Positions 1 through 64,000 of a DNA stretch of 64,000 nt are shown here, one piece after another. Within the stretch, counting starts at the first letter, position 1; each line of letters starts with the position of its first letter. The notes under the pieces were generated by a model. That model did not search any database, was not told where the DNA came from, and was given only the letters and a program-made list of their open reading frames with translations. The translations under genes were made by a program, and so were the position numbers. Source of the DNA: an uncultured Clostridia bacterium (GTDB lineage Bacteria; Bacillota; Clostridia; Christensenellales; CAG-314); contig CANOTO010000001.1 of assembly GCA_947570215.1 (NCBI GenBank), positions 262,735 through 326,734 on the forward strand. The letters run 5' to 3'.

Positions 1-52
1 GCGGTTGACACGACGCTTTTTGTGGGGGCACTTTGGAAAAGTTGACACGAAT

Positions 53-101
53 GGCAAAAAAGACGGCAACGAGATAGCTTACCGCTATCCATTGCCGTCT
101 T
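53..101 (-). terminator. Intrinsic terminator-like hairpin at the distal end of the RHS/orphan array
   Basis: Arms AAGACGGCAA (60-69) and TTGCCGTCTT (92-101). The A-run at 55-60 on + gives a U-run when read on the - strand, downstream of the last immunity ORF (177-410). Confidence 0.5.
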
Positions 102-134
102 TATTGTCCGCGCTTTCGGGAACTTTTCTTAGCT
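92..134. repeat. 43-bp direct repeat, copy A (distal boundary of the RHS island)
   Basis: TTGCCGTCTTTATTGTCCGCGCTTTCGGGAACTTTTCTTAGCT matches 7662-7704 with 3 mismatches, aligned by eye. Confidence 0.8.
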
Positions 135-176
135 TTATTTATTTTTCTATTCGGTTTATAAACTTTAATGTGATTG

Positions 177-410
177 CTACATTTCTCCGCGTCTTTCAAG
201 CAATACAAGTAATTTACTAATAATACTGTCCGCTTCTCTTCCCAAATCGTCAATATCACCTGTAACAACATCAAAGCCTATTAAATTACCTAACAAATCG
301 GTTAATTTTAGGATTTCCGTCTTAGATAATTTTGCTATTGAATCGCTTGATTTATAGTTACACTTACTAACTTTATTTATTAGTTCTATTTCCCTTTCTG
401 ATAATATCAT
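177..410 (-). CDS. Small protein; candidate immunity protein for orphan toxin tip 2
   Basis: 77-aa ORF whose ATG directly abuts the stop of the orphan tip ORF (411). It is AT-rich like the other cassette genes. No family recognised. Confidence 0.55.
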   Translation of the reverse strand: MILSEREIELINKVSKCNYKSSDSIAKLSKTEILKLTDLLGNLIGFDVVTGDIDDLGREADSIISKLLVLLERRGEM

Positions 411-878
411 TTAATATCTCCAAAATTTGGACCTTCTTGCCCAAGTTGAAACCACTTTGCCCTGTTGATTAAGTATAGTTACAGAATTCATACCACTAAA
501 TCTATACGTGTTTCTTGATACATCATATATAACTTCCGTGGGATTTCTCACTGCATCCAATATTTCTTGGGGGCTTACTCCGTGTCCATCTCTAAAAATT
601 GCTTGTTCTAATCCATGCTGAGTATATCCCGTAATATTATCCGGAGTTTGGTTTGCAACAGTACTTGAGTTTTGAGTCACTTCGTTAGTTAATTCCGCCG
701 TATTAACAGCTCTGCTTCTGCACAGGTACTTGATTGCGTTTATACTTGACGATATAAATAGAAATGCCGACGTGAAAAGGAATGCGTCTAATACCGCGTT
801 GCCTAACCCTTCCCACGTTAACGCTTGCTGCGTTAGTAATGATTCAAGCAGGTATCCGTCTATTCCGAAACCTATTCC
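411..878 (-). CDS. Orphan RHS C-terminal cassette 2 (pre-toxin helix + ~85-aa toxin tip); no ATG/RBS at its 5' end
   Basis: The frame is open from the TAG at 879-881 down to the stop at 411-413. It translates to GIGFGIDGYLLESLLTQQALTWEGLGNAVLDAFLFTSAFLFISSSINAIKYLCRSRAVNTAELTNEVTQNSS... This parallels RHS residues ...SLTMDGAVNAAMDAFLLSSIFVFITAGVNAIKYLCRSKPVTTAELANEVTQN. The ORF-track call 411..680 starts at an internal GTG. Confidence 0.7.
   Translation of the reverse strand, partial: GIGFGIDGYLLESLLTQQALTWEGLGNAVLDAFLFTSAFLFISSSINAIKYLCRSRAVNTAELTNEVTQNSSTVANQTPDNITGYTQHGLEQAIFRDGHGVSPQEILDAVRNPTEVIYDVSRNTYRFSGMNSVTILNQQGKVVSTWARRSKFWRY
766..839. repeat. 74-bp near-identical segment shared by the two orphan cassettes (copy in orphan 2)
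   Basis: GCCGACGTGAAAAGGAATGCGTCTAATACCGCGTTGCCTAACCCTTCCCACGTTAACGCTTGCTGCGT[T/C]AGTAA matches 2133-2206 with 1 mismatch. It encodes ...LLTQQALTWEGLGNAVLDAFLFTSA on the - strand. Confidence 0.85.
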
Positions 879-904
879 CTATACCAATTCCACTTACACT
901 AAAG

Positions 905-1285
905 TTAGCCAAATTGTTCTACTATTGTTTGCTCTTTCGTTTGTTCGTCGTAGAAATAATAATACGTGTGACAATCATCGCCCTTGACTTTTTCTTGATG
1001 ACTGAATACTAACGGTTTACCGTTTACAATTGGCCACTCCGGTGATTGCACCCAACGCGGATATGTTTTGTCATACTTGAACAATGCTTTAACTTTTTCT
1101 TTGCCAAACTTTATTTGTTGCGTTTTAGAAAGATTATTCGGTATTTCTTCTATAACTTTCTGAAAAACGTCATCGTTATTTATATCCAACCAAGTAACTG
1201 TAAACACTTCATCACGTTGTTTTATCTCACACAATTTTTTGTCTGCTTCTTTTTGTGAAATATAATAAATTTTATTTTCGTGCAT
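905..1285 (-). CDS. Hypothetical 126-aa protein in the orphan array; possible stray immunity gene
   Basis: ATG preceded by GGAGATTATCATT. The C-terminal ...YPRWVQSPEWPIVNGKPLVFSHQ... faintly recalls YwqG/DUF1963-type proteins seen in toxin loci. Function is inferred only from position. Confidence 0.5.
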   Translation of the reverse strand: MHENKIYYISQKEADKKLCEIKQRDEVFTVTWLDINNDDVFQKVIEEIPNNLSKTQQIKFGKEKVKALFKYDKTYPRWVQSPEWPIVNGKPLVFSHQEKVKGDDCHTYYYFYDEQTKEQTIVEQFG

Positions 1286-1409
1286 AATGATAATCTCCGA
1301 TTTATCTTATTATCTTATAAAAAGTTGCGTAATGGTCTCTCGTTAAATATACAGCATATCGATCACTTACAACAAATCTCGTACCGTCTCTCCCAATTCC
1401 TTCTATTGT

Positions 1410-1715
1410 TTATAAATTTACTTCCCAGTATGCATAGACTCCCATAGATATTTCCGTTGATGCAAATTTATATCCGCATTCTGTTTCGTATATATTTAAC
1501 AAATGCAACTGATGATAATGTCCATCATACCCAAAGCATATTTCATTTAGAAGTTTCGAATTCTTAGTTTTATATCCATTTATACGAAAATCATCATTAT
1601 GACTTATTCCTATAAATTTCGTATTATAGGCGACAAAATGTCTATCAAAGTTTTTGATTATTTGCGTTGCACGTTCTAAAAGCATTATTTCCCTTTTCGA
1701 CTCATACTCCACCAT
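1410..1715 (-). CDS. Candidate immunity protein for the TNT-like orphan tip
   Basis: 101-aa ORF that starts 15 bp after the stop of the TNT-like cassette. An in-frame TAA is followed by 35 further sense codons (1305-1409). Confidence 0.55.
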   Translation of the reverse strand: MVEYESKREIMLLERATQIIKNFDRHFVAYNTKFIGISHNDDFRINGYKTKNSKLLNEICFGYDGHYHQLHLLNIYETECGYKFASTEISMGVYAYWEVNL

Positions 1716-1729
1716 GATTTATACTCCTT

Positions 1730-2266
1730 CTAATAAATTAAATATCCTGCAATTTTTAACATATCAATCGGTTGCGGTAGCATATATTGTATTCCGCCAC
1801 CAACACCATTCCAAGGTGCCCACGCTGCAACCGTTGACTGAACAACGCCTTCAATCGGCTTAAGTACACGTATCTTTATATAAACACCGTCGTTCCAAGG
1901 TGGTAAAGACAGTTGCGATGCACTTGCTCCCGATTGAGTTATATAGTTACTTTGGCTACTTATTGTTCCATAACGCCCGTATGTTCCTGGCTGTAATGTT
2001 ATTGTCTGTTCTGTACCAACAACAGCTCCGTTATTCGGCGGATATATCTGTTGATCAAGAACAACAGTACTAACAGATTTGCTTCTGCACAAGTACTTTA
2101 TTGCGTTAATGCCGGAAGATATGAAAAGGAACGCCGACGTGAAAAGGAATGCGTCTAATACCGCGTTGCCTAACCCTTCCCACGTTAACGCTTGCTGCGT
2201 CAGTAACGAGCTTAAAAGGTGTCCTGCTACTCTGTTACTTATACCATCGCCAGTTTTATTGCATTC
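1730..2266 (-). CDS. Orphan RHS C-terminal cassette 1: pre-toxin helix + TNT-like (NAD+ glycohydrolase family) toxin tip
   Basis: The frame is open from the TAA at 2267-2269. It translates to ECNKTGDGISNRVAGHLLSSLLTQQALTWEGLGNAVLDAFLFTSAFLFISSGINAIKYLCRSKSVSTVV... The tip carries GTYGRYG...LSLPPW...YIKIRVLKPIEG...WAPWNGVGGGIQYMLP, which matches the TNT-domain pattern (RyG, sLP, VlKP, PWfgqpGGGxQY). No RBS/ATG at the 5' end. Confidence 0.7.
   Translation of the reverse strand, partial: ECNKTGDGISNRVAGHLLSSLLTQQALTWEGLGNAVLDAFLFTSAFLFISSGINAIKYLCRSKSVSTVVLDQQIYPPNNGAVVGTEQTITLQPGTYGRYGTISSQSNYITQSGASASQLSLPPWNDGVYIKIRVLKPIEGVVQSTVAAWAPWNGVGGGIQYMLPQPIDMLKIAGYLIY
2133..2206. repeat. 74-bp near-identical segment shared by the two orphan cassettes (copy in orphan 1)
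   Basis: See 766-839. Confidence 0.85.
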
Positions 2267-2303
2267 TTAGATGATTTTTATCAAATTCTTTGTTTTATAT
2301 TTG

Positions 2304-2663
2304 TTAAAGCTGACAATCTATTCTAAGACAAATTATTTCAAGAAAATCTCCATTTCTTACTTCTCTTGGAAAAGCTTCGTCTATTTCAATATTAAACCCG
2401 AAAACTTTGACGATCTTTTGATCTATGTCTACTACTCTACCTATAATTTTGTACTCATAATAGCCGTCTAATTTAGATATCAGCATATTTTTAGTGTCAA
2501 TTTTTTTGATGTTCCTGATGAAACAGGATATCAATCTAAAATTGGAACAACCAATATTTATTTTCGAAGTTGCCATACATAACAACTGATGTTCTCCGTC
2601 TGTTACTTTCACATCATACTCAAATCCAGCACCATCATAATCCGTAATCTCAGCTACATACAT
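2304..2663 (-). CDS. Candidate cognate immunity protein of the resident RHS toxin tip
   Basis: 119-aa ORF that starts 16 bp downstream of the RHS stop on the same strand. It is AT-rich. No family recognised. Confidence 0.6.
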   Translation of the reverse strand: MYVAEITDYDGAGFEYDVKVTDGEHQLLCMATSKINIGCSNFRLISCFIRNIKKIDTKNMLISKLDGYYEYKIIGRVVDIDQKIVKVFGFNIEIDEAFPREVRNGDFLEIICLRIDCQL

Positions 2664-2678
2664 ATAAATTATACTCTC

Positions 2679-5600
2679 CTATAATACTCTTGGAAAATAC
2701 GTCGTAATATACAATCCGTTTCTTTCTAAGCCAACGAAATGATACAGCTTTTTGCCTTTTGAAGTTACCCTAAAAAACATTGCATATCCGTTCATTTCAG
2801 ACACATACGTACCATTATTTATTACATAATTCGCGCCCTGCAGATATTCTTGCGAGTTACTATACATTCCCTTAAATTGACTTCCGTGTTTTGCAAAATG
2901 TTCTTCTAATTTGACTTGTGACTCAAACTCTAAATACTTGTTTTGCGTTACTTCGTTAGCCAATTCCGCCGTAGTAACAGGTTTGCTTCTGCAAAGATAC
3001 TTTATTGCGTTTACACCTGCAGTAATGAACACAAATATCGACGACAATAAGAATGCATCCATTGCTGCGTTTACTGCGCCGTCCATTGTTAATGACCGAC
3101 GATTTAATAACGATGTTACCGCCCACATTGCCAAGCCAAAGCCAACGCCTAACACCATTTCCGTTAATATTGCCACGACGGAACCATGCGACATGATTGT
3201 TATGCCGACCGCCAACATTAACACCAAAGTTCCCCAGACCAGTTTTGATTCGGCAGGCAGCTTATTAAACCTACGCACCCATTGAGCTATCTTCATCTCT
3301 ACCTTGGTTAGCCAAGTGTATTTTGGTGTATAAGTCGTATCTGCCGCCAGCTCACAAGTGGTATATATATTGTGCGGATTACCCGCCAATTCAAGTATAT
3401 TGTCGCACAATAAGCCTGTTCTGTCAAGCCTGCGCGCTGTGAAGACGTCGCTGAAAATGCTTTCGATAGGGGCTGCATCTATATACGATACCGTAGCAGG
3501 ATCGTAAAAACTGCCGTTGGCGTAATACAAACCCGTATCCGTATCGTAGTAAAAGCCTTTCCATCTAAACGGATTGATATTACCAATCGACGTTGGGTCG
3601 GTATCTATCTCGTTATCTGCGTTGTAAACGGTGCAATTACCGAAAATATCGTATTCGTAACGGGCGACTATACGGTCTGTAAGCGAATCTATAAGCATAA
3701 TTACATTGCCTTGACTGTCTAAGACATACTCGTAATCGACATCGTTGTAACTTACAAAATTTAAGCCTGTTAAATCATACATAAACCTTAATGCATAACT
3801 ATTGCCGCCGTAAATATCTACGCCGAGAATTTTGTTACCGTCCAAAAGGAATTTCGCGGTTGATCCGTTATTTATTTTCTTGCATAAAACGCCGTTTTGA
3901 TTGTAGGAATAATGTATGCTTCCGGCTTGAATCAGCTGTCCGCCGCGGGCGTATTTATATTCCGTTACAAGCAAATCGTTGTGGCCATTCCGCTTTTCTA
4001 TTCTGTTGCCGTAGGTGTCGTACTTGTATGTATAATCGCCTACGCGGGACATTTGTCCCAAGGAATTGTAATTAAAATCAATATCTTTTCCTTTGATAGT
4101 TGCGTGCGATATTCGTCCGTCGTCATTGTATCTTACATGCTGAGTACTAACGACTCCGTTTTTGTTAACTTCAACGTCTGTTAGCCGTTCCAAGCTGTCA
4201 TAGTTAAACGAAGATTTGACAGTTTGGTTCAACTCCCATTCCTGTTCTTCATGATTTTTCTGTCCTACCCACAATTTTGACGACTTCAATTTGCCGTCGT
4301 TATAGTAATCTAACTCGTCAACTGTTTTAACCAACTGCTTGTATGCGGGCGAAAAAGAACGGTCTCCATATTCGAACAGGACACACTGCAAACGGCTCTT
4401 TCCTGCCAAATCAACATAATCATAATTCGTTGTCGTGTGATGGCAGTATTTCGCCGATAAACGTCCGAATTCATCATAAGAATATTTAAGCGGATTATAA
4501 TGCGACCAAAGGTCATCTGTTACTTCACTATATTTACGGTGTAATTTCGTTTCTACTACTCGCGGAGACAAGATTTTTTCGGAGTCGTCTGTTATCTCGG
4601 TCATATATTCAATTCCAAGACCGAAACTATACTTCGTTACGTTGTCGGATATCTTCTGGACTTTGACATTTTCCGTTCCGTCGCCGTTCTTTTCTTCCCA
4701 GCGCATAAGTTCGCCGTCGTCGTTATAATAGTAGTCGGTAATTGTGCCGTTATCGTTATCGGTATGTGTTGTAAGAAGCGCTGTAAAAACGCTTTCATTC
4801 GGGCTGTCATATACGTACGTATTTCGGACTTCGCCGCCCTGCGCATTCTTGTGAGTCACGGCATTTATCTTGCCGTATTTGGTAAGCTCGGTCGTTACGC
4901 TGTCCTTTACCGCGTTATCTTCGTAAAATTCGCTGCGGTGTTTTTGGCTTATATAGCTGCCGCGGTCGTTTTCAACACTGTCACGCTGAATAAGTTTTTC
5001 CGCGCCTGCTTTATCGAACTGCGTATACTCTACCGTATTGTGTGCAAGGTTGTACTTTACGCCGTACTTGGCGAGCCCGTCCGAGACGGTACGTATACGC
5101 CCCTGCTCGTAGGTTGCGTCTCGGCGAGATAATTGTTTGCCGTTGTTATATTCGGTAACGGCAAGCGTATTATTACGGAAAACGCCGTAACTGTTAGTAA
5201 CGTTGTGCGAAGTAGACTGGAAACCGCCGTTTACAACCTTGCCTTCCGTAACCGTGCCAACTTGGTCGTATTCGGTATAGTCAACCGATTGCCCCGTTAC
5301 ACCGACGTGAGATCGCAGCAATCGTCCTTCGTCGTCGTACCGATAATACGTTACCGAACCGACCGTTCCGCGCGAACCTACGAGTTCGGCTTTTGTCAAG
5401 TCGCCGTAGTCGTTGTATTCGTAATTTTTACTTACACCGTATTCGTCCGTTTCTTTGAGCGTTTTTCCATAGTAATCTATTTCGACAGTGGCGGATGAGC
5501 TGACGCCTTCGCGGCAACCTACGGTTTCTACCGTAATACTTCGCGGTCCGTACTTATACGTTGTGGTTATTTCCGTTTTACCGTCCGGCATATACATCTT

Positions 5601-7535
5601 CACGGAAGGACTGAACGACGGTTCGTACTTAACGCCGTTGTCATCAAACGCTATTTGTTCGACGTTAGGTATCCGTTTCGTACCATTATTGCAAACCAAG
5701 TCGAACAAGCGATGATAGCTTATAGAATATGTTTTTGTAACACGATTTCTTACAGAAGCAAGTACGTCGCTTTCCGTAAAGTAAATTTGCTCGTCTAATA
5801 CGCATTCTTTTGTATCACAGGATGCGTCTTCCCGAACTGTCGTCAACGTAAACTTGCTCAATTGCGACATCGGGGCAGCTAATATGTAATATAATTCCGT
5901 ATAGGGCGCGGGAGCGAAACCTATTTCGCTAAACTCGTACGCGCCCGTATAAGGCTGATTGTTGTTTAGTAATTGGACTTTCAAATAGGACAGCGTGTCC
6001 GTTTTAGTGTCGTCGCGTTTCTTGAGCGGAGCGTAAATAGACAAGGACACCCTTTGCCAAGCGTTTGCCGCCTTGCCGTCTAAAAGCGTTACGCTCGTCT
6101 GCTCGCTTGCTGTTGAAAACTTATAGACAATCTTTGCCTGCATATACTTTGACTTTGCCGATGCGGGAAGCTTGAGCCAGAAAGAATAGTCGAACGTGCG
6201 CAAGCCTTGTTCTTTATCGCTGCGGGTTACTTCGAATTTTGCATTATCGAGTACAGTATAAATTCCGTTAACGGTAAAGGCTGTTTCTTGGTTGATTCTC
6301 GCGGTAGATACTCCGCCCATATCAATACCCGTAGTCTTTGCTCCTTGTTTTTCTAACGTATACAGTTTATTAGATATCTTTTCGAATGAGCTTACAACGC
6401 AGGCGTCGCGGTTGATGAAGTACGCAAGCTTTATACCGTCGTGATTAGTTACGTGCGTTTCGGAAGATACAAGCGTATCTCCGCCGTTGTAATTGTAGGT
6501 GTACGAATTGCTCGACTTGGTTATAAATTCCGCCTGGGCAGGCGCGCCGCAGTACAGCCCGATACCGCAAGCAAGATAGTTGCCGTCGGCGTCCGTCATG
6601 CCCATTCCTACCGAGTGGCTCTTGATAACGCCCTGCTCTACCTTAGATATCTTGCCGCCGTCATACGTAAACCTGTACGCCGACTTGGTTTCAAGGTCGG
6701 TTGCCTGCGTTAACAGCCCGTTGGCGTACTCAAAGCCGAGCGACGGCGTTACAAGGCACTGCGCACCCTTGCGGTTGTACGCAACCCTGTCTGCTTGAAT
6801 AAGACTGCCGTTTGCATCGTATCGGTAGTTTACGCTTGAAAGTATTTTACCGGCGTACGCCGTTGCGGATGATAGGCGACCAACTTCGTCATAACCGAAC
6901 TCGATATATGCTCCGATATGATAGATTGTATGCGAAACTTGCTTTCTCATACGGTAATCGTACGCTTTTACTAAGCGGTTTCGCTCGTCGTATTCGTACG
7001 ACTTCATCATAGTATTTTTATGACACGACACTGTTTTGTTCACTCTGCCCTGTCTGTTGAAATATATACGGTTGCCTGCGCCGTCTTCTATGTAAATGCT
7101 ATCAAAAGTACTATCTCCGCTTACGTTAAGAGTAACTTTGGCATTACGTTCGTCGTAATAACGCCCGTCGGCATACTTTACAAAACGGTGTACTTCGCCC
7201 GATTCGTCCATATACAATACGGTAGAACCGTCCGTTTGCAGCAAATACTGCGCCACGTTAAGCTTCCAGCCGCCTGCAAGCTCGGGGAATTGCTTGACAA
7301 ACGCCGAAAAATGTTGACTTAGGTAGACGTGCCCTACGTTAACGGCAAAGTTGCCGTAGCCTACGCTTAAATCGTCAAACGAATAACGCAGCCTGCCCGT
7401 AGCAAGGTTGACGGCAGGGTTGTCGCCCATATCCGCTTGCGAATAGTCGGTAGTCGCCATCTTGCTTGTTCCGCCACCGAAAAAATCTTCGTACGAACCG
7501 TGTACGGCTTGTAATTTGTTTAATTCTTTATACAT
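2679..7535 (-). CDS. RHS/YD-repeat polymorphic toxin (1618 aa) with a C-terminal swappable toxin tip
   Basis: Many YD repeats are visible (YEYDERNRL, YRYDANGSL, YEYNDYGDL, YRYDDEGRL, YSYDEFGRL, YKYDTYGNR). The RHS-associated core ends ...YEYDIFGN...NPFRWKGFYYDTDTGLYYANGSFYDPATVSYID. Hydrophobic helices follow, then the tip with EEHFAKHGSQFKG...TTYFPRVL. RBS AAGGAGAAATT precedes the ATG. Confidence 0.9.
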   Translation of the reverse strand: MYKELNKLQAVHGSYEDFFGGGTSKMATTDYSQADMGDNPAVNLATGRLRYSFDDLSVGYGNFAVNVGHVYLSQHFSAFVKQFPELAGGWKLNVAQYLLQTDGSTVLYMDESGEVHRFVKYADGRYYDERNAKVTLNVSGDSTFDSIYIEDGAGNRIYFNRQGRVNKTVSCHKNTMMKSYEYDERNRLVKAYDYRMRKQVSHTIYHIGAYIEFGYDEVGRLSSATAYAGKILSSVNYRYDANGSLIQADRVAYNRKGAQCLVTPSLGFEYANGLLTQATDLETKSAYRFTYDGGKISKVEQGVIKSHSVGMGMTDADGNYLACGIGLYCGAPAQAEFITKSSNSYTYNYNGGDTLVSSETHVTNHDGIKLAYFINRDACVVSSFEKISNKLYTLEKQGAKTTGIDMGGVSTARINQETAFTVNGIYTVLDNAKFEVTRSDKEQGLRTFDYSFWLKLPASAKSKYMQAKIVYKFSTASEQTSVTLLDGKAANAWQRVSLSIYAPLKKRDDTKTDTLSYLKVQLLNNNQPYTGAYEFSEIGFAPAPYTELYYILAAPMSQLSKFTLTTVREDASCDTKECVLDEQIYFTESDVLASVRNRVTKTYSISYHRLFDLVCNNGTKRIPNVEQIAFDDNGVKYEPSFSPSVKMYMPDGKTEITTTYKYGPRSITVETVGCREGVSSSATVEIDYYGKTLKETDEYGVSKNYEYNDYGDLTKAELVGSRGTVGSVTYYRYDDEGRLLRSHVGVTGQSVDYTEYDQVGTVTEGKVVNGGFQSTSHNVTNSYGVFRNNTLAVTEYNNGKQLSRRDATYEQGRIRTVSDGLAKYGVKYNLAHNTVEYTQFDKAGAEKLIQRDSVENDRGSYISQKHRSEFYEDNAVKDSVTTELTKYGKINAVTHKNAQGGEVRNTYVYDSPNESVFTALLTTHTDNDNGTITDYYYNDDGELMRWEEKNGDGTENVKVQKISDNVTKYSFGLGIEYMTEITDDSEKILSPRVVETKLHRKYSEVTDDLWSHYNPLKYSYDEFGRLSAKYCHHTTTNYDYVDLAGKSRLQCVLFEYGDRSFSPAYKQLVKTVDELDYYNDGKLKSSKLWVGQKNHEEQEWELNQTVKSSFNYDSLERLTDVEVNKNGVVSTQHVRYNDDGRISHATIKGKDIDFNYNSLGQMSRVGDYTYKYDTYGNRIEKRNGHNDLLVTEYKYARGGQLIQAGSIHYSYNQNGVLCKKINNGSTAKFLLDGNKILGVDIYGGNSYALRFMYDLTGLNFVSYNDVDYEYVLDSQGNVIMLIDSLTDRIVARYEYDIFGNCTVYNADNEIDTDPTSIGNINPFRWKGFYYDTDTGLYYANGSFYDPATVSYIDAAPIESIFSDVFTARRLDRTGLLCDNILELAGNPHNIYTTCELAADTTYTPKYTWLTKVEMKIAQWVRRFNKLPAESKLVWGTLVLMLAVGITIMSHGSVVAILTEMVLGVGFGLAMWAVTSLLNRRSLTMDGAVNAAMDAFLLSSIFVFITAGVNAIKYLCRSKPVTTAELANEVTQNKYLEFESQVKLEEHFAKHGSQFKGMYSNSQEYLQGANYVINNGTYVSEMNGYAMFFRVTSKGKKLYHFVGLERNGLYITTYFPRVL

Positions 7536-7572
7536 AATTTCTCCTTGTTTTTTTGTTACGTTCCGTCAGCCG

Positions 7573-7613
7573 AAATTAAAACGTTTTAGCTGCGCGCCGC
7601 TAAACGCGTTTTT
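7573..7613 (-). terminator. Terminator-like hairpin T2 between the Com-like gene and the RHS start
   Basis: Arms AACGTTTTAGC (7580-7590) and GCTAAACGCGTT (7599-7610). On the - strand the hairpin is followed by UUUUAAUUU. Confidence 0.5.
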
Positions 7614-7620
7614 ACCCAAG

Positions 7621-16488: not shown

Positions 16489-16518
16489 AGTATACCCCCC
16501 CCCGTAATACGTTGTCAA
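16489..16518 (-). promoter_or_regulatory. Candidate promoter of the lipoprotein gene with a G9 tract inside the spacer
   Basis: On the - strand: TTGACA (16513-16518), spacer ACGTATTAC+GGGGGGGGG (18 nt), TATACT (16489-16494). Confidence 0.5.
16495..16503. repeat. Homopolymer C9 (+) / G9 (-)
   Basis: Read directly: tataCCCCCCCCCgtaat. Confidence 0.95.
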
Positions 16519-16789
16519 TACCAAAATTAAATAATGAAAAGAAAGTCAACATGTTCACTTAACAGTTAAGCAACACAAAAAAGACTATCCTACGCGAAAG
16601 CGTCGAATAGTCTGTGTCATGTCACAATAATGACAAAATATATAAATTATAGACGGTTTGGCGGATATAAACGTATTGGTTACGTAAACACCGACCGACG
16701 GCAGCCGCAGGCGGTAACGATTTTGCCCGAAAGCGTCTACTGCGCTTATACCCTGAAAACCGAAATACGTACTGTTATCCGTGAAAAGT

Positions 16790-17440
16790 CTAATCGATGT
16801 ATCGCCGTAAAACAATTACACGCGGACGCTCGTTTGCCGGAACGTCTCGAAGCACCAAGCTATCCGAAACGCAGAATTGTACGTCGCCGTTATCGAAAAG
16901 CTTTACGAAATCGCCTACGGGCGCAATATCAAGCTTACACCCGTCGCATTTGTAATGCATAGGCAATACAATCTTGGGATTTGCCGCGTCTACGTATTTC
17001 CTTGCAGTTTGCGCGTCTACCGTATACGTTCCGCCTACGGGCAGCATCAAAACGTCGCAATTCGCAATTTTGCCGACAACATTCTCGTCAAAATAACCGA
17101 CGTCCCCCATATGAACGACCTTTAATCCGTCTATTTCGAAACAAAAAACGAGATTGTTTCCGCGTTTGGCGCCTTTTTCCCCGTCGTGATAGGTCGGAAT
17201 ACTGTTAACCGTCACGTCGTCTGCGCAGCACGTAACTTCACAGTCAATCTCCGCGGGAGAACCGCTTACATTGCACACGCAATCGTGATCGTCATGATGA
17301 TGAGATACCGTTACAACGTCTGCGCGGACGCGCGGCATACAATAACCCACCGTTTCACCGTTGAAGGGGTCGCACAGCAAGGTTGTGCCCATATCGCTTA
17401 TAAGCCTGAAACAAGCGTGTCCCAAATATTGAATTTTCAT
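16790..17440 (-). CDS. MBL-fold metal-dependent hydrolase (UPF0173-like)
   Basis: The protein starts MKIQYLGHACFRL and has the SHHHDDH metal-binding motif. Confidence 0.8.
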   Translation of the reverse strand: MKIQYLGHACFRLISDMGTTLLCDPFNGETVGYCMPRVRADVVTVSHHHDDHDCVCNVSGSPAEIDCEVTCCADDVTVNSIPTYHDGEKGAKRGNNLVFCFEIDGLKVVHMGDVGYFDENVVGKIANCDVLMLPVGGTYTVDAQTARKYVDAANPKIVLPMHYKCDGCKLDIAPVGDFVKLFDNGDVQFCVSDSLVLRDVPANERPRVIVLRRYID

Positions 17441-17605
17441 TTTATTTACCCCGCTTAAACTTTATTCCGCAACGAAGCGCAAATTACGCCCAAATAAGCG
17501 TTATTCTTTATATATTTTATACTCAAGCTTTCATCGTGTCAACGCCTAACCGTGCGGCAAATTTCAGATTTATAAAAAAGGGTAGATTTTTTTTAAATAA
17601 AATGA

Positions 17606-17724
17606 TATAATATAACCGATAATTACTTAAACGCAATGCGCAAACGTATATCAAACGATAACACCGCGCGTATTATAACGAACGCACTGTTATGCATCAT
17701 TTAAGTAATTACTCGAATCGGAGG
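17606..17724 (+). promoter_or_regulatory. Extended -10 promoter plus a ~110-nt 5' leader closed by a long-range helix that abuts the SD
   Basis: TGaTATAAT lies at 17603-17611. CCGAT+AATTACTTAAA (17616-17631) is complementary to TTTAAGTAATT (17700-17710) and ATCGG (17717-17721). The SD GGAGG is at 17720-17724. Confidence 0.4.
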
Positions 17725-17728
17725 TTAT

Positions 17729-18745
17729 ATGAAAGCCTGGATTTTGGACGAACCGCGCAAGCTGAGATTGCAAGAATTCAGTCCGACAGCTCTTACGGAA
17801 AACAAGGTTAAGGTAAAAATAGAAGAAGTCCTGCTGTCTTCGTCGGACTTTGCTATTTATACAGGCGCGTCGAAGCGCACTTACCCGTTTATTTTCGGAA
17901 GAAACGCCGTGGGCGTAGTATCGGATACGGGCGACAAAACCAATTCGCTGTTACAAAAAATGGACAGAGTGGTTATAGAGCCGTATATCCCCTGCGACGC
18001 TTGCACCGAATGTAAGGAAGGCGATTACCAAAGCTGTTCCAATATGCAAGAGTTAGGACACAACTGCAACGGTCTGTTACAAAACTTTATCGATCTTCCG
18101 TACACCCTAATTCACAAACTGCCCGATAACCTTACGACGGACAGAGCCTTGTTTGTTTCTTACGTGGCGTTTTGCCTAAACGTAGTAGACGCGCTGAATC
18201 TGGAAAAAGGCAGACACATAGCGATATTCGCTTCCACCAAAACCGGATTGATACTCGCTCAGCTTGTTGCCTATTACCAAGCGGTGCCCGTATTTATAAG
18301 TAATGTCGACGCTCTGCTGGATATGGCGCGCGATATGGGTATATTCTACTGCTTTAACCCCGAAAAAACGGACGTCGAACACGAAATTATGATGATAACG
18401 GGCGGCAGAATGTGCAGCGAATTGGTGTTCTTCTCCGATTCCGACTTCAAGATGCACGACGTATACGACGCGGCCGCCGTAAACGCCAACATATGCCTTG
18501 CGGGATATTCCAGCAAGGACAGTAAATTGTCGGTAGCTCAAATATGCGAAAAACACTTAAAGATATTCGGCGTATACAACGGCGCGGGCAATTATTCGTC
18601 GGCAATCAACCTATTGGTCACCAATACAGTAAACATCGACGCTTTGTTGGGAGACGCTCTAAACTTCGACTCGTTAGACCGCTCCCTTGCGGACATAAAC
18701 CCCGAAGATTTGATATTGAAATCCAAAATAATAAAAATAAACTGA
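17729..18745 (+). CDS. MDR (zinc-ADH superfamily) homologue with degenerate catalytic and cofactor motifs
   Basis: The structural-zinc lobe CDACTECKEGDYQSC is retained. The catalytic Cys/His-Glu positions read LSSSDFAIY and FGRNAVGVV. The GxGxxG region reads IFASTKTGLI. Confidence 0.65.
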   Translation: MKAWILDEPRKLRLQEFSPTALTENKVKVKIEEVLLSSSDFAIYTGASKRTYPFIFGRNAVGVVSDTGDKTNSLLQKMDRVVIEPYIPCDACTECKEGDYQSCSNMQELGHNCNGLLQNFIDLPYTLIHKLPDNLTTDRALFVSYVAFCLNVVDALNLEKGRHIAIFASTKTGLILAQLVAYYQAVPVFISNVDALLDMARDMGIFYCFNPEKTDVEHEIMMITGGRMCSELVFFSDSDFKMHDVYDAAAVNANICLAGYSSKDSKLSVAQICEKHLKIFGVYNGAGNYSSAINLLVTNTVNIDALLGDALNFDSLDRSLADINPEDLILKSKIIKIN

Positions 18746-18818
18746 CACACGAAAATAAAAAGAGAACGGCCGCATATCAGACGATATGCGGCCGTTTTTT
18801 ATTAAATACGTATTACAA

Positions 18819-19724
18819 TCAAGCGTTTTTGTCGGCGTACATTGCCGCAGAAAAGCCTGCGACCGCGCCGTCGCCGACCGCCGTTGCGCATTGGCGCACC
18901 CTTTTGGTACGGCAGTCTCCTGCGGCGAATACGCCAGAACAGCTTGTTAGGCAATCTTCGCCTGCGACGATATAACCCTTGCCGTCCAACTTTACCAAGT
19001 CGGCAAACTGCTCGTTGTGCGGCTCCTGCCCGATGGCCACAAACACCGCGTCGCAGTCCGAGTAGGTTATTGCTCCGTCGCAGTCCTGATAAGCCACACC
19101 TTGAACACGCTCGTCGCCCACAATGTCTTGAACACTTACGTTTTTTACCCACTCAATCTTGCCGTTGGCTGCAATTCTGTCCACAAGTTCGCGGTCGCAG
19201 AACAGCTTGTCGAACAACGTAAGCAGACGGACTTCCCGGCACAACTCCGCCAAAAATAATGCGTATTGCGCCGCAGAATTGCCGTCGCCGACAACGCACA
19301 CCGACTTGTCCTTATAAAACGCGCCGTCGCATACCGCGCAGTAGCATATCCCCTTTCCGGCAAGTTTTTCTTCCGACGGCACACCGAGCTTCTTGTGCGA
19401 TACGCCCGTAGCCAACACCACCGCCTTGGCGAAATACGAAGAGTATTCCGTCTTGACTGTAAAACCGCGCTCTGCCGTTTCCACCGAAGCGCGCCCCATA
19501 TCGAACTCCACCCCGTGAGAGAGAACCTGCTCGAACATATTGTCGGCAAGTCTTGCGCCTGCAATTTCGTTGACGGACGGAAAATTCTCCACTCGCGGAG
19601 CGGTAGCGATTTGTCCGCCGAAAGCGTCGCTTTCCAGCATCATTACGCTTTTGCCGGCGCGCTTGGCGTACAACGCCGCGGTCATGCCCGCAGGTCCGCC
19701 GCCTATTACTATTACGTCGTACAT
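18819..19724 (-). CDS. trxB: Thioredoxin-disulfide reductase
   Basis: MYDVIVIGGGPAGMTAALYA, redox-active CAVCDG and GDGNSA are present. The start was trimmed to the ATG at 19724, because the ORF-track start would overlap nrdD. Confidence 0.9.
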   Translation of the reverse strand: MYDVIVIGGGPAGMTAALYAKRAGKSVMMLESDAFGGQIATAPRVENFPSVNEIAGARLADNMFEQVLSHGVEFDMGRASVETAERGFTVKTEYSSYFAKAVVLATGVSHKKLGVPSEEKLAGKGICYCAVCDGAFYKDKSVCVVGDGNSAAQYALFLAELCREVRLLTLFDKLFCDRELVDRIAANGKIEWVKNVSVQDIVGDERVQGVAYQDCDGAITYSDCDAVFVAIGQEPHNEQFADLVKLDGKGYIVAGEDCLTSCSGVFAAGDCRTKRVRQCATAVGDGAVAGFSAAMYADKNA

Positions 19725-19731
19725 ACTGTGC

Positions 19732-22095
19732 CTATTTAACAGTTTCGATATATTTGCGGACGTTGGACGCGTTTTCATATACCGAATAGCTGTCGCCGTC
19801 GGCAACAATCAGCGTAGGCGTAAGCTTTATATCGAACTTCTTGGACAAATCCGCTTGTTCCATAGCGTTAATCTCTTCGAATTCCATATTTGCCTTATTG
19901 AGCATCAATTCCGCCATTTTGCAATTGGGACAGTTGTTTTGAACGAACAGCATTGGCTTTAACACGCATACTGGAGCCTTGACTTCTTCCGTTTCCTGAG
20001 CTACCAAGCACTTTTTTAACACGCTTGTATCGGGAGTATACTCCTTACGCTCCTTCCACTCCTGCGCTTTGCCGTCGTTCCAGTTTTGAACGGGACGGTA
20101 ATAACCGGTAATACGACTGTAAACTTCCGTTTTGCCGTGACAATGCGGACACTCGTACGCTTCGCCCTTAATGTATCCGTGTTCGGGACAAACCGAGTAC
20201 GTAGGCGACATTGTATAATAAGGTAAACGGTAGTTTTCCGCAATTTTTCTTACAAGCTTCATCGCCGACTTCCAATTGGGCAAACGCTCGCCCAAAAATG
20301 CGTGAAATACCGTACCCGACGTGTACAGCGTCTGCAATTCGTCCTGAATGTCCAACGCGTCGAACACGTCGCTTGTAAAGCTTACCGGCAAATGCGAGCT
20401 GTTGGTGTAGTAAGGCGTTTCGCCCTTCTTGCTGGCGAAAATCATGTCGGGGTATAACTTCATATCGTGCTTTGCCAAACGGTACGCCGTACTTTCGGCG
20501 GGAGTAGCTTCGAGATTATACAAATCGCCGTACTTCTCCTGATAGTCGGAAAGCCTTTCGCGCATATGATTAAGCACGTCCTTGGTAAACGACTGAGCGC
20601 GAGCGTCCGTCATATCGCAAGCCAACCAACTGGCGTTTAGGCAAGCCTCGTTCATACCTACCAGGCCTATTGTAGAAAAGTGATTGTCGAAGTTGCCGAG
20701 ATACCGTTTAGTATAAGGGTACAGTCCCGCTTCCATTAGCTTGGTAATGGTCGTACGCTTGATTTTTAACGAGCGGGCGGAAATATCCATCATCCTGTCC
20801 AATCTTTCGTAAAATTCCTTTTCGTTTTTGGACAAATAAGCTATACGCGGCATATTGATAGTAACAACGCCTACCGAACCAGTGCTTTCGCCGCTTCCGA
20901 AGAAGCCGCCGGACTTCTTACGCAGCTCGCGCAAATCCAAACGAAGACGGCAGCACATACTGCGTACGTCGCTCGGCTGCATATCACTGTTGATATAGTT
21001 AGAGAAATACGGAGTGCCGTATTTCGCCGTCATTTCGAAAAGCAGCTTGTTGTTTTCCGTTTCGCTCCAATCGAAATCCTTGGTTATGGAATAGGTAGGA
21101 ATAGGATATTGGAAACCGCGTCCGTTGTAGTCGCCTTCTATCATAGTTTCGATAAAGGCCTTGTTTACCATATCCATTTCCTTCTTACAATCCTTGTAGC
21201 AAAAATCCGTTTCATTGCCGCCTACAATACAATGAAGGTTGGCAAGGTCGTTGGGAACGGTCCAATCCAACGTAATGTTGGAAAACGGAGCCTGCGTGCC
21301 CCAACGAGAAGGAGTGTTTACGCCGTAAACGAAGGATTCGATGCACTTTTTAACTTGGTCGTAGCTCAGGTTGTCGGCCTTAACAAAAGGCGCAAGATAG
21401 GTGTCGAAGGAGCTGAACGCCTGTGCGCCCGCCCATTCGTTTTGCATTATGCCCAAAAAGTTGACCATTTGGTTGCAAAGCGTAGCAAGATGCTTTGCGG
21501 GAGCGGACGTGATTTTGCCGGGCACGCCGCCCAAGCCTTCTTGTATAAGTTGCTTTAACGACCAGCCCGCGCAGTAGCCCGTGAGCATGGATAAATCGTG
21601 AAGATGAATAGCCGCCGAACGATGCGCTTCGGCAATTTCTTCGTCGTACACTTCCGACAGCCAATAGTTTGCCGTAATAGCGCCGCTGTTAGACAGGATA
21701 AGCCCGCCTACGGAATATGTAACCGTGCTGTTTTCCTTAACTCGCCAGTCGGCGATCTTGAGATAGTTGTCTACGACGCTTTTGTAGTCCAATATCGTCT
21801 CTCCCGCCTTACGGACGTTTTCGTGCTTCTTCCGGTACAAAATGTACGCCTTGGCAACTTCGACGTAACCCGCTTGAATAAGCACGGTTTCTACGCTGTC
21901 CTGAATATCTTCGACGGACACTACGCCGTCGCTGACCTTATCCATAAAATCAGACGTTACTTTTAGCGCCAGCAAGTCGATAACGTCTTGGTTACAGGGC
22001 TTGTTTTGCCCTTCGAACGCTGCAGTGATTGCCTTGGTAATTTTGGACAGATTGAAATCGATAATTTGACCGTCTCTTTTTCTTACCCGATACAT
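19732..22095 (-). CDS. nrdD: Anaerobic (class III) ribonucleoside-triphosphate reductase with an N-terminal ATP-cone and a C-terminal fused thioredoxin-fold (CPNC) domain
   Basis: ATP-cone MYRVRKRDGQIIDFNLSKI. Zn site CPEHG...CPHC. Glycyl-radical motif VYSRITGYYRPV. About 105 extra residues follow, with MLFVQNNCPNCKMAE...LTPTLIV. Confidence 0.9.
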   Translation of the reverse strand: MYRVRKRDGQIIDFNLSKITKAITAAFEGQNKPCNQDVIDLLALKVTSDFMDKVSDGVVSVEDIQDSVETVLIQAGYVEVAKAYILYRKKHENVRKAGETILDYKSVVDNYLKIADWRVKENSTVTYSVGGLILSNSGAITANYWLSEVYDEEIAEAHRSAAIHLHDLSMLTGYCAGWSLKQLIQEGLGGVPGKITSAPAKHLATLCNQMVNFLGIMQNEWAGAQAFSSFDTYLAPFVKADNLSYDQVKKCIESFVYGVNTPSRWGTQAPFSNITLDWTVPNDLANLHCIVGGNETDFCYKDCKKEMDMVNKAFIETMIEGDYNGRGFQYPIPTYSITKDFDWSETENNKLLFEMTAKYGTPYFSNYINSDMQPSDVRSMCCRLRLDLRELRKKSGGFFGSGESTGSVGVVTINMPRIAYLSKNEKEFYERLDRMMDISARSLKIKRTTITKLMEAGLYPYTKRYLGNFDNHFSTIGLVGMNEACLNASWLACDMTDARAQSFTKDVLNHMRERLSDYQEKYGDLYNLEATPAESTAYRLAKHDMKLYPDMIFASKKGETPYYTNSSHLPVSFTSDVFDALDIQDELQTLYTSGTVFHAFLGERLPNWKSAMKLVRKIAENYRLPYYTMSPTYSVCPEHGYIKGEAYECPHCHGKTEVYSRITGYYRPVQNWNDGKAQEWKERKEYTPDTSVLKKCLVAQETEEVKAPVCVLKPMLFVQNNCPNCKMAELMLNKANMEFEEINAMEQADLSKKFDIKLTPTLIVADGDSYSVYENASNVRKYIETVK

Positions 22096-22201
22096 TTTGA
22101 GCCTCCGTAATTTTTCATTTGTTACCGCTGCGCAAATCTTTGCGATCGGCGATGTGCCTACATATTGTATAATACAAGATATGCCTTTGTCAACAGTTCA
22201 A

Positions 22202-22249
22202 ACACAATATATTGTGTTATTTTTTTGCTTTTGACACAATATATAGTAT
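22202..22249. promoter_or_regulatory. Two NrdR-box-like palindromes upstream of nrdD
   Basis: ACACAATATATTGTGT (22202-22217, perfect palindrome) and ACACAATATATAGTAT (22234-22249). Their centres are 32 bp apart, which fits the tandem NrdR-box arrangement. Confidence 0.7.
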
Positions 22250-22808
22250 GTCAATCATAATACTCTGTCTGTCATAAATAACAGAGTTATACGAAAATTA
22301 TCGCTTTGACAGTCGGCGCATACCTTAGCGGTAGACATTCGCGGCTACAATCGAAGCAAAACCGCCTTTGTACGCTATGATATTGCGCAAACAGAAAAAA
22401 ATAAACCGACAAAAAAACGGTATTATACAAAATTTTGTCGCAGCTCGCAGAGTGTGATAATTTTTACCGACATTAGAATATAACAAAAAATATATTGCGC
22501 GCCTTATCGGCGCGCAATACGCAATAATGCCGTAAAACCCGCAGCGCTTTAATACACGCAAGCTCTACAAGACTACTACAAATTGTTTATGACATTATCG
22601 ATAATAAAAGAAAAAGACGAGCCTGTCGTCTTTTTCCGTTATGAAGAAGAGAGATTCAACCGTTCTATGCGGTTGAAAACAATTATTTGTAAAACCTAAT
22701 ATAGTATACCACCTATTTTTGAAATGTCAATACAGATTTCGAAATTTATTATACATAAATTTTGCATTTGACATATAGAAAACTTATGGGGTGCTCGTCG
22801 CATGCGAT

Positions 22809-25466
22809 TTATTTGCTGAAATACACGAATACCGCCCGAGCGTCTACCGTAACCGCGCCGTTGACAGCGCGAATTTCCGTAGAGCCGGCCTGTGTTCCGT
22901 CGGCTACCAACGACCAATTGCCTTTCGGCAAAGTATAACTGTAACCGCGCGAAGAATTGTTGATTACGGCGATAACTTTACCCGCAGTTCCGCCGTCGAA
23001 CGTGGCAATAATCGCGTCTCCGTCGACTTTGCTCGCGATAGCTACGCCGTTTTTCGCAGTTAAAACGGCGCTGCTCTTACGCATCTCGATGAGCCCCTTA
23101 TAATAATTCATCATAGCGTATTCGTTGCTCGTTTCGGTTAGCGATTCCCACTTGAGATTGTTTATAGCGTCGCTTGACTTATAGCTGTTGTCGTCGTATT
23201 TATTTCCTGCGATATGTTTGGTACGCAGCATTTCTTCGCCGGATTGCATAAAGGGCGTTCCCTTGCTTAGCATAACTATCGCCGCGCCCATACGGTTCAT
23301 CGCCAATCGATCTTGAAGCGTAGACCCGCCGGTAGACAATATCAGCTTGTCCCATAACGTATGATTATCATGAGCGGAAATATAATTTATAACCGCGCCG
23401 TCGGTTACCGACCAGCCTTCGCTTGCCGTTTCGCAGCCGGCAAGGCTTGCGGTTACTTTCGATACGTTTAGTGACGAATTGCCCAAAAATCCCGCTTCGG
23501 CTGCACTGAATACGCTTCCGCGCAAGCCGTCGCGTATTACGTCGTTGAATACTGCCACCGCTCCCGCAGAGCCCTGCGTTGCGGTAACCGAGGAAATGTT
23601 TTTTTGCGTAGCAAGCGTAGCTTCCGTCGCAGTAGTCATGTTCCACGCTTCGCCGTAAATAATAGCTTTGGGATTTATTGCGTGAACGGCTTGCTCGATT
23701 GCCTGCATCGTTTCTACGTCGTGCAGCCCCATAAGATCGAAGCGGAAGCCGTCGATTTTGTATTCTCTCGCCCAATAGCTAACGCTGTCCACCATAAATT
23801 TGCGATACATATAGCGTTCGGAAGCGGTATCGTTGCCGCAGCCCGACCCGTTGGAATTAGACCCGTCGTTATTGTAACGATAGTAATAATTCGGTACGAT
23901 TTTATTGAAATTGCTGTTGGCGTCCGCAGTGTGATTGTACACCACGTCCATTATTACGCCCAAGCCGTTGGCATGAAGCGACTGCACCATTTGCTTGAAC
24001 TCTTTAACGCGCACTTCGCCGTGATACGGGTCGGTGGAATAGCTGCCTTCCGGCGAGTTGTAGTTTTGCGGATCGTAACCCCAGTTGAATTGAGCCGTGC
24101 TTAATTTAGTTTCGTCTACCGTCTTATAATCGAATACGGGCAGTAAATGAATATGCGTAGCGCCGAGATTTTTGACGTAATCGACGCCCACGGGTATACC
24201 GTGGGAATTGGTAAGCCCGACTTCGGTGAACGCAAGATATTTACCCTTGTACTGAGACGACGCAATTTGATTGCTGAAATCGCGCACGTGCGTCTCCCAA
24301 ATTACGGCTTGCGTGTAAGCGTCGACCGTATCGATATAATTCTCCTTGTCGAAGCCTGCGGGATTAGTAGTAGCGAGATCCAGCACCATACCGCGATTGC
24401 CGTTGACCCCCGTGCTGCGTGCATACGGATCGACCGCTTCCTGCACGCCCGCGGCGGTTTCTACCGTATACGTGTAGTACTTGCCCGTTACGTCGTCCGC
24501 GTTGCAGCTCCACACGCCCCTGTCGCCGAGAACCATATCTACGTATTTGTAAGGAGAACCGCCGTCGCCTGCTTCGTACAAATTGAGTACTACGTTTTTA
24601 GCCGTGGGCGCCCACACCTTGAAGGCTGCGGAATGCCCGTCGACGATTGCGCCCAATTCGCCGTCGTAATTGTAACGGTCGCCGAAGCTTTTGCTGTTAA
24701 ATACTTCGTACGGCAGCGCTTCCATTTTGCCGAAACCGGCAATTTCTACCACATAGCTTTTATTCAAATTAACTTCTTGACGCAGACGGACAGTTCCACG
24801 TTCGGTGGTTTTATTCTTGGTAAGCAACGACGAAACAGCTATCTTTTGTCCGTCGCAATACACCTTAATATCCGTCTTACGGGTAAACTTGGTGGCGGGG
24901 ACAATGTTAAAGCTTATTTCGTTTAATTCGCTTATCGATACTTTCTCTATCTGTTTAATCATAGTAAGAGTCTGCCCGCCGTCCTTACTTTCGAATTTGT
25001 AGGGATTAACGCCGGTAAGATAAACTTCCGTAACGTCTTCATTCATTGTGATAATACGGTCGTTATCGTATACTTTATCGGCAACGTCCCAAGTTTCTCC
25101 GTGCGTGGTAGCGTTTTTACGCAGAATAAAACCTACTTGCTCAATCTCCTGCGGAACGTTGACAACCGCTTTTGCCCCGTACGCGCAGGGGTGAAATTCG
25201 TACGCGCGTCCTTCGGCAAGGTCGTGCCACAGCCACAGGTCGTTATCCTTATAGGAATGCGCCGCTTCACGCCAATATACAACCAATTGACGGCAGCCTT
25301 CTTCGCGGGGTAATTCGTAATCTTCCAATGCGCCCGTATTTACGCCGATATCCATATCGACTTCGTACTTGCTTGTGTCGAAATAATCGTCCTGCGGATT
25401 ACACGCCGCCAAGCACAGCGACAACGCCAAAACGCACATAAGAAATATAAGTAAAATTTTCTTCAT
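22809..25466 (-). CDS. pulA: Type I pullulanase, lipoprotein (GH13)
   Basis: MKKILLIFLMCVLALSLCLAAC lipobox. Pullulanase motif FNWGYDPQNY. GH13 regions DVVYNHT, GFRFDLMG, YGEAWN and YISAHDN. The start was trimmed to the ATG at 25466, which follows GGAGAAAAA. Confidence 0.9.
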   Translation of the reverse strand: MKKILLIFLMCVLALSLCLAACNPQDDYFDTSKYEVDMDIGVNTGALEDYELPREEGCRQLVVYWREAAHSYKDNDLWLWHDLAEGRAYEFHPCAYGAKAVVNVPQEIEQVGFILRKNATTHGETWDVADKVYDNDRIITMNEDVTEVYLTGVNPYKFESKDGGQTLTMIKQIEKVSISELNEISFNIVPATKFTRKTDIKVYCDGQKIAVSSLLTKNKTTERGTVRLRQEVNLNKSYVVEIAGFGKMEALPYEVFNSKSFGDRYNYDGELGAIVDGHSAAFKVWAPTAKNVVLNLYEAGDGGSPYKYVDMVLGDRGVWSCNADDVTGKYYTYTVETAAGVQEAVDPYARSTGVNGNRGMVLDLATTNPAGFDKENYIDTVDAYTQAVIWETHVRDFSNQIASSQYKGKYLAFTEVGLTNSHGIPVGVDYVKNLGATHIHLLPVFDYKTVDETKLSTAQFNWGYDPQNYNSPEGSYSTDPYHGEVRVKEFKQMVQSLHANGLGVIMDVVYNHTADANSNFNKIVPNYYYRYNNDGSNSNGSGCGNDTASERYMYRKFMVDSVSYWAREYKIDGFRFDLMGLHDVETMQAIEQAVHAINPKAIIYGEAWNMTTATEATLATQKNISSVTATQGSAGAVAVFNDVIRDGLRGSVFSAAEAGFLGNSSLNVSKVTASLAGCETASEGWSVTDGAVINYISAHDNHTLWDKLILSTGGSTLQDRLAMNRMGAAIVMLSKGTPFMQSGEEMLRTKHIAGNKYDDNSYKSSDAINNLKWESLTETSNEYAMMNYYKGLIEMRKSSAVLTAKNGVAIASKVDGDAIIATFDGGTAGKVIAVINNSSRGYSYTLPKGNWSLVADGTQAGSTEIRAVNGAVTVDARAVFVYFSK

Positions 25467-25980
25467 TTTTTCTCCGTAATAGCGAAATAAATGACAATTG
25501 CAAAAAAAAATTTGCGGAGTATTTCGCGTGTATATTTTATCACTGCTTACAGCGGCAGTCAATAGTCAAATTTTACTTTTAGGCAATTTTTTGCGTAAAT
25601 AACGGAGAAATTTATTGAAAATATTTAGGACGCGCGCTTTCGCAGGCCTTTTGAAGCATGCGGCGAGTTTAATCCCACACGTAAGAACGATACGCGAAGC
25701 AAGGTTTGGCATCGGCTTTACAAATCGCCTTATATTGCAAAGACGGTATACGCTGTCGCCAACCACCGCAAACGAGCCTTCATTCAATCTGCAGAGCCCG
25801 TTTTATTCCACGTTGATTTCTTCTATTTTCCAAACGTTATTCCCGCGGCAAAAAGTATCGCAGCCTTGCTAAAAAATCAAAGAAAACACGGCGGACTTTT
25901 GTTGGGGAAACGCGACGCAAACAGACAAGCGGCGCAAAGCCGCATTGGGAAAAACTTTAACGGAAACATTGTCAATTTTG

Positions 25981-26009
25981 TTGACAACCTTTTATTTTTT
26001 TGATATGAT
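25981..26009 (+). promoter_or_regulatory. Promoter of the tRNA cluster
   Basis: TTGACA (25981-25986), 17 nt, TATGAT (26004-26009), about 60 nt upstream of the first tRNA. Confidence 0.55.
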
Positions 26010-26069
26010 AATTAGGCTTTTGACAGTGTAGAGGCGAATTGGAACTTCGAATGTTGGGAAAAGCAATAT

Positions 26070-26146
26070 GGCGGCGTAGCTTAGATGGTTATAGCGGCCG
26101 GTTCATACCCGGCAGGTCGTTGGTTCGAATCCGACCGCCGCTACCA
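26070..26146 (+). tRNA. tRNA with a CAU anticodon (elongator Met type; Ile2/lysidine cannot be excluded)
   Basis: A cloverleaf folds by hand. Acceptor GGCGGCG/CGCCGCT, anticodon loop TTCATAC, T-loop GGTTCGAATCC, 3' ACCA encoded. Confidence 0.85.
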
Positions 26147-26152
26147 AAATAC

Positions 26153-26227
26153 GGCTCCTTGGTCAAGCGGTTAAGACATCGCCCTTTCACGGCGGTAACA
26201 CGAGTTCGATTCTCGTAGGAGTCACCA
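26153..26227 (+). tRNA. tRNA-Glu (UUC)
   Basis: GGCTCCTTGGTCAAGCGGTTAAGACATCGCCCTTTCACGGCGGTAACACGAGTTCGATTCTCGTAGGAGTCACCA is the classic bacterial tRNA-Glu scaffold. Confidence 0.9.
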
Positions 26228-26230
26228 TAT

Positions 26231-26306
26231 GGGGAGTTAGCTCAGTTGGGAGAGCATCTGCCTTACAAGCAGGGGGTCACAGGTTCGAGCCCTGTACTCC
26301 CCACCA
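26231..26306 (+). tRNA. tRNA-Val (UAC)
   Basis: GGGGAGTTAGCTCAGTTGGGAGAGCATCTGCCTTACAAGCAGGGGGTCACAGGTTCGAGCCCTGTACTCCCCACCA, with anticodon loop CTTACAA. Confidence 0.9.
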
Positions 26307-26383
26307 TACAGTGCCCGGTCGAACCTTTTAGGTTAGGCTGGGTATTTTATTTAGAAACACGCATTACGGCGTGTTTTTTGCAT
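26300..26383. repeat. att-like direct repeat, left copy (tRNA-Val 3' end + flank + terminator)
   Basis: CCCACCATA..GCCCGGTCGAAC..TTTT...GGGT.TTTATTT..GAAACACGC...GGCGTGTTTTTTGCA recurs at 30463-30547. I estimate roughly four fifths identity by eye. Confidence 0.7.
26356..26380 (+). terminator. Terminator of the tRNA cluster
   Basis: AACACGC-ATTACG-GCGTGTT followed by TTTTTT. Confidence 0.7.
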
Positions 26384-26656
26384 TTAATGGGGCGTTGTGT
26401 GTCGTCAATTAAGTTTTCTTTATTTATATGAGTTCTATTAAATAAATTTGTATGAGAAATGAAATTATCACGGGTATTGACACGGTGTGGTATAATGTAA
26501 TTAGGGAAAGTGATTATTCATAGCGAACGCACTACACAATGTAACGCGTTCGCTTGTTTATTGTTACGTAACATTCAAACTGTGGGGCCTGAATTAAATT
26601 TACGTTGTTCAATATATTACTTTCCTGTATTTTACAAAAAGGAGAAATATATAATT

Positions 26657-27244
26657 TTGAATGTGTTTGATAATATCAGAGACAAAGTGTTAAGCCTGTT
26701 CAATCAAAACGGTTGGATAAAGTGGATACATGAAGGAACAATGCGAGCCTACGACAACGAGGATAAAAAGTCAAATATAATATATGCAAGTAAAAGTAAT
26801 CACTGCGCCAAATGCCTTAATATGAACGGTTGCTGCTTTCCTAGAAATAATATGCCGAATTATCCGTTGCATTACAACTGCCATTGTTGGTTAATGCCTG
26901 TAAACAATATACATTTTGAAGCAACAAGTACTAACGAGAAATTTACTATAAATATTTTCAATCCAACGGAAACGAACGGCAAAATTGTGTTGTTTGAAAG
27001 TTTAGGATATGATAAAATGGATTATGAAATGCTAATTGATTTGTATTGCAAACAGGCCAAAGAAAAATACTCTAACGGGGATTTTATTTTAGGTAAGTTA
27101 GACAACTTTGGTCAACGTATCAATATTGTCATTGCATTACCAAGTAAAGATGGAAGCCGAATTAAATATGTTAAGTCGGCTTGGATGGTCTATCCTGACG
27201 GAAAAATCAAATTAATAACCGCAGACGGAGGGAAAGTAAAATGA
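26657..27244 (+). CDS. MuF C-terminal stub fused to an uncharacterised ~115-aa C-terminal domain (candidate toxin, module A)
   Basis: The probable start is TTG at 26657, about 12 nt after GGAG. The ORF-track start at 26510 lies upstream of a leader hairpin. CAKCLNMNGCCFPRNNMPNYPLHYNCHCWLMP matches the C..C..lnG.vF...P.HpNCrC end of phage Mu F / SPP1 gp7 head-morphogenesis proteins. The rest of the protein belongs to no family I can name. Confidence 0.6.
   Translation: MNVFDNIRDKVLSLFNQNGWIKWIHEGTMRAYDNEDKKSNIIYASKSNHCAKCLNMNGCCFPRNNMPNYPLHYNCHCWLMPVNNIHFEATSTNEKFTINIFNPTETNGKIVLFESLGYDKMDYEMLIDLYCKQAKEKYSNGDFILGKLDNFGQRINIVIALPSKDGSRIKYVKSAWMVYPDGKIKLITADGGKVK
26786..26928. repeat. 143-bp perfect direct repeat, copy 1
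   Basis: Checked base by base against 29589-29731: identical. It covers the MuF CxxC...HxNCxC motif. Confidence 0.95.
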
Positions 27245-27639
27245 AAGAATATGATTATATAAAGTTATTGGTTGAAAAAGAGCGATATGCCAAAGACAAC
27301 GTACATAAAGGCATGACGGGATGGATATGCGACGAAAGAATAATAAATGATTGTCGTCTAGTTTGTTTTGATAATTGTGATTTGGAAGACTATCCTATAA
27401 TCTCCATTAAAATCGAAGACATGGAAGTAATTTGGAGCGCACCGACAAAAGACATCGGTACTGAAGTCATTTTATCCGTCAGCAATTACGAGAATATCGG
27501 ACTACATAGAGGACTGAAAGGAACAACCATTGCAAAAGGTGAAAAAGACAATCAATGGATTGTACGTTTTCACAAACAAGACGGGTTACAGCAAGAAACA
27601 GAATGTACACTTAACGAAAGCGACATAGTAATTATCTAA
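27241..27639 (+). CDS. Small protein with two SH3-like halves; candidate immunity/antitoxin of module A
   Basis: ATGA overlap with the upstream stop. The two halves (YDYIKLLVEKERYAKDNVHKGMTGWICDE...VCF and GTEVILSVSNYENIGLHRGLKGTTIAKG...VRF) look like an internal duplication. It is a paralogue of 30043-30441. Confidence 0.65.
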   Translation: MKEYDYIKLLVEKERYAKDNVHKGMTGWICDERIINDCRLVCFDNCDLEDYPIISIKIEDMEVIWSAPTKDIGTEVILSVSNYENIGLHRGLKGTTIAKGEKDNQWIVRFHKQDGLQQETECTLNESDIVII

Positions 27640-27640
27640 A

Positions 27641-27671
27641 ATTCGTTTTAGGTTGTGAATACCCCACCATA
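27641..27671. repeat. 31-bp module-end repeat containing the CCCACCATA core (middle copy)
   Basis: ATTCGTTTTAGGTTGTGAATACCCCACCATA versus 30441-30471 ATTCGTTTTAGGTTATCTAATTCCCACCATA. Confidence 0.7.
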
Positions 27672-28157
27672 ATAAACCCATAACCCATTATTTTTGACTT
27701 CAACATCATTTAACGCTGATTGTATCATCGTTGAAAATGCTGATATTCCCCATGTCTCCCAAGCGCCTTTTATGTTTTCCGCCACGATGTTGATAATATT
27801 AGTTCTTAATGTGTAATACGATGTATTCTGAATAAATAATTCACCATAAGTTTCAGTCGCGCGCGGTGCTATCGTTAAAGTATCGTAAAGTGCTTTTTCT
27901 ACTACGTATTTAGTAATATCTAACTCTTTTATAAAACCGCTTTCATTATTTGTAATTGAAAACAGTCCTACATTTAAGCCATAACGTATAGTACCACTTA
28001 CGCTTCCGCTTGCTAAGATAGTAGATGCGTTGATTAGTATTTTGTTGATATGGTCGATTTTTTGGTTTGTAATAATCTGACAATTATTTGTTGTGATTTT
28101 TGAACTGCTGCTACGTGGGGTTATCCACGCATTATTTGCCGGAAAAATAGATGCCAT
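27648..28157 (-). CDS. Hypothetical protein (169 aa), AT-rich island gene
   Basis: Long ORF with GGAGAAGAAAAT upstream of the ATG. No motif recognised. Confidence 0.5.
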   Translation of the reverse strand: MASIFPANNAWITPRSSSSKITTNNCQIITNQKIDHINKILINASTILASGSVSGTIRYGLNVGLFSITNNESGFIKELDITKYVVEKALYDTLTIAPRATETYGELFIQNTSYYTLRTNIINIVAENIKGAWETWGISAFSTMIQSALNDVEVKNNGLWVYYGGVFTT

Positions 28158-28207
28158 ATTTTCTTCTCCTTATTGACATTTAATGATTTTTAATGTATAT
28201 TTTGATT

Positions 28208-28585
28208 ATGAAACGATTAAACAAAAAGCAGATTGTCTTCGGCTCAATCGCATTAGGTTGCCTTTTATTTTTAATCTATATCCTTATCTGCCCTTTGGGT
28301 TATTTAAGCAATAGATATTTTTGTTACTTTTCAGAGCAACACAAAATTATGAGCGTTGGATTTGGAACAAAGTTTGACAGAAGTGGCTTTGACAATCCTT
28401 TTGTTGTGTTAGGTTATATTAACGTTCCACAAGTCGTTATCTTTTGTGCTATATCACTGATTTTGATTGCTTGCATCGTACTTGTTTGTAAAAATACGCC
28501 CCGTCGCCCGACTAAGGCGGAACGCCTGCAAGCACAAATCGACGAACTGCAACAGCAGGTTGACGAGTTGAAGAAAGGGGACTAA
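28208..28585 (+). CDS. Hypothetical two-TM membrane protein with a C-terminal coiled coil
   Basis: MKRLNKKQIVFGSIALGCLLFLIYILICPLGY..., a second TM segment VVIFCAISLILIACIVLV, and the tail AERLQAQIDELQQQVDELKK. Confidence 0.5.
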   Translation: MKRLNKKQIVFGSIALGCLLFLIYILICPLGYLSNRYFCYFSEQHKIMSVGFGTKFDRSGFDNPFVVLGYINVPQVVIFCAISLILIACIVLVCKNTPRRPTKAERLQAQIDELQQQVDELKKGD

Positions 28586-28678
28586 CTCCCCTTTCCTTAT
28601 GCTGCTTCATCATTGTGCATTAAAAAAGGACGATGCCTATCGCCCTTAATTTTTATATTAAAAAAGATTGACGTCTGC

Positions 28679-28863
28679 TGTGAACCCCAAAAGTTGGATA
28701 AATAATATAGTTAGATTTGATGTGAATGAGTTCGGTACTGTACCGGACTCATTCCGTTTAGTGTTAGAGATATTCTCTTGTTATTCCAATAGTTGATGTA
28801 CTCTTTCAGACGGTGGACGAATTCGTCCACTGTCTGAAACTTTTCACCATAGTACATTATCGT
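28679..28863 (-). mobile_element. IS3-family insertion-sequence remnant (3' end of the transposase ORF plus a putative terminal inverted repeat)
   Basis: The C-terminal ~50 codons read ...YYGEKFQTVDEFVHRLKEYINYWNNKRISLTLNGMSPVQYRTHS, the typical IS3/IS150 OrfB tail. TGTGAACCCCAAAAGTTGGA at 28679 is a plausible IR starting with TG. The rest of the IS is absent. Confidence 0.6.
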
Positions 28864-29472
28864 CGTGTAATTGCCCGAGTTAGTCAACCGCGGTATTGCG
28901 TCTATGACCGCCCCGATTTGCACAAGGCACTCCCACAACGTCGTTTGCGTGTTCCACTTAAACTGCGGAGACTTAATATTCTTTAACGCATACACCACCT
29001 TGTTTTCAACCGTCAACGAATATTGCGCGGTTTCGCTTTGTCCGTAGTCGAACGGGACAATATCGAGCAACCGCGTTACAACGTCAAACAAGCTGTCGCG
29101 CTTATCTACCGCTTCGGGCTGCGTTACGCCTATGCCGTCTATCAACACGCCTTCAAGTGTTTTACTTGGCTCTACCAGTGCCACTTCGTGCGAATATATG
29201 CCCTGTTCGTCATCGTCCGCTCGAGCCAACGCTCTGTTGTCCGTCCCCACATACCAAAAGATTTCCCATTCCGTCGGAGAATACCGTACGCTTACGTTGT
29301 AATGCGCAAGCGGGGCGACCATACCTTTGCCGTGCGCTTCCGTCTTCAAATACCGCAGCGTTCCGCTGTCTAACTCTGCACCCAACTGAAACACTAAATC
29401 TATCGGCGACTTGGCTCGCAATTCGCTCTCTAAGCCGCCTTCATTTTTCAACAATCTTGCTTCTACGCTCAT
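28711..29472 (-). pseudogene. Chimeric ORF: N-terminal ~200 aa of a phage tail/minor structural protein fused in frame to the IS3 transposase tail
   Basis: The start MSVEARLLKNEGG follows AGGTGGACAA. The middle part ...YSHEVALVEPSKTLEGVLIDG...SLFDVVTRLLDIVPF...PQFKWNTQTTLWECLVQIGAVIDAIPRLT resembles N-terminal regions of siphophage tail-tip proteins. The junction is near 28863. Confidence 0.5.
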
Positions 29473-29588
29473 TTGTCCACCTACCTGTTTTGCCCGGACA
29501 GATATCCCGCGCGCCGAGCCAATTCGCTTGCGTTGCGGTTCTGCCACATAATCGGTGTGTGATATTCTTGTAAAAGAGTGCATGCGCG

Positions 29589-29731
29589 GCAAGTAAAAGT
29601 AATCACTGCGCCAAATGCCTTAATATGAACGGTTGCTGCTTTCCTAGAAATAATATGCCGAATTATCCGTTGCATTACAACTGCCATTGTTGGTTAATGC
29701 CTGTAAACAATATACATTTTGAAGCAACAAG
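29589..29731. repeat. 143-bp perfect direct repeat, copy 2
   Basis: Identical to 26786-26928. Confidence 0.95.
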
Positions 29732-30059
29732 CAATTTGCGTAAGTTCGAAGAATATGCTTTAAAATTCAAACCCGTAAACGATAAAAGTGGATTGTTTTT
29801 AAAATGGGGCTATGATATAATGGATGCAGATTGGTTATTGCAAGAATATTGCCGTCAAGCGCAGGAAAAATATGCTAACGGAAAATTTACTCGTTTTAAA
29901 TTAGATGACTTCGGCCAGCATATAAATATTAAAATAACATTGCCACGCAAAGACGGGAAAGGCAGTGTCACATTAACGTCGGGTTGGTTAGTATACCCCG
30001 ACGGAGAGATTAAGCTAACAACACCATATGGAGATAAGGAATATGAAAGAATACGATAG
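29625..30059 (+). CDS. 5'-truncated paralogue of the MuF-stub/unknown-domain gene (module B)
   Basis: The frame is open from 29574, and the first ATG at 29625 lies inside the 143-bp repeat. The C-terminal domain ...WGYDIMDADWLLQEYCRQAQEKYANGKFTRFKLDDFGQHINIKITLPRKDGKGSVTLTSGWLVYPDGEIKLTTPY is homologous to module A but diverged. No RBS is seen upstream. Confidence 0.55.
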   Translation: MNGCCFPRNNMPNYPLHYNCHCWLMPVNNIHFEATSNLRKFEEYALKFKPVNDKSGLFLKWGYDIMDADWLLQEYCRQAQEKYANGKFTRFKLDDFGQHINIKITLPRKDGKGSVTLTSGWLVYPDGEIKLTTPYGDKEYERIR

Positions 30060-30441
30060 CGTAAAACTAACAGTAGAAAAAGAAAAATACGCCAAAGAGG
30101 GCGTGCACAAGGGAATGATCGGCTGGATATGCGACGAAAGAATAATAAACGAGCAACGATTGGTTTGCTTTGACGGAGGAGAGGTATCTCCCTTTCCCAT
30201 ATTACCGATTAAAGAATACGATTTAGAAGTCGTATGGGAATCGCACGAAAGGCAAGTAGGAGACAAAGTTCTTTTTTTGTCGGAACAGTACAAAAACGTA
30301 GGCATTGCAAAAGGATTGCGAGGCGTATTGATTGCCAAGTTGGAAAATAACAAATGGACAATCCGTTTTCACAAACAAGACGGATTACAACAAGAATGTG
30401 ATTTGACGGTTGACGGAAACGATTTTATAGTTGACAATTAA
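30043..30441 (+). CDS. Small protein with two SH3-like halves; candidate immunity/antitoxin of module B
   Basis: MKEYDSVKLTVEKEKYAKEGVHKGMIGWICDERIINEQRLVCFDGG... is a clear paralogue of 27241-27639. The start was trimmed from 30028 to the ATG at 30043 by analogy, and follows GGAGATAAGGAAT. Confidence 0.65.
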   Translation: MKEYDSVKLTVEKEKYAKEGVHKGMIGWICDERIINEQRLVCFDGGEVSPFPILPIKEYDLEVVWESHERQVGDKVLFLSEQYKNVGIAKGLRGVLIAKLENNKWTIRFHKQDGLQQECDLTVDGNDFIVDN

Positions 30442-30471
30442 TTCGTTTTAGGTTATCTAATTCCCACCATA
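30441..30471. repeat. 31-bp module-end repeat containing the CCCACCATA core (right copy)
   Basis: See 27641-27671. Confidence 0.7.
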
Positions 30472-30547
30472 GCATTGCCCGGTCGAACATTTTGTTTGAT
30501 TGGGTCTTTATTTTGAAAACACGCAAATTAGGCGTGTTTTTTTGCAC
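30463..30547. repeat. att-like direct repeat, right copy (displaced tRNA-Val flank and terminator)
   Basis: See 26300-26383. Confidence 0.7.
30518..30544 (+). terminator. Duplicated tRNA-cluster terminator
   Basis: AACACGC-AAATTAG-GCGTGTT followed by TTTTTTT. Confidence 0.6.
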
Positions 30548-30789
30548 TATAAATAACCGGAACCGCGTGTTAGTGTTATACTATAAAGCGCCTTCGTTGT
30601 CGAGTGGATTGTTTCACTATGGAAAATGTTTATTTTACTATTTACAAATAAAATAATATACGCAAAATTTATCATGGGCATTGACCCACGTAAAAATCGA
30701 GATTACGCTATTACAATTTATTACAAATATTACATGTTTTAGGTTATCTGATTTCAACCGTCAAATCCCATAAACGAAAGTTCGTTTAT

Positions 30790-31260
30790 GGAGTTTGCTT
30801 ATTTTCGAGCTTTGCGCAGCCGTAACGGAAGAAAGAACGTCGACGCTCCACATACGCGACACGGACAGCGACGCTATATTCCACCGCGAAACCGCGCCGT
30901 TGACAATGAGATAATACTTAACGCTGAAATCGCTTGCGTTAAAATCCGCCGAAGATTTCCTGACGCTGTACAATTTCCGTTCCATACAAAACGTTCAGCT
31001 GTCTGCCTAAAAGAGAAACATTCTACGACACGGTTCCGCTAAACGCTGACGACATGTACCTGCATACCCCAAACGTCAACTCCTGCTACTTCGGCGAAGT
31101 GGACGCAACCTGCGACAACGAAGGAGAAATACTCGCCCGCCGCAAACGCGGCTTCGATTTGTTGAAAAAAACGCCAGACTTTTCGATTAACAAGCCCGTG
31201 CCAGGCAGCTGCAGCGAAACGTGGTCGGCAAAAGGTTCTTCGCCGTTTTATTTGGCATGA
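30790..31260 (+). pseudogene. Possible decayed gene (frame-shifted coding-like fragments)
   Basis: Two + frames give protein-like stretches, ...VTEERTSTLHIRDTDSDAIFHRETAPLT* and ...YKTFSCLPKRETFYDTVPLNADDMYLHTPNVNSCYFGEVDATCDNEGEILARRKRGFDLL... Neither has a start or RBS. No family recognised. Confidence 0.25.
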
Positions 31261-31536
31261 CAGAATTCACGCAAAAGCAATTCGCCGCATGGCGTTAAAA
31301 ACCTTCGGCAATCAAAGCGCGGCAAACGCGTTTTTTCTCGACGTATAGCACTTTGCGTTGCTTTTAACTTTAGTCCGTATAACACTTGCCTTAAAAAGTT
31401 CTTTTAATCGGGCGTTTTTAGTTTTCGATTATTATTTTTACAAAATTATTTTTTTTTAGCAACAATTTTGCCGGCTCGGTTGTTATATATATAGAGAAAG
31501 TACATTAAGTTTCAAAAAAACAAGGAGAAAAACACT

Positions 31537-32475
31537 ATGAAAAAAATTATTGCTTTTGTATGCATAACGCTTACCGCCGTTATAACCTTGTCGCTGTGCG
31601 CTTGCAACATTACCAACGGCGCGCTATCGTCAGACGACGTATACGGAATAGGCGCAGTTTCCGCTGCCAAGCTGCTGGGCAGCAGCGTGTCCGCCAACGC
31701 CATCGCCACTCTTTCCGCCGCTACTAAGGCTATGACTGCGGAAAGCTCCGAAGCGTCCGACGTTAAAGATAACATCGAACGCTTTAACCAATACTTTGCC
31801 GCTTTGGACAGCTTCCTTGGCGAAGAACTGGTAACTACCGTTACTGTCGAGAATACTAACCCCGATTATCCTTTCGATACCGTTATGACCATTACAGGTA
31901 AGGATATTAACGGAAACGACATTCCTTACACCATGTATTATTCCGAAACTCTTGTCAGCAACGAATCCGACGAAGAAGAATCGGAAAAAGAATTTCTGCT
32001 TACCGGAATTATGGTAATAGACAAAGTAGACTACTACCTTGAAGGCGAACGTACCGAAGAAAGCGAAAAGGACGAGCAGGAAAACGAGCTTAGAATAAGA
32101 GCGTACTTAGACAAAGACGTTAAAGACTCCTACATTCAAATGGAGCAGGAAGTTTCGCAAGAAAACAATGAAAAAGAAACGGAATACGTTTACAGCGTAT
32201 ACTCCGACGGAACGCTTGTAGAGCAAACGGCAATAGAATTCGAAACGGAAAGAAAAGGCGCAAAGGAAGAAACGAAATACGAATTAGAGTTTATTCAAGG
32301 CGCGGCCAAGGGCAGATACCGGCTTAAAAAAGAATCCGTTAACGGACAAACGCAGATAAACGTGGTTTATCAATTAAACGGCAAACAAGGCGAATTTACA
32401 ATTAAAGAAGTAGAAATAGACGGTCAAACTCATTACCAATATCGGTTCTCTGACGATGCCATATTGATATTTTAA
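31537..32475 (+). CDS. Acidic lipoprotein, function unknown
   Basis: MKKIIAFVCITLTAVITLSLCAC lipobox. The mature part is Glu/Asp-rich. RBS AAGGAGAAAAAC. Confidence 0.75.
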   Translation: MKKIIAFVCITLTAVITLSLCACNITNGALSSDDVYGIGAVSAAKLLGSSVSANAIATLSAATKAMTAESSEASDVKDNIERFNQYFAALDSFLGEELVTTVTVENTNPDYPFDTVMTITGKDINGNDIPYTMYYSETLVSNESDEEESEKEFLLTGIMVIDKVDYYLEGERTEESEKDEQENELRIRAYLDKDVKDSYIQMEQEVSQENNEKETEYVYSVYSDGTLVEQTAIEFETERKGAKEETKYELEFIQGAAKGRYRLKKESVNGQTQINVVYQLNGKQGEFTIKEVEIDGQTHYQYRFSDDAILIF

Positions 32476-32545
32476 TTAAAAAATACAAATCCTGCCGATA
32501 CGGATAAGCTTGTTTTATCGCTCAAACCGTTATCGGCAGGATTTT

Positions 32546-33145
32546 TTATTTTTTCAAATACTTACGCGCTTTGCCTTCCTTTACAGTTAGATAGCTGCGC
32601 CCTATGGAAAACGCTCCGTCCGGCACGTCCTTATCCACCGTGGTTCCGCACGCTATAAAACAATCGTTACCGACATATAACGGCGCGACAAGGTTAGAAT
32701 TGCATCCTATGAAGCAATTGTCCCCTACCGTCGTTTTGTGCTTAACCTTGCCGTCGTAGTTGACGAAGATAACGCCGCAGCCTATGTTCGTACCCTTGCC
32801 TACGTACGCGTCGCCTACATAAGACAAATGACTTGCCTTTACCCCGTCGCAAAGCGTACTCTTTTTTACTTCCACATAGTTACCTATTCGGCAGCCGTCG
32901 CCGACATACGCATGCTCGCGCAAATGCGCGTTTGGACCTACGGTACAGTTCGCGCCTACTTCGCTACTCTCTATACGCGACGACTTGACGACTGTGTTTT
33001 CGCCTATTACGGAATCGACAACGTAGGAGAAGCTCCCCACAACGCACCCGTCGCGTAAAACGGTGTTTCCGCGTACCACGGCGTACGGTTCTATTACGAC
33101 GTTATCGCCTACGATTACGCTGTCTTCTATGTAATAATTCGTCAT
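32546..33145 (-). CDS. Stand-alone left-handed beta-helix acetyltransferase equivalent to the C-terminal half of GlmU
   Basis: ...VGPNAHLREHAYVGDGCRIGNYVEVKKSTLCDGVKASHLSYVGDAYVGKGTNIGCGVIFVNYDGKVKHKTTVGDNCFIGCNSNLVAP... aligns with the GlmU acetyltransferase domain. The upstream neighbour spoIIE ends 37 bp before this gene's start, so there is no room for a uridyltransferase domain. Confidence 0.8.
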   Translation of the reverse strand: MTNYYIEDSVIVGDNVVIEPYAVVRGNTVLRDGCVVGSFSYVVDSVIGENTVVKSSRIESSEVGANCTVGPNAHLREHAYVGDGCRIGNYVEVKKSTLCDGVKASHLSYVGDAYVGKGTNIGCGVIFVNYDGKVKHKTTVGDNCFIGCNSNLVAPLYVGNDCFIACGTTVDKDVPDGAFSIGRSYLTVKEGKARKYLKK

Positions 33146-33182
33146 CGGTTTCTCCGCGTTTTTTTGCTACATTGTATGCGCG

Positions 33183-35441
33183 TTAGGATATCTTTGCCAC
33201 AAGCACCGTCATATCGTCGCGCGCCTTGTTGCCTACAAGCTTCAACGCTTTGTTCAAAATCACTTCCGCTATGCTTTGCGGAACGTTCAGCGATACGTTG
33301 GAGAAAACGCCCGCTATCGCTTCGGGGTCCTTGAAGCAATCCGCCACCCCGTCGGACATAAGCACTATCACGTCGCCGACGGTTAGCGCCTTTTTAGTAA
33401 CGGACGGCTTCATCTCGTCCAAAACCCCAAGCGGCAGGCTGCTGCCGGCGACGATTTCCACCTTATCTTGGCACTTGACAAGCCCTACCGAAGCGCCTAA
33501 CTTGATAAAATCCGTCAAGCCGTCGTACAAATCTATCGCCACTATATCCACCGCGCAAAATACTTCGTTACCGCTTGTCGTAAGCAATTTGTTAACGCAG
33601 GAAAGTATAATGTCGGAATCGAACCCCGCGCGGTAAAAGCTTTCCACCAAGCCTATAGAAGTTGCCGACATTTGCTCCGCCTTGTCGCCGCTGCCCATAC
33701 CGTCGCACAGCGCAACTATACATTTGCCGTTGTCCGTACGCAAAACCGAATGAGTATCGCCGGAGATTTCGTTACCGTCTTTAGCTACCGAACTTACGCC
33801 GAATGTCACGTTAAACCGCGGCTTAACAGATAGATATACGTTATCCCACGAAACGCTGTCGGTGTTTTCCACCTTGTCCACCGCCATATTCTGTTTTACG
33901 AGAGCGGATACGATTTTTTCTATGGCAGCATTGTCCACGTCCTTTTTGGCTACGGTGGCTACTACCATCAGCTTGTCCGCCTGCTGCGCCACAGTAGCCC
34001 CTACGCACATAATATTGTGAAACACCAACCGTTCCACAAGCTCTTTTTCTTTGTCACGGTTATAAAAGGTATTGTTTTTGCAGTCGGAAGCAAGTCGCAT
34101 AAGTAAGTCGGATACTCCGCCCATCTGTTCGCCCAATAGCGTTTTGCCGCTATCCGACTGTTCCGTACGCTCGGCGTATTCGCGATAGTTTGCCGCTTCG
34201 GCGTTTACTTCCTGCAAAATCGCCGACACTCTGTCACACTTGACGGAAAGCGTTTGCGGAACGTCCAATATGGTGCTCTTACCGCGTTTAACGGCGCAGG
34301 CAGTCAGTTTTAACAAACTCTGTTCGGTAGAAACCAATTCCTGACGCCAACACTTGGAACGCTCCGAGCAATCTCGGCACACCGTCTCGGAGCATTGCTT
34401 CACAATGGACGCTTCCGCCTGTTCGGTGGTAACTCGCCCCGCCGACATAGTATAAAAGGCGTTCTTCATAGACAGAAAAATATCCGACAAACGGTACAGC
34501 CTGCGTGATACCGTATCGCCGATTTTTTTCGCAACGCTCTTACCGAGATACCTGTCGGCGTTACCGGAGCTGTAATCGCGTACGTAATTATACACAGCCG
34601 TGGGTATCACTGCGAAAACCAACGCCGAAACGAATGACGGCACTATACCGAGCATCTCCGCCTGTCCGTGAAGTCCCATAAGGTATGTCATCAAAACGTC
34701 CACCACCAACACTGCCACGGACGAAAGATACCGACTGACCCTGTTGACGGTAATAACGGACAAAGCCGCGATTACGCAATATACGCAGCAATCGTACGCG
34801 CCCGTAGCCAAAATATTGCCCAAGCCGAACAAAATTGCCGAAACCAGCGCCGTTTCTTCGCCGAAGCAAACGCTGCAAAACAGTACCGCGAAGGTTGCCA
34901 CCAAATACACGGGCTCCACTCCCCAAAAGGACAGCTGCGACAGGCAGTAGGATACGGTAGCTGTAAACAGAGCTATACACACCCGTTCGTCTAACGCAGG
35001 TCGGTAGCAAAGTCCCCGAACGAACACGGCGCGGAAAACATAAATGGAAACGTAAGCAAACGCAATGCCCGTAACGCAATATAAAATTCTGTCAAACAGC
35101 GTAAAATAATCCACAAATTTGTAAACGCAATAAAATACGTTGGCAACGACAAGATACAGCAACAAATTGAGCTTGCCTATCTTGCGTTTGACAAGCAAAT
35201 GTATTCCCCAAAACAACAGCATTACCGCTGCGCGCACGCCTGCTTGCAGCAAGCTGCCCAGCCCGTAAGCCGCCGAGCTTGCCAAGTATACTACGGACGC
35301 AATTATCGGATTTGCCGAATACAGCGCGCCCACAAACAAACCGAAGGAAATCGCTCCGCCGAACACCCCGCCCGAGCTTACGGAAACGGCGACGTAGGTT
35401 ACGTACAAAAATATCGTTTTAGCAGACAGTCTGCGTTTCAT
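33183..35441 (-). CDS. spoIIE: Stage II sporulation protein E (PP2C phosphatase with a polytopic N-terminal domain)
   Basis: About 10 TM segments precede a PP2C domain with ALCDGMGSGDKAE and MSDGV. The start was set to the ATG at 35441, 7 nt after a G9 run that can serve as the SD. Confidence 0.9.
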   Translation of the reverse strand: MKRRLSAKTIFLYVTYVAVSVSSGGVFGGAISFGLFVGALYSANPIIASVVYLASSAAYGLGSLLQAGVRAAVMLLFWGIHLLVKRKIGKLNLLLYLVVANVFYCVYKFVDYFTLFDRILYCVTGIAFAYVSIYVFRAVFVRGLCYRPALDERVCIALFTATVSYCLSQLSFWGVEPVYLVATFAVLFCSVCFGEETALVSAILFGLGNILATGAYDCCVYCVIAALSVITVNRVSRYLSSVAVLVVDVLMTYLMGLHGQAEMLGIVPSFVSALVFAVIPTAVYNYVRDYSSGNADRYLGKSVAKKIGDTVSRRLYRLSDIFLSMKNAFYTMSAGRVTTEQAEASIVKQCSETVCRDCSERSKCWRQELVSTEQSLLKLTACAVKRGKSTILDVPQTLSVKCDRVSAILQEVNAEAANYREYAERTEQSDSGKTLLGEQMGGVSDLLMRLASDCKNNTFYNRDKEKELVERLVFHNIMCVGATVAQQADKLMVVATVAKKDVDNAAIEKIVSALVKQNMAVDKVENTDSVSWDNVYLSVKPRFNVTFGVSSVAKDGNEISGDTHSVLRTDNGKCIVALCDGMGSGDKAEQMSATSIGLVESFYRAGFDSDIILSCVNKLLTTSGNEVFCAVDIVAIDLYDGLTDFIKLGASVGLVKCQDKVEIVAGSSLPLGVLDEMKPSVTKKALTVGDVIVLMSDGVADCFKDPEAIAGVFSNVSLNVPQSIAEVILNKALKLVGNKARDDMTVLVAKIS

Positions 35442-35448
35442 TGCAGCA

Positions 35449-35457
35449 CCCCCCCCC
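35449..35457. repeat. Homopolymer C9 (+) / G9 (-) followed by A8
   Basis: Read directly: gcaCCCCCCCCCaaaaaaaa. Confidence 0.95.
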
Positions 35458-35559
35458 AAAAAAATAAGGTCTATATGCTATGCTACAACGTTTAACACCG
35501 CTTCTTTTGAAATCAATAGTCGCAAATTGTATTATTATGAAACAAATCTACGCGTAACG

Positions 35560-36063
35560 CTACATAACTTTGCACAGCAGACACGCCGCTATGCCGCCGA
35601 CCAAATTGCAAAATAACGCTATAGGAATGGCAAAACCGGTATGCTTGACCTTGGTTCCCGCAAAATACACGCTCGCCACGTAAAATACCGTTTCGCTGCT
35701 GCCGAAAATGCACGAAGCGCACCTACCCACGTAGCTGTCTACGCCGTACTGCTTGTACACGTCGGCAAGAACGGCAAGGCTGCCGCTACCCGTAAATGGA
35801 CGCAGCAGCATAAGCTGTACCACTTCCGTCGGCACCCCTACAAGACGGAAAGGCGGAGAAAGAAACCTCACCAAATAAATATCCAAACCGCTTGCCCTAA
35901 GACAATTAACCATAATAAACGTCGCCGCAAGATACGGAAATATCGACAAAGACAGGTCGAAAGACTTCTTCGCGCCCAATACGAAGCCGTCGTAGACGTT
36001 AACGCGTTTTATCAGTCCGTAAACAAGAACTGTTATTAAAAGTACGGGTACGACGTAATTCAT
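35560..36063 (-). CDS. spmB: Spore maturation protein B
   Basis: 167-aa polytopic nucleoside-recognition-type membrane protein. It overlaps spmA by 4 bp, the typical spmAB pair arrangement. Confidence 0.8.
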   Translation of the reverse strand: MNYVVPVLLITVLVYGLIKRVNVYDGFVLGAKKSFDLSLSIFPYLAATFIMVNCLRASGLDIYLVRFLSPPFRLVGVPTEVVQLMLLRPFTGSGSLAVLADVYKQYGVDSYVGRCASCIFGSSETVFYVASVYFAGTKVKHTGFAIPIALFCNLVGGIAACLLCKVM

Positions 36064-36617
36064 TTTTTCGCCCTACCGTAAGCGACGAATACAAGCGCGA
36101 TGCCTATGACCGACGTGATTGCGGTTGTTACAAGGTTTGGCAATATTATATCCGCAGGGTTTGCCGAACCGAGGGAAGCGCGCATTCCTATAACCGTTGT
36201 CGGAAGAAGCTGCACACTTGTTGCATTTACTACAAACAACATTACGCCCGAGCGGGATAAAGTTTCTCCCTTTTCCGTTTCGCGTATGGCGGAAATAGCG
36301 GACGGAGTTGCGGCGTTGCCTACTCCCAACAAATTAGAAGCAAGATTGAGCGATACGTAGCCTGCGGCGGCTTCGCTGATATTTCCGTACAGCCGTTTAT
36401 TAAGCGGTTTAAGAATCCGAGACAGTTTTTCCACCAAGCGGCAATTTTCCGCCACCTGAAAAACGCCCAGCCATACGCAATATACCGCACATAGCTCCAA
36501 CGCAGTTTTAAGCGCCTGCGACGAGCTATCCAAGCATACCGTCAGCACACTTTGCGGATCTAAGAATGTAAGCGCCGCAATTGCGGCGACAGTTACTACC
36601 GTCCACACAATATTCAT
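36060..36617 (-). CDS. spmA: Spore maturation protein A
   Basis: 185-aa membrane protein with ...LLGVGNAATPSAISAI... (Gate/nucleoside-recognition domain). Confidence 0.8.
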   Translation of the reverse strand: MNIVWTVVTVAAIAALTFLDPQSVLTVCLDSSSQALKTALELCAVYCVWLGVFQVAENCRLVEKLSRILKPLNKRLYGNISEAAAGYVSLNLASNLLGVGNAATPSAISAIRETEKGETLSRSGVMLFVVNATSVQLLPTTVIGMRASLGSANPADIILPNLVTTAITSVIGIALVFVAYGRAKK

Positions 36618-36730
36618 AGTGTATTGTATTGAACGCGCGTTGCAACTATTCGATAATTATCGTTGACTTTTGCCCGTATATTAGATAAAATAATACCGTA
36701 GACGTAATATGCGGCGTCTTGGGAGAATGA

Positions 36731-38719
36731 ATGAACAGCCGAAAACTTTTACTGCTATTTATATTGCTTCTGTTAACGGCGGCGTGCTTGACGCTTACTT
36801 CGTGCTACGAAGAGTGGACGGACGTGTCCGCCGAGCTACTGCAAATAGAAGGTGCGGAAATAAGCGATTACTCAACCGAAATAACGGTAGATAACGAGAC
36901 GTATTACATAAACTTCGGCGACAAAATTACCTGCCCCGACAGATACGAGTGGAAACTGTTTGACGGATACGGTTACGAACTGACAAATAAAACTGCGCCG
37001 ATTATGGACAACGGATACAATTATTTTATCGTTAAACTGTTTTACAACGGAACTGCAACAGAACACGTTTACACGGTAAAGGTGTTCCGCAATTATTACG
37101 CTTATATACGTTACTACGTAAACGACGATTTATTATCGAGCGAAGAAGCTATGACAAACACGCTTTACAACGTAAGCACGACTATCGTTCCGTCGAAGAA
37201 CGGGTACGAATTCGTCTGTTGGACGGATTACGACGGGAATACGGTAACTCAGCTTACGCCTACGCACAGCGTCCGTCTTTACGCGAAATTCCGCCCAAAA
37301 ACGTACGACTTTACGCTTGACGTTAACGGCGGAGACCCGTTGTCCGACAGCGTTGTGCCCGTAACCTACGATCAAAACTACAAATTACCCGTGCCTAAGC
37401 GCGAAGGCTACGACTTCGTTTGTTGGCAGGACGAACACGGCAACGCCTACACCGATAACGCGGGCAACAGCCTGAGAGCGTACAGCTACTACTTCAACCC
37501 GCAGCTTACGGCCAAATGGTCGGCAAAAAGCTACGACGTTACGGTAGACTGCGACGTAAGATTCGGCAGCGTTACGGGAAGCGGAACATATGAGTTCGGT
37601 TCCCAAGTGACCGTTACCGCAAGCAACGGCGGAAGTTATCCTTGGGCAGGTTGGTACGACGGAGACGACTTGGTTTCGACCGACGCGGAATATACGTTCA
37701 CAATGCCGTCGCACAACGTCAGCCTATACGCCAAATGGCGGGAATACCTGTTTACGGTCACGCGTCACGACGAAGGCGAACAGCAAGAAACGTTGTCAAG
37801 CAAAGAATACTCGGCGGGCGACGCGGTTACCGCAACGCGTTCAACGCGCGAACGAATTGTTACCAATACTTCCGTTACGCTGTTCGTTTGGCAAGGATGG
37901 TACGAATCCAACCGATTAATTACAACGGATAACGAATATCGATCGGTTATGCCCAACCGCAACATTAACGTTACCGAGCGTTGGACGAAATTAACTTTCG
38001 AAACGGAATCTCCGCAAATCACGCTGACATTGTCAGACGTAAACCCAGCAGTAGGGGACGAACTTACCGTTACCGCTACGTCGAACGGAAGTAATGCGCT
38101 TGCCTGGTATAAGGACGGGACAAAACTATCCGATAATCTGTCTGTCACTATCGCGGTAGACGATAAAAACGCAGAGTACTGCCTTTCTTCCGACGGATAC
38201 CGACTGAACGTTGCCGTTTCTAATTACAGCCAATTAAAATTTTCTATTAAACTGTACGGCGAAGATAAAGAATATGTCTTTAACGACGATCACTCTTTTT
38301 TTCTACAAAGCGGCACAGTAACTACCATTATTATAAAATACGAAGATATGTCGTATGACCGCGGAAATATTTTACTATGGAAAGGCTGGAAAAATGAAGA
38401 CCAATTGCTGACGACCGAATACGAGTATACGTTTGAAATGCCTGCGGAAAACGTATTTTTATACGGAAATGTAGAATATGGAATTTTTTCTATAGGGTCA
38501 CTCTTCCCAGAAAAACTTTCATTGCCGTACGGTTTATATAAATACGGCGAACAAGTTACGTTAACGGCTCCCAATGTCAACGGGTACGAATTTGTTGGTT
38601 GGCAGTATATTGATAACGCTACAGCCGAATCGATTAGGTTGACCGAAAACAACACGCTGATTATTTCTCTTATTCCGCAAAACGGAAGGTACTATGCGGA
38701 ATACCGCAAAATAAATTAG
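36731..38719 (+). CDS. Surface lipoprotein with multiple Listeria-Bacteroides (InlB B-type) repeats
   Basis: Lipobox LTLTSC. Repeats GYEFVCWTDYDGNTVTQL...LYAKFRPKTY, GYDFVCWQDEHGNAY...LTAKWSAKSY, WAGWYDGDDLV...LYAKW and GYEFVGWQY. Confidence 0.8.
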   Translation: MNSRKLLLLFILLLLTAACLTLTSCYEEWTDVSAELLQIEGAEISDYSTEITVDNETYYINFGDKITCPDRYEWKLFDGYGYELTNKTAPIMDNGYNYFIVKLFYNGTATEHVYTVKVFRNYYAYIRYYVNDDLLSSEEAMTNTLYNVSTTIVPSKNGYEFVCWTDYDGNTVTQLTPTHSVRLYAKFRPKTYDFTLDVNGGDPLSDSVVPVTYDQNYKLPVPKREGYDFVCWQDEHGNAYTDNAGNSLRAYSYYFNPQLTAKWSAKSYDVTVDCDVRFGSVTGSGTYEFGSQVTVTASNGGSYPWAGWYDGDDLVSTDAEYTFTMPSHNVSLYAKWREYLFTVTRHDEGEQQETLSSKEYSAGDAVTATRSTRERIVTNTSVTLFVWQGWYESNRLITTDNEYRSVMPNRNINVTERWTKLTFETESPQITLTLSDVNPAVGDELTVTATSNGSNALAWYKDGTKLSDNLSVTIAVDDKNAEYCLSSDGYRLNVAVSNYSQLKFSIKLYGEDKEYVFNDDHSFFLQSGTVTTIIIKYEDMSYDRGNILLWKGWKNEDQLLTTEYEYTFEMPAENVFLYGNVEYGIFSIGSLFPEKLSLPYGLYKYGEQVTLTAPNVNGYEFVGWQYIDNATAESIRLTENNTLIISLIPQNGRYYAEYRKIN

Positions 38720-38734
38720 CATTACCGCAAAACA

Positions 38735-38773
38735 GGGGGGCGGACGCATAGACGTCCGCCCCCTATTTTTTTT
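38735..38773 (+). terminator. Intrinsic terminator
   Basis: GGGGGGCGGACG-CATAGA-CGTCCGCCCCC followed by TATTTTTTTT. Confidence 0.8.
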
Positions 38774-38846
38774 GAAATATTTTGTAAAAAAGCGTCGCTG
38801 CAATTTTTTTATTCCGTCGCCGCTTTTTTATAGAATTTCAACGGCT

Positions 38847-39266
38847 TCAACCTTCCTTTACTTCGGAAAACACCGGCGTTACCCGTTTATTTTGCAAAAC
38901 GCCTTCCTGTACGTGTATTTCTTCCCGATGGGTAATGTTTCCGTCTGCGTCGAACTCATAAACGTCAACAGTATTCGCAGACGCGGCGCAGATTAACGTC
39001 CAACGTACGGTTACTCCTTTTTTACCCTGTTCGTAAGTGCCTTTGTGGGTAATGACGTTTTTGTCTTCGAAAATACGCGCGTCGAAATACTCTCTCGTTA
39101 CCGTGCCGTCTTCGTTAAAAACAAGATACTGCTCCTGCTGGAAGTCGCTTGTTACACTGCCGGGGTATCCGCCCGTAAGCTTGTAGGTTTTACCCGATAC
39201 GTTTACCTTGTTGCCGCAAGCGGCAAGGCGCATCACGCAACGGTAGAAATCAACAATATAATTCAA
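38847..39266 (-). CDS. Small hypothetical protein, possibly a lipoprotein with an atypical or damaged signal peptide
   Basis: TTG start. ...MRLAACGNK contains a lipobox-like LAAC, but the preceding segment is short and not very hydrophobic. Confidence 0.5.
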   Translation of the reverse strand: MNYIVDFYRCVMRLAACGNKVNVSGKTYKLTGGYPGSVTSDFQQEQYLVFNEDGTVTREYFDARIFEDKNVITHKGTYEQGKKGVTVRWTLICAASANTVDVYEFDADGNITHREEIHVQEGVLQNKRVTPVFSEVKEG

Positions 39267-39311
39267 AAAATCCTTTCACAAAATTTCTCCCTTTTTTGAT
39301 ATTTTTATTAT

Positions 39312-39320
39312 CCCCCCCCC
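39312..39320. repeat. Homopolymer C9 (+) / G9 (-)
   Basis: Read directly: ttatCCCCCCCCCggcaa. Confidence 0.95.
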
Positions 39321-39411
39321 GGCAAAGTTCAAGCAAATACAACACGTTTGCGAAATATTCTCGACGGCAAGGTCTGCACGGCGTACGGTTTTGCCAAATA
39401 ACTCCAAGCGG

Positions 39412-39440
39412 TTTACAAAAACGGGATAGGGTGCTAAAAT
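39412..39440 (+). promoter_or_regulatory. metG promoter
   Basis: TTTACA (39412-39417), 17 nt, TGcTAAAAT with TAAAAT at 39435-39440. Confidence 0.55.
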
Positions 39441-39488
39441 AATACTTACAATCGCGCGGTTTCATTAGCCGCACGAAAGGAGCAGATT

Positions 39489-41417
39489 ATGAACAAAAAA
39501 CCCTTCTATATTACTACCCCCATTTATTATTCCAGCGGCAGCTTCCATTTGGGACATTGCTATACCACCGTCATATGCGACGCGATAGCGCGCTTCAAGC
39601 GTATGGACGGATACGATGTGTTCTACCTTACGGGTACGGACGAACACGGGCAAAAGGTTCAGCAGCGCGCGGAAAAAGCGGGCGTTACGCCCAAGCAGTT
39701 TGTAGACAGACTGTACGAACAAATTACCGCTTTGTGGAAAAAACTGGATATAAGCTACGACAAATTTATACGCACTACCGACGAATATCACGAAAAAACG
39801 GTGCAAAAAATATACGAAAAATTACTTGCAAGCGGAGACATTTACAAGTCGGAATACGAAGGGCTTTACTGCACTCCCTGCGAAGCCTTTTGGACGGAAA
39901 GTCAGTTAAAAGACGGCAAATGCCCCGACTGCGGACGTCCCGTTATCAAACAAAAGGAAGAAAGTTACTTCTTCCGTCTGTCCAAGTACCAAGACCGCTT
40001 GATTAAATTCTATCAGGAAAATCCCGAATTTATAAGTCCGCGTTCGCGCATGAACGAAATGATAAACAACTTTATCAAGCCCGGACTTAAAGACCTGTGC
40101 ATATCCCGCACCACATTCGATTGGGGCGTAAAGCTGCCGTTCGATTCCAAGCATGTGGCGTACGTATGGGTGGACGCGCTAAGCAACTACATAACCGCCT
40201 TGGGATACCTTCAAGACGACCACTCGAAATTCGACAAGTATTGGCCTGCGGATCTGCATATGGTTGGCAAGGAAATAGTACGCTTCCATACCGTTATATG
40301 GCCGGCACTACTTATGGCGCTCGGTTTGCCGCTGCCCAAGAAGGTATACGGACACGGCTGGCTGCTGTTCGGCGACGACAAAATGAGCAAATCCAAGGGC
40401 AACGTCGTGGACCCGTTCTTCCTGGCAGACCGCTACGGAGTGGACGCGATACGTTACTTCCTGCTTCGTGAGATTCCCTTCGGAAGCGACGGCGCGTACA
40501 CGAACGAAGCGTTGTTGGTACGTACCAACGCCGATCTTGTAAACGACCTTGGCAACCTTGTAAGCCGCACTACGGCAATGATTACGCAGTACTTCGAAGG
40601 ACGTATTCCCGCGCCCAACGCTTATACGGAATTAGACAAGGAACTGATTAACCTGTGCGAAGCAACGCTTGACAAGGTGCGCAAGGATATGGACGGATTA
40701 TCCGCGCCGGACGCTTTGGCGGACATATTCAAGATTGTTCAGCGCGCAAACAAGTACATAGACGAGACTACGCCTTGGACTCTGAACAAGCAAGGGAACA
40801 CCGAACGCTTGGCAACTGTAATGTACGTGCTTGCCGAATGCATACGTTTTGCAGCGACGCTGTTAAAACCGTTTATAACCGCGACTTCAAACGTAATATT
40901 CGCAAAATTAGGCGTAAACAGTCCCGAAGATTTTGCGGAGATTACTAAATTCGGCGTATTGCAAGCGGGAACGAAGGTTGACAAAGGCGCGAACCTGTTC
41001 AACCGAATAGACGTGGAAAAGGAATTAAAAGCCTTAGACGAACTCGCCGAAAAGCAAAACTCGGACGCTAAAACGGAGCAAACTTCGCCAAGCGACATTA
41101 TAGACATAAACGACTTTGCAAAGGTGAAGCTTTGCACAGCAAAAGTGCTTTCCTGCGAAAAGGTTGCCAAAAGCGACAAACTGTTGGCATTCAAGTTGCA
41201 AGTCGGCGACGAAATACGACAAGTGGTAAGCGGAATAGCGCAATATTACCAACCGGAATATATGGTCGGCAAAACTGTAGTATTGGTTAAAAATCTCAAA
41301 CCCGCAAAAATACGCGGAGTAGAATCCAACGGTATGATTCTGTGCGCCGCAGACGGCAGGTCCGTCGTATTCGTAACGCCGGAAAAGGACATAGGCAGCG
41401 GCAAGGAAGTACGCTAA
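39489..41417 (+). CDS. metG: Methionine--tRNA ligase with a C-terminal tRNA-binding (EMAP/Trbp111-like) domain
   Basis: HLGH (SFHLGHCYT), KMSKS and a CxxC...CxxC knuckle. Confidence 0.95.
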   Translation: MNKKPFYITTPIYYSSGSFHLGHCYTTVICDAIARFKRMDGYDVFYLTGTDEHGQKVQQRAEKAGVTPKQFVDRLYEQITALWKKLDISYDKFIRTTDEYHEKTVQKIYEKLLASGDIYKSEYEGLYCTPCEAFWTESQLKDGKCPDCGRPVIKQKEESYFFRLSKYQDRLIKFYQENPEFISPRSRMNEMINNFIKPGLKDLCISRTTFDWGVKLPFDSKHVAYVWVDALSNYITALGYLQDDHSKFDKYWPADLHMVGKEIVRFHTVIWPALLMALGLPLPKKVYGHGWLLFGDDKMSKSKGNVVDPFFLADRYGVDAIRYFLLREIPFGSDGAYTNEALLVRTNADLVNDLGNLVSRTTAMITQYFEGRIPAPNAYTELDKELINLCEATLDKVRKDMDGLSAPDALADIFKIVQRANKYIDETTPWTLNKQGNTERLATVMYVLAECIRFAATLLKPFITATSNVIFAKLGVNSPEDFAEITKFGVLQAGTKVDKGANLFNRIDVEKELKALDELAEKQNSDAKTEQTSPSDIIDINDFAKVKLCTAKVLSCEKVAKSDKLLAFKLQVGDEIRQVVSGIAQYYQPEYMVGKTVVLVKNLKPAKIRGVESNGMILCAADGRSVVFVTPEKDIGSGKEVR

Positions 41418-42194
41418 ATGATAGACAGTCATTTGCACCTGGACGACGAAAAGCTGCGCGAACAGGCGGATACAATAATACGCAGTCTGCCAAAACACGG
41501 AATAGAGCTGATTATAAACAACAGCTGTAATTTCCAATCGATGGTTGACGGCGTAAAATTGGCGGACCGCTGCGACAGCGTATACGCAACGGTAGGAATG
41601 CATCCGCACGAAAGCCGCGACTTCGACGACGTGTTTCGAGCAACAATGAACGAGCTTGCACGAAACCCAAAGGTTGTAGCGGTAGGCGAAATAGGCTTGG
41701 ACTACTACTACGACCTGTCCGACAGACAAACTCAGCGAGACGTTTTCGCCGAACAAATAGAAATAGCCGACAAATTAGGCTTACCTGTAACTTTGCACGT
41801 GCGCGACGCATACGGCGACGCGGCAGACGTATTAAAAGCGCAAAAGCGATATCTCAACAACGGAGTACTGTGGCATTGCTATTCCGGCAGCGCGGAATTT
41901 GCCAAACAACGGGCAAAGGAAGGACACTACTTCGCTTTCGGCGGCGCTATTACCTTCAAAAATGCAAACAAGGCGGAAGTGTTAAACGCCGTACCCTTTG
42001 ATCGTATTCTGTCGGAAACGGACAGTCCTTATATGGCGCCCGTCCCGCTACGCGGAACGGTAAATACTCCGCTAAACATTCCGCTTGTTGTTGCGAAAAT
42101 AGCCGAGTTAACAGACAAAAGCGTTGCCGAAACGGAAGCGCAGATACGCGAAAACACCCTGCGCTTGTTTAGGAGAATACGGCGAAACGCATAA
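41418..42194 (+). CDS. tatD: TatD-family metal-dependent hydrolase
   Basis: MIDSHLHLD..., a GEIGLDYYY motif, and conserved linkage after metG. Confidence 0.9.
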   Translation: MIDSHLHLDDEKLREQADTIIRSLPKHGIELIINNSCNFQSMVDGVKLADRCDSVYATVGMHPHESRDFDDVFRATMNELARNPKVVAVGEIGLDYYYDLSDRQTQRDVFAEQIEIADKLGLPVTLHVRDAYGDAADVLKAQKRYLNNGVLWHCYSGSAEFAKQRAKEGHYFAFGGAITFKNANKAEVLNAVPFDRILSETDSPYMAPVPLRGTVNTPLNIPLVVAKIAELTDKSVAETEAQIRENTLRLFRRIRRNA

Positions 42195-42323
42195 ACCGTT
42201 AGGTTAAAAAGTTTCTCTGCACACGTCCGATAAAACTATTCGGCGCAAATTGTCGGTTTAGTAGGATTGACAGAGATTACGCATTACGCGTTGAGCCTTG
42301 CGCATTATAAAGGAACAATAAAT

Positions 42324-42923
42324 ATGGAAAATAATATTTACGTTTATACTCTCGGAAATAAAATTTATATCAACCTTACAAACCGCTGCTCCAACAGCTG
42401 CGACTTCTGCATTCGCCGCGACCACAAGGATATGGACGGTCAGGTACTGTGGATAAACGACGAGCCTACGGTTGAAGACGTTATCGAACAGCTTCCAGAA
42501 AATTTGGACGACTACGACAACGAAATAGTTTTTTGCGGATACGGCGAGCCGACTTATAATCTCGAAACGTTGGACGAAGTGGCAAGCTATCTGCATTGCA
42601 TAGACAAGACCACCCGCATAAACACAAACGGGCAAGCCAACCTTATACACGGACAGGACGTAACGGACGTTATTGTAACAAGCTGCGACGTAATAAACGT
42701 GTCGCTGAACGAATGCACCGCCGCTAAATACCAACAGCATTGCAGAAGCAAATTCGGCGAAAAAGCGTACGACGCGCTGATAGAATTTGCAAAGCTGTGC
42801 AAACAGCGCGGCGGCAACGTTGTGTTTTCCGTAGTAGACAGTATAGGCGAAGCGGACGTTGAAGAATGTAAAAAACTTTCCGACAAGCTGGGTATTCCGC
42901 TAAGAATCCGCATAAAGAAATGA
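42324..42923 (+). CDS. Radical SAM protein of the TatD-associated type
   Basis: The CSNSCDFC (CxxxCxxC) cluster is near the N-terminus. The start was trimmed to the ATG at 42324, which follows AAGGAA. Confidence 0.75.
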   Translation: MENNIYVYTLGNKIYINLTNRCSNSCDFCIRRDHKDMDGQVLWINDEPTVEDVIEQLPENLDDYDNEIVFCGYGEPTYNLETLDEVASYLHCIDKTTRINTNGQANLIHGQDVTDVIVTSCDVINVSLNECTAAKYQQHCRSKFGEKAYDALIEFAKLCKQRGGNVVFSVVDSIGEADVEECKKLSDKLGIPLRIRIKK

Positions 42924-43564
42924 ACGAAAATTACGATATTTTATTCGAGCGATATAAAAGCGACATAGACGCCGACAATCCGCCCAAACTACTGCTGCAC
43001 GCCTGCTGCGCGCCCTGTTCGACATACTGCTTAACCCGCGTATTGGACAAATTCGACGTTACGCTGTACTACAGCAACGACAACATAACAAACGGGGCGG
43101 AATGGCAGAAACGCTTGCATGAGCTGGAAAAGCTTGTATCGATTGTAAACGAGCAACGCTTCGAAACGAGGCCGCTGCGCCAGTTAAAGCTGATTGTAAG
43201 CCCGTTTGACGCGGAAAAGTTTTTTGCCGCCGTTATCGGACAGGAACAGGAACGCGAAGGGGGCGCAAGATGCGTAACATGCTTCAACCTGCGTTTGGCG
43301 GATACGGTGAAATACGCCGCGGATAACGGCTTCGGGCTGTTCGGCACTACGCTTAGCATTTCACCCTACAAAAACAGCAGACTGCTAAACGAAACAGGCG
43401 CGTCGCTGCAAACGGATACGGTAAAATGGCTGCCCGCCGACTTCAAAAAACGCGGCGGATACCTTGACAGCGTACGCCTGTCGCAAAAATACGGACTGTA
43501 CCGCCAACACTACTGCGGCTGTGAGTTTTCGCTCAAACAAATGCAGTCAGACAATAAATATTAA
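42920..43564 (+). CDS. queH: Epoxyqueuosine reductase QueH (DUF208 family)
   Basis: LLLHACCAPCSTYCL and HYCGCEFS motifs. 4-bp overlap with the upstream gene. Confidence 0.85.
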   Translation: MNENYDILFERYKSDIDADNPPKLLLHACCAPCSTYCLTRVLDKFDVTLYYSNDNITNGAEWQKRLHELEKLVSIVNEQRFETRPLRQLKLIVSPFDAEKFFAAVIGQEQEREGGARCVTCFNLRLADTVKYAADNGFGLFGTTLSISPYKNSRLLNETGASLQTDTVKWLPADFKKRGGYLDSVRLSQKYGLYRQHYCGCEFSLKQMQSDNKY

Positions 43565-43570
43565 ATTAGA

Positions 43571-43598
43571 GCGGTTTGCTTCTTAAAAAGCAAACCGC
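43571..43598. terminator. Hairpin terminator after queH
   Basis: GCGGTTTGCTT-CTTAAA-AAGCAAACCGC followed by TTTG. Confidence 0.6.
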
Positions 43599-43655
43599 TT
43601 TGATTATCGTTACCTGCAACAACATAAGCGCCGCGCCTTGTTTGCGCGAAAGCCG

Positions 43656-43907
43656 TTATTCTTCGTCGGACATATTGTCTATAAGCCATTGCACGTCTTT
43701 TATTACGCCGTCAAACCTTTGCTTAGACAGATTGTATTTATACACTTTTTTTCGCCATTGCTCGCAGCCGCCGTTTACGTCGGTCAATTTGTTTAGTACC
43801 GTGCAATAATAAGGTCCGCGATAAACCCAAAACGCAACACGCCCCTTGTAATAAACTTGCTTGCAGGCGTTGCAGCGAATACACTTATTATTCTTCATTC
43901 TGCCCAT
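43656..43907 (-). CDS. Cys4 mini-protein, paralogue 2 (83 aa)
   Basis: KCIRCNACKQVYYKG...(22)...C...(13)...CEQW followed by a helical acidic tail. It overlaps the end of paralogue 1 by 20 nt. Confidence 0.6.
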   Translation of the reverse strand: MGRMKNNKCIRCNACKQVYYKGRVAFWVYRGPYYCTVLNKLTDVNGGCEQWRKKVYKYNLSKQRFDGVIKDVQWLIDNMSDEE

Positions 43908-44160
43908 ACATATCTTCTTCCATTAGGCAGCGCAAGGCAGTTATCTGCAACAGCAGCTCGTTTAGATAATATCGTGTGCGTCCGTGTAATCTTTTGCCTA
44001 TACGTCGTTGTGCAAATTTTTCGCAACTATCCTTTACGTTAACCATTGTTCTCGTTTCCCGACAAAGCCCCGAATCCACGGGCTTAAACCGCTTGTCCCC
44101 TTTGATATAAAATCTTTCAAAAGCTTTACATACGCGACATTTTTCATTATCGTCTGTCAT
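43888..44160 (-). CDS. Cys4 mini-protein, paralogue 1 (90 aa)
   Basis: MTDDNEKCRVCKAFERFYIKGDKRF...GLC...DSCEKF... The start was set to the ATG at 44160, which follows GGGGGA. Confidence 0.6.
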   Translation of the reverse strand: MTDDNEKCRVCKAFERFYIKGDKRFKPVDSGLCRETRTMVNVKDSCEKFAQRRIGKRLHGRTRYYLNELLLQITALRCLMEEDMYGQNEE

Positions 44161-44186
44161 AATTAGTCCCCCTGACAAAACTAATT

Positions 44187-44228
44187 ATATCTCAATTTGA
44201 GATATATGTCAACATCTCAATTAGAGAT
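44187..44228. promoter_or_regulatory. Two palindromic operator candidates in the divergent intergenic region
   Basis: ATATCTCAA-T-TTGAGATAT (44187-44205, perfect 9-bp arms) and ATCTC-AATTA-GAGAT (44214-44228). They share the TCTCAAT / GAGA half-sites. Confidence 0.6.
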
Positions 44229-44259
44229 AATTATAATTTAAGAAAAAACACGAAAAATT

Positions 44260-44463
44260 ATGATACTACCGAGATTAAAAGAACTGCGCGAAGAACACGG
44301 CTTAAATCAACAACGAATTGCCGAATTACTGCATATAAAACAAAATACTTACTCTCAGTACGAAAACGGAGTAAGAGACCTGCCATTAGAATACTTGATT
44401 GAACTGTCGAAAATATATTCCGTATCCACCGATTATATTTTGGGGTTGCGAAACGATCTGTAA
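44260..44463 (+). CDS. XRE-family HTH transcriptional regulator (67 aa)
   Basis: LKELREEHGLNQQRIAELLHIKQNTYSQYENG is the Cro/C1-type HTH. Confidence 0.85.
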   Translation: MILPRLKELREEHGLNQQRIAELLHIKQNTYSQYENGVRDLPLEYLIELSKIYSVSTDYILGLRNDL

Positions 44464-44498
44464 AAAACGACTTGAAGCAAGCTTCAAGTCGTTTTTTT
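44462..44498. terminator. Bidirectional terminator
   Basis: AAAAAACGACTTGAAGC-AA-GCTTCAAGTCGTTTTTTT. Confidence 0.75.
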
Positions 44499-44535
44499 AT
44501 TATTAACCGCTGCACTGAACACATGAATTGTGCGG

Positions 44536-46326
44536 TTATTTGAGCAACTCGTATTGCGAATTATAAATCTTGGTATAAAAACCGTTCTTTGCCATAAGCT
44601 GCTTGTGCGTGCCTTGTTCTATCACTTCGCCGTTGTTAATTACAAGTATTACGTCGGAATTGACTATCGTAGATAATCGGTGCGCTATTACAAAGCTTGT
44701 ACGACCCTTCAACAATTCGTCCATGGCGCGCTGAATGAGTATTTCCGTACGGGTATCAACATTGCTGGTCGCTTCGTCGAGTATAAGCATTTTGCGGTTT
44801 GCAAGATAACTGCGCGCTATCGTCAACAGCTGCTTTTGTCCGCTGCTTATGTTTGTGCTTTCTTCGTTTATTACCGTATTGTAGCCCTGCGGCAGCGTTT
44901 CGATAAAGAAATCGGCGTGAGCTTTTTTTGCGGCTTCGACCACTTCGTCGAAAGTAGCGTCATCCTTGCCGTAGGCGATATTGTCGTAAACCGTCCCGTT
45001 AAAAAGCCATGTGTCCTGCAATACCATACCGAACTGTTCGCGCAGAGCCGCTCTATCCATTTCGGACGTATCCACGCCGTCTATCGTAATCTTACCTTCG
45101 TCGATATCGTAAAAACGCATAAGCAGATTTACTATCGTGGTTTTGCCGCCGCCCGTTGGTCCCACGAGCGCGACCTTCTGCCCTGCCTTTACCGTTAGGT
45201 TCAAGTCCTTGATAAGCGGTTTGTCCTTGTCGTAAGCAAAGTAAACGTGATCGAACACAACTTCTCCCTGTCCATGCGGAACGTCGCCCGAAATCGCCTT
45301 TGACATTTCTTCCCTGTCAAGCAGGGCGTATACGCGGTTGGCGCAGGCAAGAGTATGCTGAATAGACCCCATACCGTTTGCTATGCTCTCCAACGGTCCC
45401 GCAAACATTTTGGCAAGAAGTATAACTTCCATAACGTCGCCGACGCTTACGGCGTCGTTTATTGCAAGCAGTCCGCCCGCAATACATACCGCAACGTATG
45501 CGATATTGTTGGTTAGTGCAATTATGGGCCGAATAAGTCCCGATAGGTAGTAGCCGCGGCGAACCTTGGCGCGGTACTTGTCGGAAATCTCGTCGCAAAT
45601 TTTCTTTTGCCGTTCTTCCAAATTGAACGCCTTGACTGTGTCGAATCCCGTATAGTCTTCCTCGATGAAAGCGTACAAATTGCCGTTGACCTTTCGGAAA
45701 TCGTGCCAACTCTTTTCGCTTTTGGACGATATAAATGCCGACAGAAATATAGACAGAGGCACAAGCACTACTACGGCGGTTGCCATTATCCAGTTGATAG
45801 AATACAAGCAGTAGGTTATAACCACTATGCGCACTAAGCCGTTTAGCAGCGTTTCGATAATAACGTACACGGTGTTGGACATATTGGAAACGTCGTTCAT
45901 CATACGTGACAATATCTCGCCGTTGGGAGTACTGTCGATGAAGCTTACCGGCAGGCGTTGCAGCTTGTCGCTTATTCTTATGCGCAAGCCCTTGGTAAAA
46001 AACCGCGACGAAATGTTAGTCATAAGTACGGTCATAGCAATAGACAGCAATGACGAACCGACGTACGCCAAAGCAAGATTTACGGACAGACTGCCCATTT
46101 GCACAAAGTCGATAGGCGTGCCTTTTGCGCCGTAGTTGTATATCATATTGGTAAGATCGTTGACAATCCGAGGCGCGAGAACGCCAAGCCACACCGAACC
46201 GCAGCATATCAACCCGGCAATCGCTATAGCCCAAGCAATGGGCTTTAAGTCGCGGACTAACCGTTTAATTGTTCTCAATGCGGAATACTCTTTTTTCGTT
46301 TTGGGAGTTTTAATCTTTTTACTCAT
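44536..46326 (-). CDS. ABC exporter half-transporter (TMD-NBD) with a consensus ATP site; BmrD/YheH-like
   Basis: Walker A GPTGGGKTT, signature ISSGQKQ, Walker B MLILDEATSNVD. Confidence 0.9.
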   Translation of the reverse strand: MSKKIKTPKTKKEYSALRTIKRLVRDLKPIAWAIAIAGLICCGSVWLGVLAPRIVNDLTNMIYNYGAKGTPIDFVQMGSLSVNLALAYVGSSLLSIAMTVLMTNISSRFFTKGLRIRISDKLQRLPVSFIDSTPNGEILSRMMNDVSNMSNTVYVIIETLLNGLVRIVVITYCLYSINWIMATAVVVLVPLSIFLSAFISSKSEKSWHDFRKVNGNLYAFIEEDYTGFDTVKAFNLEERQKKICDEISDKYRAKVRRGYYLSGLIRPIIALTNNIAYVAVCIAGGLLAINDAVSVGDVMEVILLAKMFAGPLESIANGMGSIQHTLACANRVYALLDREEMSKAISGDVPHGQGEVVFDHVYFAYDKDKPLIKDLNLTVKAGQKVALVGPTGGGKTTIVNLLMRFYDIDEGKITIDGVDTSEMDRAALREQFGMVLQDTWLFNGTVYDNIAYGKDDATFDEVVEAAKKAHADFFIETLPQGYNTVINEESTNISSGQKQLLTIARSYLANRKMLILDEATSNVDTRTEILIQRAMDELLKGRTSFVIAHRLSTIVNSDVILVINNGEVIEQGTHKQLMAKNGFYTKIYNSQYELLK

Positions 46327-48040
46327 CGATACCGCCTCCCATTTGACTGTCGTATATTTCCTTGTAGGTTCGGCAGCTATTAAGCAGCTGCTTGTGCGTT
46401 CCTACGCCGACAATCCTGCCGTTATCCATAATGTACACTTTGTCACAGCGCATAGCCGTCGCCGAACGTTGGGTAACGATAATCTGCGTTTTGCCCGCAA
46501 GATATTTGTTTAGCTCCTTGCGAAGATTGGCTTCCGTAAGATAGTCGAGCGCAGAAAAACTGTCGTCGAATACGTACACGGATGCGGGCTTGATAATAGC
46601 GCGCGCTATATTGATACGCTGCTTTTGTCCGCCGGAAACGTTGCTTCCCGATTGAGTCAGCTTGAAGTTTAAGCCTTCTTCCTTGCCGTCGACGAAATCC
46701 GTCATCTGCGCAATTCTCAGGGCTTCCCGAACCTGTTCGTCGGTAGCGTCCTTGTTGCCCATTTTTACGTTGTCTGCCACCGTGCCTTCGAATATCATAC
46801 TTTTTTGTAATGCCACGGACACGTTGTCACGCACTATCGCGGGGGTAAGCTCGCAGTAATTCTTTCCGCCGAACGTGCGTATTCCTTGCGCAGAAGAATA
46901 GAAATCCAACAGCAGCTTGACAAGGGTCGTTTTACCGCTGCCCGTGCCGCCTATTATGCCCACTATTTCGCCTTCCGCAATATTCAGCGAAATGTTGCTT
47001 AGCGCGTTATTAGCCGACCCCGGATACGCAAATGATACGTCGTCGAAAGAAATGTCGCCCTTTAATACCTGACAAACGGAGTTGTCGGCTTCGACGTCCT
47101 TTATATCCAGTATGGCGGAAATTCTTTTCATACTGACCTTGATGTGCGGAACGAAAGATATCGTCCAAGACAACACCAAAACGGCGTTGGCAATAAGAGC
47201 TATGTACTGAATAGTCGCAAGGATGTCGCCCGCCTTCAACGACGGATTGGATTGTACGCGCAGCGCGCCGACGTAAATTATTACTACCGTAGCGACGTTA
47301 AGGAACAATGACGCTATCGGGCTTACCAGTCCGCTTATGGTATTTGCGCGGACAAAGCTGTTGTTCATCTCGTCGGTGGCCTTGGCCGTACGCTTGTGCT
47401 CGTACGCGTCCTTGTCGAACGCCCGAACAACACGCACGCCCGAGAGTCGTTCGCGGATTATACGGTTTTGCACGTCGGTGTACTCGTCGCCGCGCTGCCA
47501 GTGTTTTTCGAGACTGCTTGTAATAAGCGTAGTAACGATTAGAACCGCCACCGATATGCCGAGCAATATCAGCGGCAAGGCCCAATCGCCCTTGAAAGAC
47601 AGCGCAATGCCGCCTACAAACATTATGGGACAGGTTATCATCACGTACGGGATTTGCGAAATGGTTTCTTCCATCCAACCTATGTCGTCCGTCGTACGCG
47701 TTATAAGGCTGCCCGTGCCTATTTCGGAAAACTGCTCGAAGGTGAGAGTATTGACCTTGTTAAACACCGTTTTACGCATATTAACTGCTATTTTGGAAGA
47801 AAAATTACTGGATATGCGATTGGTTATCAGCGCGCAGGTTAATGCCGCAACCGCAAGAGCTATCATAACGCCGCCTTCCCTTAACACGTACGGAAGGTCG
47901 CCGTTTTTTATGCCGACTTCTACTATGTTACTCATTACGTAAGGCATAAACAGCGACGCAAGAGTAGACAAAGCGTATAGAACCATCAGCAAGACGATTT
48001 CTTTATAAAACGGTTTGATAAATTTGAGTAAATGCTTCAT
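46319..48040 (-). CDS. ABC exporter half-transporter (TMD-NBD) with a degenerate catalytic site; BmrC/YheI-like
   Basis: Walker A GGTGSGKTT, signature VSGGQKQR. Walker B reads VYVFDDSFSALD, with Asp where the catalytic Glu should be. Confidence 0.9.
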   Translation of the reverse strand: MKHLLKFIKPFYKEIVLLMVLYALSTLASLFMPYVMSNIVEVGIKNGDLPYVLREGGVMIALAVAALTCALITNRISSNFSSKIAVNMRKTVFNKVNTLTFEQFSEIGTGSLITRTTDDIGWMEETISQIPYVMITCPIMFVGGIALSFKGDWALPLILLGISVAVLIVTTLITSSLEKHWQRGDEYTDVQNRIIRERLSGVRVVRAFDKDAYEHKRTAKATDEMNNSFVRANTISGLVSPIASLFLNVATVVIIYVGALRVQSNPSLKAGDILATIQYIALIANAVLVLSWTISFVPHIKVSMKRISAILDIKDVEADNSVCQVLKGDISFDDVSFAYPGSANNALSNISLNIAEGEIVGIIGGTGSGKTTLVKLLLDFYSSAQGIRTFGGKNYCELTPAIVRDNVSVALQKSMIFEGTVADNVKMGNKDATDEQVREALRIAQMTDFVDGKEEGLNFKLTQSGSNVSGGQKQRINIARAIIKPASVYVFDDSFSALDYLTEANLRKELNKYLAGKTQIIVTQRSATAMRCDKVYIMDNGRIVGVGTHKQLLNSCRTYKEIYDSQMGGGIDE

Positions 48041-48196
48041 ACAAAATTCCTTGACTGCCCCGCGGCTAAAAAGCAGATTTGAACGAGAGTGCGCGCCGCT
48101 TTTATAAAGGGAAGTCTACACTACGCCAAGATTTTAGGCAATCAACGTATTGTTGAATAATCCTTATTACTTCTAAACCAAGCGTTGAGTAATATG

Positions 48197-48244
48197 CAAA
48201 AAAACAAAAAAATTGCGCTTCCCTTCAGACTTGTGGGAAACGCA
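48197..48244 (-). terminator. Intrinsic terminator inside the leader of the ABC exporter operon (candidate attenuator)
   Basis: On the - strand: UGCGUUUCCC-loop-GGGAAGCGCA followed by AUUUUUUUGUUUUUUU. It lies between the leader ORF and the ABC start at 48040. Confidence 0.65.
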
Positions 48245-48261
48245 TTGCAATGTACGATTAT

Positions 48262-48354
48262 CTATTTTACAATTACATATAAAAAAATCGGCGAGCAAAA
48301 GGGCTTCCACATATCTGTATTCGTTTTAAGTTGCAATATATCAAGTTTCGTCAC
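48262..48354 (-). CDS. 30-codon leader ORF upstream of the ABC exporter operon
   Basis: AAAGGAGGTGAGCAAACC-GTG. Hand translation gives MTKLDILQLKTNTDMWKPFCSPIFLYVIVK*. It is below the ORF-track cutoff. Confidence 0.5.
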   Translation of the reverse strand: MTKLDILQLKTNTDMWKPFCSPIFLYVIVK

Positions 48355-48394
48355 GGTTTGCTCACCTCCTTTGTATTTATGTTTTGTTATATTT

Positions 48395-48424
48395 ATATTA
48401 GCACACTTAACAAAGTAAAGTCAA
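48395..48424 (-). promoter_or_regulatory. Promoter of the leader/ABC operon
   Basis: On the - strand: TTGACT (48419-48424), 18 nt, TGcTAATAT (TAATAT at 48395-48400). Confidence 0.5.
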
Positions 48425-48444
48425 GCGTTAAATGGCAATTTGTT

Positions 48445-49005
48445 TTAACAAACTTGCGCGGAGGCGACAAGCGCTTCCTGATTGGAATTTTGTATTATTT
48501 CCATCATTTTTTCCGCCATTTTATCGACCACTAATTTGCCAAACGGGTTTTTGACGTAAATATGCGTAGCAATCCAACTGTTGCTTACTTCTTCTCCGAA
48601 TTTTTCGTTAAGCCCGGCAATTTCGCCCATAGGTCCGCTTATCCAAGCTATTATTATCGCAAATACCAAGTAAACGATAACAACCCCCAAAAGCGCGCCC
48701 ACAAGTCGGTTGATTATATTTATCGATCGTTTGCGCGTAATGATTTTACGCAGAATAAAGAATACCAGTCCGCAGGCAATCAACAAAATGAACGCCGAGA
48801 TAATGACGGCCATAAGCGAACGAATGCTATCGCTCATTTTGGCGGTCATCATCCATCCCTGCACTACGGGCGACAGAAACGACGTTCCCATTGTGACAAC
48901 AACCAAGCCCAAAATAGAGAACAGCGGTTTCAAAAAGCCCTTTATAAGCCCCAACACTATTCCTACGGCAAGCGCGGCTATAAAAATCCAGTCTAATGCG
49001 TTCAT
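48445..49005 (-). CDS. cvpA: CvpA-family membrane protein
   Basis: 186 aa with four TM helices. The N-terminus MNALDWIFIAALAVGIVLGLIKGF is typical of the family. Confidence 0.75.
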   Translation of the reverse strand: MNALDWIFIAALAVGIVLGLIKGFLKPLFSILGLVVVTMGTSFLSPVVQGWMMTAKMSDSIRSLMAVIISAFILLIACGLVFFILRKIITRKRSINIINRLVGALLGVVIVYLVFAIIIAWISGPMGEIAGLNEKFGEEVSNSWIATHIYVKNPFGKLVVDKMAEKMMEIIQNSNQEALVASAQVC

Positions 49006-49089
49006 ACCACTATTATACCCAACAAAGCGTTTTTGTCAACCGTCCGCAGGCGTTTTATATATCGTTTTGCCTGCCCACGCCCAAGCGAC

Positions 49090-50787
49090 TTACATCTTTT
49101 CGGGAGCTTCTATTCCGAGCAGCGACAAGCCCTTTTTAAGTACCGTTGCCGTCGCTTCCACAACCGTTAAACGCGCGTTTTGTTCGGACAAATTATCCGA
49201 CAGCACGCGGTGCTCAATGTAAAAACGGTTAAACGCCTGCGCTACGTCGATAAGTAATCCCGAAATTATGCTCGGTTCATACTTATACGCTGCGTCCTTG
49301 ACTGATTGCGGAAAGCTTGCAAGCAGCTTGCACAGCCGCAGCGTTTCGATATTATCCAATGCGCGGGGGTCGTGCGCTATCTTGGCGTAACGCGACATTC
49401 CCGCTTTTTCCAATATGGAGTTACACCTTGCGTATGTATACTGCAAATACGGGGCGGTTTCGCCGTCGAAGTTTAACACGCGGTCGTACGAAAATGTTAT
49501 ATCCTTGATTTTACTGTTTTCGAGAGCCGAGAATAGTACCGCGCCCACGCCCACCTGCTCGGCCACCTTGTCCTTATCCTTCAAATCCGGGTTTTTAGCC
49601 GATATAATTTCCTTGGAGCGTTCCACCGCTTTGTTTATAACGTCGCGCAGCAGCACCACGTTGCCGCGGCGCGTAGACATTGCGCCGTCTTCCAAGCTTA
49701 CCATTCCGTAAGCTACGTGAATAAGGTCCTGCGCCCAGGGGAATCCCGCAAGCTCCAACACCTTGAAGAACTGCTTAAAGTGCAGATTTTGCTGATACGC
49801 TACGACATACAGACACTTGTCGAAGTCGTACTCCCTCTTGCGCCATATAGCGGCTGCGATATCGCGCGTTGCGTACAGGCTGCTGCCGTCCGACTTGACA
49901 AGCAGACACGGCGGCATACCGTACTCCTGCAAATCCACCACCTGCGCGCCCTGACTTTCCGTTATGATTCCCTTATCTTTAAGCATTTTAAGCGGAGCGT
50001 CCATCTTGTCGTTGTAAAAGCTTTCGCCGTTCCAGCTGTCGAACTTGACGTTCAAGCGATCGTAAATCTCTTTAACGTCCGCGAAAGTAATCCGCTTAAA
50101 CATTTCGAACATCTCGGACGCTTCTTCGTCGCCCTGCTCAATACGCGCAAACCAGCTGCGGGCTTGCTCCGTCAATTCGGGGTTATCCGCTTCTTCTTGA
50201 TGAAACTTGACGTAAAGCCGCTGTAATTCCGCCACGCCGTTTCGTATGATTGCTTCGTCGTCGCCCCACAGTTTATAGGCAACAATCATTTTTCCGAACT
50301 GCGTGCCATAGTCTCCCAAATAGTTTATTCCTATTACGTTGTAGCCCAAGGCGGAATAAATCTTGTACAAGCTGCTGCCAATAGCCGTCGTGGACAAATG
50401 CCCGATATGGAAGGACTTACAGATATTAACCGAGCTGTAATCGATGCAAATTGTTTTGCCGTTACCTGCGTTATCGTCGCCGTAGCGTTCGCCTTTGCCT
50501 AAAACGTCGTAGATTGCGTCGTTTATCAGCTCTTGACGATTGACGAAAAAATTTAGATATCCGTTTACCGCTTCCGCCTTTACTATGTCTTCATCCGTTT
50601 GAACTTCGGCGGCAAGTTTGTCGGCAATGGCTGTCGGAGACATACGCATAACGCGAGCCAACTTAAAACACGGAAACGCATAATCGCCGAACGCGTCGTC
50701 CGCGGTCTCCGTTATATACGAAACAATCTCCGCTTTTTCAAGCGGAGCGTTAATTTTATCGGCTATAATTTGTTTGTAATCTTTCAA
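49090..50787 (-). CDS. argS: Arginine--tRNA ligase
   Basis: HIGH-type FHIGHL, the MSTRRG (KMSK-equivalent) motif, and a C-terminal DALR anticodon-binding region. Confidence 0.95.
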   Translation of the reverse strand: MKDYKQIIADKINAPLEKAEIVSYITETADDAFGDYAFPCFKLARVMRMSPTAIADKLAAEVQTDEDIVKAEAVNGYLNFFVNRQELINDAIYDVLGKGERYGDDNAGNGKTICIDYSSVNICKSFHIGHLSTTAIGSSLYKIYSALGYNVIGINYLGDYGTQFGKMIVAYKLWGDDEAIIRNGVAELQRLYVKFHQEEADNPELTEQARSWFARIEQGDEEASEMFEMFKRITFADVKEIYDRLNVKFDSWNGESFYNDKMDAPLKMLKDKGIITESQGAQVVDLQEYGMPPCLLVKSDGSSLYATRDIAAAIWRKREYDFDKCLYVVAYQQNLHFKQFFKVLELAGFPWAQDLIHVAYGMVSLEDGAMSTRRGNVVLLRDVINKAVERSKEIISAKNPDLKDKDKVAEQVGVGAVLFSALENSKIKDITFSYDRVLNFDGETAPYLQYTYARCNSILEKAGMSRYAKIAHDPRALDNIETLRLCKLLASFPQSVKDAAYKYEPSIISGLLIDVAQAFNRFYIEHRVLSDNLSEQNARLTVVEATATVLKKGLSLLGIEAPEKM

Positions 50788-50844
50788 AATTTTCTCCTAA
50801 CAATATGCGTAACGCCTTACACGGGCGTTACGCATTATTGAGTT

Positions 50845-53331
50845 TTATTCTGCGGCTTCTTCGTCGGAAAGCTCGTCGGCGACAGGACTCTCGGATACGC
50901 ACACTACCTGCGCGTCGCCCTTGAACTTCATTACCCGTACGCCCATGGTATCGCGGCCTATCTTGGACACGTCCTTGGCGCGGATACGAATGACAATACC
51001 GTTGTCGGCAATAAGCATCACGTCGTTCTCGGGGTCGATAAGCTTGAGATTAACAAGCTTGCCCGTTTTACTGTTGAACACGCCCGCTTTAATACCCTTA
51101 CCTGCGCGCGACTGCAAGCGGTAATCAATTAGGTCGCTGCGTTTACCGTAGCCCTTTTCGGAAATGGTCAGAACTTCACGTCCGTTACGCGCTATCGCCA
51201 TATCCACTACGTAGTCGCCCTTGTCTAACTTAATAGACTTGACGCCTTGCGCTTCTCTTCCCATAGGACGGACTTCTTCTTCGGCAAAGCGTATGCACTT
51301 GCCTTCGTGGCTCGCCATTAAAATTTCGTCGTAGCCTGTCGTCATATCTACGCCGATAAGTTCGTCGTCGTCCACAAGCGAAATCGCTATCTTGCCCGTT
51401 TTGCGAATGGATTCGAATTCCGTAAGGTTAGTTTTCTTGATAAGTCCTTGACGTGTTGCCATAATAAGATTGCCGCGCGAATCTTCCTTGCGGGGAATAA
51501 CCGCCGTAACCTTTTCGCCGTTATCCAGCTGAAGGATATTGACGATAGCCCTACCCCTTGCGGTGCGTTCTGCTTCGGGGACTTCGTAGCCCTTGATACA
51601 ATACACCTTGCCGCGGTTGGTAAAGAACAGCAAATCGTCGTGAGTATTGGTTATAAACATATTCTCGACAAAATCTTCTTCGCGCGGTTTATGAGCCGTA
51701 ACTCCCTTGCCGCCGCGCTTTTGCGTGCGGTATTCCGACACGGGCAAACGCTTGACGTAACCCAAATGCGTCATGGATATTACAACGTCTTCCTTTTCGA
51801 TAAGGTCGCCGATATCTATCTCCGAATAGTCGGTGCATATCTCCGTCTTGCGCGGTTCGCCGTATTTGTCGCGAATCTCGCCCATTTCGGTAACGATAAT
51901 ACTCGATACTCTTGCGGGCTTTGCCAAAATGTCCTTCAAGTCTTTTATCAAAGCGTCCAACTGAGCCAACTCTTGCTTCAAGCTTTCCACTTCCAAATGA
52001 GTAAGACGTGACAGCTTCATTTCGAGAATTGCGTTGGTTTGACGTTCCGACAGCTTAAATTCTCTCATCAACGCTGCGGCTGCGGACTGTTTGTCGTCGC
52101 TGCCCTTGATTATGGCAATAACGCGGTCGATGTTGTCGAGAGCGATTACCAAGCCTTCGATAATATGATACCTGTCTTCCGCCTTTTCGAGATCGAACTT
52201 GGTACGGCGTACGATAACGTCCCGCTGATGGTCGATATAATGCGACAGAATTTCTTTAAGCGACATTATGCGCGGTTCGCCGTCGGCAAGCGCAAGCAGC
52301 GTTATACCGTCGGAAACCTGCAACTGAGTGTGCTTGTACAACGTGTTTAATACAACCTGCGCGTTAGCGTCGCGTTTAAGATCGAATACGATGCGCATAC
52401 CGTGACGGTCGCTTTCTTCGCGTATGTCGGAAATTCCTTCTACGCGCTTGTCTTTTACCATACCGGCGATAGTTTCCACCAGCTTGGCTTTGTTAACCTG
52501 ATACGGAAGTTCCGTAACGATTATACGCTGCCGTCCGTTGTGTTCTTCTATTTCCGTCTTGGCGCGAACGAGAATACTTCCCTTACCCGTCTTATACGCA
52601 TTGCGAACGCCCACGCGCCCCATCATTATACCGCCGGTGGGAAAATCGGGCGCGGGGATAATCTTCATCAGTTCTTCGACGGTGATATCGGGATTATTGA
52701 GTACCGCTATCGCGCCGTCGATAACTTCGCCCAAATTATGAGGCGGAATATTCGTCGCCATACCTACGGCTATGCCGTCCGCGCCGTTTACCAGCAAATT
52801 GGGGAAACGGCTGGGCAATACAGTCGGTTGCATAAGCGTATTATCGAAGTTGGGATAGAAATCGACGGTGTTTTTGTCGATTTCGCGCAGCATTTCATAC
52901 GCAATTTTGGACAGCCGCGCTTCGGTATAACGCTGAGCCGCCGGAGGATCGCCGTCGACCGAACCGAAGTTACCCTGTCCGTCCACAAGCGGACAGCGTA
53001 TGGAAAAGTCCTGCGCCAAACGCACCAACGCTTCGTACACGGCGTAGTCTCCGTGGGGATGATACTTACCCAAAACGTCGCCTACGATACGCGCGCATTT
53101 ACGGTACGGCTTGTCGTTAAATAAGTTCAATTCGCCCATTGCGTACAGAATACGGCGATGAACGGGCTTTAAGCCGTCGCGCACGTCCGGAATGGCGCGG
53201 GAAACGTTAACCGCCATAGCGTAGGCGATAAACGATTTCTTCATTTCTTCTTCCATTTTGACGACTTTTACATTGGTTTTGTCCAATGCTTCTACGTAGT
53301 CGATATGATGATTTTCCTGTTGTTTAGCCAT
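50845..53331 (-). CDS. gyrA: DNA gyrase subunit A
   Basis: ...[18 protein letters not shown]..., active-site [10 protein letters not shown], and C-terminal beta-pinwheel repeats. Confidence 0.97.
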
Positions 53332-53343
53332 AGCTTATTCTCC

Positions 53344-55251
<1,908 letters not shown>

Positions 55252-55608
55252 TTACTCCTTTTTAATTAAATTTTGTTTGAGACGACGTCGAATTCGTCGC
55301 CCGCGCAACAATCGTTATTAACGTAAATATTATATCATATATCTTGTTATTTGTATATAAATTAAGGCACTTTTCTTAAAACATTTTGTCGTATGACGGC
55401 GTTAAACTATCCTATTTCGGCAAAACGCCGAAAACACGTATCCATACGCTTTCGCACAAAAGTCGCCGTAGCGAAAGGCTTACAGCCCCGAGCGCGCGAA
55501 GGGCGTTCGGAGCAAACGAATATGCCGCTTCGATTTCGACGGATAAACACACGCGGCATATTGAAACAAAAGGTTGAATTATAGCTTGAATTGTGTTATA
55601 CTGACACT

Positions 55609-56718
55609 ATGAAGGTCGTAGAAATAACGGTTTGCAACATGCGCAATCTTGCAAAGCAAACGGTAAAACCAGCCGAACAACTGAATATTTTTACCGGCGA
55701 CAACGCGCAGGGCAAAACCAATCTTGTTGAAAGCGTATACTTGTGCTGCATAGGCAAAAGTCCGCGCACAGACAAGGACAAGGACATGATAAACTGGAAC
55801 AAGGACTACGCTTACGCCAAGGTAAAATACCGCTCGCGCTTCGGCTTGGGAGAAATCTACGTAGCCTTGCGGCAAAATGCAAAGAAGCAAGTTGCGATAA
55901 ACAACGCGCCTATTACCAAAATGGGCGAGCTAATGGGGTATCTAAACTGTATATACTTTTCTCCCAATGAAATACGAATAATAAGTCAATCGCCCGCCGA
56001 ACGCAGACGATTTCTCGATATAGACCTTTGTCAAACCGACAAAAATTACTTTTACAGTCTGTCGCGATTTAACAAGGCGCTATTGCAACGCAACAACCTA
56101 CTAAAACAAGCGCGCGACTTGGACGAAATACGGGATTTACTGTACGCTTGGAACAGACAGATTGCCGACGAAGGCGCGAAAATCGTACACAAGCGCAAGG
56201 AATTCTGCGACAAGCTGAAAATACACGCCGCGCGGTGTCACAACACGTTGTCCGACGGCAAAGAAGATCTGTCGCTTACCTACGTGACGCAGATAAAGGG
56301 CGACAGTCTTCAAGAACTTGCAGATAGCTACCTTAAAACGCTGAATGACGGCACCGAAAAGGATTTTCAGTTACGGCATACGTCGGCAGGCTGTCAGAGA
56401 GACGACGTATCGCTCAAAATAAACGGCGTGGACGTACGCGGTTTCGGCAGTCAAGGACAGCTGCGTACCACCGCGCTTGCGTTAAAGCTTGCGGAGCTGA
56501 GCATAATAAAGGAAACGATAGGCGAATGCCCCGTGCTTATATTAGACGACGTGCTGTCCGAGTTAGACGCCGACAGACAGAAGCGTCTGCTCAACTTCGA
56601 CCCCGACCTACAGATACTGTTGACAACCGCCACGGCAATTGACCCGTCGCTTATTCAAACGGACTGCAAATACTTTACGATTCGCAACGGGGTATGCGAA
56701 GAAAACAAAAGTTTATAA
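55609..56718 (+). CDS. recF: DNA replication and repair protein RecF
   Basis: Walker A GDNAQGKTN, signature GSQGQLRT, Walker B VLILDDV. The start was trimmed to the ATG at 55609. Confidence 0.9.
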   Translation: MKVVEITVCNMRNLAKQTVKPAEQLNIFTGDNAQGKTNLVESVYLCCIGKSPRTDKDKDMINWNKDYAYAKVKYRSRFGLGEIYVALRQNAKKQVAINNAPITKMGELMGYLNCIYFSPNEIRIISQSPAERRRFLDIDLCQTDKNYFYSLSRFNKALLQRNNLLKQARDLDEIRDLLYAWNRQIADEGAKIVHKRKEFCDKLKIHAARCHNTLSDGKEDLSLTYVTQIKGDSLQELADSYLKTLNDGTEKDFQLRHTSAGCQRDDVSLKINGVDVRGFGSQGQLRTTALALKLAELSIIKETIGECPVLILDDVLSELDADRQKRLLNFDPDLQILLTTATAIDPSLIQTDCKYFTIRNGVCEENKSL

Positions 56719-56760
56719 AACTTGCTAATTCATATTACATTTATATACGCAAAAATAAAT

Positions 56761-56794
56761 AAAAAAACTCGGACGTAACGTCCGAGTTTTTTTA
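56761..56794. terminator. Bidirectional terminator
   Basis: AAAAAAACTCGGACG-TAA-CGTCCGAGTTTTTTT. Confidence 0.8.
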
Positions 56795-56821
56795 TTTAGA
56801 AACTGCTAATCACGCCACAAC

Positions 56822-57025
56822 TTAATCAGTTATTCCCAATAAATAATCCGCAGAGATATTTAACTCTTTACAAATTAAAATCAACACATCCAAAGAAGGC
56901 TCTCTTTTACCTGTGCAATAGTTATTTACAACTCCTTGCGACATAGAAATTTTACGCGCAAGTGCCATTTGAGATAAGTTATTATCCGCTAATGCTTCGT
57001 TTAATCTATCTTTGAATTTATTCAT
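56822..57025 (-). CDS. XRE-family HTH regulator (67 aa), CI-like partner of a divergent pair
   Basis: LSQMALARKISMSQGVVNNYCTGKREPS is the HTH. Confidence 0.8.
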   Translation of the reverse strand: MNKFKDRLNEALADNNLSQMALARKISMSQGVVNNYCTGKREPSLDVLILICKELNISADYLLGITD

Positions 57026-57038
57026 AATATTATTTTAA

Positions 57039-57109
57039 GGCTTTTAGCCGTATTTGTCTTGACAAACGGCTAAAAGCCGTATATATTATTTGTATTGCTA
57101 ATAGCCGTA
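57039..57109. promoter_or_regulatory. Operator/promoter region between the divergent XRE genes
   Basis: 13-bp inverted repeat GGCTTTTAGCCGT (57039-57051) / ACGGCTAAAAGCC (57066-57078) flanks TTGACA (57059-64). After 17 nt comes TATATT (57082-87). The heptamer AGCCGTA occurs three times, at 57046, 57075 and 57103. Confidence 0.55.
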
Positions 57110-57127
57110 GGCTTGGGAGAACATTAA

Positions 57128-57328
57128 ATGGCCGTAAACCTAAACACAAAAATAATCGAACAATTTATGGCAGAAAACAGACTGTCGAAAAAGGAATTCT
57201 GTGCGCGATGTAAAATAAGTGTTGCGACGTATTACCGTATTATGCAAAACAAAGACGAAAATCTGCGGTCGCTATTCAAAATAGCCAAAACAATGGGCGT
57301 TCCGATAAAGACGCTCTTTATTTGTTAA
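57128..57328 (+). CDS. XRE-family HTH regulator (66 aa), Cro-like partner
   Basis: LSKKEFCARCKISVATYYRIMQNK is the HTH. RBS GGGAGAACATTAA. Confidence 0.75.
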   Translation: MAVNLNTKIIEQFMAENRLSKKEFCARCKISVATYYRIMQNKDENLRSLFKIAKTMGVPIKTLFIC

Positions 57329-57458
57329 ACCGAATTTGGAATGTTAGATTGTTTCTGCCCCGAAGGCAAAAACGGGCGCGACCGAATATCGCGCCCGTGC
57401 TTATCTGCGTATTGCAATACTATATACTCGGTTACCGCTCCGCCTGTACGTCGAAGTA

Positions 57459-57698
57459 TTAAAACGCAAAGCCGTTGACAGTGTTGAAAAAGCTGCTTCC
57501 CGTATTGGTAGTCGTCGTTGTTGTAGTAGTTTGTCCGTTATTGAGATTATTACCGCCGCAGCAGCGGTTATTGAAATAACAATTCAGCAGCAAGATAACG
57601 AACGCTATGCACAGCCCCGTAGTAAGGGACAGCTTGTTGTCCTTGTCCAACACGGCGTACAACAAAAGTAAATACAGTAAACTTGTTGTAATATTCAT
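57459..57698 (-). CDS. Small two-TM protein with a Cys/Asn/Thr-rich tail
   Basis: MNITTSLLYLLLLYAVL...LCIAFVILLLNCYFNNRCCGGNNLNNGQTTTTTTTTNTG... RBS GGGGGATTTTT. No family recognised. Confidence 0.5.
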   Translation of the reverse strand: MNITTSLLYLLLLYAVLDKDNKLSLTTGLCIAFVILLLNCYFNNRCCGGNNLNNGQTTTTTTTTNTGSSFFNTVNGFAF

Positions 57699-57892
57699 AA
57701 AAATCCCCCTAGTTTTTACAAACGTTGTTTTTTTACTACAATATGCGACAGCATTCTTTAACGTGCATAATATATCATTATTTTTGAAATAAGGTACAAG
57801 CCTGCGCCGACGGAAAACGACGGATATCGGATTGGCATACCGCGGCGGTTAATTGCACGCTTACTGTACTTTACTGCGCAAGGAGACAAATT

Positions 57893-58222
57893 ATGCTTAC
57901 TGCGACACCGCAAATATTAGACGACCTTGACTGCTATCTTCCCGACAACGACGCTACGGCGAAAATCGCGCGGTTTTTCGCCCTGCTCGCCGACCCATCG
58001 CGGGTTAAATTGCTGTCGGCGCTTGCAATCGCCCCGCTGTGCGTTACGGATTTGTCCAAAATACTCAATATGAACCAAACCACCGTCTCGCATCAGCTTC
58101 GGTTGTTGCGAGATACGGACGTAGTGAAATGCGAAAGGCAGGGCAAAATATTGAAATATAAAATATCCAACCCAAAGATTAACGAAATATTACTTGTGGG
58201 CGTAGAATATTTAGGATATTGA
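57893..58222 (+). CDS. ArsR/SmtB-family metalloregulator
   Basis: LADPSRVKLLSALAIAPLCVTDLSKILNMNQTTVSHQLRLLRD. Confidence 0.85.
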   Translation: MLTATPQILDDLDCYLPDNDATAKIARFFALLADPSRVKLLSALAIAPLCVTDLSKILNMNQTTVSHQLRLLRDTDVVKCERQGKILKYKISNPKINEILLVGVEYLGY

Positions 58223-58416
58223 AAAGGGCTTTGCGCGAAACCGAAAACGTAATTTTAATTCGTCAATTTGCAAAAACGCTTGAAATATTATACGAAAATG
58301 CTTAACAATGAGAACTGTTTGCTATAAAATATTAGTTATCAAGCTAAAACTTGTAATCGCCGCAACAAACAAAGCGAAAGCATTGTTAAATTTGGGCTAT
58401 GAAAAGGGAGAGAAAT

Positions 58417-59142
58417 ATGTACAAAAATTACGTTTTTGACGTTTACGGCACGTTGGTAGACATTCACACCAACGAATACGAGATTGCAACCTGGCAGAAG
58501 CTTGCAAAAACGCTTGCCTTTTACGACGTTAATTACACTGCGGAAGAATTGAAGGAAGCTTACTTTATGAGCTGCGACCTACAAATGAAGCAGGGAGAAA
58601 AGAAGTTCCAACACCCGGAAGTGGACGTTGTGGAAGTATTCCGTCATATATTCGAGAACAAAAACAAAAAGGCGAGCAAGGTTCTCGCCACCCACTTGGC
58701 GCAGGAGTTCAGAGCCTTTTCCACCGAAAGGCTGACGCTGTACAACGGCGTTACGGAAACGCTCGGCAAATTGAAACGCGCGAAGAAGAAGTTATTTATA
58801 CTATCCAACGCGCAACGGTGCTTTACCCGTCCCGAGTTAGTAAAATTAGGCTTGGCGAAATATTTTGCAGGCGTAGTATATTCTTCCGACTACGGCTGCG
58901 CAAAACCCGATCCGGCGCTTTTTAACATACTCGCAGACAAATACAAGCTGGACAAAAAGGAAACGGTATACATAGGCAACGACCCGTTAACTGACGTAAA
59001 CGGCGCGAAAAACGCAAAAATCGACTGCCTGTGGATAAAAACAAACCTGACCGATTACGACCAATCGCCCAAGCTTTCGCCCAAATACGAAATAAACAAC
59101 GGCGACTTTACGCAGATTGCGCAATTGCTGCTGAAAAAGTAA
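58417..59142 (+). CDS. HAD-superfamily hydrolase (subfamily IA-like)
   Basis: Motif I FDVYGTLVD, then ILSNA, then GNDPLTDVNGA. The start was trimmed to the ATG at 58417, which follows GGGAGAGAAAT. Confidence 0.8.
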   Translation: MYKNYVFDVYGTLVDIHTNEYEIATWQKLAKTLAFYDVNYTAEELKEAYFMSCDLQMKQGEKKFQHPEVDVVEVFRHIFENKNKKASKVLATHLAQEFRAFSTERLTLYNGVTETLGKLKRAKKKLFILSNAQRCFTRPELVKLGLAKYFAGVVYSSDYGCAKPDPALFNILADKYKLDKKETVYIGNDPLTDVNGAKNAKIDCLWIKTNLTDYDQSPKLSPKYEINNGDFTQIAQLLLKK

Positions 59143-59269
59143 AAACGAATTCGGCAATTCTATCATACAACAAAAAGCATTCGTCACAAAACAAACGAAT
59201 GCTTTTTTCATTAACAGAAACCGCCGCCGTGCGCAAGCGCATTTTGTTGGGAATGTTTTTCAAACCGCA

Positions 59270-59956
59270 TTAAATTCCGCGCAGCTGCGCCGACGGAACG
59301 TATTTCCGTACTATTTCGAGATAGCGTTTCATCGTATCTTCGCCGCAGCCAACAGTTGAGCCGTCTATCAAATCGCCGCTGTTAACGAACTTTTGCAGAT
59401 AATAACGTTTTGCGCCGACAAGCCACTTTGCCATATCTTCAATGTTTTGTTCGTCGTGGTAATTGCCTGTAACCGTAGTACGGAATTCGTAATCTACCAC
59501 TCCGCTTTTAAGCAGCTCGACGGATTGCTCTACCGCGCTTATGTCCGTAGTACAGCCCGCCGTTTCCGCATAGCGTTCGCGGCTGTTCTTGACGTCCATT
59601 GCCACATAGTCAACAAGTCCCGCTTCAATTATCGCGCGAAGCCTATCGGGAAACGCGCCGTTGGTATCCAGCTTTACCGAATAGCCCAAGTCCTTGACTC
59701 TGCGCAAAAACTCTTCCACGCCGCCTTGTATCAGCGGTTCGCCGCCCGTTAAGCACATTCCTTCGAGGACGCCGCGGCGCTTTTTTAAGAAAGCCAATAC
59801 TTCGCTTTCCATTATACGCCGTCCGCCGTTGCCGCACACAAGCGAGTTGTTGTGACAAAACGGACAGCGGAAGTTGCACCCCGCCGTAAATACCGTGCAC
59901 GCCACCTTGTCGGGATAGTCTAACAGAGTAAGATTTACCAAACCGCCGATTATCAT
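59270..59956 (-). CDS. nrdG: Anaerobic ribonucleotide reductase activating protein (radical SAM, NrdG2 type)
   Basis: GGLVNLTLLDYPDKVACTVFTAGCNFRCPFCHN..., TGGEPL, KLDTNG, EFRTTV. The start at the ATG at 59956 overlaps the psuG stop (ATGA). Confidence 0.85.
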   Translation of the reverse strand: MIIGGLVNLTLLDYPDKVACTVFTAGCNFRCPFCHNNSLVCGNGGRRIMESEVLAFLKKRRGVLEGMCLTGGEPLIQGGVEEFLRRVKDLGYSVKLDTNGAFPDRLRAIIEAGLVDYVAMDVKNSRERYAETAGCTTDISAVEQSVELLKSGVVDYEFRTTVTGNYHDEQNIEDMAKWLVGAKRYYLQKFVNSGDLIDGSTVGCGEDTMKRYLEIVRKYVPSAQLRGI

Positions 59957-60885
59957 TTGGCGCCTTCTTTGCGCAAAGCGGACAGCTCGCGGGCAATACC
60001 GCACGCCAAGCGAACATTATTGTACACCAATTGAATGTTCGCTTCGAGACTTTTTCCTTCCGTCAAACGTTGTATTCTGTCCAATAAGAACGGGGTGGTT
60101 TGCTTGCCGGATATTCCCAAATCGGCCGCGTCGGAAAGCGCGCGTTCTATATTGTGACTTATGTAGTCATAATCCATCGAATATTCGTCGGGGATAGGAT
60201 TGACTATCAGCATTCCGCCTTGAAGATTAAGCTGCGTCTTGGCGTAGTACGCTTGCGCGATTTCCCGCGCGGTATCCAAACGGTAATCTACCTTGAAACC
60301 GCTTTTTTGCGTGTAAAACGCCGGCATATCGTCCGTTTTGTAACCTATGACGGGAACGCCGCGCGTTTCCAAGCACTCCAATGTCAATCCTATATCCAAA
60401 ATAGACTTGGCTCCCGCGCACACCACCGCAACGCTCGTCTGCTGAAATTCGTCAAGGTCGGCGGAAATATCCATAGTCTTGTCGGAATGCCTGTGCGCGC
60501 CGCCTATTCCGCCCGTTGCAAAAACGTCAATCCCCGCAAGTTTGCAGGCGTACATTGTACCCGCTACCGTTGTTGCGCCGTCCGTTTGCTTGGCGACTAC
60601 TATCGGCAAATCCCGACGGGACACCTTGATAACGGACGTTCCCTTTTTGCCGAGCAATTCTATTTCTTTATCCGAACAGCCTATCGTAAGCGTTCCGCCG
60701 ATAACGGCGACGGTCGCGGGCACACAGCCGTTTTCGCGGACTATGCGCTCAACCGTTAACGCCGTTTGCACATTTTGCGGATAGGGCATTCCGTGTGAAA
60801 TTATCGTAGACTCCAACGCCACTACGGGTAAACCGTTTGATAGCGCGTCCGCTACTTCGGGGGATAATTTGTAAACCCGATTCAT
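59953..60885 (-). CDS. psuG: Pseudouridine-5'-phosphate glycosidase
   Basis: VVALESTIISHGMPYPQN, GGIGGAHR. The start was trimmed to the ATG at 60885, which follows AAGGAGAAAAACG. Confidence 0.9.
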   Translation of the reverse strand: MNRVYKLSPEVADALSNGLPVVALESTIISHGMPYPQNVQTALTVERIVRENGCVPATVAVIGGTLTIGCSDKEIELLGKKGTSVIKVSRRDLPIVVAKQTDGATTVAGTMYACKLAGIDVFATGGIGGAHRHSDKTMDISADLDEFQQTSVAVVCAGAKSILDIGLTLECLETRGVPVIGYKTDDMPAFYTQKSGFKVDYRLDTAREIAQAYYAKTQLNLQGGMLIVNPIPDEYSMDYDYISHNIERALSDAADLGISGKQTTPFLLDRIQRLTEGKSLEANIQLVYNNVRLACGIARELSALRKEGAK

Positions 60886-61240
60886 CGTTTTTCTCCTTAT
60901 CGGCGCCGCAGCCAATTGTAAAGTATACGGCGAATATCTTGTTATTATTATCCGCTAAACGCGCAAATTTGTCAACAAAGCGCGCGTGGGGACGAAGTAA
61001 ATTTTGCCGAGAATGCAGACAACGGCGTCGACAATAAAACAATATTGAAAAAGTGTATTTACTTTTGTTGCAAAAAGGTATATAATGTATATAATGCGAA
61101 ATATGGTTATTTGTAAAAATACACTGTAAATATCTGCTCCGACGGCGGCGCACGAACGCACAAAAGTTGTATTGCCAATTGCCCGCCGAAAGTCATAGAA
61201 TACTGTCGGAACAATTTTTATCGCAGTACGGAGGCGAAAA

Positions 61241-62665
61241 ATGAGAAAAACAAAAATCATCTGCACTCTCGGTCCCGCAAGCGGAACATACGACCAATTA
61301 AAGAAAATGGCGCTTGCCGGAATGAACGTGGCGCGCATAAATATGAGCCACGGCTCGTACGAAGAACACCAAGTAAAAATAGACAATATCAAAAAGGTTC
61401 GCCGAAGCCTTGGTATGCCTATCCCGATAATGATAGACACCAAGGGACCGGAAATCCGTATAGGAACGTTCGAAAAGGGCAAAATCGAAGTTACGGAAGG
61501 TATGCCGTTCGAATTCGTCAATTACGAAACAGTAGGCAACGAACAGCGTGTATCCATAACCTACAAAGACCTGTACAAAGACATACGCGTCGGCGCAAGC
61601 ATTCTGCTTAACGACGGCTTGCTCGTATTCGAAGTAAAGGACGTAGGCAAGGACGGCGCAATTAAGACGGAAGCTCAAAATTCGGGAACGCTGTCCGACC
61701 GCAAAGGCTTGTTCGTCCCCAACGTTAAGCTCAATATGCCGTTTCTTTCCGAACAGGACAAACGCGATCTTGACTTCGGCATTAAAAACGGCGCGGAAAT
61801 GTATGCGGCAAGCTTTGTTCAGGACGGACAGAGCGTGCGCGACATACGCGACTACTTAACAAGCCACGGAGCGAAGGACGTATGTATCGTTTCCAAAATA
61901 GAAAGTCAAAGCGGCGTAGACAACATTGACGAAATAATACGCGAAAGCGACGGCATAATGGTAGCCCGCGGCGACTTGGGCGTAGAACTGCCCTACGAAA
62001 AACTGCCCGCAATACAAAAAATGCTTATTACCAAAAGCCGCATGCAGGGCAAGTTTGTAATAACAGCCACCGAAATGTTGGAAAGTATGATAACCAAGCT
62101 GCGCCCGACTCGCGCGGAGATAGTAGACGTCGCCAACGCCGTATACGACGGTTCAAGCTGCGTAATGCTTTCCGCCGAAAGTGCGGTAGGCATCAACCCG
62201 CCCAACACCATCGCCACAATGGCGCGCATAGCCGAAGAAGCGGAACGCAACATAGACTACAAGCATATGTATACCGGCTCTCCCTTTACGCTCATGAACA
62301 ATACCGACGCGATATCTCACGCTACGGTAAATACGGCGTTCGATATAGACGCAAAAGCCATCGTCGTTTATACCGCAAGCGGCGTATCCGCGCGTATGGT
62401 TTCCCGCTTCCGCCCCGAAGCGCCCATTGTAGCCATGACCAACAGCGACAGGGTTTACCACCAATTGTCCCCCAGCTGGGGCGTTATACCCACAATATGC
62501 CAAACGTTTGACAACACAGACGATATGTTTATTAACGCCGAAGAAACGGTAAAACGCTTGGGACTGGCGCAAGAAGGGGACAACATAGTAATTACGGCGG
62601 GAGTACCCCTTGGCAAAAAAGCGGGCACCAACCTAATAAAAGTCGGCAGACTGAGCAACGATTAA
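61241..62665 (+). CDS. pyk: Pyruvate kinase
   Basis: MRKTKIICTLGPAS, MVARGDLGVE, 474 aa. Confidence 0.95.
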   Translation: MRKTKIICTLGPASGTYDQLKKMALAGMNVARINMSHGSYEEHQVKIDNIKKVRRSLGMPIPIMIDTKGPEIRIGTFEKGKIEVTEGMPFEFVNYETVGNEQRVSITYKDLYKDIRVGASILLNDGLLVFEVKDVGKDGAIKTEAQNSGTLSDRKGLFVPNVKLNMPFLSEQDKRDLDFGIKNGAEMYAASFVQDGQSVRDIRDYLTSHGAKDVCIVSKIESQSGVDNIDEIIRESDGIMVARGDLGVELPYEKLPAIQKMLITKSRMQGKFVITATEMLESMITKLRPTRAEIVDVANAVYDGSSCVMLSAESAVGINPPNTIATMARIAEEAERNIDYKHMYTGSPFTLMNNTDAISHATVNTAFDIDAKAIVVYTASGVSARMVSRFRPEAPIVAMTNSDRVYHQLSPSWGVIPTICQTFDNTDDMFINAEETVKRLGLAQEGDNIVITAGVPLGKKAGTNLIKVGRLSND

Positions 62666-62692
62666 AGGGTACGAATAAAAAGGACGGCAAAA

Positions 62693-62869
62693 ATGCTTGA
62701 TAAAATTATTAAAGGAATAGAAGACTTCGGCGACGAAATTGCCGAAGTGGGAAAGACAACGGTTAATCAAATCAAAACCGGCATAAACGACTGGAAGCAA
62801 AAAGAACGCGAAGCTCTCGCCAAAGAGATAGTAAAAGCCGAGCGCGAAGAAAGAGAAAAACATCTTTAA
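62693..62869 (+). CDS. Small charged helical protein (58 aa; below the ORF-track cutoff)
   Basis: AAAAGGACGGCAAAA-ATG. It translates to MLDKIIKGIEDFGDEIAEVGKTTVNQIKTGINDWKQKEREALAKEIVKAEREEREKHL* and is followed by a strong terminator. Confidence 0.45.
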   Translation: MLDKIIKGIEDFGDEIAEVGKTTVNQIKTGINDWKQKEREALAKEIVKAEREEREKHL

Positions 62870-62873
62870 CTGA

Positions 62874-62909
62874 AACCCGTCGGGAGATTAATCTCTCGAC
62901 GGGTTTTAA
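62874..62909. terminator. Bidirectional terminator
   Basis: AACCCGTCGGGAGAT-TA-ATCTCTCGACGGGTT followed by TTTAATT. Confidence 0.75.
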
Positions 62910-62923
62910 TTAAGCGAAATTAA

Positions 62924-63220
62924 CTAAATTACAGAAAGGAAATTTGCATAACGCATTATTAACGCTGCAAGATTATCCGAATCTATCAATCCATTACCAA
63001 TGGCTATTTTGAAGTATTGAGCGTTAAAGACGTCGAAAACGTCTTCCGACACGGGATACAATGTAGCGAATTCTTCATCGGGAACGTCTCTTATATCTTC
63101 TGCTTTGTCAATAATTGACGCAAAGGCGGTTTCTTGTATGGGTACAAGCACAATCATACTAAAACATAAAATTATGCAGATTACTAATATATATAATAAT
63201 TTTTGTTTGTATTTCGTCAT
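62924..63220 (-). CDS. Small membrane-anchored or secreted hypothetical protein
   Basis: MTKYKQKLLYILVICIILCFSMIVLV is an N-terminal anchor. Confidence 0.55.
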   Translation of the reverse strand: MTKYKQKLLYILVICIILCFSMIVLVPIQETAFASIIDKAEDIRDVPDEEFATLYPVSEDVFDVFNAQYFKIAIGNGLIDSDNLAALIMRYANFLSVI

Positions 63221-63262
63221 TATTTTTCTCCTGTGTTCTAATATAGCATTAATTTATTAACA

Positions 63263-63997
63263 TTACAGTCTGTGCTTTATAAAAAACCCCCAAAATATGC
63301 CGGGAATATTCTCCACATATTTGTCGCCGAACTCTTCGTATTTTTGTTTATAATACTGTAAATTGCCTTCGCATACGAATTCGTCCATAGAAACGAGATT
63401 TATGAATTTGCTGTCCCGTTTTATAGCCGGTACTCCGCGGCCATACAGATCCAACATATACAATTTTTGGTCAAGAACTCCCGCTACCGCATATGGACTG
63501 TGATTGTATTTGACAAATTCCCCATTGTCATTCACTTCAAATCGAAAATTCTCATTGTAACTCCGCTCCATCGGCTGCCATTGTCTGCCTTCGTACGGAT
63601 CGGGTTCAACGCCGTCTATACACACTCTATAGCGTTGCCAGCTATCCTGCATATAGCCTTCTTCTCTGAAATACATACCAATAAACGGGGTCGTTTTACG
63701 CATTGACACCGACGCAAAGCCGTACGGCTCGAATTCGATTAGAAAATATTGAAGCTTATCTTTGTTGTCGTATAACGGGTATAATTTATAACCTGTAATG
63801 TGGCTATATTCCTGTTTGCGCGTTTCGGGGTTTATGTACCGCTTTTCTATGCGCGGAGTTATCCTTGCAATGTGTTCTTCCAAGGTGTAGTCTTCCGGAC
63901 GCTCGATAGGGTGAATAGTACACCCGCACAAAGCAAAACAAAATAAACCCAAGCATATAACCGCAAGTGATAACGCTATTACTTTTTTCGATGTCAT
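63263..63997 (-). CDS. Hypothetical lipoprotein
   Basis: MTSKKVIALSLAVICLGLFCFALCGC lipobox. Confidence 0.65.
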   Translation of the reverse strand: MTSKKVIALSLAVICLGLFCFALCGCTIHPIERPEDYTLEEHIARITPRIEKRYINPETRKQEYSHITGYKLYPLYDNKDKLQYFLIEFEPYGFASVSMRKTTPFIGMYFREEGYMQDSWQRYRVCIDGVEPDPYEGRQWQPMERSYNENFRFEVNDNGEFVKYNHSPYAVAGVLDQKLYMLDLYGRGVPAIKRDSKFINLVSMDEFVCEGNLQYYKQKYEEFGDKYVENIPGIFWGFFIKHRL

Positions 63998-64000
63998 AAT

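Follow-up and report, generated by a model that had tools for sequence, protein, structure and literature searches.

A probable archive of displaced toxin tips downstream of a polymorphic RHS toxin gene in an uncultured gut Clostridia bacterium

The window analysed here, a stretch of 64,000 nucleotides from an uncultured Clostridia bacterium (assembly GCA_947570215.1, contig CANOTO010000001.1), carries near its beginning a polymorphic toxin locus whose features all lie on the minus strand. The resident gene (positions 2679 to 7535) encodes an RHS/YD-repeat toxin of 1618 amino acids and starts with an ATG preceded by an AAGGAG Shine-Dalgarno sequence. The YD repeats and the end of the core, ...NPFRWKGFYYDTDTGLYYANGSFYDP, are visible in its translation, and proteins identical or nearly identical to it have a precomputed Pfam assignment to the TEN_YD-shell family (PF25023). 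The hmmscan hits of the protein to RHS_repeat, DUF6531 and TIGR03696 were all sub-threshold, with curated cut-offs missed for PF05593 (15.1 bits, cut-off 22) and TIGR03696 (21.1, cut-off 32.5), and a PDB sequence search gave no usable match. The term RHS is meant broadly here, because the resident protein is a divergent YD-shell protein. Its 3' part comprises a transmembrane pre-toxin module (3015 to 3293) in an allele called hR, the junction VNAIKYLCRS followed by the linker KPVTTAELANEVTQN (2940 to 3014), which is the last conserved stretch ahead of the tip, and the resident tip of 86 amino acids, tip0 (2682 to 2939). The next gene, imm0 (2304 to 2663; 119 amino acids, with a Shine-Dalgarno sequence), is the candidate immunity gene for tip0 and is found 3' of tip0-type tips here as well as in C10, G027 and L047. 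The tips, with a GC content of 29-40%, are AT-rich relative to the core: the GC fraction is 0.28-0.44 over positions 150-2700 versus 0.45-0.55 over 4650-6900.

Two start-less frames had been noted downstream of these genes by the first-pass annotation, and both are present. Orphan 1 (1730 to 2266) is a stop-to-stop frame of 178 amino acids: positions 2111-2245 encode a handle of the orphan-type allele hO, 2081-2110 the junction, and 1733-2080 a tip of the TNT family. Orphan 2 (411 to 878), also running from stop to stop over 155 amino acids, begins with an hO handle (744-878), continues through the junction (714-743) into a linker (669-713) and ends in a different tip, tip2 (414-668); its homology to main genes continues to about position 893, across an in-frame TAG. 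Each orphan thus retains about 55 codons of the transmembrane pre-toxin module together with the INAIKYLCRS junction, and the shared end ...LLTQQALTWEGLGNAVLDAFLFTSAFLFISS(G/S)INAIKYLCRS, followed by differing tips, is seen in both frames as described earlier. The small ORF announced after each of them is also found, at 1410-1715 and at 177-410. The former, imm1 (101 amino acids, ATG, AAGGAG Shine-Dalgarno sequence), is the immunity candidate paired with the TNT tip; the latter, imm2 (77 amino acids, GGAG Shine-Dalgarno sequence), is the one paired with tip2, and its start codon abuts the stop codon of tip2.

Further elements of this array were absent from the first-pass annotation. Immediately downstream of imm1, the segment 1302-1406 is a relic of a barnase-like (PF00545) toxin tip, reduced to its last 34 codons and stop, in which 33 of 34 residues match the C-terminus of the full-length RHS protein P0167. 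It is followed by orfX (905-1285), a chimeric immunity relic in which a Barstar-family start (the first 30 amino acids, 1196-1285) is fused to the last 96 amino acids of a 222-residue immunity-like family (908-1195). A 15-codon linker after the junction, common to orphan 2 and the resident gene, had likewise not been mentioned. The entire locus is enclosed by two copies of a 43-nt repeat, 93% identical, the proximal one at 7662-7704 and the distal one at 92-134, beyond which lies a terminator-like hairpin (about 45-90). A third copy follows the C10 cassette, both ends of the sister contig L044 fall in this repeat, and an Rfam search of positions 1-9000 returned no RNA family.

The orphan frames are devoid of recognizable start signals. 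No ATG occurs in the first 161 codons of orphan 1 or in the first 129 of orphan 2, and the first alternative starts, a TTG at 2092 and a GTG at 680 respectively, lack a Shine-Dalgarno match upstream. The RHS gene, imm0, imm1, orfX and imm2, by comparison, all (5/5) possess an ATG with a GGAG-type Shine-Dalgarno sequence 5-12 nt upstream. Promoter-like hexamers are about as frequent as chance would predict (13 versus 11.8 expected), and no minus-strand terminator was found inside the array.

The two orphans are linked by a repeat that was reproduced exactly: positions 766-839 and 2133-2206 match over 74 nt with a single mismatch. Uninterrupted identity extends over at most 68 nt, and for any one pair such a match would arise by chance with a probability of about 1e-40. 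The resident gene, as had been claimed, is diverged from both, with only 61-63% DNA identity over the homologous 179 nt and longest exact runs of 10-14 nt; the junction taken alone is 81-87% identical between the resident gene and the orphans. Because exact matches between resident gene and orphans reach only 12-14 nt, tip switching is expected to be rare in this strain. The junction codons (GCA ATA AAG TAY) were also considered as a DNA-level site and rejected, their synonymous conservation across species being explicable by a conserved peptide or by codon preference.

As to the nature of the tips, residues 90-176 of the orphan 1 frame match the TNT family (PF14021) with E=5.6e-10 and 40 bits for a cut-off of 27, so that this tip is a predicted TNT-family NADase. 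A PDB sequence search with orphan 1 gave no match, and a search for related loci with orphan 1 alone as query found none among genome contigs or metagenome contigs. For tip0, tip2, imm0, imm1, imm2 and orfX, no family was found in Pfam or NCBIfam. Structural models of tip0 and tip2 (pLDDT 77 and 74) show two helices and a four-stranded sheet. A fold search addressing a possible BECR/RelE-like RNase fold yielded no PDB match at E<=0.001 for either model; the best matches were CdiA-CT NC101 (E 0.14-0.18, TM 0.45-0.52) and HigB2 (E 0.024, TM 0.38), the latter being the best match of tip0 and above that level. The three immunity genes are candidates by position and co-occurrence. Their position, their Shine-Dalgarno sequence and their pairing with the same tip hold across strains and species: imm1 is identical (100%) in L044, ORFs judged by eye to have similar ends lie 3' of TNT tips in G014, G024 and G025, and imm2 is 99-100% conserved beside tip2 in L044, L049 and L051.

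The history of this array can be approached by comparison with sister strains. The contigs used for this purpose come from metagenome assemblies of the species and have flanks 99.2-99.6% identical; repeats can mislead the assemblers of such contigs, and independent assemblies agree. Full-length carriers of each module were sought among cluster members and by an all-against-all HMMER search. The same order of parts occurs in three independent assemblies of the species, L049, L050 and L051. The resident end found at this same site differs in other strains. In L045, whose flanks are 99.5% identical, the full-length RHS protein (P0167) carries an hO module and the barnase-like tip. In L044, the resident end is hO with another tip, tipA, and tip0, which is resident here, has been demoted to an orphan that lacks a start and retains a handle of 22 codons. 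The proteins P0184/P0190 combine hO with an HNH-like tip. The proposal that the frames are displaced toxin tips is thereby borne out twice, by the orphan state of tip0 in L044 and by the residence in L045 of the barnase tip to which the relic belongs. Since tip0 occurs as an orphan in one strain and as the resident tip of others, orphan and resident states interconvert in this species.

The same comparison bears on the allele from which the orphans come, which had been suggested to differ from the one now expressed. Among members of the same 90% cluster, full-length RHS proteins do carry the orphan-type handle: that of P0167/L045 has 98% amino-acid identity to the orphan-type handle reference, and those of P0184/P0190 agree with the orphan 1 handle at every one of the final ~45 residues, ...FISSGINAIKYLCRS among them. 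The hR allele and the hO alleles of L044, L045 and L046 share 40-60% DNA identity, both flanking sequences being conserved, and hR is the odd allele, seen with tip0-type tips only. The handles appear as patchworks that diverge independently of the tips: their pS values of 0.36-0.43 versus 0.01-0.04 for the tips point to separate histories. The handle attached to one and the same tip varies in length between strains (22, about 55 or at least 130 codons), that of tip2 comprising 22 codons in L049 and at least 130 in L044, where the open frame reaches 232 amino acids. The TNT tip is joined to at least 700 amino acids of RHS body in P0004, and none of the full-length RHS proteins on record for this species carries the TNT tip or tip2. 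Both frames are free of stops and frameshifts in all four or five strains where they are seen. The pN/pS ratio of the orphan tips, 0.3-0.4 from 5-8 changes, fits selection or a recent origin alike.

The earlier proposal that tips would be exchanged at the short junction is supported, with a qualification. Similarity switches partner between strains inside the ~75-nt junction/linker, as this proposal implies, but the junction is not the sole joint, because other breakpoints coincide with the upstream border of the membrane module or lie in the RHS core, about 1 kb upstream. Compared with the alleles in which tip0 is resident, L044 has a 1.37-kb insert between two junction copies, with a 68-nt overlap; as for the order and direction of displacement, insertion and deletion both fit the four or five strains. 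Later losses are visible as well: the variant P0174 fuses tip0 to imm2, and the immunity gene Barstar136 is destroyed in the present genome.

At the level of sequence, the origin and the architecture of the array are established by this strain comparison, and the whole is probably an archive of the C-terminal displacement type, situated downstream of a polymorphic RHS toxin gene, because sister strains hold the same cassettes in other arrangements. One RHS body would be common to all strains of the species at a single chromosomal site and would be equipped with exchangeable 3' modules, namely the last part of the core, the transmembrane pre-toxin module, the junction/linker, the toxin tip and the immunity gene. 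New 3' ends would enter through ordinary homologous recombination in the conserved modules, and the former tip would be moved downstream, keeping a conserved stub and losing its start codon and delivery part. The archive would then be eroded by later deletions, leaving in this strain the succession of tip0 with imm0, the TNT-NADase orphan with imm1, the 34-codon barnase relic, the fused immunity relic and tip2 with imm2. The immunity ORFs are presumably translated, since each has its own ATG and Shine-Dalgarno sequence and no terminator precedes it, and they would thus protect against neighbours firing the corresponding tips; the orphan tips themselves would be silent. Their re-activation by recombination between the main gene and an orphan is possible in principle and unlikely in this strain, because the membrane module of the resident gene belongs to a diverged allele and exact matches to the orphans do not exceed 12-14 nt.

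Displacement with possible reuse of the tips has to be weighed against other readings. The immunity genes could be the sole selected unit, the array then being an immunity island in which the tip fragments are inert debris that is never reused. The immunity ORFs have all kept an ATG and a Shine-Dalgarno sequence and the tips neither, and this rather unlikely reading would also accommodate the shortness of the exact matches between resident gene and orphans (12-14 nt at most), the absence of TNT and tip2 from the species' full-length RHS proteins on record, and the decay of the archive by deletion, to which the barnase relic, orfX with its chimeric make-up and the tip0-imm2 fusion of P0174 all testify. 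It is difficult, however, to reconcile with TNT and tip2 frames that stay intact in four or five strains, with the interconversion of tip0 between its two states, or with the destruction of an immunity gene, Barstar136, in this very genome. The intactness of the frames in several strains would equally suit orphans expressed alone, from an internal TTG or GTG, as small cytoplasmic toxins forming toxin-antitoxin-like pairs with the immunity genes. A Salmonella rhs orphan has been reported as such a module (PMC7043789), and gene callers do predict ORFs of this kind here (P0001; P0152/P0160). The candidate starts nevertheless lack the Shine-Dalgarno sequence that 5/5 neighbouring genes possess, promoter-like sites do not exceed the chance rate, and the in-frame upstream handle stub fits displacement and not a gene start, which makes independent expression improbable.

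Two further readings concern the way in which the cassettes came together. A site-specific recombinase moving tips at a fixed site, by an integron-like or mobile-element swap, might be suspected from the handles of orphans 1 and 2, which begin at the same main-gene position (4549/4550 in L044), from the long orphans of C10 and G050, which start a few codons apart at a TFxYDxFGNR motif, and from an RHS 3' fragment that adjoins integrase genes in C10. No recombinase gene was found at the locus in 6/6 syntenic strains, though, and the breakpoints are scattered over more than 1 kb with no fixed short site at every cassette edge, the handle of a given tip measuring 22, about 55 or at least 130 codons according to the strain. 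The cassettes are all direct repeats, with no inverted sites. The intact C10 integrase, for its part, ends beside an apparent tRNA 3' end, the usual attachment site (a whole tRNA was not found), and no RHS fragment occurs in the available DNA beside the four orthologues closest to it (55-72% identical), three of which lie at contig ends. A recombinase is thus very improbable. An artefact produced by collapsed or mis-joined repeats might also be feared in an assembly of 17 contigs and 93% completeness that is probably a MAG, with repeats of 68-180 nt at the locus; since the order of parts recurs in at least three independent assemblies (L049, L050, L051) and the distal and central blocks are also present in L044, this is hardly credible.

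C-terminal displacement, the reading retained here, has well-described precedents. Orphan rhs-CT/rhsI arrays of Enterobacteriaceae were formed in this way (Jackson 2009, PMC2935791; Poole 2011, PMC3150448). As in these arrays, an intact rhs gene is followed by start-less fragments in the same orientation, each with a stub, an AT-rich tip and a small immunity gene; the orphan tips of one strain are the main tips of another, the length of the stub depends on the strain, and exchange takes place inside the same rhs clade. The present host differs: it belongs to an uncultured gut Clostridia lineage of Gram-positive type, its genome measures 1.5 Mb, and a T6SS context is absent. The stubs are on the cargo side here, consisting of the transmembrane pre-toxin module located after the ...YDP core end and not of YD core, and the final joint consists of 10 junction codons, optionally extended by a 15-codon linker, instead of the DPxGL boundary. 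The resident gene, moreover, has an allele of the stub module that differs from that of its own orphans.

A second precedent is the rhs orphan of Salmonella Typhimurium LT2, activated by recombination between main gene and orphan (Koskiniemi 2014, PMC3967940). The orphans described here resemble it as silent toxins without initiation and export signals, whose homology to the main gene could allow a fusion deleting the intervening DNA. Recombination was observed experimentally in LT2, whereas the evidence for exchange here is a comparison between strains, and the homology to the resident gene is limited to 61-63% (81-87% in the junction) with short exact runs. In the CdiA system, the VENN pre-toxin motif demarcates CdiA-CT modules. 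As in the CdiA-CT/CdiI orphan modules (Poole 2011, PMC3150448), a short conserved peptide marks the border between conserved and variable parts and is kept by the orphans; the delivery protein, the motif (INAIKYLCRS here) and the phylum are different. Lastly, tips of the tuberculosis necrotizing toxin (TNT) family (PF14021) can serve as interbacterial NADases, Rhs NADase effectors having been reported in Serratia for example (PMC10539506), and Rhs carriers whose NADase tips have a cognate immunity protein are known. The orphan 1 tip, which passes the PF14021 gathering score, appears comparable to these effectors, except that it would be a silent orphan here.

Judged from these sequence comparisons, the array is probably a case of the known C-terminal displacement in a new lineage, with its joint behind the membrane module. 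The displacement concept itself is unchanged by this locus, which extends Rhs displacement and orphan archives from Enterobacteriaceae to small-genome uncultured gut Clostridia (submitter label Christensenellaceae). It offers an unusually clean natural series in which, between 99.5%-identical flanks, at least five different warheads are found on one RHS body and a cassette resident in one strain turns up archived in another. The final recombination joint, moreover, comes to lie behind a membrane module that moves together with the cargo. A more speculative extension would give a function to the handle mismatch, the two alleles of the membrane module making tip switching a strain-level polymorphic trait. 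If this improbable proposal were true, hO, which the orphans have in common with many main genes, would leave the archive able to switch, and hR would be a 'locked' allele that insulates the resident toxin from its own archive by reducing the homology to exact runs of 12-14 nt.

The locus is relevant to research on strain competition in the gut and also to annotators, because gene callers turn the handle stubs into false small genes. Such ORFs are P0001 (120 amino acids), which starts from the TTG at 2092, and P0152/P0160, which start within the handle.

Every feature of the array and of the RHS gene lies on the minus strand. The YD/RHS gene (2679-7535) encodes 1618 aa and, past the core end (...NPFRWKGFYYDTDTGLYYANGSFYDP...), its product is made of four parts: a hydrophobic, multi-helix pre-toxin module (3015-3293), the junction VNAIKYLCRS (2985-3014), a linker of 15 residues (2940-2984) and the resident tip of 86 residues, tip0 (2682-2939). 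The first feature downstream is the candidate immunity gene imm0 (2304-2663), followed in order by the open frame o1 (1730-2266), the candidate immunity gene imm1 (1410-1715), a short remnant (1302-1406), orfX (905-1285), a second open frame, o2 (411-878), and a last candidate immunity gene, imm2 (177-410). A 43-nt repeat found at both ends of the locus (92-134 and 7662-7704) resembles a boundary element of the locus or a terminator. The genome contains exactly three copies of this 43-50-nt sequence, the third (G000:C10:12613-12662) right after the cassette of an RHS fragment on contig C10; each copy precedes a collagen-like gene or hairpin, and L044, a contig of a sister strain, begins and ends with the 43-nt repeat. 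Downstream of the array, a collagen-like gene occupies positions -1145 to 78 on the minus strand, running past the window start on contig C1. This genome has in common with L036, L038, L040, L043, L047 and L049 that the RHS locus adjoins a collagen-repeat protein whose N-terminus carries the motif M(E)FK(D/N)RKATNPGRV; very large proteins of surface type follow further downstream, among them, in sister strains, an M60 peptidase.

The first-pass annotation had described o1 and o2 as orphan toxin tips that keep a common opening, and its observation is confirmed. Translation shows that both frames open with about 55 codons of the last pre-toxin helices and INAIKYLCRS before they differ. Their shared stretch (766-839 versus 2133-2206) covers 74 nt with one mismatch, the longest exact run being 68 nt, and the resident gene is diverged from both (61-63% identity across the 179 nt compared, where exact runs are 10-14 nt long). 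The 5' ends do lack an ATG or ribosome-binding site: no ATG occurs in the first 161 codons of o1 or the first 129 of o2, and no Shine-Dalgarno match precedes the first TTG of o1 (2092) or the first GTG of o2 (680). The small ORF reported after each orphan corresponds to imm1 for o1 and to imm2 for o2. An ATG with a GGAG-type Shine-Dalgarno sequence 5-12 nt upstream is present in RHS, imm0, imm1, orfX and imm2 (5/5). Promoter-like hexamers occur in the array at the chance rate, and a search for a minus-strand terminator inside it returned none. The simplest reading would be a single transcript from which the ORFs bearing a Shine-Dalgarno sequence are alone translated.

Sister metagenome contigs of the same chromosomal site were reached via protein searches, and the order of parts in each strain was mapped by tblastn. 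To one side of the site are ABC-transporter genes and a gene for a 56-aa zinc-ribbon protein, and to the other the collagen-like gene and an M60 peptidase gene; in L049, L051 and L045 the flanks match those of this genome at 99.2-99.6% identity. Two alleles of the membrane (pre-toxin) module, hR and hO, were distinguished. In this genome, the hR-bearing RHS gene with tip0 is followed by imm0, a TNT tip (that of o1) on a 55-codon handle, imm1, a barnase relic, orfX, tip2 (that of o2) on a 55-codon handle and imm2. L049, L050 and L051 have the same order up to the relic, then Barstar132, tip2 on a 22-codon handle and imm2. In L045, RHS with hO carries a full barnase-like tip, followed by Barstar136, p147 and a long-handle tip2. 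In L044, RHS with hO and tipA precedes immA, Barstar132, tip0 on a 22-codon handle, imm0, TNT on a 55-codon handle, imm1, the barnase relic, Barstar136, p147, a long-handle tip2 and imm2. Finally, in L047, with flanks 95% identical, the RHS gene combines hR and a variant of tip0, and orphans are absent. Among members of the same 90% protein cluster, hO also occurs with an HNH-like tip (P0184, P0190) or with tipA (P0179). A single species therefore has five or more different resident tips on the same RHS body. The tip0 domain is resident in some strains and orphan in another (L044), and comparison of the strains shows the orphans to be displaced tips. The proposal that the orphan handles derive from an rhs allele other than the resident one is supported as well, hO being the common allele of the species, present on full-length RHS genes (L044, L045). 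No full-length RHS carrier was found for tip2, nor, in this species, for the TNT tip.

The same comparison locates the exchanges. L044 and the alleles with resident tip0 are a 1.37-kb insert apart: window 7691-2952 aligns with L044 1-4761 and window 3019-1195 with L044 6128-7952, the 68-nt overlap being the junction/linker. The Barstar132 and 22-codon-handle cassette of L049 matches the tip0 cassette of L044 up to the junction/linker and, from there, its tip2 cassette. L046 has tip0 in common with this genome and a membrane module that is different throughout; similarity stops after ...TKVEM and returns at AAACGCAAT, the junction start. When the orphans of this genome are compared with those of L044, pS is 0.36-0.43 in the handles and 0.01-0.04 in the attached tips. 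The handles are patchworks of one another. The 68-nt identity of o1 and o2 is not seen between their counterparts in L044, and a gene-conversion tract is its best interpretation. The suggestion that tip switching has to use the short junction therefore holds in part: partner switches between strains do fall at the junction/linker, but other joints lie upstream in the RHS core. The RHS body (2679-7535) is itself mosaic. Against L045, identity is 89-95% in the first 1.8 kb and 99-100% from nt 1800 to about 3600, then declines stepwise across the final 1.2 kb to about 50% (47-93%); against L047 the pattern is reversed, with 70-84% over the initial 2.7 kb and 94-99% in the stretch that follows, up to about nt 4500. 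The core region near TFxYDxFGNR is where long orphans begin on contig C10 and in the related genome G050. Comparison of the strains shows that tips, membrane modules and core ends all reassort between them, the last joint being the junction/linker. Such behaviour is what ordinary homologous recombination would be expected to produce at any stretch conserved enough to permit it, as in the displacement model (Jackson et al. 2009, PMC2935791).

No support was found for a site-specific recombinase moving tips at the RHS locus, and none of the six syntenic loci contains a recombinase gene there. On C10, an RHS 3' fragment with a tip0-like tip, an imm0-like gene and the 43-nt repeat does adjoin integrase genes; the copy touching it is a truncated tyrosine integrase. 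This second, truncated RHS 3' end (G000:C10:1-13700; L004, L064) is a 486-aa open frame with a core start near TFAYDHFGNR, comprising a glycine-rich membrane module and the tip0-like tip, followed by the imm0-like gene. Beside it lies an integrative element with an intact integrase and PcfJ-like and MutS-domain-I genes, the same two genes being located downstream of the RHS locus in the related genome G040. The element ends at a sequence reading like a tRNA gene 3' end, with no whole tRNA found at that end, and the four closest orthologues of its integrase (55-72% identical) have no RHS fragment in the available DNA alongside, which is short for three of them because they are at contig ends. 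Another cluster of RHS-like genes, these distantly related (frames of 1936, 646 and 405 aa), was observed at G000:C3:97000-107000.

The o1 tip matches the TNT NADase family (PF14021, E=5.6e-10, 40 bits against a Pfam cut-off of 27). Neither tip0 nor tip2 matched a family in Pfam or NCBIfam. Their AlphaFold models (pLDDT 77 and 74, respectively) consist of two helices and a four-stranded sheet, and the best PDB neighbours, none significant, are the small RNase toxins HigB2 and CdiA-CT (E. coli NC101); that both are RNases is only a guess. The sense codons past the imm1 stop are the end of a barnase-like tip, intact and resident on a sister-strain RHS (P0167/L045): the remnant at 1302-1406 encodes its last 34 residues, 33 of which are identical in full-length P0167. 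As for orfX, it joins the first 30 residues of Barstar136 to the C-terminal 96 residues of an immunity-like family of 222 aa; in G050 this family (64% identity to the orfX part) is located after RHS tips. The near-identical L049 and L051 have an intact 132-aa Barstar-like gene at this site. Since both a barnase relic and the orfX fusion are present, the archive erodes by deletions. In P0174, a cluster member seen on two Logan contigs, an in-frame fusion after ...KGMY links the first third of tip0 to imm2 residues 20-77, corresponding to window position ~2870 joined to ~350 at a TATA microhomology; this would be a ~2.4 kb deletion taking the rest of tip0 and the whole array.

In this strain, the immunity ORFs would be expressed and guard against neighbours firing the archived tips, the orphan tips themselves being presumably silent. 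Fusion of the main gene to an orphan, observed in Salmonella (Koskiniemi 2014, PMC3967940), would be rare here, since the longest exact matches are of 12-14 nt; strains whose main gene carries hO have more homology to their own orphans. The orphan tips may be a usable reserve, or mere debris beside useful immunity genes. This kind of system is already well known; the novelty lies in the host lineage, in the cargo-side joint and in the clean strain series.

The genome under study (1.53 Mb, 17 contigs) shares its module with same-genus MAGs from the gut of mouse, rabbit, chicken and yak, whose labels read uncultured Christensenellaceae, Clostridia or Oscillospiraceae. Genus-wide, the module ends in a conserved (V/I)(N/S)A(I/V)K(Y)..R motif, and the tips beyond it, which include TNT, Hint-domain toxins, HNH-like tips and others, are wholly different. 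The handle is therefore first of all a conserved protein module, and usable for recombination because it is conserved. Orphans in G023 and G050 (L036 8009-9286; L037 8001-9788) contain Hint (intein-like) domains between junction and toxin. The G023 orphan has about 170 nearly identical handle residues in common with its own main gene, and that genome therefore looks switch-competent.

What the first reader, a model, noticed from the sequence alone, without database searches (positions are those of the whole stretch)
2682..3460. RHS toxin with no recognisable export signal and a multi-pass membrane segment between the RHS core and the swappable toxin tip
The 1618-aa RHS protein starts MYKELNKLQAVHGSYEDFFGG... 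I see no Sec or lipoprotein signal, LXG/WXG-type N-terminus, PAAR domain or wall anchor. After the RHS core end (...FRWKGFYYDTDTGLYYANGSFYDPATVSYIDAAP) comes a ~70-aa linker. About 83 aa follow (2994-3242) with three hydrophobic stretches: LVWGTLVLMLAVGITIM, VVAILTEMVLGVGFGLAMWAVTSLL and AMDAFLLSSIFVFITAGVNAI. Only then comes the ~95-aa tip (EEHFAKHGSQFKG...TTYFPRVL). Both orphan cassettes keep exactly the last helix plus the INAIKYLCRS junction. A membrane-insertion module carried as part of the RHS cargo, upstream of the variable tip, is not the textbook WapA, LXG or T6SS-Rhs layout. It could be the device that translocates the tip across the target membrane, or that secretes it from the producer. 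Together with the missing export signal, this is my best candidate in the window for an undescribed delivery route.
Basis: partly seen in the sequence, partly recalled or inferred. Interest (0 to 1): 0.8.

Follow-up and report, generated by a model that had tools for sequence, protein, structure and literature searches.

The report
RHS toxin with built-in membrane module

Summary
The 1618-aa RHS protein (window 2679-7535, minus strand) has no N-terminal signal or known trafficking domain. Its only hydrophobic stretches are three helices at aa 1432-1511 (window 3003-3242), between the RHS core and a 91-aa tip.

This block is a conserved module. A profile of it finds 131 protein clusters, and nearly every one with enough upstream sequence to judge belongs to this same signal-less RHS family. 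It is followed by at least 28 unrelated tip families. Every tip that could be assigned acts in the cytoplasm (nucleases, deaminase, NADase). Relatives without the module carry glycine-zipper membrane toxins instead.

I read the module as a cargo-borne translocation device for the target membrane, not as the export device. The same layout, with unrelated helices, also occurs in Bacillota RHS proteins that do have Sec-type signals.

The export route stays open.

Verdict: a new variant of a known kind, of moderate to high interest. No function has been shown experimentally.

The parts
2679..7535 (-). RHS/YD-shell polymorphic toxin gene, 1618 aa
   Evidence: ORF and RBS. There are 21 full-length or near-full-length homologues at 32-100% identity, most with precomputed RHS_repeat / TEN_YD-shell hits. 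The AF2 model of aa 1-1200 (pLDDT 73) matches Rhs cocoons, teneurins and TcB-TcC at Foldseek E 1e-29 to 1e-18.
7452..7535 (-). N-terminal 28 aa: short, polar, Gly-rich and not conserved; no signal peptide
   Evidence: Hydropathy. The family alignment shows 8-45 variable residues before the conserved TNYSQADxGDNPxVNLATGRL block; P0023 has about 10. AF2 pLDDT is below 50 for aa 1-78.
7182..7412 (-). DUF6531-like region at the start of the shell
   Evidence: Pfam PF20148, E 7.6e-5 on the N-terminal fragment, just below the curated cut-off.
5886..6278 (-). Strand-rich segment of the shell region (aa ~420-550), possibly a separate domain
   Evidence: The AF2 secondary structure and pLDDT of about 74-89 are the only evidence. 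It was not characterised further.
3462..3653 (-). RHS-associated core region (aa 1295-1358, ...NPFRWKGFYYDTDTGLYYANGSFYDP...)
   Evidence: NCBIfam TIGR03696, E 3.3e-4, positions 1-52 of 76, below the cut-off.
3411..3428 (-). LDRTGL (aa 1370-1375), the variant of the canonical DPxGL autocleavage motif; the cargo starts after it
   Evidence: D and R are invariant in the module alignment and are followed by an invariant Cys and Asn (LDRxGLxCNN). The motif is also present in glycine-zipper members. Cleavage itself is inferred.
3315..3410 (-). Acidic cargo linker (aa 1376-1407, LCDNILELAGNP...DTTYTP)
   Evidence: Conserved motifs. Family-wide composition is KR 1.1 / DE 5.1 per sequence.
3243..3314 (-). 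Trp- and Lys/Arg-rich amphipathic helix before the membrane helices (aa 1408-1431)
   Evidence: AF2 helix at cargo residues 39-56. Family-wide KR 3.2 with conserved Trp.
3003..3242 (-). Three-helix hydrophobic module: TM1 1432-1448, Gly-rich loop, TM2 1453-1477 with a mid-helix E/Q/D and GxGxG, acidic loop, TM3 1490-1511 with an invariant Asp
2955..3011 (-). Recombination junction NAIKYLCRSKPVTTAELAN (aa 1509-1527), basic
   Evidence: Homology between proteins with different tips ends here. It is shared with both orphan cassettes.
2682..2954 (-). Variable tip (aa 1528-1618), an unassigned toxin domain with an HFxKHGxxF...YLQGANYVINNG motif
   Evidence: No Pfam hit. The same tip occurs after PT-HINT or Gly-rich linkers in other proteins. 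There is only a weak match to a CdiA-CT structure, 8ey4 (E 0.37).
2304..2663 (-). Candidate cognate immunity gene, 119 aa, soluble
   Evidence: Its position is directly downstream. The maximum KD19 is 0.96, so no TM helix. It is conserved at the same place in L001/L002. No Pfam or PADLOC hit.
1730..2245 (-). Orphan cassette 1: module remnant (end of TM2 through the junction) plus a TNT NAD-glycohydrolase tip
   Evidence: Repeat D1, translation, Pfam TNT E 2.4e-10.
411..878 (-). Orphan cassette 2: module remnant (mid-TM2 through the junction) plus a small unassigned tip; the candidate immunity gene is at 177-410
   Evidence: The same tip is fused to a more complete module (from just before TM1) in P0004.
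7707..7877 (-). Conserved partner gene: 56-aa Cys4 zinc-ribbon protein, Com-like
   Evidence: PHROG 6417 'translational regulator', E 8.9e-7; Pfam Zn_ribbon_Com only E 0.08. It lies upstream of the RHS gene in the window, L001-L012, L017 and L018, across at least 5 different chromosomal contexts.
7630..7700 (-). Locus-specific cis element, copy 1: box AAGAAAAGTTCCCGAAAGCGCGGAC plus a terminator-like hairpin, between the zinc-ribbon gene and the RHS gene
60..130 (-). Cis element, copy 2: after the last orphan immunity gene and in front of the fibre gene, which starts about 166 nt beyond window coordinate 1

Best explanation
This is a polymorphic RHS toxin of a family so far found almost only in Christensenellaceae and related Clostridia MAGs.

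Shown: the shell-forming protein has no N-terminal export signal. Its C-terminal cargo has three parts: an acidic linker, a conserved module (an amphipathic Trp/basic helix plus three moderately hydrophobic helices), and an exchangeable enzyme tip of about 95-130 aa. Recombination swaps tips at the 3' edge of the module.

Inferred: the cargo is cut off at LDRxGL and kept inside the shell, which hides the hydrophobic helices. After the particle is released and reaches a rival cell, the amphipathic helix binds the anionic membrane surface. The TM1-TM2 hairpin inserts, and TM3 with its basic C-flank crosses, pulling the enzyme tip into the cytoplasm. In about 17% of cargos a PT-HINT domain would then cut the tip free. 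The module would therefore do from inside the cargo what the N-terminal TMDs of T6SS prePAAR effectors or the T-domain of diphtheria toxin do.

More weakly inferred: release from the producer does not use the module. It uses a lysis- or holin-type route together with phage-derived partner genes: a collagen-like fibre protein as a possible targeting subunit, and a Com-like zinc-ribbon regulator acting on a conserved RNA element.
For: (1) The hydrophobic helices are real and confined to aa 1432-1511.
(2) The module is conserved in sequence, including polar residues inside the helices (a mid-TM2 E/Q/D, GxGxG, an invariant Asp in TM3). It has 131 cluster representatives. Of those with at least 40 upstream residues, nearly all match the C-terminal part of this RHS family collinearly; the exceptions are short fragments.
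(3) At least 28 unrelated tip clusters follow it. Every one that could be assigned acts on cytoplasmic targets: barnase, YwqJ-type deaminase, TNT, LHH, Tox-REase-9, GIY-YIG, and PT-HINT plus a toxin.
(4) Family members without the module carry glycine-zipper hydrophobic C-termini and have immunity proteins with TM helices. Module-bearing loci have soluble immunity candidates and no conserved membrane immunity gene. So the module is present when the toxin must cross the membrane and absent when the membrane is the target.
(5) Charge pattern: loop 1 is neutral and Gly-rich, loop 2 is acidic, and the post-TM3 flank is basic (KR 2.4 / DE 0). This is compatible with insertion from outside driven by the membrane potential.
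(6) Cargo size (249 aa) and a shell fold like the Rhs/Tc cocoons that are known to encapsulate their toxins. Hydrophobic cargo inside Rhs/YD shells has precedents in Tse5 (PMC10684867) and BiTLP (PMC13018210).
(7) The same layout, built with unrelated helices, occurs in 16 of 18 other Bacillota RHS proteins, including ones with Sec signals.
(8) Partners: the zinc-ribbon gene is in nearly all loci. The fibre-like gene is linked in 8 of 9 distinct loci, and its small family (14 clusters) is found next to RHS genes. A holin (PHROG 6918, E 6e-8) lies directly upstream of the RHS gene in one clade.
Against: There is no experimental evidence. No dedicated TM or topology predictor was available. Charge analysis does not give a clean topology, because both the N-flank and the C-flank of the module are basic. 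The canonical DPxGL motif is replaced by DRxGL, and the first catalytic Asp position is Asn in several relatives, so autocleavage and encapsulation are assumptions. The cargo model is of low overall confidence (pLDDT 59), and Foldseek finds nothing. Conserved acidic residues inside the helices would also fit a channel-forming toxin. The holin is present in only one clade, and no lysis gene lies in this window. The fibre call rests on PHROG profile hits, partly through collagen repeats. Neither the fibre nor the RHS protein has relatives in sequenced phages or, for the RHS, in IMG/VR. Four of the ten largest tip clusters scanned, including the one in this window, have no assigned activity.
Confidence: 0.5

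Rival explanations
1. The three helices act in the producer cell. They serve as an internal signal-anchor or tail-anchor that inserts into the producer's membrane and exposes or exports the tip, making up for the missing N-terminal signal.
For: No signal peptide exists in any family member. The basic pre-TM flank and the short neutral loop 1 fit an N-in orientation. With three spans the tip would end up outside. A PT-HINT domain after the module could release the tip outside.
Against: Glycine-zipper members of the same family share the shell, the N-terminus and the partner genes but lack the module. The same layout occurs in RHS proteins that already have Sec signals. The basic flank after TM3 would have to cross outward against the membrane potential. 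The helices are only moderately hydrophobic (scale recalled from memory). A tip of about 95 aa held at the producer membrane under the cell wall could not reach a rival's cytoplasm, where the assigned tips act. A shell of 1370 aa would have no role.
Confidence: 0.15
2. The module is itself a pore-forming or ionophoric toxin, and the enzyme tip is a second warhead, making a dual toxin.
For: Conserved polar or acidic residues and GxGxG motifs lie inside the helices. Hydrophobic, membrane-acting cargos occur in Rhs/YD shells (Tse5, PMC10684867; BiTLP). Relatives in this family carry glycine-zipper membrane toxins.
Against: No conserved membrane immunity gene accompanies the module. The immunity candidates here are soluble and change with the tip, whereas glycine-zipper relatives do have TM immunity proteins. 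Orphan cassettes keep only a fragment of the module, so what is exchanged and matched with an immunity gene is the tip.
Confidence: 0.15
3. The block is a structural or packaging element. It would be a hydrophobic stuffer that keeps the cargo unfolded and retained in the shell, or plugs it, with no membrane role.
For: The conserved linker and module are always directly behind the cleavage motif. Cargo in known cocoons is unfolded, which is established knowledge for Tc and Rhs toxins.
Against: Known Rhs and Tc cargos need no such element. Glycine-zipper relatives lack it. This role does not explain the strict pairing with cytoplasm-acting tips. The helix lengths (17-25 residues) and the interfacial Trp/basic helix are membrane-like features.
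Confidence: 0.1
4. The protein is not exported at all. The locus would be an intracellular system, for example abortive infection, or a decaying remnant.
For: There is no export signal, and phage-like regulators lie nearby.
Against: There are no PADLOC matches. The reading frames are intact across 21 or more homologues. Arrays of orphan tips with immunity genes, and strain-to-strain cassette differences, are the hallmark of interbacterial polymorphic toxins.
Confidence: 0.05

Closest known systems
T6SS prePAAR effectors with transmembrane domains (Tse6, RhsA class I; Quentin 2018 and Ahmad 2020 cited from my own knowledge; RhsA structure PMC8765631)
   Same: An RHS or other carrier is combined with hydrophobic helices that are thought to insert into the target's cytoplasmic membrane and carry a cytoplasm-acting toxin across. 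The helices must be shielded before delivery.
   Different: There, the helices are N-terminal, lie outside the shell, are chaperoned by Eag proteins and sit next to prePAAR/PAAR for T6SS loading. Here they are C-terminal, part of the cleaved cargo, presumably shielded by the shell, and directly fused to the tip. No PAAR, Eag or T6SS was found. The Pseudomonas RHS hits P0050-P0054 show the N-terminal arrangement.
Rhs/YD-shell toxins with hydrophobic cargo: Tse5 (PMC10684867) and the Bacillus teneurin-like protein BiTLP (PMC13018210)
   Same: A cocoon of the same fold (Foldseek E 3e-26 to Tse5) encloses a hydrophobic, membrane-active C-terminal fragment. The glycine-zipper members of this family look like this type.
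   Different: In those cases the hydrophobic part is the toxin. Here it is a conserved adaptor followed by at least 28 interchangeable soluble enzyme tips. Tse5 uses the T6SS, and most TLPs have signal peptides.
WapA-type Sec-dependent RHS toxins of Bacillota (Koskiniemi 2013, own knowledge; S. suis WapA, PMC12704120)
   Same: RHS polymorphic toxins of Bacillota (Gram-positive lineage) with C-terminal nuclease tips, immunity genes and orphan cassettes.
   Different: WapA has a Sec signal and wall-binding domains, and to my knowledge no pre-toxin membrane module. This family has neither a signal nor an anchor.
Tc (ABC) toxins and their release by holin/endolysin (T10SS; PMC10847048), and holin-dependent release of large clostridial toxins (TcdE; own knowledge)
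   Same: Large toxins, signal-less or poorly exported, with an RHS cocoon (Tc) are released by phage-derived lysis genes. A separate subunit provides targeting.
   Different: No TcA-like translocator, SpvB domain or beta-propeller is present. A holin is seen in only one clade. Translocation would be done by the cargo itself.
Pre-toxin domains of polymorphic toxins (PT-HINT, PT-TG, PT-VENN; Zhang et al. 2012, PMC3482391) and CdiA-CT cytoplasm-entry domains
   Same: A conserved segment lies between the carrier and the variable toxin, marks the recombination junction and is thought to serve processing or entry.
   Different: None of those is a multi-helix membrane segment. The text of Zhang et al. 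held in the library describes no such module after the RHS core. Here PT-HINT, when present, lies downstream of the module.
Phage Mu Com, translational activator of mom (own knowledge; PHROG 6417)
   Same: A small Cys4 zinc-ribbon protein is encoded immediately upstream of, or overlapping, the gene it would control (it abuts or overlaps the RHS gene in L005/L006).
   Different: The Pfam Com model scores only E 0.08. In this window the RHS ribosome-binding site is not sequestered in the predicted fold. The conserved element is a box plus a terminator-like hairpin repeated after several genes.

Membership tests
RHS / YD-repeat polymorphic toxin | YD/RHS repeats that form a closed beta-shell | tested here: met
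   Sequence models are weak on this protein (RHS_repeat E 0.03), but homologues carry PF05593 / PF25023. The AF2 model of aa 1-1200 matches Rhs, teneurin and TcB-TcC shells at E 1e-29 to 1e-18.
RHS / YD-repeat polymorphic toxin | RHS-associated core with a C-terminal aspartyl autoprotease motif (DPxGL) | tested here: inconclusive
   TIGR03696 scores E 3.3e-4, below the cut-off, and covers only profile positions 1-52 of 76. The motif is LDRTGL, with D and R invariant. The upstream Asp position is Asn in several relatives. Cleavage was not tested.
RHS / YD-repeat polymorphic toxin | Variable C-terminal toxin with a downstream immunity gene and orphan cassettes | tested here: met
   At least 28 tip clusters follow a conserved junction. 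Two orphan cassettes with small downstream genes lie in the window. Cassette content differs from a 97%-identical strain.
T6SS Rhs effector (prePAAR/PAAR class) | N-terminal prePAAR/PAAR domain, N-terminal TMDs, Eag chaperone, T6SS genes nearby | tested here: not met
   There is no PAAR hit and no N-terminal hydrophobic segment. No T6SS or DUF1795 genes appear in 10-kb flanks of eight loci.
WapA-type Sec-dependent RHS toxin | Sec signal peptide and cell-wall binding domain | tested here: not met
   The N-terminal 40 residues are polar. There are no wall-binding domains. The same holds for 24 family members that start at or before the conserved N-terminal block.
T7SSb substrate (LXG toxins, LrhA-type Rhs) | Helical LXG-like N-terminal domain, WXG100/Lap partner genes, EssC locus | tested here: not met
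   Only 8-45 non-conserved residues precede DUF6531. There is no LXG/WXG hit. No FtsK/EssC or WXG100 genes appear in the flanks examined. The rest of the genome could not be examined.
Tc (ABC) toxin BC component | SpvB domain plus beta-propeller at the TcB N-terminus, and a TcA partner gene | tested here: not met
   No such Pfam domains were found. There is no TcA-like gene in any locus. Only the shell fold is shared.
Known pre-toxin domains (PT-HINT, PT-TG, PT-VENN) | Match of the pre-toxin segment to the family model | tested here: not met
   No Pfam or NCBIfam hit at E<=1 falls in the cargo region (aa 1370-1618). PT-HINT occurs in 17 of 100 relatives, but downstream of the module.
Mu Com-type translational regulator (for the zinc-ribbon partner) | Cys4 zinc ribbon matching the Com model; binds a stem-loop at the target's translation start | tested here: inconclusive
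   PHROG 6417 'translational regulator' scores E 8.9e-7, but Pfam Zn_ribbon_Com scores E 0.08, below the cut-off. The RBS of the RHS gene is not sequestered in the MFE fold. Binding cannot be tested here.
Holin-dependent (T10SS-like) toxin release | Holin and/or endolysin gene in the toxin locus, required for release | tested here: inconclusive
   A holin (PHROG 6918, E 6e-8; Pfam Phage_holin_6_1, weak) lies directly upstream of the RHS gene in L008/L009/L012 only. None is present in the window or in the other loci. The requirement for release cannot be tested here.

The most novel reading that the evidence does not exclude
The locus encodes a delivery particle that needs no secretion system and is assembled from phage parts. 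A signal-less RHS capsule is released by lysis or a holin. A dedicated collagen-like fibre protein aims it at rival cells. It is switched on by a Com-like zinc-ribbon protein acting on a locus-specific RNA element. Its cargo carries its own three-helix translocon, which pulls interchangeable enzymes across the target's cytoplasmic membrane. This would be a general Bacillota solution, carried inside the cargo, to the toxin-import problem.
Probability: 0.25. Interest if true: 0.85.

Novelty: new variant of a known kind. Interest (0 to 1): 0.62.

Why it matters
How protein toxins that act in the cytoplasm cross the membrane of Gram-positive targets is an open question; a 2026 review lists membrane translocation among the major outstanding questions (PMC13460014). 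This family offers a compact, sequence-defined candidate: about 100 residues that always sit in front of nuclease, deaminase or NADase tips and are absent when the toxin targets the membrane. That contrast makes the idea directly testable with liposomes, module deletions and tip swaps. If correct, it also gives a portable tag for protein delivery. The family additionally shows that large RHS toxins exist in Bacillota with no Sec, T7SS or T6SS address, tied instead to phage-derived fibre, holin and regulator genes. This points to a release and targeting route for RHS toxins that has not been described. Finally, the layout of core, hydrophobic helices and toxin appears to be common in Bacillota RHS proteins but is not filed in Pfam or NCBIfam, so annotation pipelines overlook it.

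Tried and rejected
- Pfam, NCBIfam and PADLOC scans of the whole protein, the N-terminal 142 aa, the tip and the small neighbouring genes gave nothing beyond weak DUF6531/RHS hits and TNT in orphan 1.
- The double-glycine leader idea for MYKELNKLQAVHGSYEDFFGG was rejected. The N-termini of relatives are not conserved, and one relative has only about 10 residues before the conserved block.
- A lipobox reading of GLLC after the cleavage motif was rejected, because the -1 residue is Leu or Met (sequence).
- Foldseek of the cargo model against the PDB gave no match at E<1, and the model confidence is low.
- Sequence and profile searches of the tip against the PDB gave only non-significant hits. 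The 8ey4 CdiA-CT match (E 0.37) shares an H-x-x-K-H-G-x-E-F helix, and the Ntox26 signature from Zhang 2012 fits loosely. These are leads only.
- Searches for a phage origin found no relatives of the RHS N-terminus or of the fibre in 50,697 phage genomes, and no RHS relatives in IMG/VR. Genes upstream of one locus (L017) are at best weakly phage-like.
- The metagenome scan added only one family locus.
- A Mu com/mom-style hairpin over the RHS start was not seen; the hairpin in the spacer is terminator-like.
- No Rfam family matched in 1-8300.
- Positive-inside analysis of the module was inconclusive, because both outer flanks are basic.
- Literature searches found no description of a post-core membrane module in RHS toxins. 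The library lacks many subscription papers.


Full report
**1. What is there.** The finding lies at the 3' end of one long gene, window 2679..7535 on the minus strand. The gene encodes 1618 aa and starts at an ATG that follows AAGGAG by 5 nt. The surroundings are ordinary chromosome: sugar ABC transporter genes (L001) and an amylase/pullulanase-type gene. A near-identical locus and its relatives come from uncultured Christensenellaceae of the mouse gut. G+C drops from about 45-47% in the body of the gene to 36-39% over its 3' end and the cassettes downstream.

**2. Check of the observation.**
- In a Kyte-Doolittle scan with a 19-residue window, the only stretches above 1.6 in the whole protein are at aa 1430-1514.
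- A second scale (Hessa-type sums, values recalled from memory) is below 3 kcal/mol only there, against a median of 20. The minima are +1.3 to +2.9, so the helices are moderately hydrophobic rather than extremely so.
- The three segments map to window 3192-3242, 3105-3179 and 3003-3068.
- AlphaFold2 on the 249-aa cargo, with a 14-sequence alignment, gives a poor overall model (pLDDT 59). It does predict helices at cargo residues 39-56, 59-79, 84-108 and 115-146 with pLDDT 70-85.
- The N-terminus has no hydrophobic segment.
- Pfam and NCBIfam give only a weak DUF6531 match (aa 42-118), a weak RHS repeat match and a sub-threshold Rhs-associated core match (aa 1295-1358).
The two orphan cassettes keep the end of TM2, loop 2, TM3 and the junction (the 179-nt repeat at 700-878, 2067-2245 and 2971-3149), not just the last helix. 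Their remnants belong to another allele type of the module.

**3. It is an RHS shell protein.** Twenty-one full-length or near-full-length homologues (1288-1764 aa, 32-100% identity) were found, and most carry precomputed RHS_repeat or TEN_YD-shell hits. A model of aa 1-1200 (pLDDT 73, almost all beta-hairpins) matches T6SS Rhs cocoons, Tse5, RhsA, Tse15, teneurins and TcB-TcC at Foldseek E 1e-29 to 1e-18. The canonical DPxGL cleavage motif is replaced by LDR(T/N)GL, whose D and R are invariant and which is followed by an invariant Cys and Asn. Autocleavage and encapsulation are inferred from the family, not shown.

**4. The N-terminus.** In the family alignment, 8-45 non-conserved, polar, often Gly-rich residues precede the conserved block TNYSQADxGDNPxVNLATGRL, where DUF6531 starts. 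One member has only about 10 residues before it. None of the family members found by the word-based search has an N-terminal hydrophobic segment. Neither do seven further full-length representatives found with the module profile. More distant Bacillota RHS proteins in the same hit list do have Sec-type N-termini, and the Pseudomonas T6SS proteins have N-terminal TM regions. So the absence here is a family trait and not a mis-called start.

**5. The hydrophobic block is a conserved module with swappable tips.**
- Homologues of the cargo share the stretch from LDRxGL to NAIKYLCRSKP and then diverge completely.
- A 158-position profile of that stretch (A1) was searched against 1.84 billion cluster representatives. 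It found 131 proteins at E<1e-3 and 74 at E<1e-10.
- Of the hits with at least 40 residues upstream of the module, nearly all match the C-terminal part of this RHS family collinearly; nine short fragments and one N-terminal fragment do not.
- In full-length proteins the module sits at about aa 1350-1570.
- After the module, 95-130 residues remain, or about 220-265 when a PT-HINT domain is present.
- One hundred tips fall into 28 BLAST clusters.
- The clusters that could be assigned are PT-HINT plus toxin, YwqJ-type deaminase, TNT NADase, LHH nuclease, Tox-REase-9, GIY-YIG and barnase. The window's own orphan 1 is TNT. All of these act on cytoplasmic targets.
- The tip of the main gene is unassigned. 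It also occurs behind PT-HINT or Gly-rich linkers in other proteins, so it is a mobile toxin domain in its own right.

**6. Features of the module.** These come from 54 non-redundant sequences:
- an acidic linker with conserved motifs;
- a Trp- and Lys/Arg-rich amphipathic helix;
- TM1;
- a short neutral Gly-rich loop;
- TM2 with a mid-helix Gln/Glu/Asp and GxGxG;
- an acidic loop;
- TM3 with an invariant Asp;
- a basic flank at the junction.

The sequence conservation, including the polar positions, shows that this is more than a greasy spacer.

**7. The contrast within the family.** Members without the module (P0018, P0019, P0022, P0026, P0027 and orphans in L003 and L023) end in glycine-zipper hydrophobic C-termini. 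They are followed by immunity proteins with two TM helices. Module-bearing loci have soluble immunity candidates that change with the tip, and they have no conserved membrane immunity gene. These relatives share the shell, the N-terminus and the partner genes. This argues in two directions. The module is needed when an enzyme must cross a membrane and is dispensable when the membrane is the target. And export from the producer cannot depend on this module.

**8. The layout is wider than the family.** Of 18 more distant Bacillota RHS proteins in the hit list, 16 have hydrophobic segments after the core motif. Eight of the 18 also have Sec-type N-termini. Two that were checked have the helices followed by recognised soluble toxins: P0034 with DUF4258 and P0046 with Ntox44. 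Their helices are unrelated in sequence to this module, since the profile does not find them. The layout of core, helices and toxin therefore looks like a general Bacillota design. It mirrors the N-terminal TMDs of T6SS prePAAR effectors seen in P0050-P0054.

**9. Mechanism proposed.**
- Shown: the anatomy, the conservation, the tip diversity and the pairing with cytoplasm-acting tips.
- Inferred: the cleaved cargo stays inside the shell, which shields the helices. After release and contact, the amphipathic helix binds the membrane surface, the TM1-TM2 hairpin inserts, and TM3 crosses with its basic flank and the tip. The charge pattern (neutral loop 1, acidic loop 2, basic post-TM3 flank) fits insertion from outside into an energised membrane better than outward insertion in the producer. 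But both outer flanks are basic, so topology remains open.
- Precedents: Tse6/prePAAR TMDs and the diphtheria toxin T-domain (own knowledge), and hydrophobic cargo in Rhs/YD shells in Tse5 and BiTLP (PMC10684867; PMC13018210).

**10. The export route and the partner genes.**
- Zinc-ribbon gene. A 55-61-aa Cys4 zinc-ribbon gene (window 7707-7877) lies upstream of the RHS gene in the window, L001-L012, L017 and L018. This holds in at least five unrelated chromosomal contexts and between RHS proteins that are only 35-40% identical. It matches PHROG 6417 'translational regulator' (E 8.9e-7) but not convincingly the Pfam Com model.
- Fibre-like gene. A collagen-like protein with conserved N- and C-terminal domains matches tail-fibre PHROGs; the best match is outside the collagen part (phrog_3904, E 1e-18). 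It is linked to the RHS gene in 8 of 9 distinct loci. It lies either immediately upstream (L008/L012, L013/L016, L015, L017, L024) or at the far end of the cassette array (L001-L004, L010, L006, L023). Its family is tiny, with 14 clusters. In the strain that is 97% identical to the window, this gene starts 166 nt beyond window coordinate 1.
- Holin. A holin (PHROG 6918, E 6e-8) sits directly in front of the RHS gene in one clade only.
- Neither the RHS protein nor the fibre has relatives in sequenced phages, and the RHS protein has none in IMG/VR. These are domesticated parts, not a prophage.
- I therefore favour release by lysis or a holin, with the fibre as a targeting subunit. This is the weakest part of the account.

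**11. A conserved cis element.** The element is a box, AAGAAAAG(T/A)TCCCGAAAGCG(C/A)GGAC, followed by a hairpin whose lower stem is invariant (AAAGACGGCA / TGCCGTCTT). Its upper stem covaries: 8 of 21 predicted pairs show double changes. A U-run usually follows.
- It occurs a few nucleotides after the stop of the zinc-ribbon gene or of immunity genes, and in front of the fibre gene.
- It has two copies in this 64-kb window (7630-7700 and 60-130, minus strand).
- It occurs in every family locus of 10 kb or more that has the zinc-ribbon gene.
- It occurs in none of the loci that lack that gene (L013/L016, L015, L024/L025).
- Rfam has no match.
- It may be the RNA target of the zinc-ribbon protein, acting as a regulated terminator, or it may be a cassette boundary.

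**12. Comparison and novelty.** The protein is a member of the RHS polymorphic toxins: the shell fold and the cassette organisation are met, and the cleavage motif is a variant. It fails the defining features of the T6SS, WapA, T7SS-LXG and Tc classes (see the membership table). The module matches no Pfam or NCBIfam model. It is not mentioned in the comparative survey of polymorphic toxins or in any paper retrieved.

**13. Limits.** Everything functional is inference from sequence. No dedicated TM or topology predictor and no multimer modelling were available. The family is small and comes almost entirely from metagenome assemblies. Only 10-kb flanks could be examined, not whole genomes.

Noticed in passing
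window 7630-7700 (-) and 60-130 (-); also L001-L010, L012, L017, L023: A locus-specific conserved element: the box AAGAAAAGTTCCCGAAAGCGCGGAC plus a hairpin with an invariant lower stem, a covarying upper stem and usually a U-run. It sits just after the zinc-ribbon gene or immunity genes and in front of the fibre gene. It co-occurs with the zinc-ribbon gene, is absent from loci that lack that gene, and has no Rfam match.
   Followed up: partly
window 7707-7877 (-): A 56-aa Cys4 zinc-ribbon gene (MKYVNCPVCGHKLLEG...VRVKCSKCKTIVEV), conserved directly upstream of the RHS gene across distant loci. It is Com-like by PHROG 6417 (E 9e-7), but Pfam Zn_ribbon_Com scores only E 0.08. In L005 and L006 it abuts or overlaps the RHS start.
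   Followed up: partly
about 166 nt left of window coordinate 1 (L001 17584-18564); L008 8662-9588; L015 9402-9989; L016 2190-3131; L024 2005-2484: A small family of signal-less, collagen-like, tail-fibre-like proteins with conserved N- and C-terminal domains. It is linked to the RHS gene in 8 of 9 distinct loci and could be a targeting subunit.
   Followed up: partly
L008 9604-9981, L009 1626-2003, L012 9523-9897: A 125-aa holin (PHROG 6918, E 6e-8) lies immediately upstream of the RHS gene in one clade only.
   Followed up: partly
window 26510-30441: A second low-GC islet (37% at 26-28 kb). It holds two ORFs with DUF6883, two paralogous small ORFs (MKEYDYIKLLVEKERYAKDNVHKGMTGWICDERII...) and an integrase-core (rve_2) fragment at 28711-29592. 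It may be another toxin/immunity-type cassette region.
   Followed up: partly
window 784-1308 versus L001 16222-16634: The window and a 97%-identical strain differ at one cassette position. The window has a 126-aa gene (905-1285), whereas the other strain has a 132-aa gene with a weak Barstar hit. This suggests recent cassette or immunity exchange.
   Followed up: no
window 5886-6278 (-), aa ~420-550: A strand-rich stretch of aa ~420-550 modelled with pLDDT of about 74-89. It could be a separate domain, for example a binding domain on the shell surface, but neither its fold nor its position relative to the shell was examined.
   Followed up: no
window 3405-3428 (-), aa 1370-1377; relatives: The cleavage-type motif is LDRxGL, followed by an invariant Cys and Asn (LDRNGLxCNN). 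The position of the first catalytic Asp of canonical Rhs proteins (IDAAP here) is Asn in the glycine-zipper relatives.
   Followed up: no
proteins P0032-P0049: Sixteen of 18 more distant Bacillota RHS proteins have hydrophobic helices after the RHS core motif, and eight of the 18 have Sec-type signals. P0034 and P0046 follow the helices with DUF4258 and Ntox44. The layout therefore seems general but is not filed in the domain databases.
   Followed up: partly
L017 56-3111 and 9139-12754: In one locus the RHS gene is preceded by four unassigned genes, one with a weak 'virion structural protein' hit and one with DUF7934. It is followed by a second fibre-like fragment and two multi-pass membrane proteins. 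This may be a more complete ancestral module.
   Followed up: partly

Follow-up and report, generated by a model that had tools for sequence, protein, structure and literature searches.

A run of nine G residues in the spacer of a sigma-A-type promoter is likely a hypermutable simple-sequence repeat which, by slippage, tunes the gene of a SusE/F-like, putatively starch-binding lipoprotein. The run lies in the window, the whole 64,000-nucleotide stretch of DNA that was analyzed, which belongs to a 1.53-Mb assembly of 17 contigs from an uncultured Clostridia bacterium of the mouse gut. Judging from the sequence features described below, this is very probably promoter-spacer repeat phase variation of the known porA/opc type, set within a genus-wide poly-G phasome of uncultured Christensenellaceae-like gut bacteria.

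The anatomy of the promoter can be read directly. A consensus scan of positions 16300-17000 found one promoter-like site on the - strand, ggtaTTGACA acgtattac GGGGGGGGG TATACT, which has the layout TTGACA-N9-G9-TATACT and matches 11 of 12 consensus positions (Table 1). Both the -35 and the -10 boxes are conserved among the orthologues, and the lipoprotein gene starts with an ATG placed 50 nt 3′ of the -10 box. Because the strong terminator of the MBL-fold hydrolase gene stands upstream, the lipoprotein gene needs its own promoter. No Rfam family (E up to 1) matched in a search of the intergenic region and the 5′ UTR for known RNA elements. The first-pass annotation, which had placed the G9 run within an 18-nt spacer between TTGACA and TATACT, was correct, as was its choice of the only candidate promoter, and the likeness it saw to Neisseria-type promoter-spacer switches is borne out in the anatomy.

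Table 1. Features of the lipoprotein locus and the other G9 tracts of the window
Feature	Position	Strand	Remarks
GH13 alpha-amylase/neopullulanase-like gene, same locus	12095..13786	-	
LacI-family regulator	13850..14653	+	267 aa as called in other assemblies
Surface lipoprotein gene	14720..16438	-	572 aa; one Flg_new repeat, then tandem beta-sandwich modules, predicted SusE/SusF/X25-like
Shine-Dalgarno AAGGAGG	16444..16450	-	5 nt 5′ of the ATG at 16438
Palindrome TTAACGGTTAA, putative operator	16468..16478		just 3′ of the -10 hexamer; close to where transcription is expected to start (near 16482)
-10 hexamer TATACT	16489..16494	-	abuts the G run directly
G9 homopolymer, variable element	16495..16503	-	G7, G9, or G10 in other assemblies
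18-nt spacer	16495..16512	-	9 unique nt (acgtattac), then G9
-35 hexamer TTGACA	16513..16518	-	inside conserved ggtaTTGACA; TTGAC invariant in five orthologous promoters (alignment A1)
Palindrome TTAACTGTTAA, putative operator	16559..16569		upstream of the -35 hexamer; conserved in orthologues
Intrinsic terminator (hairpin + U6) of the upstream MBL-fold hydrolase gene	16577..16612	-	-28.1 kcal/mol over 86 nt, z = -4.4
MBL-fold hydrolase gene, upstream of the lipoprotein gene	16790-17440		
Second G9, T7-G9, before SpoIIE-like gene 33183-35441	35449..35457	-	7 nt before the ATG (Shine-Dalgarno position); T8G8 in one other assembly
Third G9, promoter-like context upstream of a 139-aa ORF	39312..39320	-	G9 in two other assemblies

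The N terminus of the lipoprotein, MKKTLLAVVLALLMVVALGLTAC, consists of a signal peptide and an LTAC lipobox, and Pfam recognized a single Flg_new repeat in the protein. Its AlphaFold model is all-beta (mean pLDDT, 79.9), and the best PDB matches of this model in Foldseek were SusF (4fe9; E = 4e-10), the Ruminococcus bromii Sca5 X25-2 starch-binding module (7rpy), and SusE with maltoheptaose (4fch), with E values from 4e-10 to 1e-5 and a probability of 1.0. The lipoprotein is thus like Bacteroides thetaiotaomicron SusE/SusF and the R. bromii Sca5 X25 module in its predicted fold, and its gene adjoins those of a GH13 enzyme and a regulator; the sequence identity to 4fe9, 4fch, and 7rpy is only 12-14%, and starch binding is a prediction from the model. 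On that basis the lipoprotein probably binds alpha-glucans at the cell surface without being catalytic, as part of a Gram-positive-type starch utilization locus. The signal peptide, the LTAC lipobox, and the predicted SusE/SusF/X25-like fold give the gene a surface-exposed, environment-facing product, as in the porA/opc class. To our knowledge, none of these SusE, SusF, and X25 relatives has been reported to be under repeat-tract control.

The promoter is flanked by two copies of the palindrome TTAACnGTTAA, of which the genome has just 5, and both copies are conserved at the orthologous loci. These two palindromes are probably operators of the adjacent LacI-family regulator. A possible tuning of their helical phasing by tract length was considered; their centers are 91 bp apart, which corresponds to a nonintegral number of helical turns at every observed tract length. 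If they are LacI-type operators, the stochastic switch overlies ordinary substrate-responsive repression.

Tract length differed between populations on identical backgrounds, and this was observed directly. The tract could be read in 27 assemblies encoding the lipoprotein or close alleles, where several contigs had 3-15x coverage, at which assemblies can err in homopolymers; the contig listing merged places with the same neighbor genes, and most assemblies with the window's own allele (74 index blocks) lie outside these 27. About 20 of the assemblies carried G9 (the window's own; L004-6; L077-L089, of which L089 begins at the run; L092; L100; and L101), 4 carried G7 (L091, L096, L097, and L099), and 3 carried G10 (L094, L095, and L098), resulting in spacers of 18, 16, and 19 nt, respectively. 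None of the 27 assemblies carried G8 here, the length at which the spacer would have its preferred 17 nt. A good example of an identical background is the pair L091 (G7) and L092 (G9), which had zero other differences across 3107 nt. The G9 and G10 lineages were separated by 4 SNPs in 2553 nt, and one protein allele carried both G7 and G10, on backgrounds differing by 11 SNPs in 2629 nt. Within either of the two lineages at this locus the tract was the sole recurrent indel polymorphism, the other indel being a singleton T insertion in a T run of one contig. The strain comparison that the first-pass annotation had proposed thus gave what slipped-strand variation predicts, namely different lengths among assemblies of one species whose flanks are identical or almost so.

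The same length was found in independent runs of each study (G9 in 7 and in 6 runs, G7 in 3, and G10 in 2). This agreement among samples within a study means that the lengths represent heritable states rather than random error. G9 was present in every sample of two whole studies and also in an orthologue from another species, although the two proteins are only 58-59% identical. With G9 dominating in this way, the tract is far from randomized, and the rate of switching may be low. The tract is also the point at which three contigs end; such breaks, like the return of lengths on different backgrounds, may be indirect hints of mixed lengths and reversible switching within a population. Long-read homopolymer compression was considered as a source of G7 and was rejected, as there was no other indel in 3.1 kb. 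Assemblies containing the organism come from ENA, Logan, and NCBI, and no match was obtained when JGI metagenome contigs were scanned for the exact pattern with locus-specific flanks.

Spacer length in the rest of the genome provides a reference for these states. Ordinary TTGAC[AT]...TAnnnT promoters had a 17-nt spacer in 147 cases and an 18-nt spacer in 27, with other lengths at background (5-18 each; 13 for 19 nt), and the tract-free orthologous promoters (G023, G006, and MGBC158472) also had a 17-nt spacer. The tract promoters of the genome, by comparison, had 18 nt five times, 19 nt twice, and 14, 15, and 16 nt once each, but never 17 nt. Since its 18 nt are the preferred 17 nt plus one, G9 is probably not the maximal state. 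This, together with the analogy with porA, suggests that the switch would behave like a dimmer with several levels and not like an on/off switch. At G000:C5:107181-107210 there is a paralogous promoter, TTGACA-ttagtatat-GGGGGAGGG-TATATT, upstream of the gene of an 824-aa protein; an A breaks up its G run (a "locked" tract), and the spacer is nonetheless 18 nt.

The same layout recurs in the genus, of which 47 species-level genomes were examined. The exact G runs of these genomes comprised 200 G8, 464 G9, and 167 G10. G014 and G051 were as sharply G9 as this genome, whereas the mode was G10 in G009, G022, and G054. The pattern TTGAC-N(4-14)-G(>=7)-TAT occurred 182 times, and the reversed control pattern did not occur (0). 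In 64 of 132 distinct instances the non-G part of the spacer was 9 nt long, followed by G8 in 3, G9 in 40, G10 in 19, and G11 in 2. Total spacer length over the 132 instances peaked at 18 nt (52 instances) and 19 nt (30 instances), with 17 nt in only 14, and the run was preceded by AC in 58.

These regularities bear on a rival explanation, which we consider unlikely, namely that the architecture is fixed. Here G9 would belong to a special promoter module (ggtaTTGACA-N7-AC-G9-TATACT with an 18-bp spacer) kept by selection, e.g., because the geometry of oligo(dG).oligo(dC) is stiff and A-like or because some factor recognizes it, and the rare variants would be mildly deleterious, with no switch. 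The prevalence of exact G9 among the 27 assemblies fits this explanation, as does the orthologous promoter of G014, which is again N9 plus G9 (18 nt) even though 6 of the 9 unique spacer bases have changed. So do the predominance of G9 among the N9-type promoters of the genus, the AC before the run, the lack of a 17-nt tract promoter against 147 ordinary ones, and the 18 nt kept by the paralogue with the interrupted run. Three observations argue against it. First, the length variants recur on several near-identical backgrounds. Second, some sister species have a G10 mode and spacers ranging from 13 to 19 nt. Third, the same G9 length is found at ribosome-binding sites and in coding sequence, where spacer geometry is irrelevant. 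This suggests that the length belongs to the tract as such rather than to the promoter.

Poly-G tracts are in excess throughout the genome, which is a matter of direct counts, as is their placement. The lengths of G/C runs were bimodal, with 448, 19, 4, 5, 32, 1, and 1 runs of 5, 6, 7, 8, 9, 10, and 11 nt, respectively, while A/T runs decayed smoothly and showed no anomaly. Exactly three G runs of at least 8 were present in the window, all of them G9 and on the - strand (Table 1), and the 6 G8 matches observed compare with a mean of 0.44 in shuffled sequences, none of 100 shuffles reaching 6. Of the 34 genomic runs of at least 9, 32 were outside ORFs of >=150 aa, although such ORFs cover 81% of the genome (p = 1.6e-21). 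Genes downstream of the tracts, defined as those starting within 400 nt 3′ of a tract on the G strand, had signal-peptide-like starts in 15 of 21 cases, compared to a share of 21% across the whole gene set (odds ratio, 9.9; p = 8.5e-7). The tract-associated products included BspA-type LRR/Flg_new proteins, a 2554-aa S8 protease, and a 4486-aa giant protein; lipoproteins with Glug, aBig_2, DUF5722, and 5′-nucleotidase; and also SpoIIE, a copper ATPase, and an ABC ATPase.

Two kinds of position stood out. Ten of the 39 runs of at least 8 were located between TTGAC[AT] and a -10 hexamer, which directly abutted the run in 8 of the 10 and was within three bases of it otherwise; the exact layout TTGACA/T-N9-G9-TAT(AC/TA)T was common to five of the ten. 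About eight further runs (G7-G9) lay 2-9 nt before a start codon, at the Shine-Dalgarno position, where a change in length has no obvious effect. The second G9 of the window is one of this kind: the T7-G9 before the SpoIIE-like gene (35449-35464) is likely a Shine-Dalgarno sequence, and T8G8 in the other assembly is a boundary substitution that leaves the total length unchanged. For 38 of the 39 tracts, the strand carrying the G run was the locally G-rich (leading) one, the exception being C4:85356 (G11), which follows gene orientation. At G000:C6:95778-95810, a G9 followed by ctaccggcaCCCC and T8 resembles the 5′ arm of a terminator-like hairpin and is in neither a promoter nor a start-codon context. 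On contig C7, the reading frames of MutS (871 aa), MutS2, and MutL (648 aa) are intact; with MutS and MutL present in this form, loss of mismatch repair was rejected as a cause of hypermutability.

A second locus was also seen to vary. The G9 at G000:C4:105609-105617 lies at codons 11-14 of the gene of a 368-aa membrane-anchored surface protein, and in ten other metagenome contigs with identical flanks the tract was G10 (seven contigs), G8 (two), or G11 (one). These lengths frameshift the gene, which is then called truncated: the ten contigs are those of N-terminally shortened members, of 347 and 349 aa, in the cluster of the 368-aa protein. This sister tract and the lipoprotein promoter tract are the two loci found to vary, and the set as a whole is like a phasome in its excess of G/C tracts with a distinct length peak, their expression-relevant placement near surface-protein genes, and more than one variable locus. 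The candidate phase-variable switch of the first-pass annotation is supported by the variation at both tracts, and all three G9 tracts of the window lie, as it had stated, on the - strand, 5′ of - strand genes and outside coding sequence.

The lipoprotein gene itself appears to be under poly-G control at a different position in a related species. The G023 orthologue (L009, G023:C32, - strand), whose 17-nt spacer is without a tract, instead has an intragenic G8 at nt 139-147 which frameshifts the gene, and 508 codons continue in another frame. Since G9 would restore the frame, the representative genome of G023 appears to hold the OFF state. Two relatives identified through the protein are mouse-gut MAGs of the MGBC set labeled uncultured Christensenellaceae. 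Elsewhere in the order the tracts are patchy, with none in many families and many in a few lineages (26 in G086 and 13 in G068). The 26 exact G9 runs of G086, which belongs to another family of the same order, are mostly in a C-G9-A and not a C-G9-T context, which suggests an independent poly-G expansion in a different sequence context. Identical multicopy cassettes, TTGACA-agacgggac-G10-TATAAT followed by a conserved, structured-looking leader, were found at L025, L027, and L028 (G009:C10, C30, and C38) and at L044 (G054:C35). Several of them are on short contigs or near contig ends, and they suggest a repeated element or a multicopy gene under a poly-G promoter.

A second rival explanation is neutral slippage, in which the tract would slip without any regulatory use: a lineage-specific mutational bias would lengthen runs of more than about 7 G until they reach an equilibrium near 9-10, and they would be tolerated mainly in noncoding DNA. 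The length mode is indeed genome specific and the same across contexts, the runs keep almost without exception to the leading strand, and the tracts at Shine-Dalgarno positions show no obvious length-dependent effect. What neutral slippage leaves unexplained is the strict placement of the run next to the -10 box and downstream of a consensus -35 (182 versus 0 in the control), the tenfold enrichment before secreted-protein genes, and the differently positioned switch in the same gene of G023, and we regard it as quite improbable. Finally, it is extremely improbable that the length differences are sequencing or assembly artifacts at a G homopolymer, since, error-prone as homopolymers are and despite the low coverage of several contigs and the breaks of three at the tract, the independent runs of any one study were concordant, some differences were of 2-3 nt and not 1, and neither recurrent indels elsewhere at the locus in either lineage nor anomalous A/T runs were found.

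A hypermutable promoter repeat has several known counterparts. Surface-protein genes with a homopolymer within or beside their promoter spacer include Neisseria opc/fetA and Bordetella fim, with poly-C tracts, and Mycoplasma hyorhinis vlp, with poly-A tracts, all of which give several expression levels depending on length; for such systems, PMC5084427 cites Sarkari 1994. These systems differ in base and in tract length and mostly concern single genes or one gene family, whereas each genome here has about ten such promoters and about twenty further tracts. In Treponema pallidum, the tpr genes and tp0126 are preceded by poly-G runs of 7-12 nt, which modulate transcription of these outer-surface protein genes. 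The present genome is similar in having many poly-G tracts in a small genome, upstream of surface-protein genes, but T. pallidum is a spirochete pathogen and its tracts are near the transcription start, not strictly between consensus -35 and -10 boxes.

Campylobacter is not known to possess MutS/MutL-type repair. The repair-deficient background of Campylobacter-type hypermutable poly-G is not found here, where MutS and MutL are intact. The likeness otherwise extends to a genome of about 1.5 Mb, about 30 poly-G/C tracts, a length peak at 9 and then 10, and surface structures as the main targets. Among phase-variable poly-G tracts of Campylobacter, 53% have a length of 9 and 26% a length of 10 (PhasomeIt, PMC6321876), and the length distribution of the genus described here has the same shape as that of these proven tracts. 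However, 82% of the Campylobacter tracts are inside ORFs (PMC6321876), whereas those of the present genome are mostly at promoters.

The closest likeness in anatomy is to Neisseria meningitidis porA, a surface-protein gene in which the -35 and -10 boxes are likewise separated in part by a G homopolymer (9-11 nt; van der Ende et al. 1995, as cited in PMC5084427). With 11G, surface expression of porA is high, and it is 2-fold lower with 10G and 13-fold lower with 9G (Tauseef et al. 2013, PMC3639595). One-base changes thus alter the spacer and grade expression in porA, and by analogy they may do so here. Mismatch repair is present in the wild-type host of porA, as it is here. The differences are that the present host is an uncultured commensal and a Gram-positive-type Clostridia relative, not a proteobacterium; that the run always abuts the -10 box, in a module shared by many genes; that the common state is the preferred spacer plus one; and that the gene encodes a predicted nutrient-binding lipoprotein which is also under putative LacI-type repression. 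A literature search for such tracts in Christensenellaceae found no paper.

A mechanism can be proposed from the hypermutable-repeat reading. Slipped-strand mispairing at replication would add or remove G residues, and each change would alter the distance between TTGACA and TATACT, for which 16, 18, and 19 nt were observed and 17 nt is expected to be strongest. The altered distance would shift the level of transcription in a heritable and reversible way; reversibility, rate, and the effect of each length are what we infer here. Such stochastic control would come on top of repression by the adjacent LacI-type regulator, and the tract would belong to a set that extends over the genome and the genus, with about 30 poly-G tracts in each genome, placed mostly against the -10 box of promoters of secreted proteins and lipoproteins and in some cases at ribosome-binding sites or first codons. 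A bolder version of this proposal, which is doubtful, is that the poly-G promoters are a dedicated genus-wide module (UP-like TTTTCATTATTT, ggtaTTGACA, N7-AC, G9-10, and TATACT) resting one or two bases above the optimal spacer. The 17-nt full-strength state would then be a rare, transient, or counterselected burst, or else rigid oligo(dG) would change how the spacer is read. Either way, a multilevel stochastic rheostat over substrate-responsive repression would govern the whole surface glycan-harvesting repertoire of nonpathogenic gut commensals.

Whether multilocus repeat-driven phase variation is truly restricted to pathogens, as it seems to be, has been described in a review as an open question, with database bias a possible reason (PMC11868660). 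Such variation is known almost only from pathogens, whereas the lineage described here is a nonpathogenic, small-genome gut lineage with about 30 poly-G tracts per genome. At least two of these tracts vary on metagenome-level evidence, and their main targets are surface-lipoprotein promoters, including that of a SusE/F-like putative starch binder. If the proposed reading is true, commensals also bet-hedge on their nutrient-capture and surface proteins, and MAG consensus sequences conceal heritable differences in expression state as a further layer. An in vivo readout of these states could then be had from the tract lengths in metagenomic reads.

Follow-up and report, generated by a model that had tools for sequence, protein, structure and literature searches.

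The segment downstream of the tRNA-Val(TAC) gene, between position 26307 and about position 31342 of the stretch of DNA analysed here (64,000 nt, hereafter the window), probably represents an array of recombinase-less cassettes accreted serially at the 3' end of this tRNA gene by site-specific recombination, a reading to which we assign a probability of roughly 0.6. The array is made up of module A, a mosaic stretch, a 5'-truncated orphan module B, an empty cassette and a cargo pseudogene (Table 1). No recombinase was found inside the island; the acting enzyme would lie outside it and would belong to a large serine recombinase (LSR) family that is common in the order and present in the same genus. 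A preliminary description had interpreted the repeats as the footprint of site-specific insertion at a tRNA 3' end by several units in tandem, and the retained genes as cargo adjoining distal (attR) ends with no recombinase left, all of which was in agreement with our data. It had also regarded the units as prophage ends, and this part did not hold: a family of small LSR elements, with or without Rep, and of recombinase-less cassettes has this distal repeat as its P-arm half-site.

Table 1. Features of the tRNA-Val cassette array and its target site (window positions)
Feature	Position	Strand	Remark
tRNA-Met/Glu/Val(TAC) cluster	26070-26306	+	ARAGORN and Rfam; Met 26070-26146, Glu 26153-26227, Val(TAC) 26231-26306
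B half-site and target, last 25 nt of tRNA-Val	26282-26306	+	
Core copy 1 (CCCACCATA), covering acceptor end and 2 nt more	26300-26308	+	sequence
Left flank, two hairpins CCCGGTCGAACC..GGTTAGGCTGGG and AACACGC..GCGTGTTTTTT	26307-26383	+	
Module promoter (TTGACA..TGGTATAAT) and ~150-nt structured leader	26476-26656	+	kept in every module copy
Gene 1A, 195 aa, MuF/gp7 C-terminal Cys/His stub plus DUF6883	26657-27244	+	candidate toxin
First copy of 143-nt perfect repeat, in gene 1 (conserved Cys/His segment)	26786-26928	+	
Gene 2A, 132 aa, candidate cognate immunity protein	27241-27639	+	gene 1 always precedes
P arm and core copy 2 (TTCGTTTTAGGTTGTGAATACCCCACCATA), distal end of cassette 1	27642-27671	+	
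orfX, 169 aa, AT-rich	27648-28157	-	no significant family
orfY, 130 aa, membrane protein with coiled-coil tail	28193-28585	+	in phage-like block
IS3-family remnant, last ~50 transposase codons and element end	28646-28863	-	rve_2 E 2.7e-16
Phage-like fragment, first ~203 codons of 260-aa gene and end of its upstream gene	28864-29588	-	
Second copy of 143-nt perfect repeat, where orphan module B begins (5' boundary)	29589-29731	+	
Orphan gene 1B fragment, from codon 44	29589-30059	+	without promoter, RBS or start codon
Gene 2B, 132 aa, intact immunity-like ORF	30043-30441	+	
P arm and core copy 3 (TTCGTTTTAGGTTATCTAATTCCCACCATA), distal end of cassette 2	30442-30471	+	
Right flank, two hairpins, 79% identical to left flank	30472-30547	+	
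Rest of empty cassette 3: 188-nt spacer, decayed P arm and core (30736-30760), hairpin	30548-30797	+	
Frameshifted cargo pseudogene	30840-31342	+	intact homologue adjoins P arm in LSR element L127

The repeats on which the preliminary description was built were all recovered. A segment that starts in the tRNA-Val acceptor end and takes in two hairpins (26300-26383) has a second copy at 30463-30547 (~79% identity); the further core copy reported within a module-end repeat is part of a 32-nt repeat (27640-27671 versus 30440-30471, 81% match), and the weaker echo near 30737-30760 corresponds to a decayed copy of this repeat at 30736-30759 (88% over 24 nt), with a hairpin behind it at 30762-30797. 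Beyond core copy 2 (27663-27671) the sequence is unrelated, with neither flank hairpins nor arm. The left flank is at once the tRNA operon terminator and the proximal arm of cassette 1, and the right flank would be the corresponding arm of a third, 'empty' cassette. GC content is 31-40% at 26400-28800 and 29600-30800, against a genome mean of 46% and 48-52% in the neighbouring DNA; the phage-like piece at 28800-29600 lies at 48-52%, so the AT-rich interior described previously is AT-rich only in part.

Occurrence of the flank at other tRNA clusters had been put forward as a sign of a generic terminator repeat. The flank type of 26307-26383 does occur elsewhere, after tRNA-Val, tRNA-Ala(CGC) and P-arm plus core junctions, as well as upstream of DUF6883 modules in another genus; its presence after a relative's tRNA-Ala(CGC) and after P arms elsewhere, however, marks it as element-borne. 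In this 1.53-Mb genome the two-hairpin flank is found at two places only, which likewise argues against a generic host terminator. Duplications of a tRNA end with its terminator by slippage or unequal crossing-over, with no mobile element involved, are exemplified by the region downstream of E. coli tyrT, and the unit duplicated in the window does hold a tRNA end and its terminator. Such a local origin is nevertheless extremely improbable, since the copies lie kilobases apart with foreign, AT-rich, strain-variable genes between them, and since a conserved P arm, not tRNA sequence, stands upstream of each distal copy.

The module-end repeat belongs to a 28-nt motif that is spread across the lineage (TTCGTTTTAGGTT-N7-10-CCACCA, with a terminator hairpin behind it) and was found in more than 119 stretches of a species-representative genome collection, about five-sixths of those inspected being Christensenellales/Clostridia MAGs. 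Its distance from the tRNA upstream (Ala, Val or Tyr) is 0.15-5 kb; a hairpin and a T-run come after every match of the family type, and 8 kb can contain as many as 3 copies. Among the 47 genus genomes, 8 contained a total of 10 matches, versus 0 for reversed-pattern controls. Derivation of the P arm from a degraded tRNA T-arm was considered and disfavoured, the P arm being 5 nt longer and without a stem.

An LSR is located 1.3-4 kb upstream of the motif at 14 of 120 motif loci, and six of these enzymes are 78-97% identical to each other (Pfam architecture Resolvase+Recombinase+Zn_ribbon_recom; the adjoining gene matches REP_ORF2-G2P). Intact elements measure 4.5-5.5 kb and carry the LSR, often a rolling-circle Rep, and one or two cargo genes; four of them (L111, L158, L127 and L073) have the layout tRNA-Ala..CTCCACCA-N5-AACCTAAAACGAA / LSR / Rep / cargo / TTCGTTTTAGGTT-N7-CTCCACCA. 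The 13-mers TTCGTTTTAGGTT and AACCTAAAACGAA are exact inverted repeats about 20 nt apart, and this inverted repeat at the tRNA end makes up an LSR-type attP of ~46 bp centred on the tRNA acceptor end. At 9 of 10 loci chosen by LSR similarity alone, the P' arm adjoins a tRNA 3' end (Tyr, Ala, Ser, Val). Within the same genus, G051 encodes an LSR 80% identical to that of L111, and its junction contains 25 nt identical to window positions 26282-26306, adjoining a canonical P' arm. Additionally, the core beside each P arm agrees with the tRNA at that site: CCCCACCA at Val-TAC in the window, CTCTACCA at Val-CAC on C5 of this genome and CTCCACCA at Ala. Recombinase-less cassettes of this family range from 0.13 to 2 kb.

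The tRNA-proximal junction of the window carries the two-hairpin flank in place of the canonical P' arm (AACCTAAAACGAA), the two having only an outer TCGAAC in common, at about the same offset. No LSR-bearing element with the flank type of the window was found, so that the cassettes are linked to the LSR through the shared P arm only; the best LSR of the window's own genome (93% complete) is only 42% identical to the family. We infer that this LSR family made the junctions of the window. LSRs normally leave only 2-bp identity between sites, whereas the window junctions have 8-9 nt in common, plus a flank of ~80 nt at 79% similarity, and this would also fit tyrosine-recombinase or homologous-recombination events.

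In the mechanism that we propose, the autonomous relatives would be the 4.5-5.5-kb elements of the order tRNA / P' arm / LSR / (Rep) / cargo / P arm, and cassettes may be moved in trans. At its distal end a cassette would carry the P-arm half-site TTCGTTTTAGGTT-N7-8 and, attached to it, a duplicate of the last 8-9 tRNA nucleotides, with the crossover presumably within this core; at its proximal end it would carry the hairpin arm, which would double as tRNA operon terminator. The similarity of this arm to the native downstream half-site would keep the tRNA junction attB-like; new units would thus insert beside the tRNA, and older ones would be pushed outward and decay. The hairpin terminating cassette 3 (CCCATAAACGAA..TTCGTTTATGG) is of the canonical B'/P' type, and an empty cassette is also present in G010 (flank, 25 nt, P arm). 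Further out, the cargo pseudogene was recognised by tblastn in three pieces and three frames (52-66% identity, combined E 3e-48). With at least three cassette ends and this pseudogene, the hotspot extends over about 5 kb and not over the 4.2 kb first proposed.

The cargo of cassettes 1 and 2 is a two-gene module encoding a candidate toxic/protective pair. Its promoter and leader are identical or nearly so in G014 (C1, C21 and C7) and in strain L042, and the leader had no match in Rfam. Gene 1A matched PF21814 above its cut-off (E 2.1e-7) and, weakly and below their cut-offs, PF04233 and TIGR01641; its AF2 model (pLDDT 90) had no match in the PDB (best E 0.04). Its homologues (n=49) are ~195 aa long: gene 1 is a conserved stand-alone protein and no fragment of a full MuF gene, none of which was found in this genome. 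Gene 2A, without family match in profile searches, is 53% identical to gene 2B, and extra copies and fragments of it exist in G014 C21 and C7. Of the 47 genus genomes, 17 contain the module, some copies lying at tRNAs and others at non-tRNA sites; those of G014 C21 and C7 occupy non-tRNA sites without P arms, so the cargo can also move by other routes.

Both module copies described previously are present, but for the second, which is truncated at its 5' end (29589), an orphan toxin tip that has been displaced is the better reading. Copies A and B are 100% identical in the gene 1 head and 46% identical in the tips, and strain L042, 97.7% identical to the window over 10.4 kb, has a single fused module (A head, B tip) with an intact head and lacks 26929-29588 (2.66 kb). 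L042 also has an extra Tag-glycosylase cassette with a P arm at its end, ahead of the same flank. Homologous recombination at the 143-nt segment would link the expressed tip A with the promoterless orphan (tip B and immunity B), B presumably being the displaced tip, the direction that we infer for the A/B event.

Homologous recombination could also account for the island as a whole, its repeats serving as homology arms for transformation and unequal crossing-over and the att-like motif being an old relic. The long (~80 nt) and 79% similar flank copies would suit such a mosaic, as would the A/B relation to L042, which is that of a clean recombination at the 143-nt repeat, the modules at motif-less non-tRNA sites, and the homogenisation of both 143-nt copies within this genome (they have in common 7 differences from L042 and 5 from A-type relatives). 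We consider this origin unlikely, however. It does not account for the finding that in over 100 genomes diverse cargo is bounded by one and the same 13-mer, set at a constant distance from a core matching the tRNA, or for the exact inverted repeat beside the LSR at the tRNA end. Furthermore, in at least 11 genus genomes the similarity to the window stops exactly at the tRNA-Val CCA (26306-26307); comparison of relatives, as previously advised, yielded no truly empty site, but it did yield this sharp boundary.

The content reported for the interior was correct: two module copies, two genes without family, an IS3 remnant, a phage-like fragment and no recombinase. Profile searches assigned neither orfX, which had a single weak PADLOC match, nor orfY to a family. 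The 3' end of orfY (28505-28572) is 82-88% identical to two membrane-protein genes adjoining a cluster of small phage-like genes on G004:C13, and the phage-like fragment is 49% identical to a segment within that cluster (G004:C13:117669-118220). This fragment had weak matches to the N-termini of 685-1332-aa proteins and none in the phage record collection; it is fused in frame to the IS3 remnant, which matches copies of the IS at two contig ends within this genome (86-98%).

These traces are what an origin from one or two tailed temperate phages would build on, integrated at tRNA-Val by a tyrosine integrase and reduced by deletions to their attR-proximal moron genes. The fragment and a possible lysis-type membrane protein follow the order of the G004 cluster, a 69-nt trace of that cluster lies downstream of the tRNA-Val array of G018, and gene 1 resembles MuF-type toxins, which are typical of temperate phages (PMC5576092). 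Phage-like debris is limited to 28193-29588, however, a block of only ~1.4 kb with normal GC, and gene 1 is a stand-alone protein. The repeated ends belong to the motif family of ~5-kb LSR/Rep elements and 0.13-2-kb cassettes, a search of 2.9 million viral contigs gave one chance match only, and a tyrosine integrase adjoined the Met/Glu/Val cluster, as judged by coordinates, in 0 of 47 genus genomes. The recombinase-less cassette array, together with the fused module and extra cassette of the near-identical strain, argues against an eroded prophage, which we regard as quite improbable.

Several known systems resemble the array in part. The tycheposons and integrase-less satellites of Prochlorococcus tRNA islands likewise combine hotspots at tRNA 3' ends, tandem partial tRNA repeats and cargo-only units, but they are larger, use tyrosine recombinases and belong to a different phylum. 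SCC and pseudo-SCC arrays at the rlmH 3' end rely on Ccr large serine recombinases and share LSR-type integration at a conserved gene 3' end, as well as composite arrays with recombinase-less cassettes and repeated att-like bounds. The Enterococcus cassette chromosome (PMC6222049) can be grouped with them for its LSR-type integration and cassette arrays with att-like repeats. Unlike in SCC, insertion here is at the acceptor ends of several tRNA genes, the arm brought by the element also serves as tRNA terminator, and LSR family and cargo would be unrelated. CIMEs (cis-mobilizable elements), taken together with tandem accretion at the att sites of streptococcal ICEs and IMEs, have kept att-type ends, lost their integration genes, are stacked in tandem at a target gene 3' end, and can have an incoming autonomous element integrate beside them (PMC5704250). 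In contrast, the window array implies an LSR and not a tyrosine integrase, its putatively mobilisable units are far shorter, at 0.13-2 kb with one or two genes, and its autonomous relatives are ~5-kb LSR+Rep elements rather than conjugative ones.

As regards cargo, MuF polymorphic toxins (PMC5576092) share with gene 1 a MuF/gp7 C-terminal Cys/His motif followed by a variable C-terminal domain and, with the module, a small ORF (<150 aa) that comes next, whereas gene 1 has no complete MuF domain, ~195 aa is its conserved full length and it lies outside any head-morphogenesis module or prophage. Compared with CdiA/Rhs orphan toxin-tip/immunity cassettes, the head is only ~90 aa long, without any recognised domain for secretion or trafficking, the tips represent one domain in homologous variants (46% identity) and not unrelated folds, and the array is situated within a tRNA cassette hotspot. 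The general principle of these cassettes (PMC3482391) is nevertheless the same: downstream of the expressed toxin gene there is a promoterless 3' fragment accompanied by an immunity gene of its own, and both toxin copies share a conserved segment just before the variable tip, where recombination swaps the expressed tip, L042 carrying the fused form.

The tRNA-Val(TAC) gene closing the tRNA cluster is intact, and foreign DNA begins past its CCA end. Similarity to relatives broke off at 26306-26307 in at least 11 genus genomes, and the sequence downstream of tRNA-Val was different in every genus genome examined. Alignments and a repeat search bore out the repeats of the preliminary description: the 3' bases of tRNA-Val and the two-hairpin stretch following them (the flank, by itself 79% identical between both copies) align with a second stretch downstream, and a 32-nt repeat including the core CCCACCATA closes each two-gene module (81% identity). 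The two-hairpin flank was present at two sites only in the 1.53-Mb assembly. An Rfam scan of 25900-31000 returned the three tRNAs only, with no family for the module leader or the motif. The absence of an integrase from this island was equally upheld, as no recombinase domain was detected in any island ORF. Its reported AT-richness held for most of the interior (31-40% GC, versus 46% genome-wide) but not for positions 28800-29600, which reach 48-52%. No empty site was found among the relatives examined, because the right-flank genes did not lie beside the tRNA cluster in any of them.

Features of the tRNA-Val locus, read as a cassette array (window positions)
Feature	Position	Content or remark
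tRNA-Met, tRNA-Glu, tRNA-Val(TAC)	26070-26306	ARAGORN and Rfam
tRNA-Val	26231-26306	array starts at its 3' end
Cassette 1	26307-27671	flank, promoter, module A, P arm, core
Gene 1A	26657-27244	195 aa
Mosaic	27672-29588	orfX, orfY, IS3 remnant, phage-like fragment
Cassette 2, remainder	29589-30471	orphan B, immunity B, P arm, core
Gene 1B fragment	29589-30059	
Cassette 3, empty	30472-30760	flank, 188 nt, decayed P arm and core
Hairpin	30762-30797	canonical CCYAAAACGAA type
Frameshifted pseudogene	30840-31342	
tRNA end and flank, aligned copies	26300-26383; 30463-30547	
143-nt repeat	26786-26928; 29589-29731	identical
32-nt module-end repeat	27640-27671; 30440-30471	weaker copy at 30736-30759, before the hairpin
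P arms	27642; 30442	
Core copies	26300-26308; 27663-27671; 30463-30471	decayed copy near 30750

The first gene of module A (gene 1A) carries a DUF6883 domain above threshold. Its similarity to the MuF/gp7 profile was weak, sub-threshold and confined to the last ~50 profile positions. PF04233 scored 14.3 bits (E 0.072, cut-off 29.6) over profile positions 59-112 only and TIGR01641 19.1 bits against a cut-off of 39.65, and a complete MuF domain (Phage_Mu_F / gp7) in gene 1 was rejected on these scores. Gene 2A (132 aa) matched no family, and NCBIfam and PADLOC searches with all island proteins gave sub-threshold matches only. The ~195-aa form of gene 1 is the conserved full length (49 homologues, mostly of 190-220 aa, in Christensenellales/Clostridia MAGs). 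Its AlphaFold (AF2) model was confident (pLDDT 90), and a fold search of this model against the PDB gave nothing significant, the best entry being a CDI toxin/immunity one (E 0.04, TM 0.24). Module B begins abruptly at codon 44 with the 143-nt repeat, without start codon or RBS; its gene 1 is a fragment and its gene 2 an intact ORF. The heads of the two gene 1 copies are 100% identical, their DUF6883 tips 46% identical past the repeat, and the 132-aa partner genes 53%. Because of this conserved head and variable tip, the co-varying small partner, the orphan copy and extra partner-gene copies in the relative G014, genes 1 and 2 are considered a candidate toxin/immunity pair, a reading that also draws on the published pattern of MuF and other polymorphic toxins (PMC5576092, PMC3482391). 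No complete MuF gene that might have donated the 143-nt segment was found in the own genome. The eight contexts of a 57%-identical gene 1 homologue (P0022) contained no large serine recombinase (LSR), and its partner was a different 67-aa gene.

Several further features of the module were observed. A promoter and a ~150-nt leader with a perfect 9-bp stem (26522-26554) occupy 26476-26656; promoter and leader are conserved in all module copies across species, exceeding parts of the coding region, and form a possible cis-regulator of the candidate toxin gene. At the stop of orphan gene 1B (30036-30059), TAA in the near-identical strain L042 is replaced by GAA, and the dead fragment therefore extends six codons into gene 2B. 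G014 carries the module at non-tRNA sites (L021 3600-5300 on G014:C21; L022 290-860 on G014:C7), where a second immunity-like gene in tandem and truncated third copies with repeated MKEYDRV starts come after it; the C7 module adjoins the 3' end of a 16S rRNA gene.

Strain L042, a metagenomic contig with 97.7% identity over 29589-40045, carries one module, which is intact: upstream region and head match module A at 99.2% identity, tip and immunity gene match orphan B at 99.0%. L042 gene 1 is thus the window head fused to tip B, and a head-tip recombinant is seen in the population. The 2.66 kb of 26929-29588 are missing from L042, this extra stretch being bounded in the window by the 143-nt repeat. 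L042 may possibly have arisen from a window-like array via recombination between the repeats, activating tip B; alternatively, the window may have arisen by insertion at the 143-nt segment. Another relative, G018, carries 69 nt of the phage-like cluster also represented in this extra stretch, located behind its tRNA-Val array; this mildly favours derivation of L042 from a window-like array. Both 143-nt copies of the window share seven differences from L042, five of which also differ from A-type relatives, and were therefore homogenised within this genome. Upstream of the L042 module lies a DNA-glycosylase (Tag) gene, not a tRNA; this unit ends in a module-end-type motif followed by the same flank and is an additional cassette.

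The island had been taken for the eroded end of one or two prophages. This interpretation was not sustained, as phage structural, lysis or integration genes do not make up the block and phage resemblance is confined to 28193-29588. Within the mosaic, orfX matched no family, orfY is a membrane protein, and the IS3 remnant (rve_2 match) has sister copies that break two contigs. The phage-like fragment comprises the first ~203 codons of a 260-aa gene whose full version belongs to a small phage-like cluster of G004, with the same order relative to orfY. PHROG searches gave no structural match in the island, the sole matches being the IS3 transposase remnant, orfY to a weak unknown-function family and the gene 1B MuF stub weakly to head morphogenesis; the phage-like fragment matched none of 50,697 phage records. 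No tyrosine integrase was adjacent, by coordinates, to the tRNA-Val cluster in 47 genus genomes. A G005 candidate located 22 kb away was ruled out for lack of a tRNA-end repeat.

The motif at the module ends is widespread in the lineage. The pattern TTCGTTTTAGGTT-N7-12-CCACC had 10 matches in 8 of the 47 genus genomes, and the reversed pattern none; its CCACCA version matched more than 119 stretches in a species-representative genome collection, with Christensenellales/Clostridia MAGs accounting for about five sixths of the matches inspected. The family-type consensus is TTCGTTTTAGGTTACTACYGCTCCACCA. An A/T-rich stretch or a gene stop codon lies directly 5' of the motif and a hairpin with a T-run 3' of it. 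Copies, at most three per 8 kb, share the strand of a tRNA-Ala(CGC/GGC), Val(TAC/GAC/CAC) or Tyr gene that lies 145-5200 nt upstream of them. The associated cargo comprises membrane proteins, an HTH protein and a large unannotated protein (L043/L044), GNAT and deaminase-like genes (G018) and Tag (L042). A single match in 2.9 million viral contigs, with neither LSR nor tRNA, was attributed to chance. The possibility that this P arm is a degraded tRNA T-arm/acceptor was rejected on account of its excess length (5 nt), the lack of a T-stem and its conservation between genomes.

All ORFs around 120 motif loci were clustered to find recurrent families. The most recurrent, of ~500 aa, was present at 14 of these loci, 1.3-4 kb upstream of the motif; it combines Resolvase, Recombinase and Zn_ribbon_recom domains and so represents a large serine recombinase. 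Six of these LSRs are mutually 78-97% identical, and a frequent neighbour is a REP_ORF2-G2P rolling-circle Rep. Four elements (L111, L158, L127, L073) share one organisation: a left end reading tRNA-Ala ...CTCCACCA GTCAA AACCTAAAACGAAC(hairpin)TTTTTT, then LSR(-), Rep(-), cargo(+) and TTCGTTTTAGGTT-ACTACCG-CTCCACCA. Rebuilding attP from attR and attL of L111, L158 and L127 gave TTCGTTTTAGGTT-N7-CTCCACCA-N5-AACCTAAAACGAA, in which AACCTAAAACGAA is the exact reverse complement of TTCGTTTTAGGTT. The joined arms form an attP of ~46 bp whose centre is the acceptor-stem/CCA end and whose 13-nt inverted repeats are separated by ~20 nt; the whole palindromic arrangement was recovered at nine junctions. 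Inverted-repeat arms around a centre are the architecture expected of serine-integrase sites, and the position of the P arm, 5 nt further out than the GTTCGA of the tRNA, recalls the attP/attB half-site offset of these enzymes.

Ten further loci were chosen by LSR similarity alone from 401 genomes of the order. The tRNA-side arm (P') abuts a tRNA 3' end in nine of the ten, the targets being tRNA-Tyr, Ala(GGC), Ala(CGC), Ser(GCT) and a 25-nt tRNA-Val(TAC) fragment. The latter is found in G051, a member of the window's genus, and is identical to 26282-26306; the LSR family is thus represented within the genus and able to use precisely this target. Given the shortness of this piece (25 nt), a displaced tRNA fragment may have served the LSR as attB. 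Serine-recombinase mobilisable elements typically disrupt dispensable genes, tRNA 3' ends being the domain of tyrosine integrases (PMC5704250), so that tRNA ends are a somewhat unusual target for an LSR family. Two side observations concern these elements. A conserved ORF-free stretch of ~330 nt between P' arm and LSR stop codon (L111 1129-1470; also L158, L073 and L127) contains a long inverted repeat, CTTGACGTGAG ... CTCACGTCAAG, and could function as the origin from which Rep starts replication or encode a regulatory RNA. In G051 (L188, G051:C7:1-12000), a + strand gene block beside LSR and Rep encodes a 290-aa P-loop protein and two ~465-aa membrane/secreted proteins and, judged by eye without a family search, looks like a filamentous-phage morphogenesis set.

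Against this background, the island reads as the stack of units listed in the table. Cassette 1 has kept a proximal arm and a distal P arm with core and carries module genes only, without recombination or transfer genes. A unit comparable to the empty cassette 3 was found in G010 (flank, 25 nt, P arm). The terminal pseudogene has an intact homologue as the last gene before the P arm of LSR element L127 (three frames, 52-66% identity, E 3e-48). Decay grows with distance from the tRNA and the extra cassette of L042 lies on the tRNA side, both of which fit insertion at the tRNA-proximal junction. A P-arm cassette is also present behind tRNA-Val(CAC) on another contig of the own genome (G000:C5:86900-88505), with a core, CTCTACCA, matching the 3' end of that tRNA.

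Similar arrangements were noted elsewhere. The tRNA-Val(CAC) locus consists of the tRNA, a canonical AACCTAAAACGAAC hairpin, a promoter, one 398-aa coiled-coil gene and a distal end, TTCGTTTTAGTTT-N-CTCTACCACCA, with another canonical hairpin. A stack with a GNAT gene, an HTH/membrane gene and two ends resembling the P arm (1-2 mismatches) lies behind tRNA-Tyr in the same genome (G000:C7:107300-109783), and at G000:C15:7788-8110 a displaced 12-nt tRNA-Ile 3' fragment with a canonical hairpin lies ~200 nt downstream of tRNA-Ile. The array behind tRNA-Val(TAC) of G018:C2 (L020 6303-8680) comprises a GNAT cassette with a degenerate end, a 137-aa gene and a cytidine-deaminase-like gene and closes with a decayed P arm, ATTCGTTTTTAATTACTACTGATTTACCGCA; this deaminase-like cargo is also seen in or behind LSR elements at tRNA-Ala (L073, L111). 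In another genus (L168 4440-4560 / 6600-6720), the two-hairpin flank precedes a DUF6883 module, and a 2.1-kb unit there has direct repeats of over 60 nt at its two ends; these finish in ...GAGTCCCTTATTGCCCACCA, a different distal arm type.

The tRNA-Val junction itself has no canonical P' arm; what the two-hairpin flank has in common with that arm is limited to the outer TCGAAC, at a similar offset. Flanks of this type were found 3' of tRNA-Val(TAC) in five further genomes of the genus, some carrying the module and some not, 3' of tRNA-Ala(CGC) in G018, 3' of P arm and core in the window, L042, L038 and L046, and directly 5' of DUF6883 modules in another genus. The flank may be the proximal arm of a recombinase-less cassette class; through its likeness to a tRNA terminator, such an arm would leave the site attB-like. 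The flank could instead be the native terminator of the genus. No LSR element with the module or the two-hairpin flank was found among the 120 motif loci or the eight homologue contexts. The nearest LSR genes of the own genome are on other contigs, the best being 42% identical to the cognate family. Core copy 2 adjoins unrelated DNA on its 3' side, and modules without P arms are also seen away from tRNA genes. Given the missing P' arm, this context of core copy 2, the 42% LSR and the non-tRNA modules, homologous recombination stays a serious partial rival.

The island is best read as one instance of tRNA-anchored cassette stacks with serine-recombinase-type ends, together with a candidate toxin-tip/orphan arrangement, and the finding is more general than the preliminary description could see. 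A wider reading, to which we assign a tentative probability of roughly one in three (about 0.35), is that Christensenellales possess an integron-like tRNA cassette system. Recombinase-less units of one or two genes with serine half-sites would be captured, stacked and exchanged at several tRNA acceptor ends by LSRs acting in trans from small LSR+Rep elements; the proximal arm would replace the tRNA terminator and keep the site reusable, and the window would be one array with switchable candidate toxin/immunity cargo. If so, small streamlined gut Christensenellales genomes would hold accessory genes (toxin/immunity pairs, GNATs, a deaminase, DNA glycosylase and restriction-like genes) in such stacks, serviced by an LSR family that targets tRNA 3' ends, unusually for serine integrases, and restores tRNA and terminator. 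The motif TTCGTTTTAGGTT-N-CCACCA would then pick out these cassettes directly in metagenomes, natural attP/attB pairs on conserved tRNA genes would be available for an LSR family, and the locus would illustrate in detail how orphan tips can be switched in a polymorphic-toxin-like protein of very small size.

The arrangement combines known kinds of structure, namely CIME-type accretion, SCC-like LSR cassette arrays and orphan polymorphic-toxin modules. An intact tRNA, a distal tRNA-end repeat and strain variability are shared with tRNA-integrated islands, but an own integrase is absent here. An integron was rejected, since there is no tyrosine recombinase at the locus and the cassette ends are LSR-type half-sites, not attC. 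LSR att sites are ~40-50 bp long with inverted half-sites around the crossover, as found in the intact relatives, and like CIMEs cassette 1 keeps att ends without recombination and transfer genes. With MuF polymorphic toxins it shares a variable C-terminal domain followed by a small ORF, although the complete MuF domain is absent; as in orphan toxin/immunity cassettes, a 5'-truncated fragment sharing the pre-tip segment is followed by an intact candidate immunity gene.
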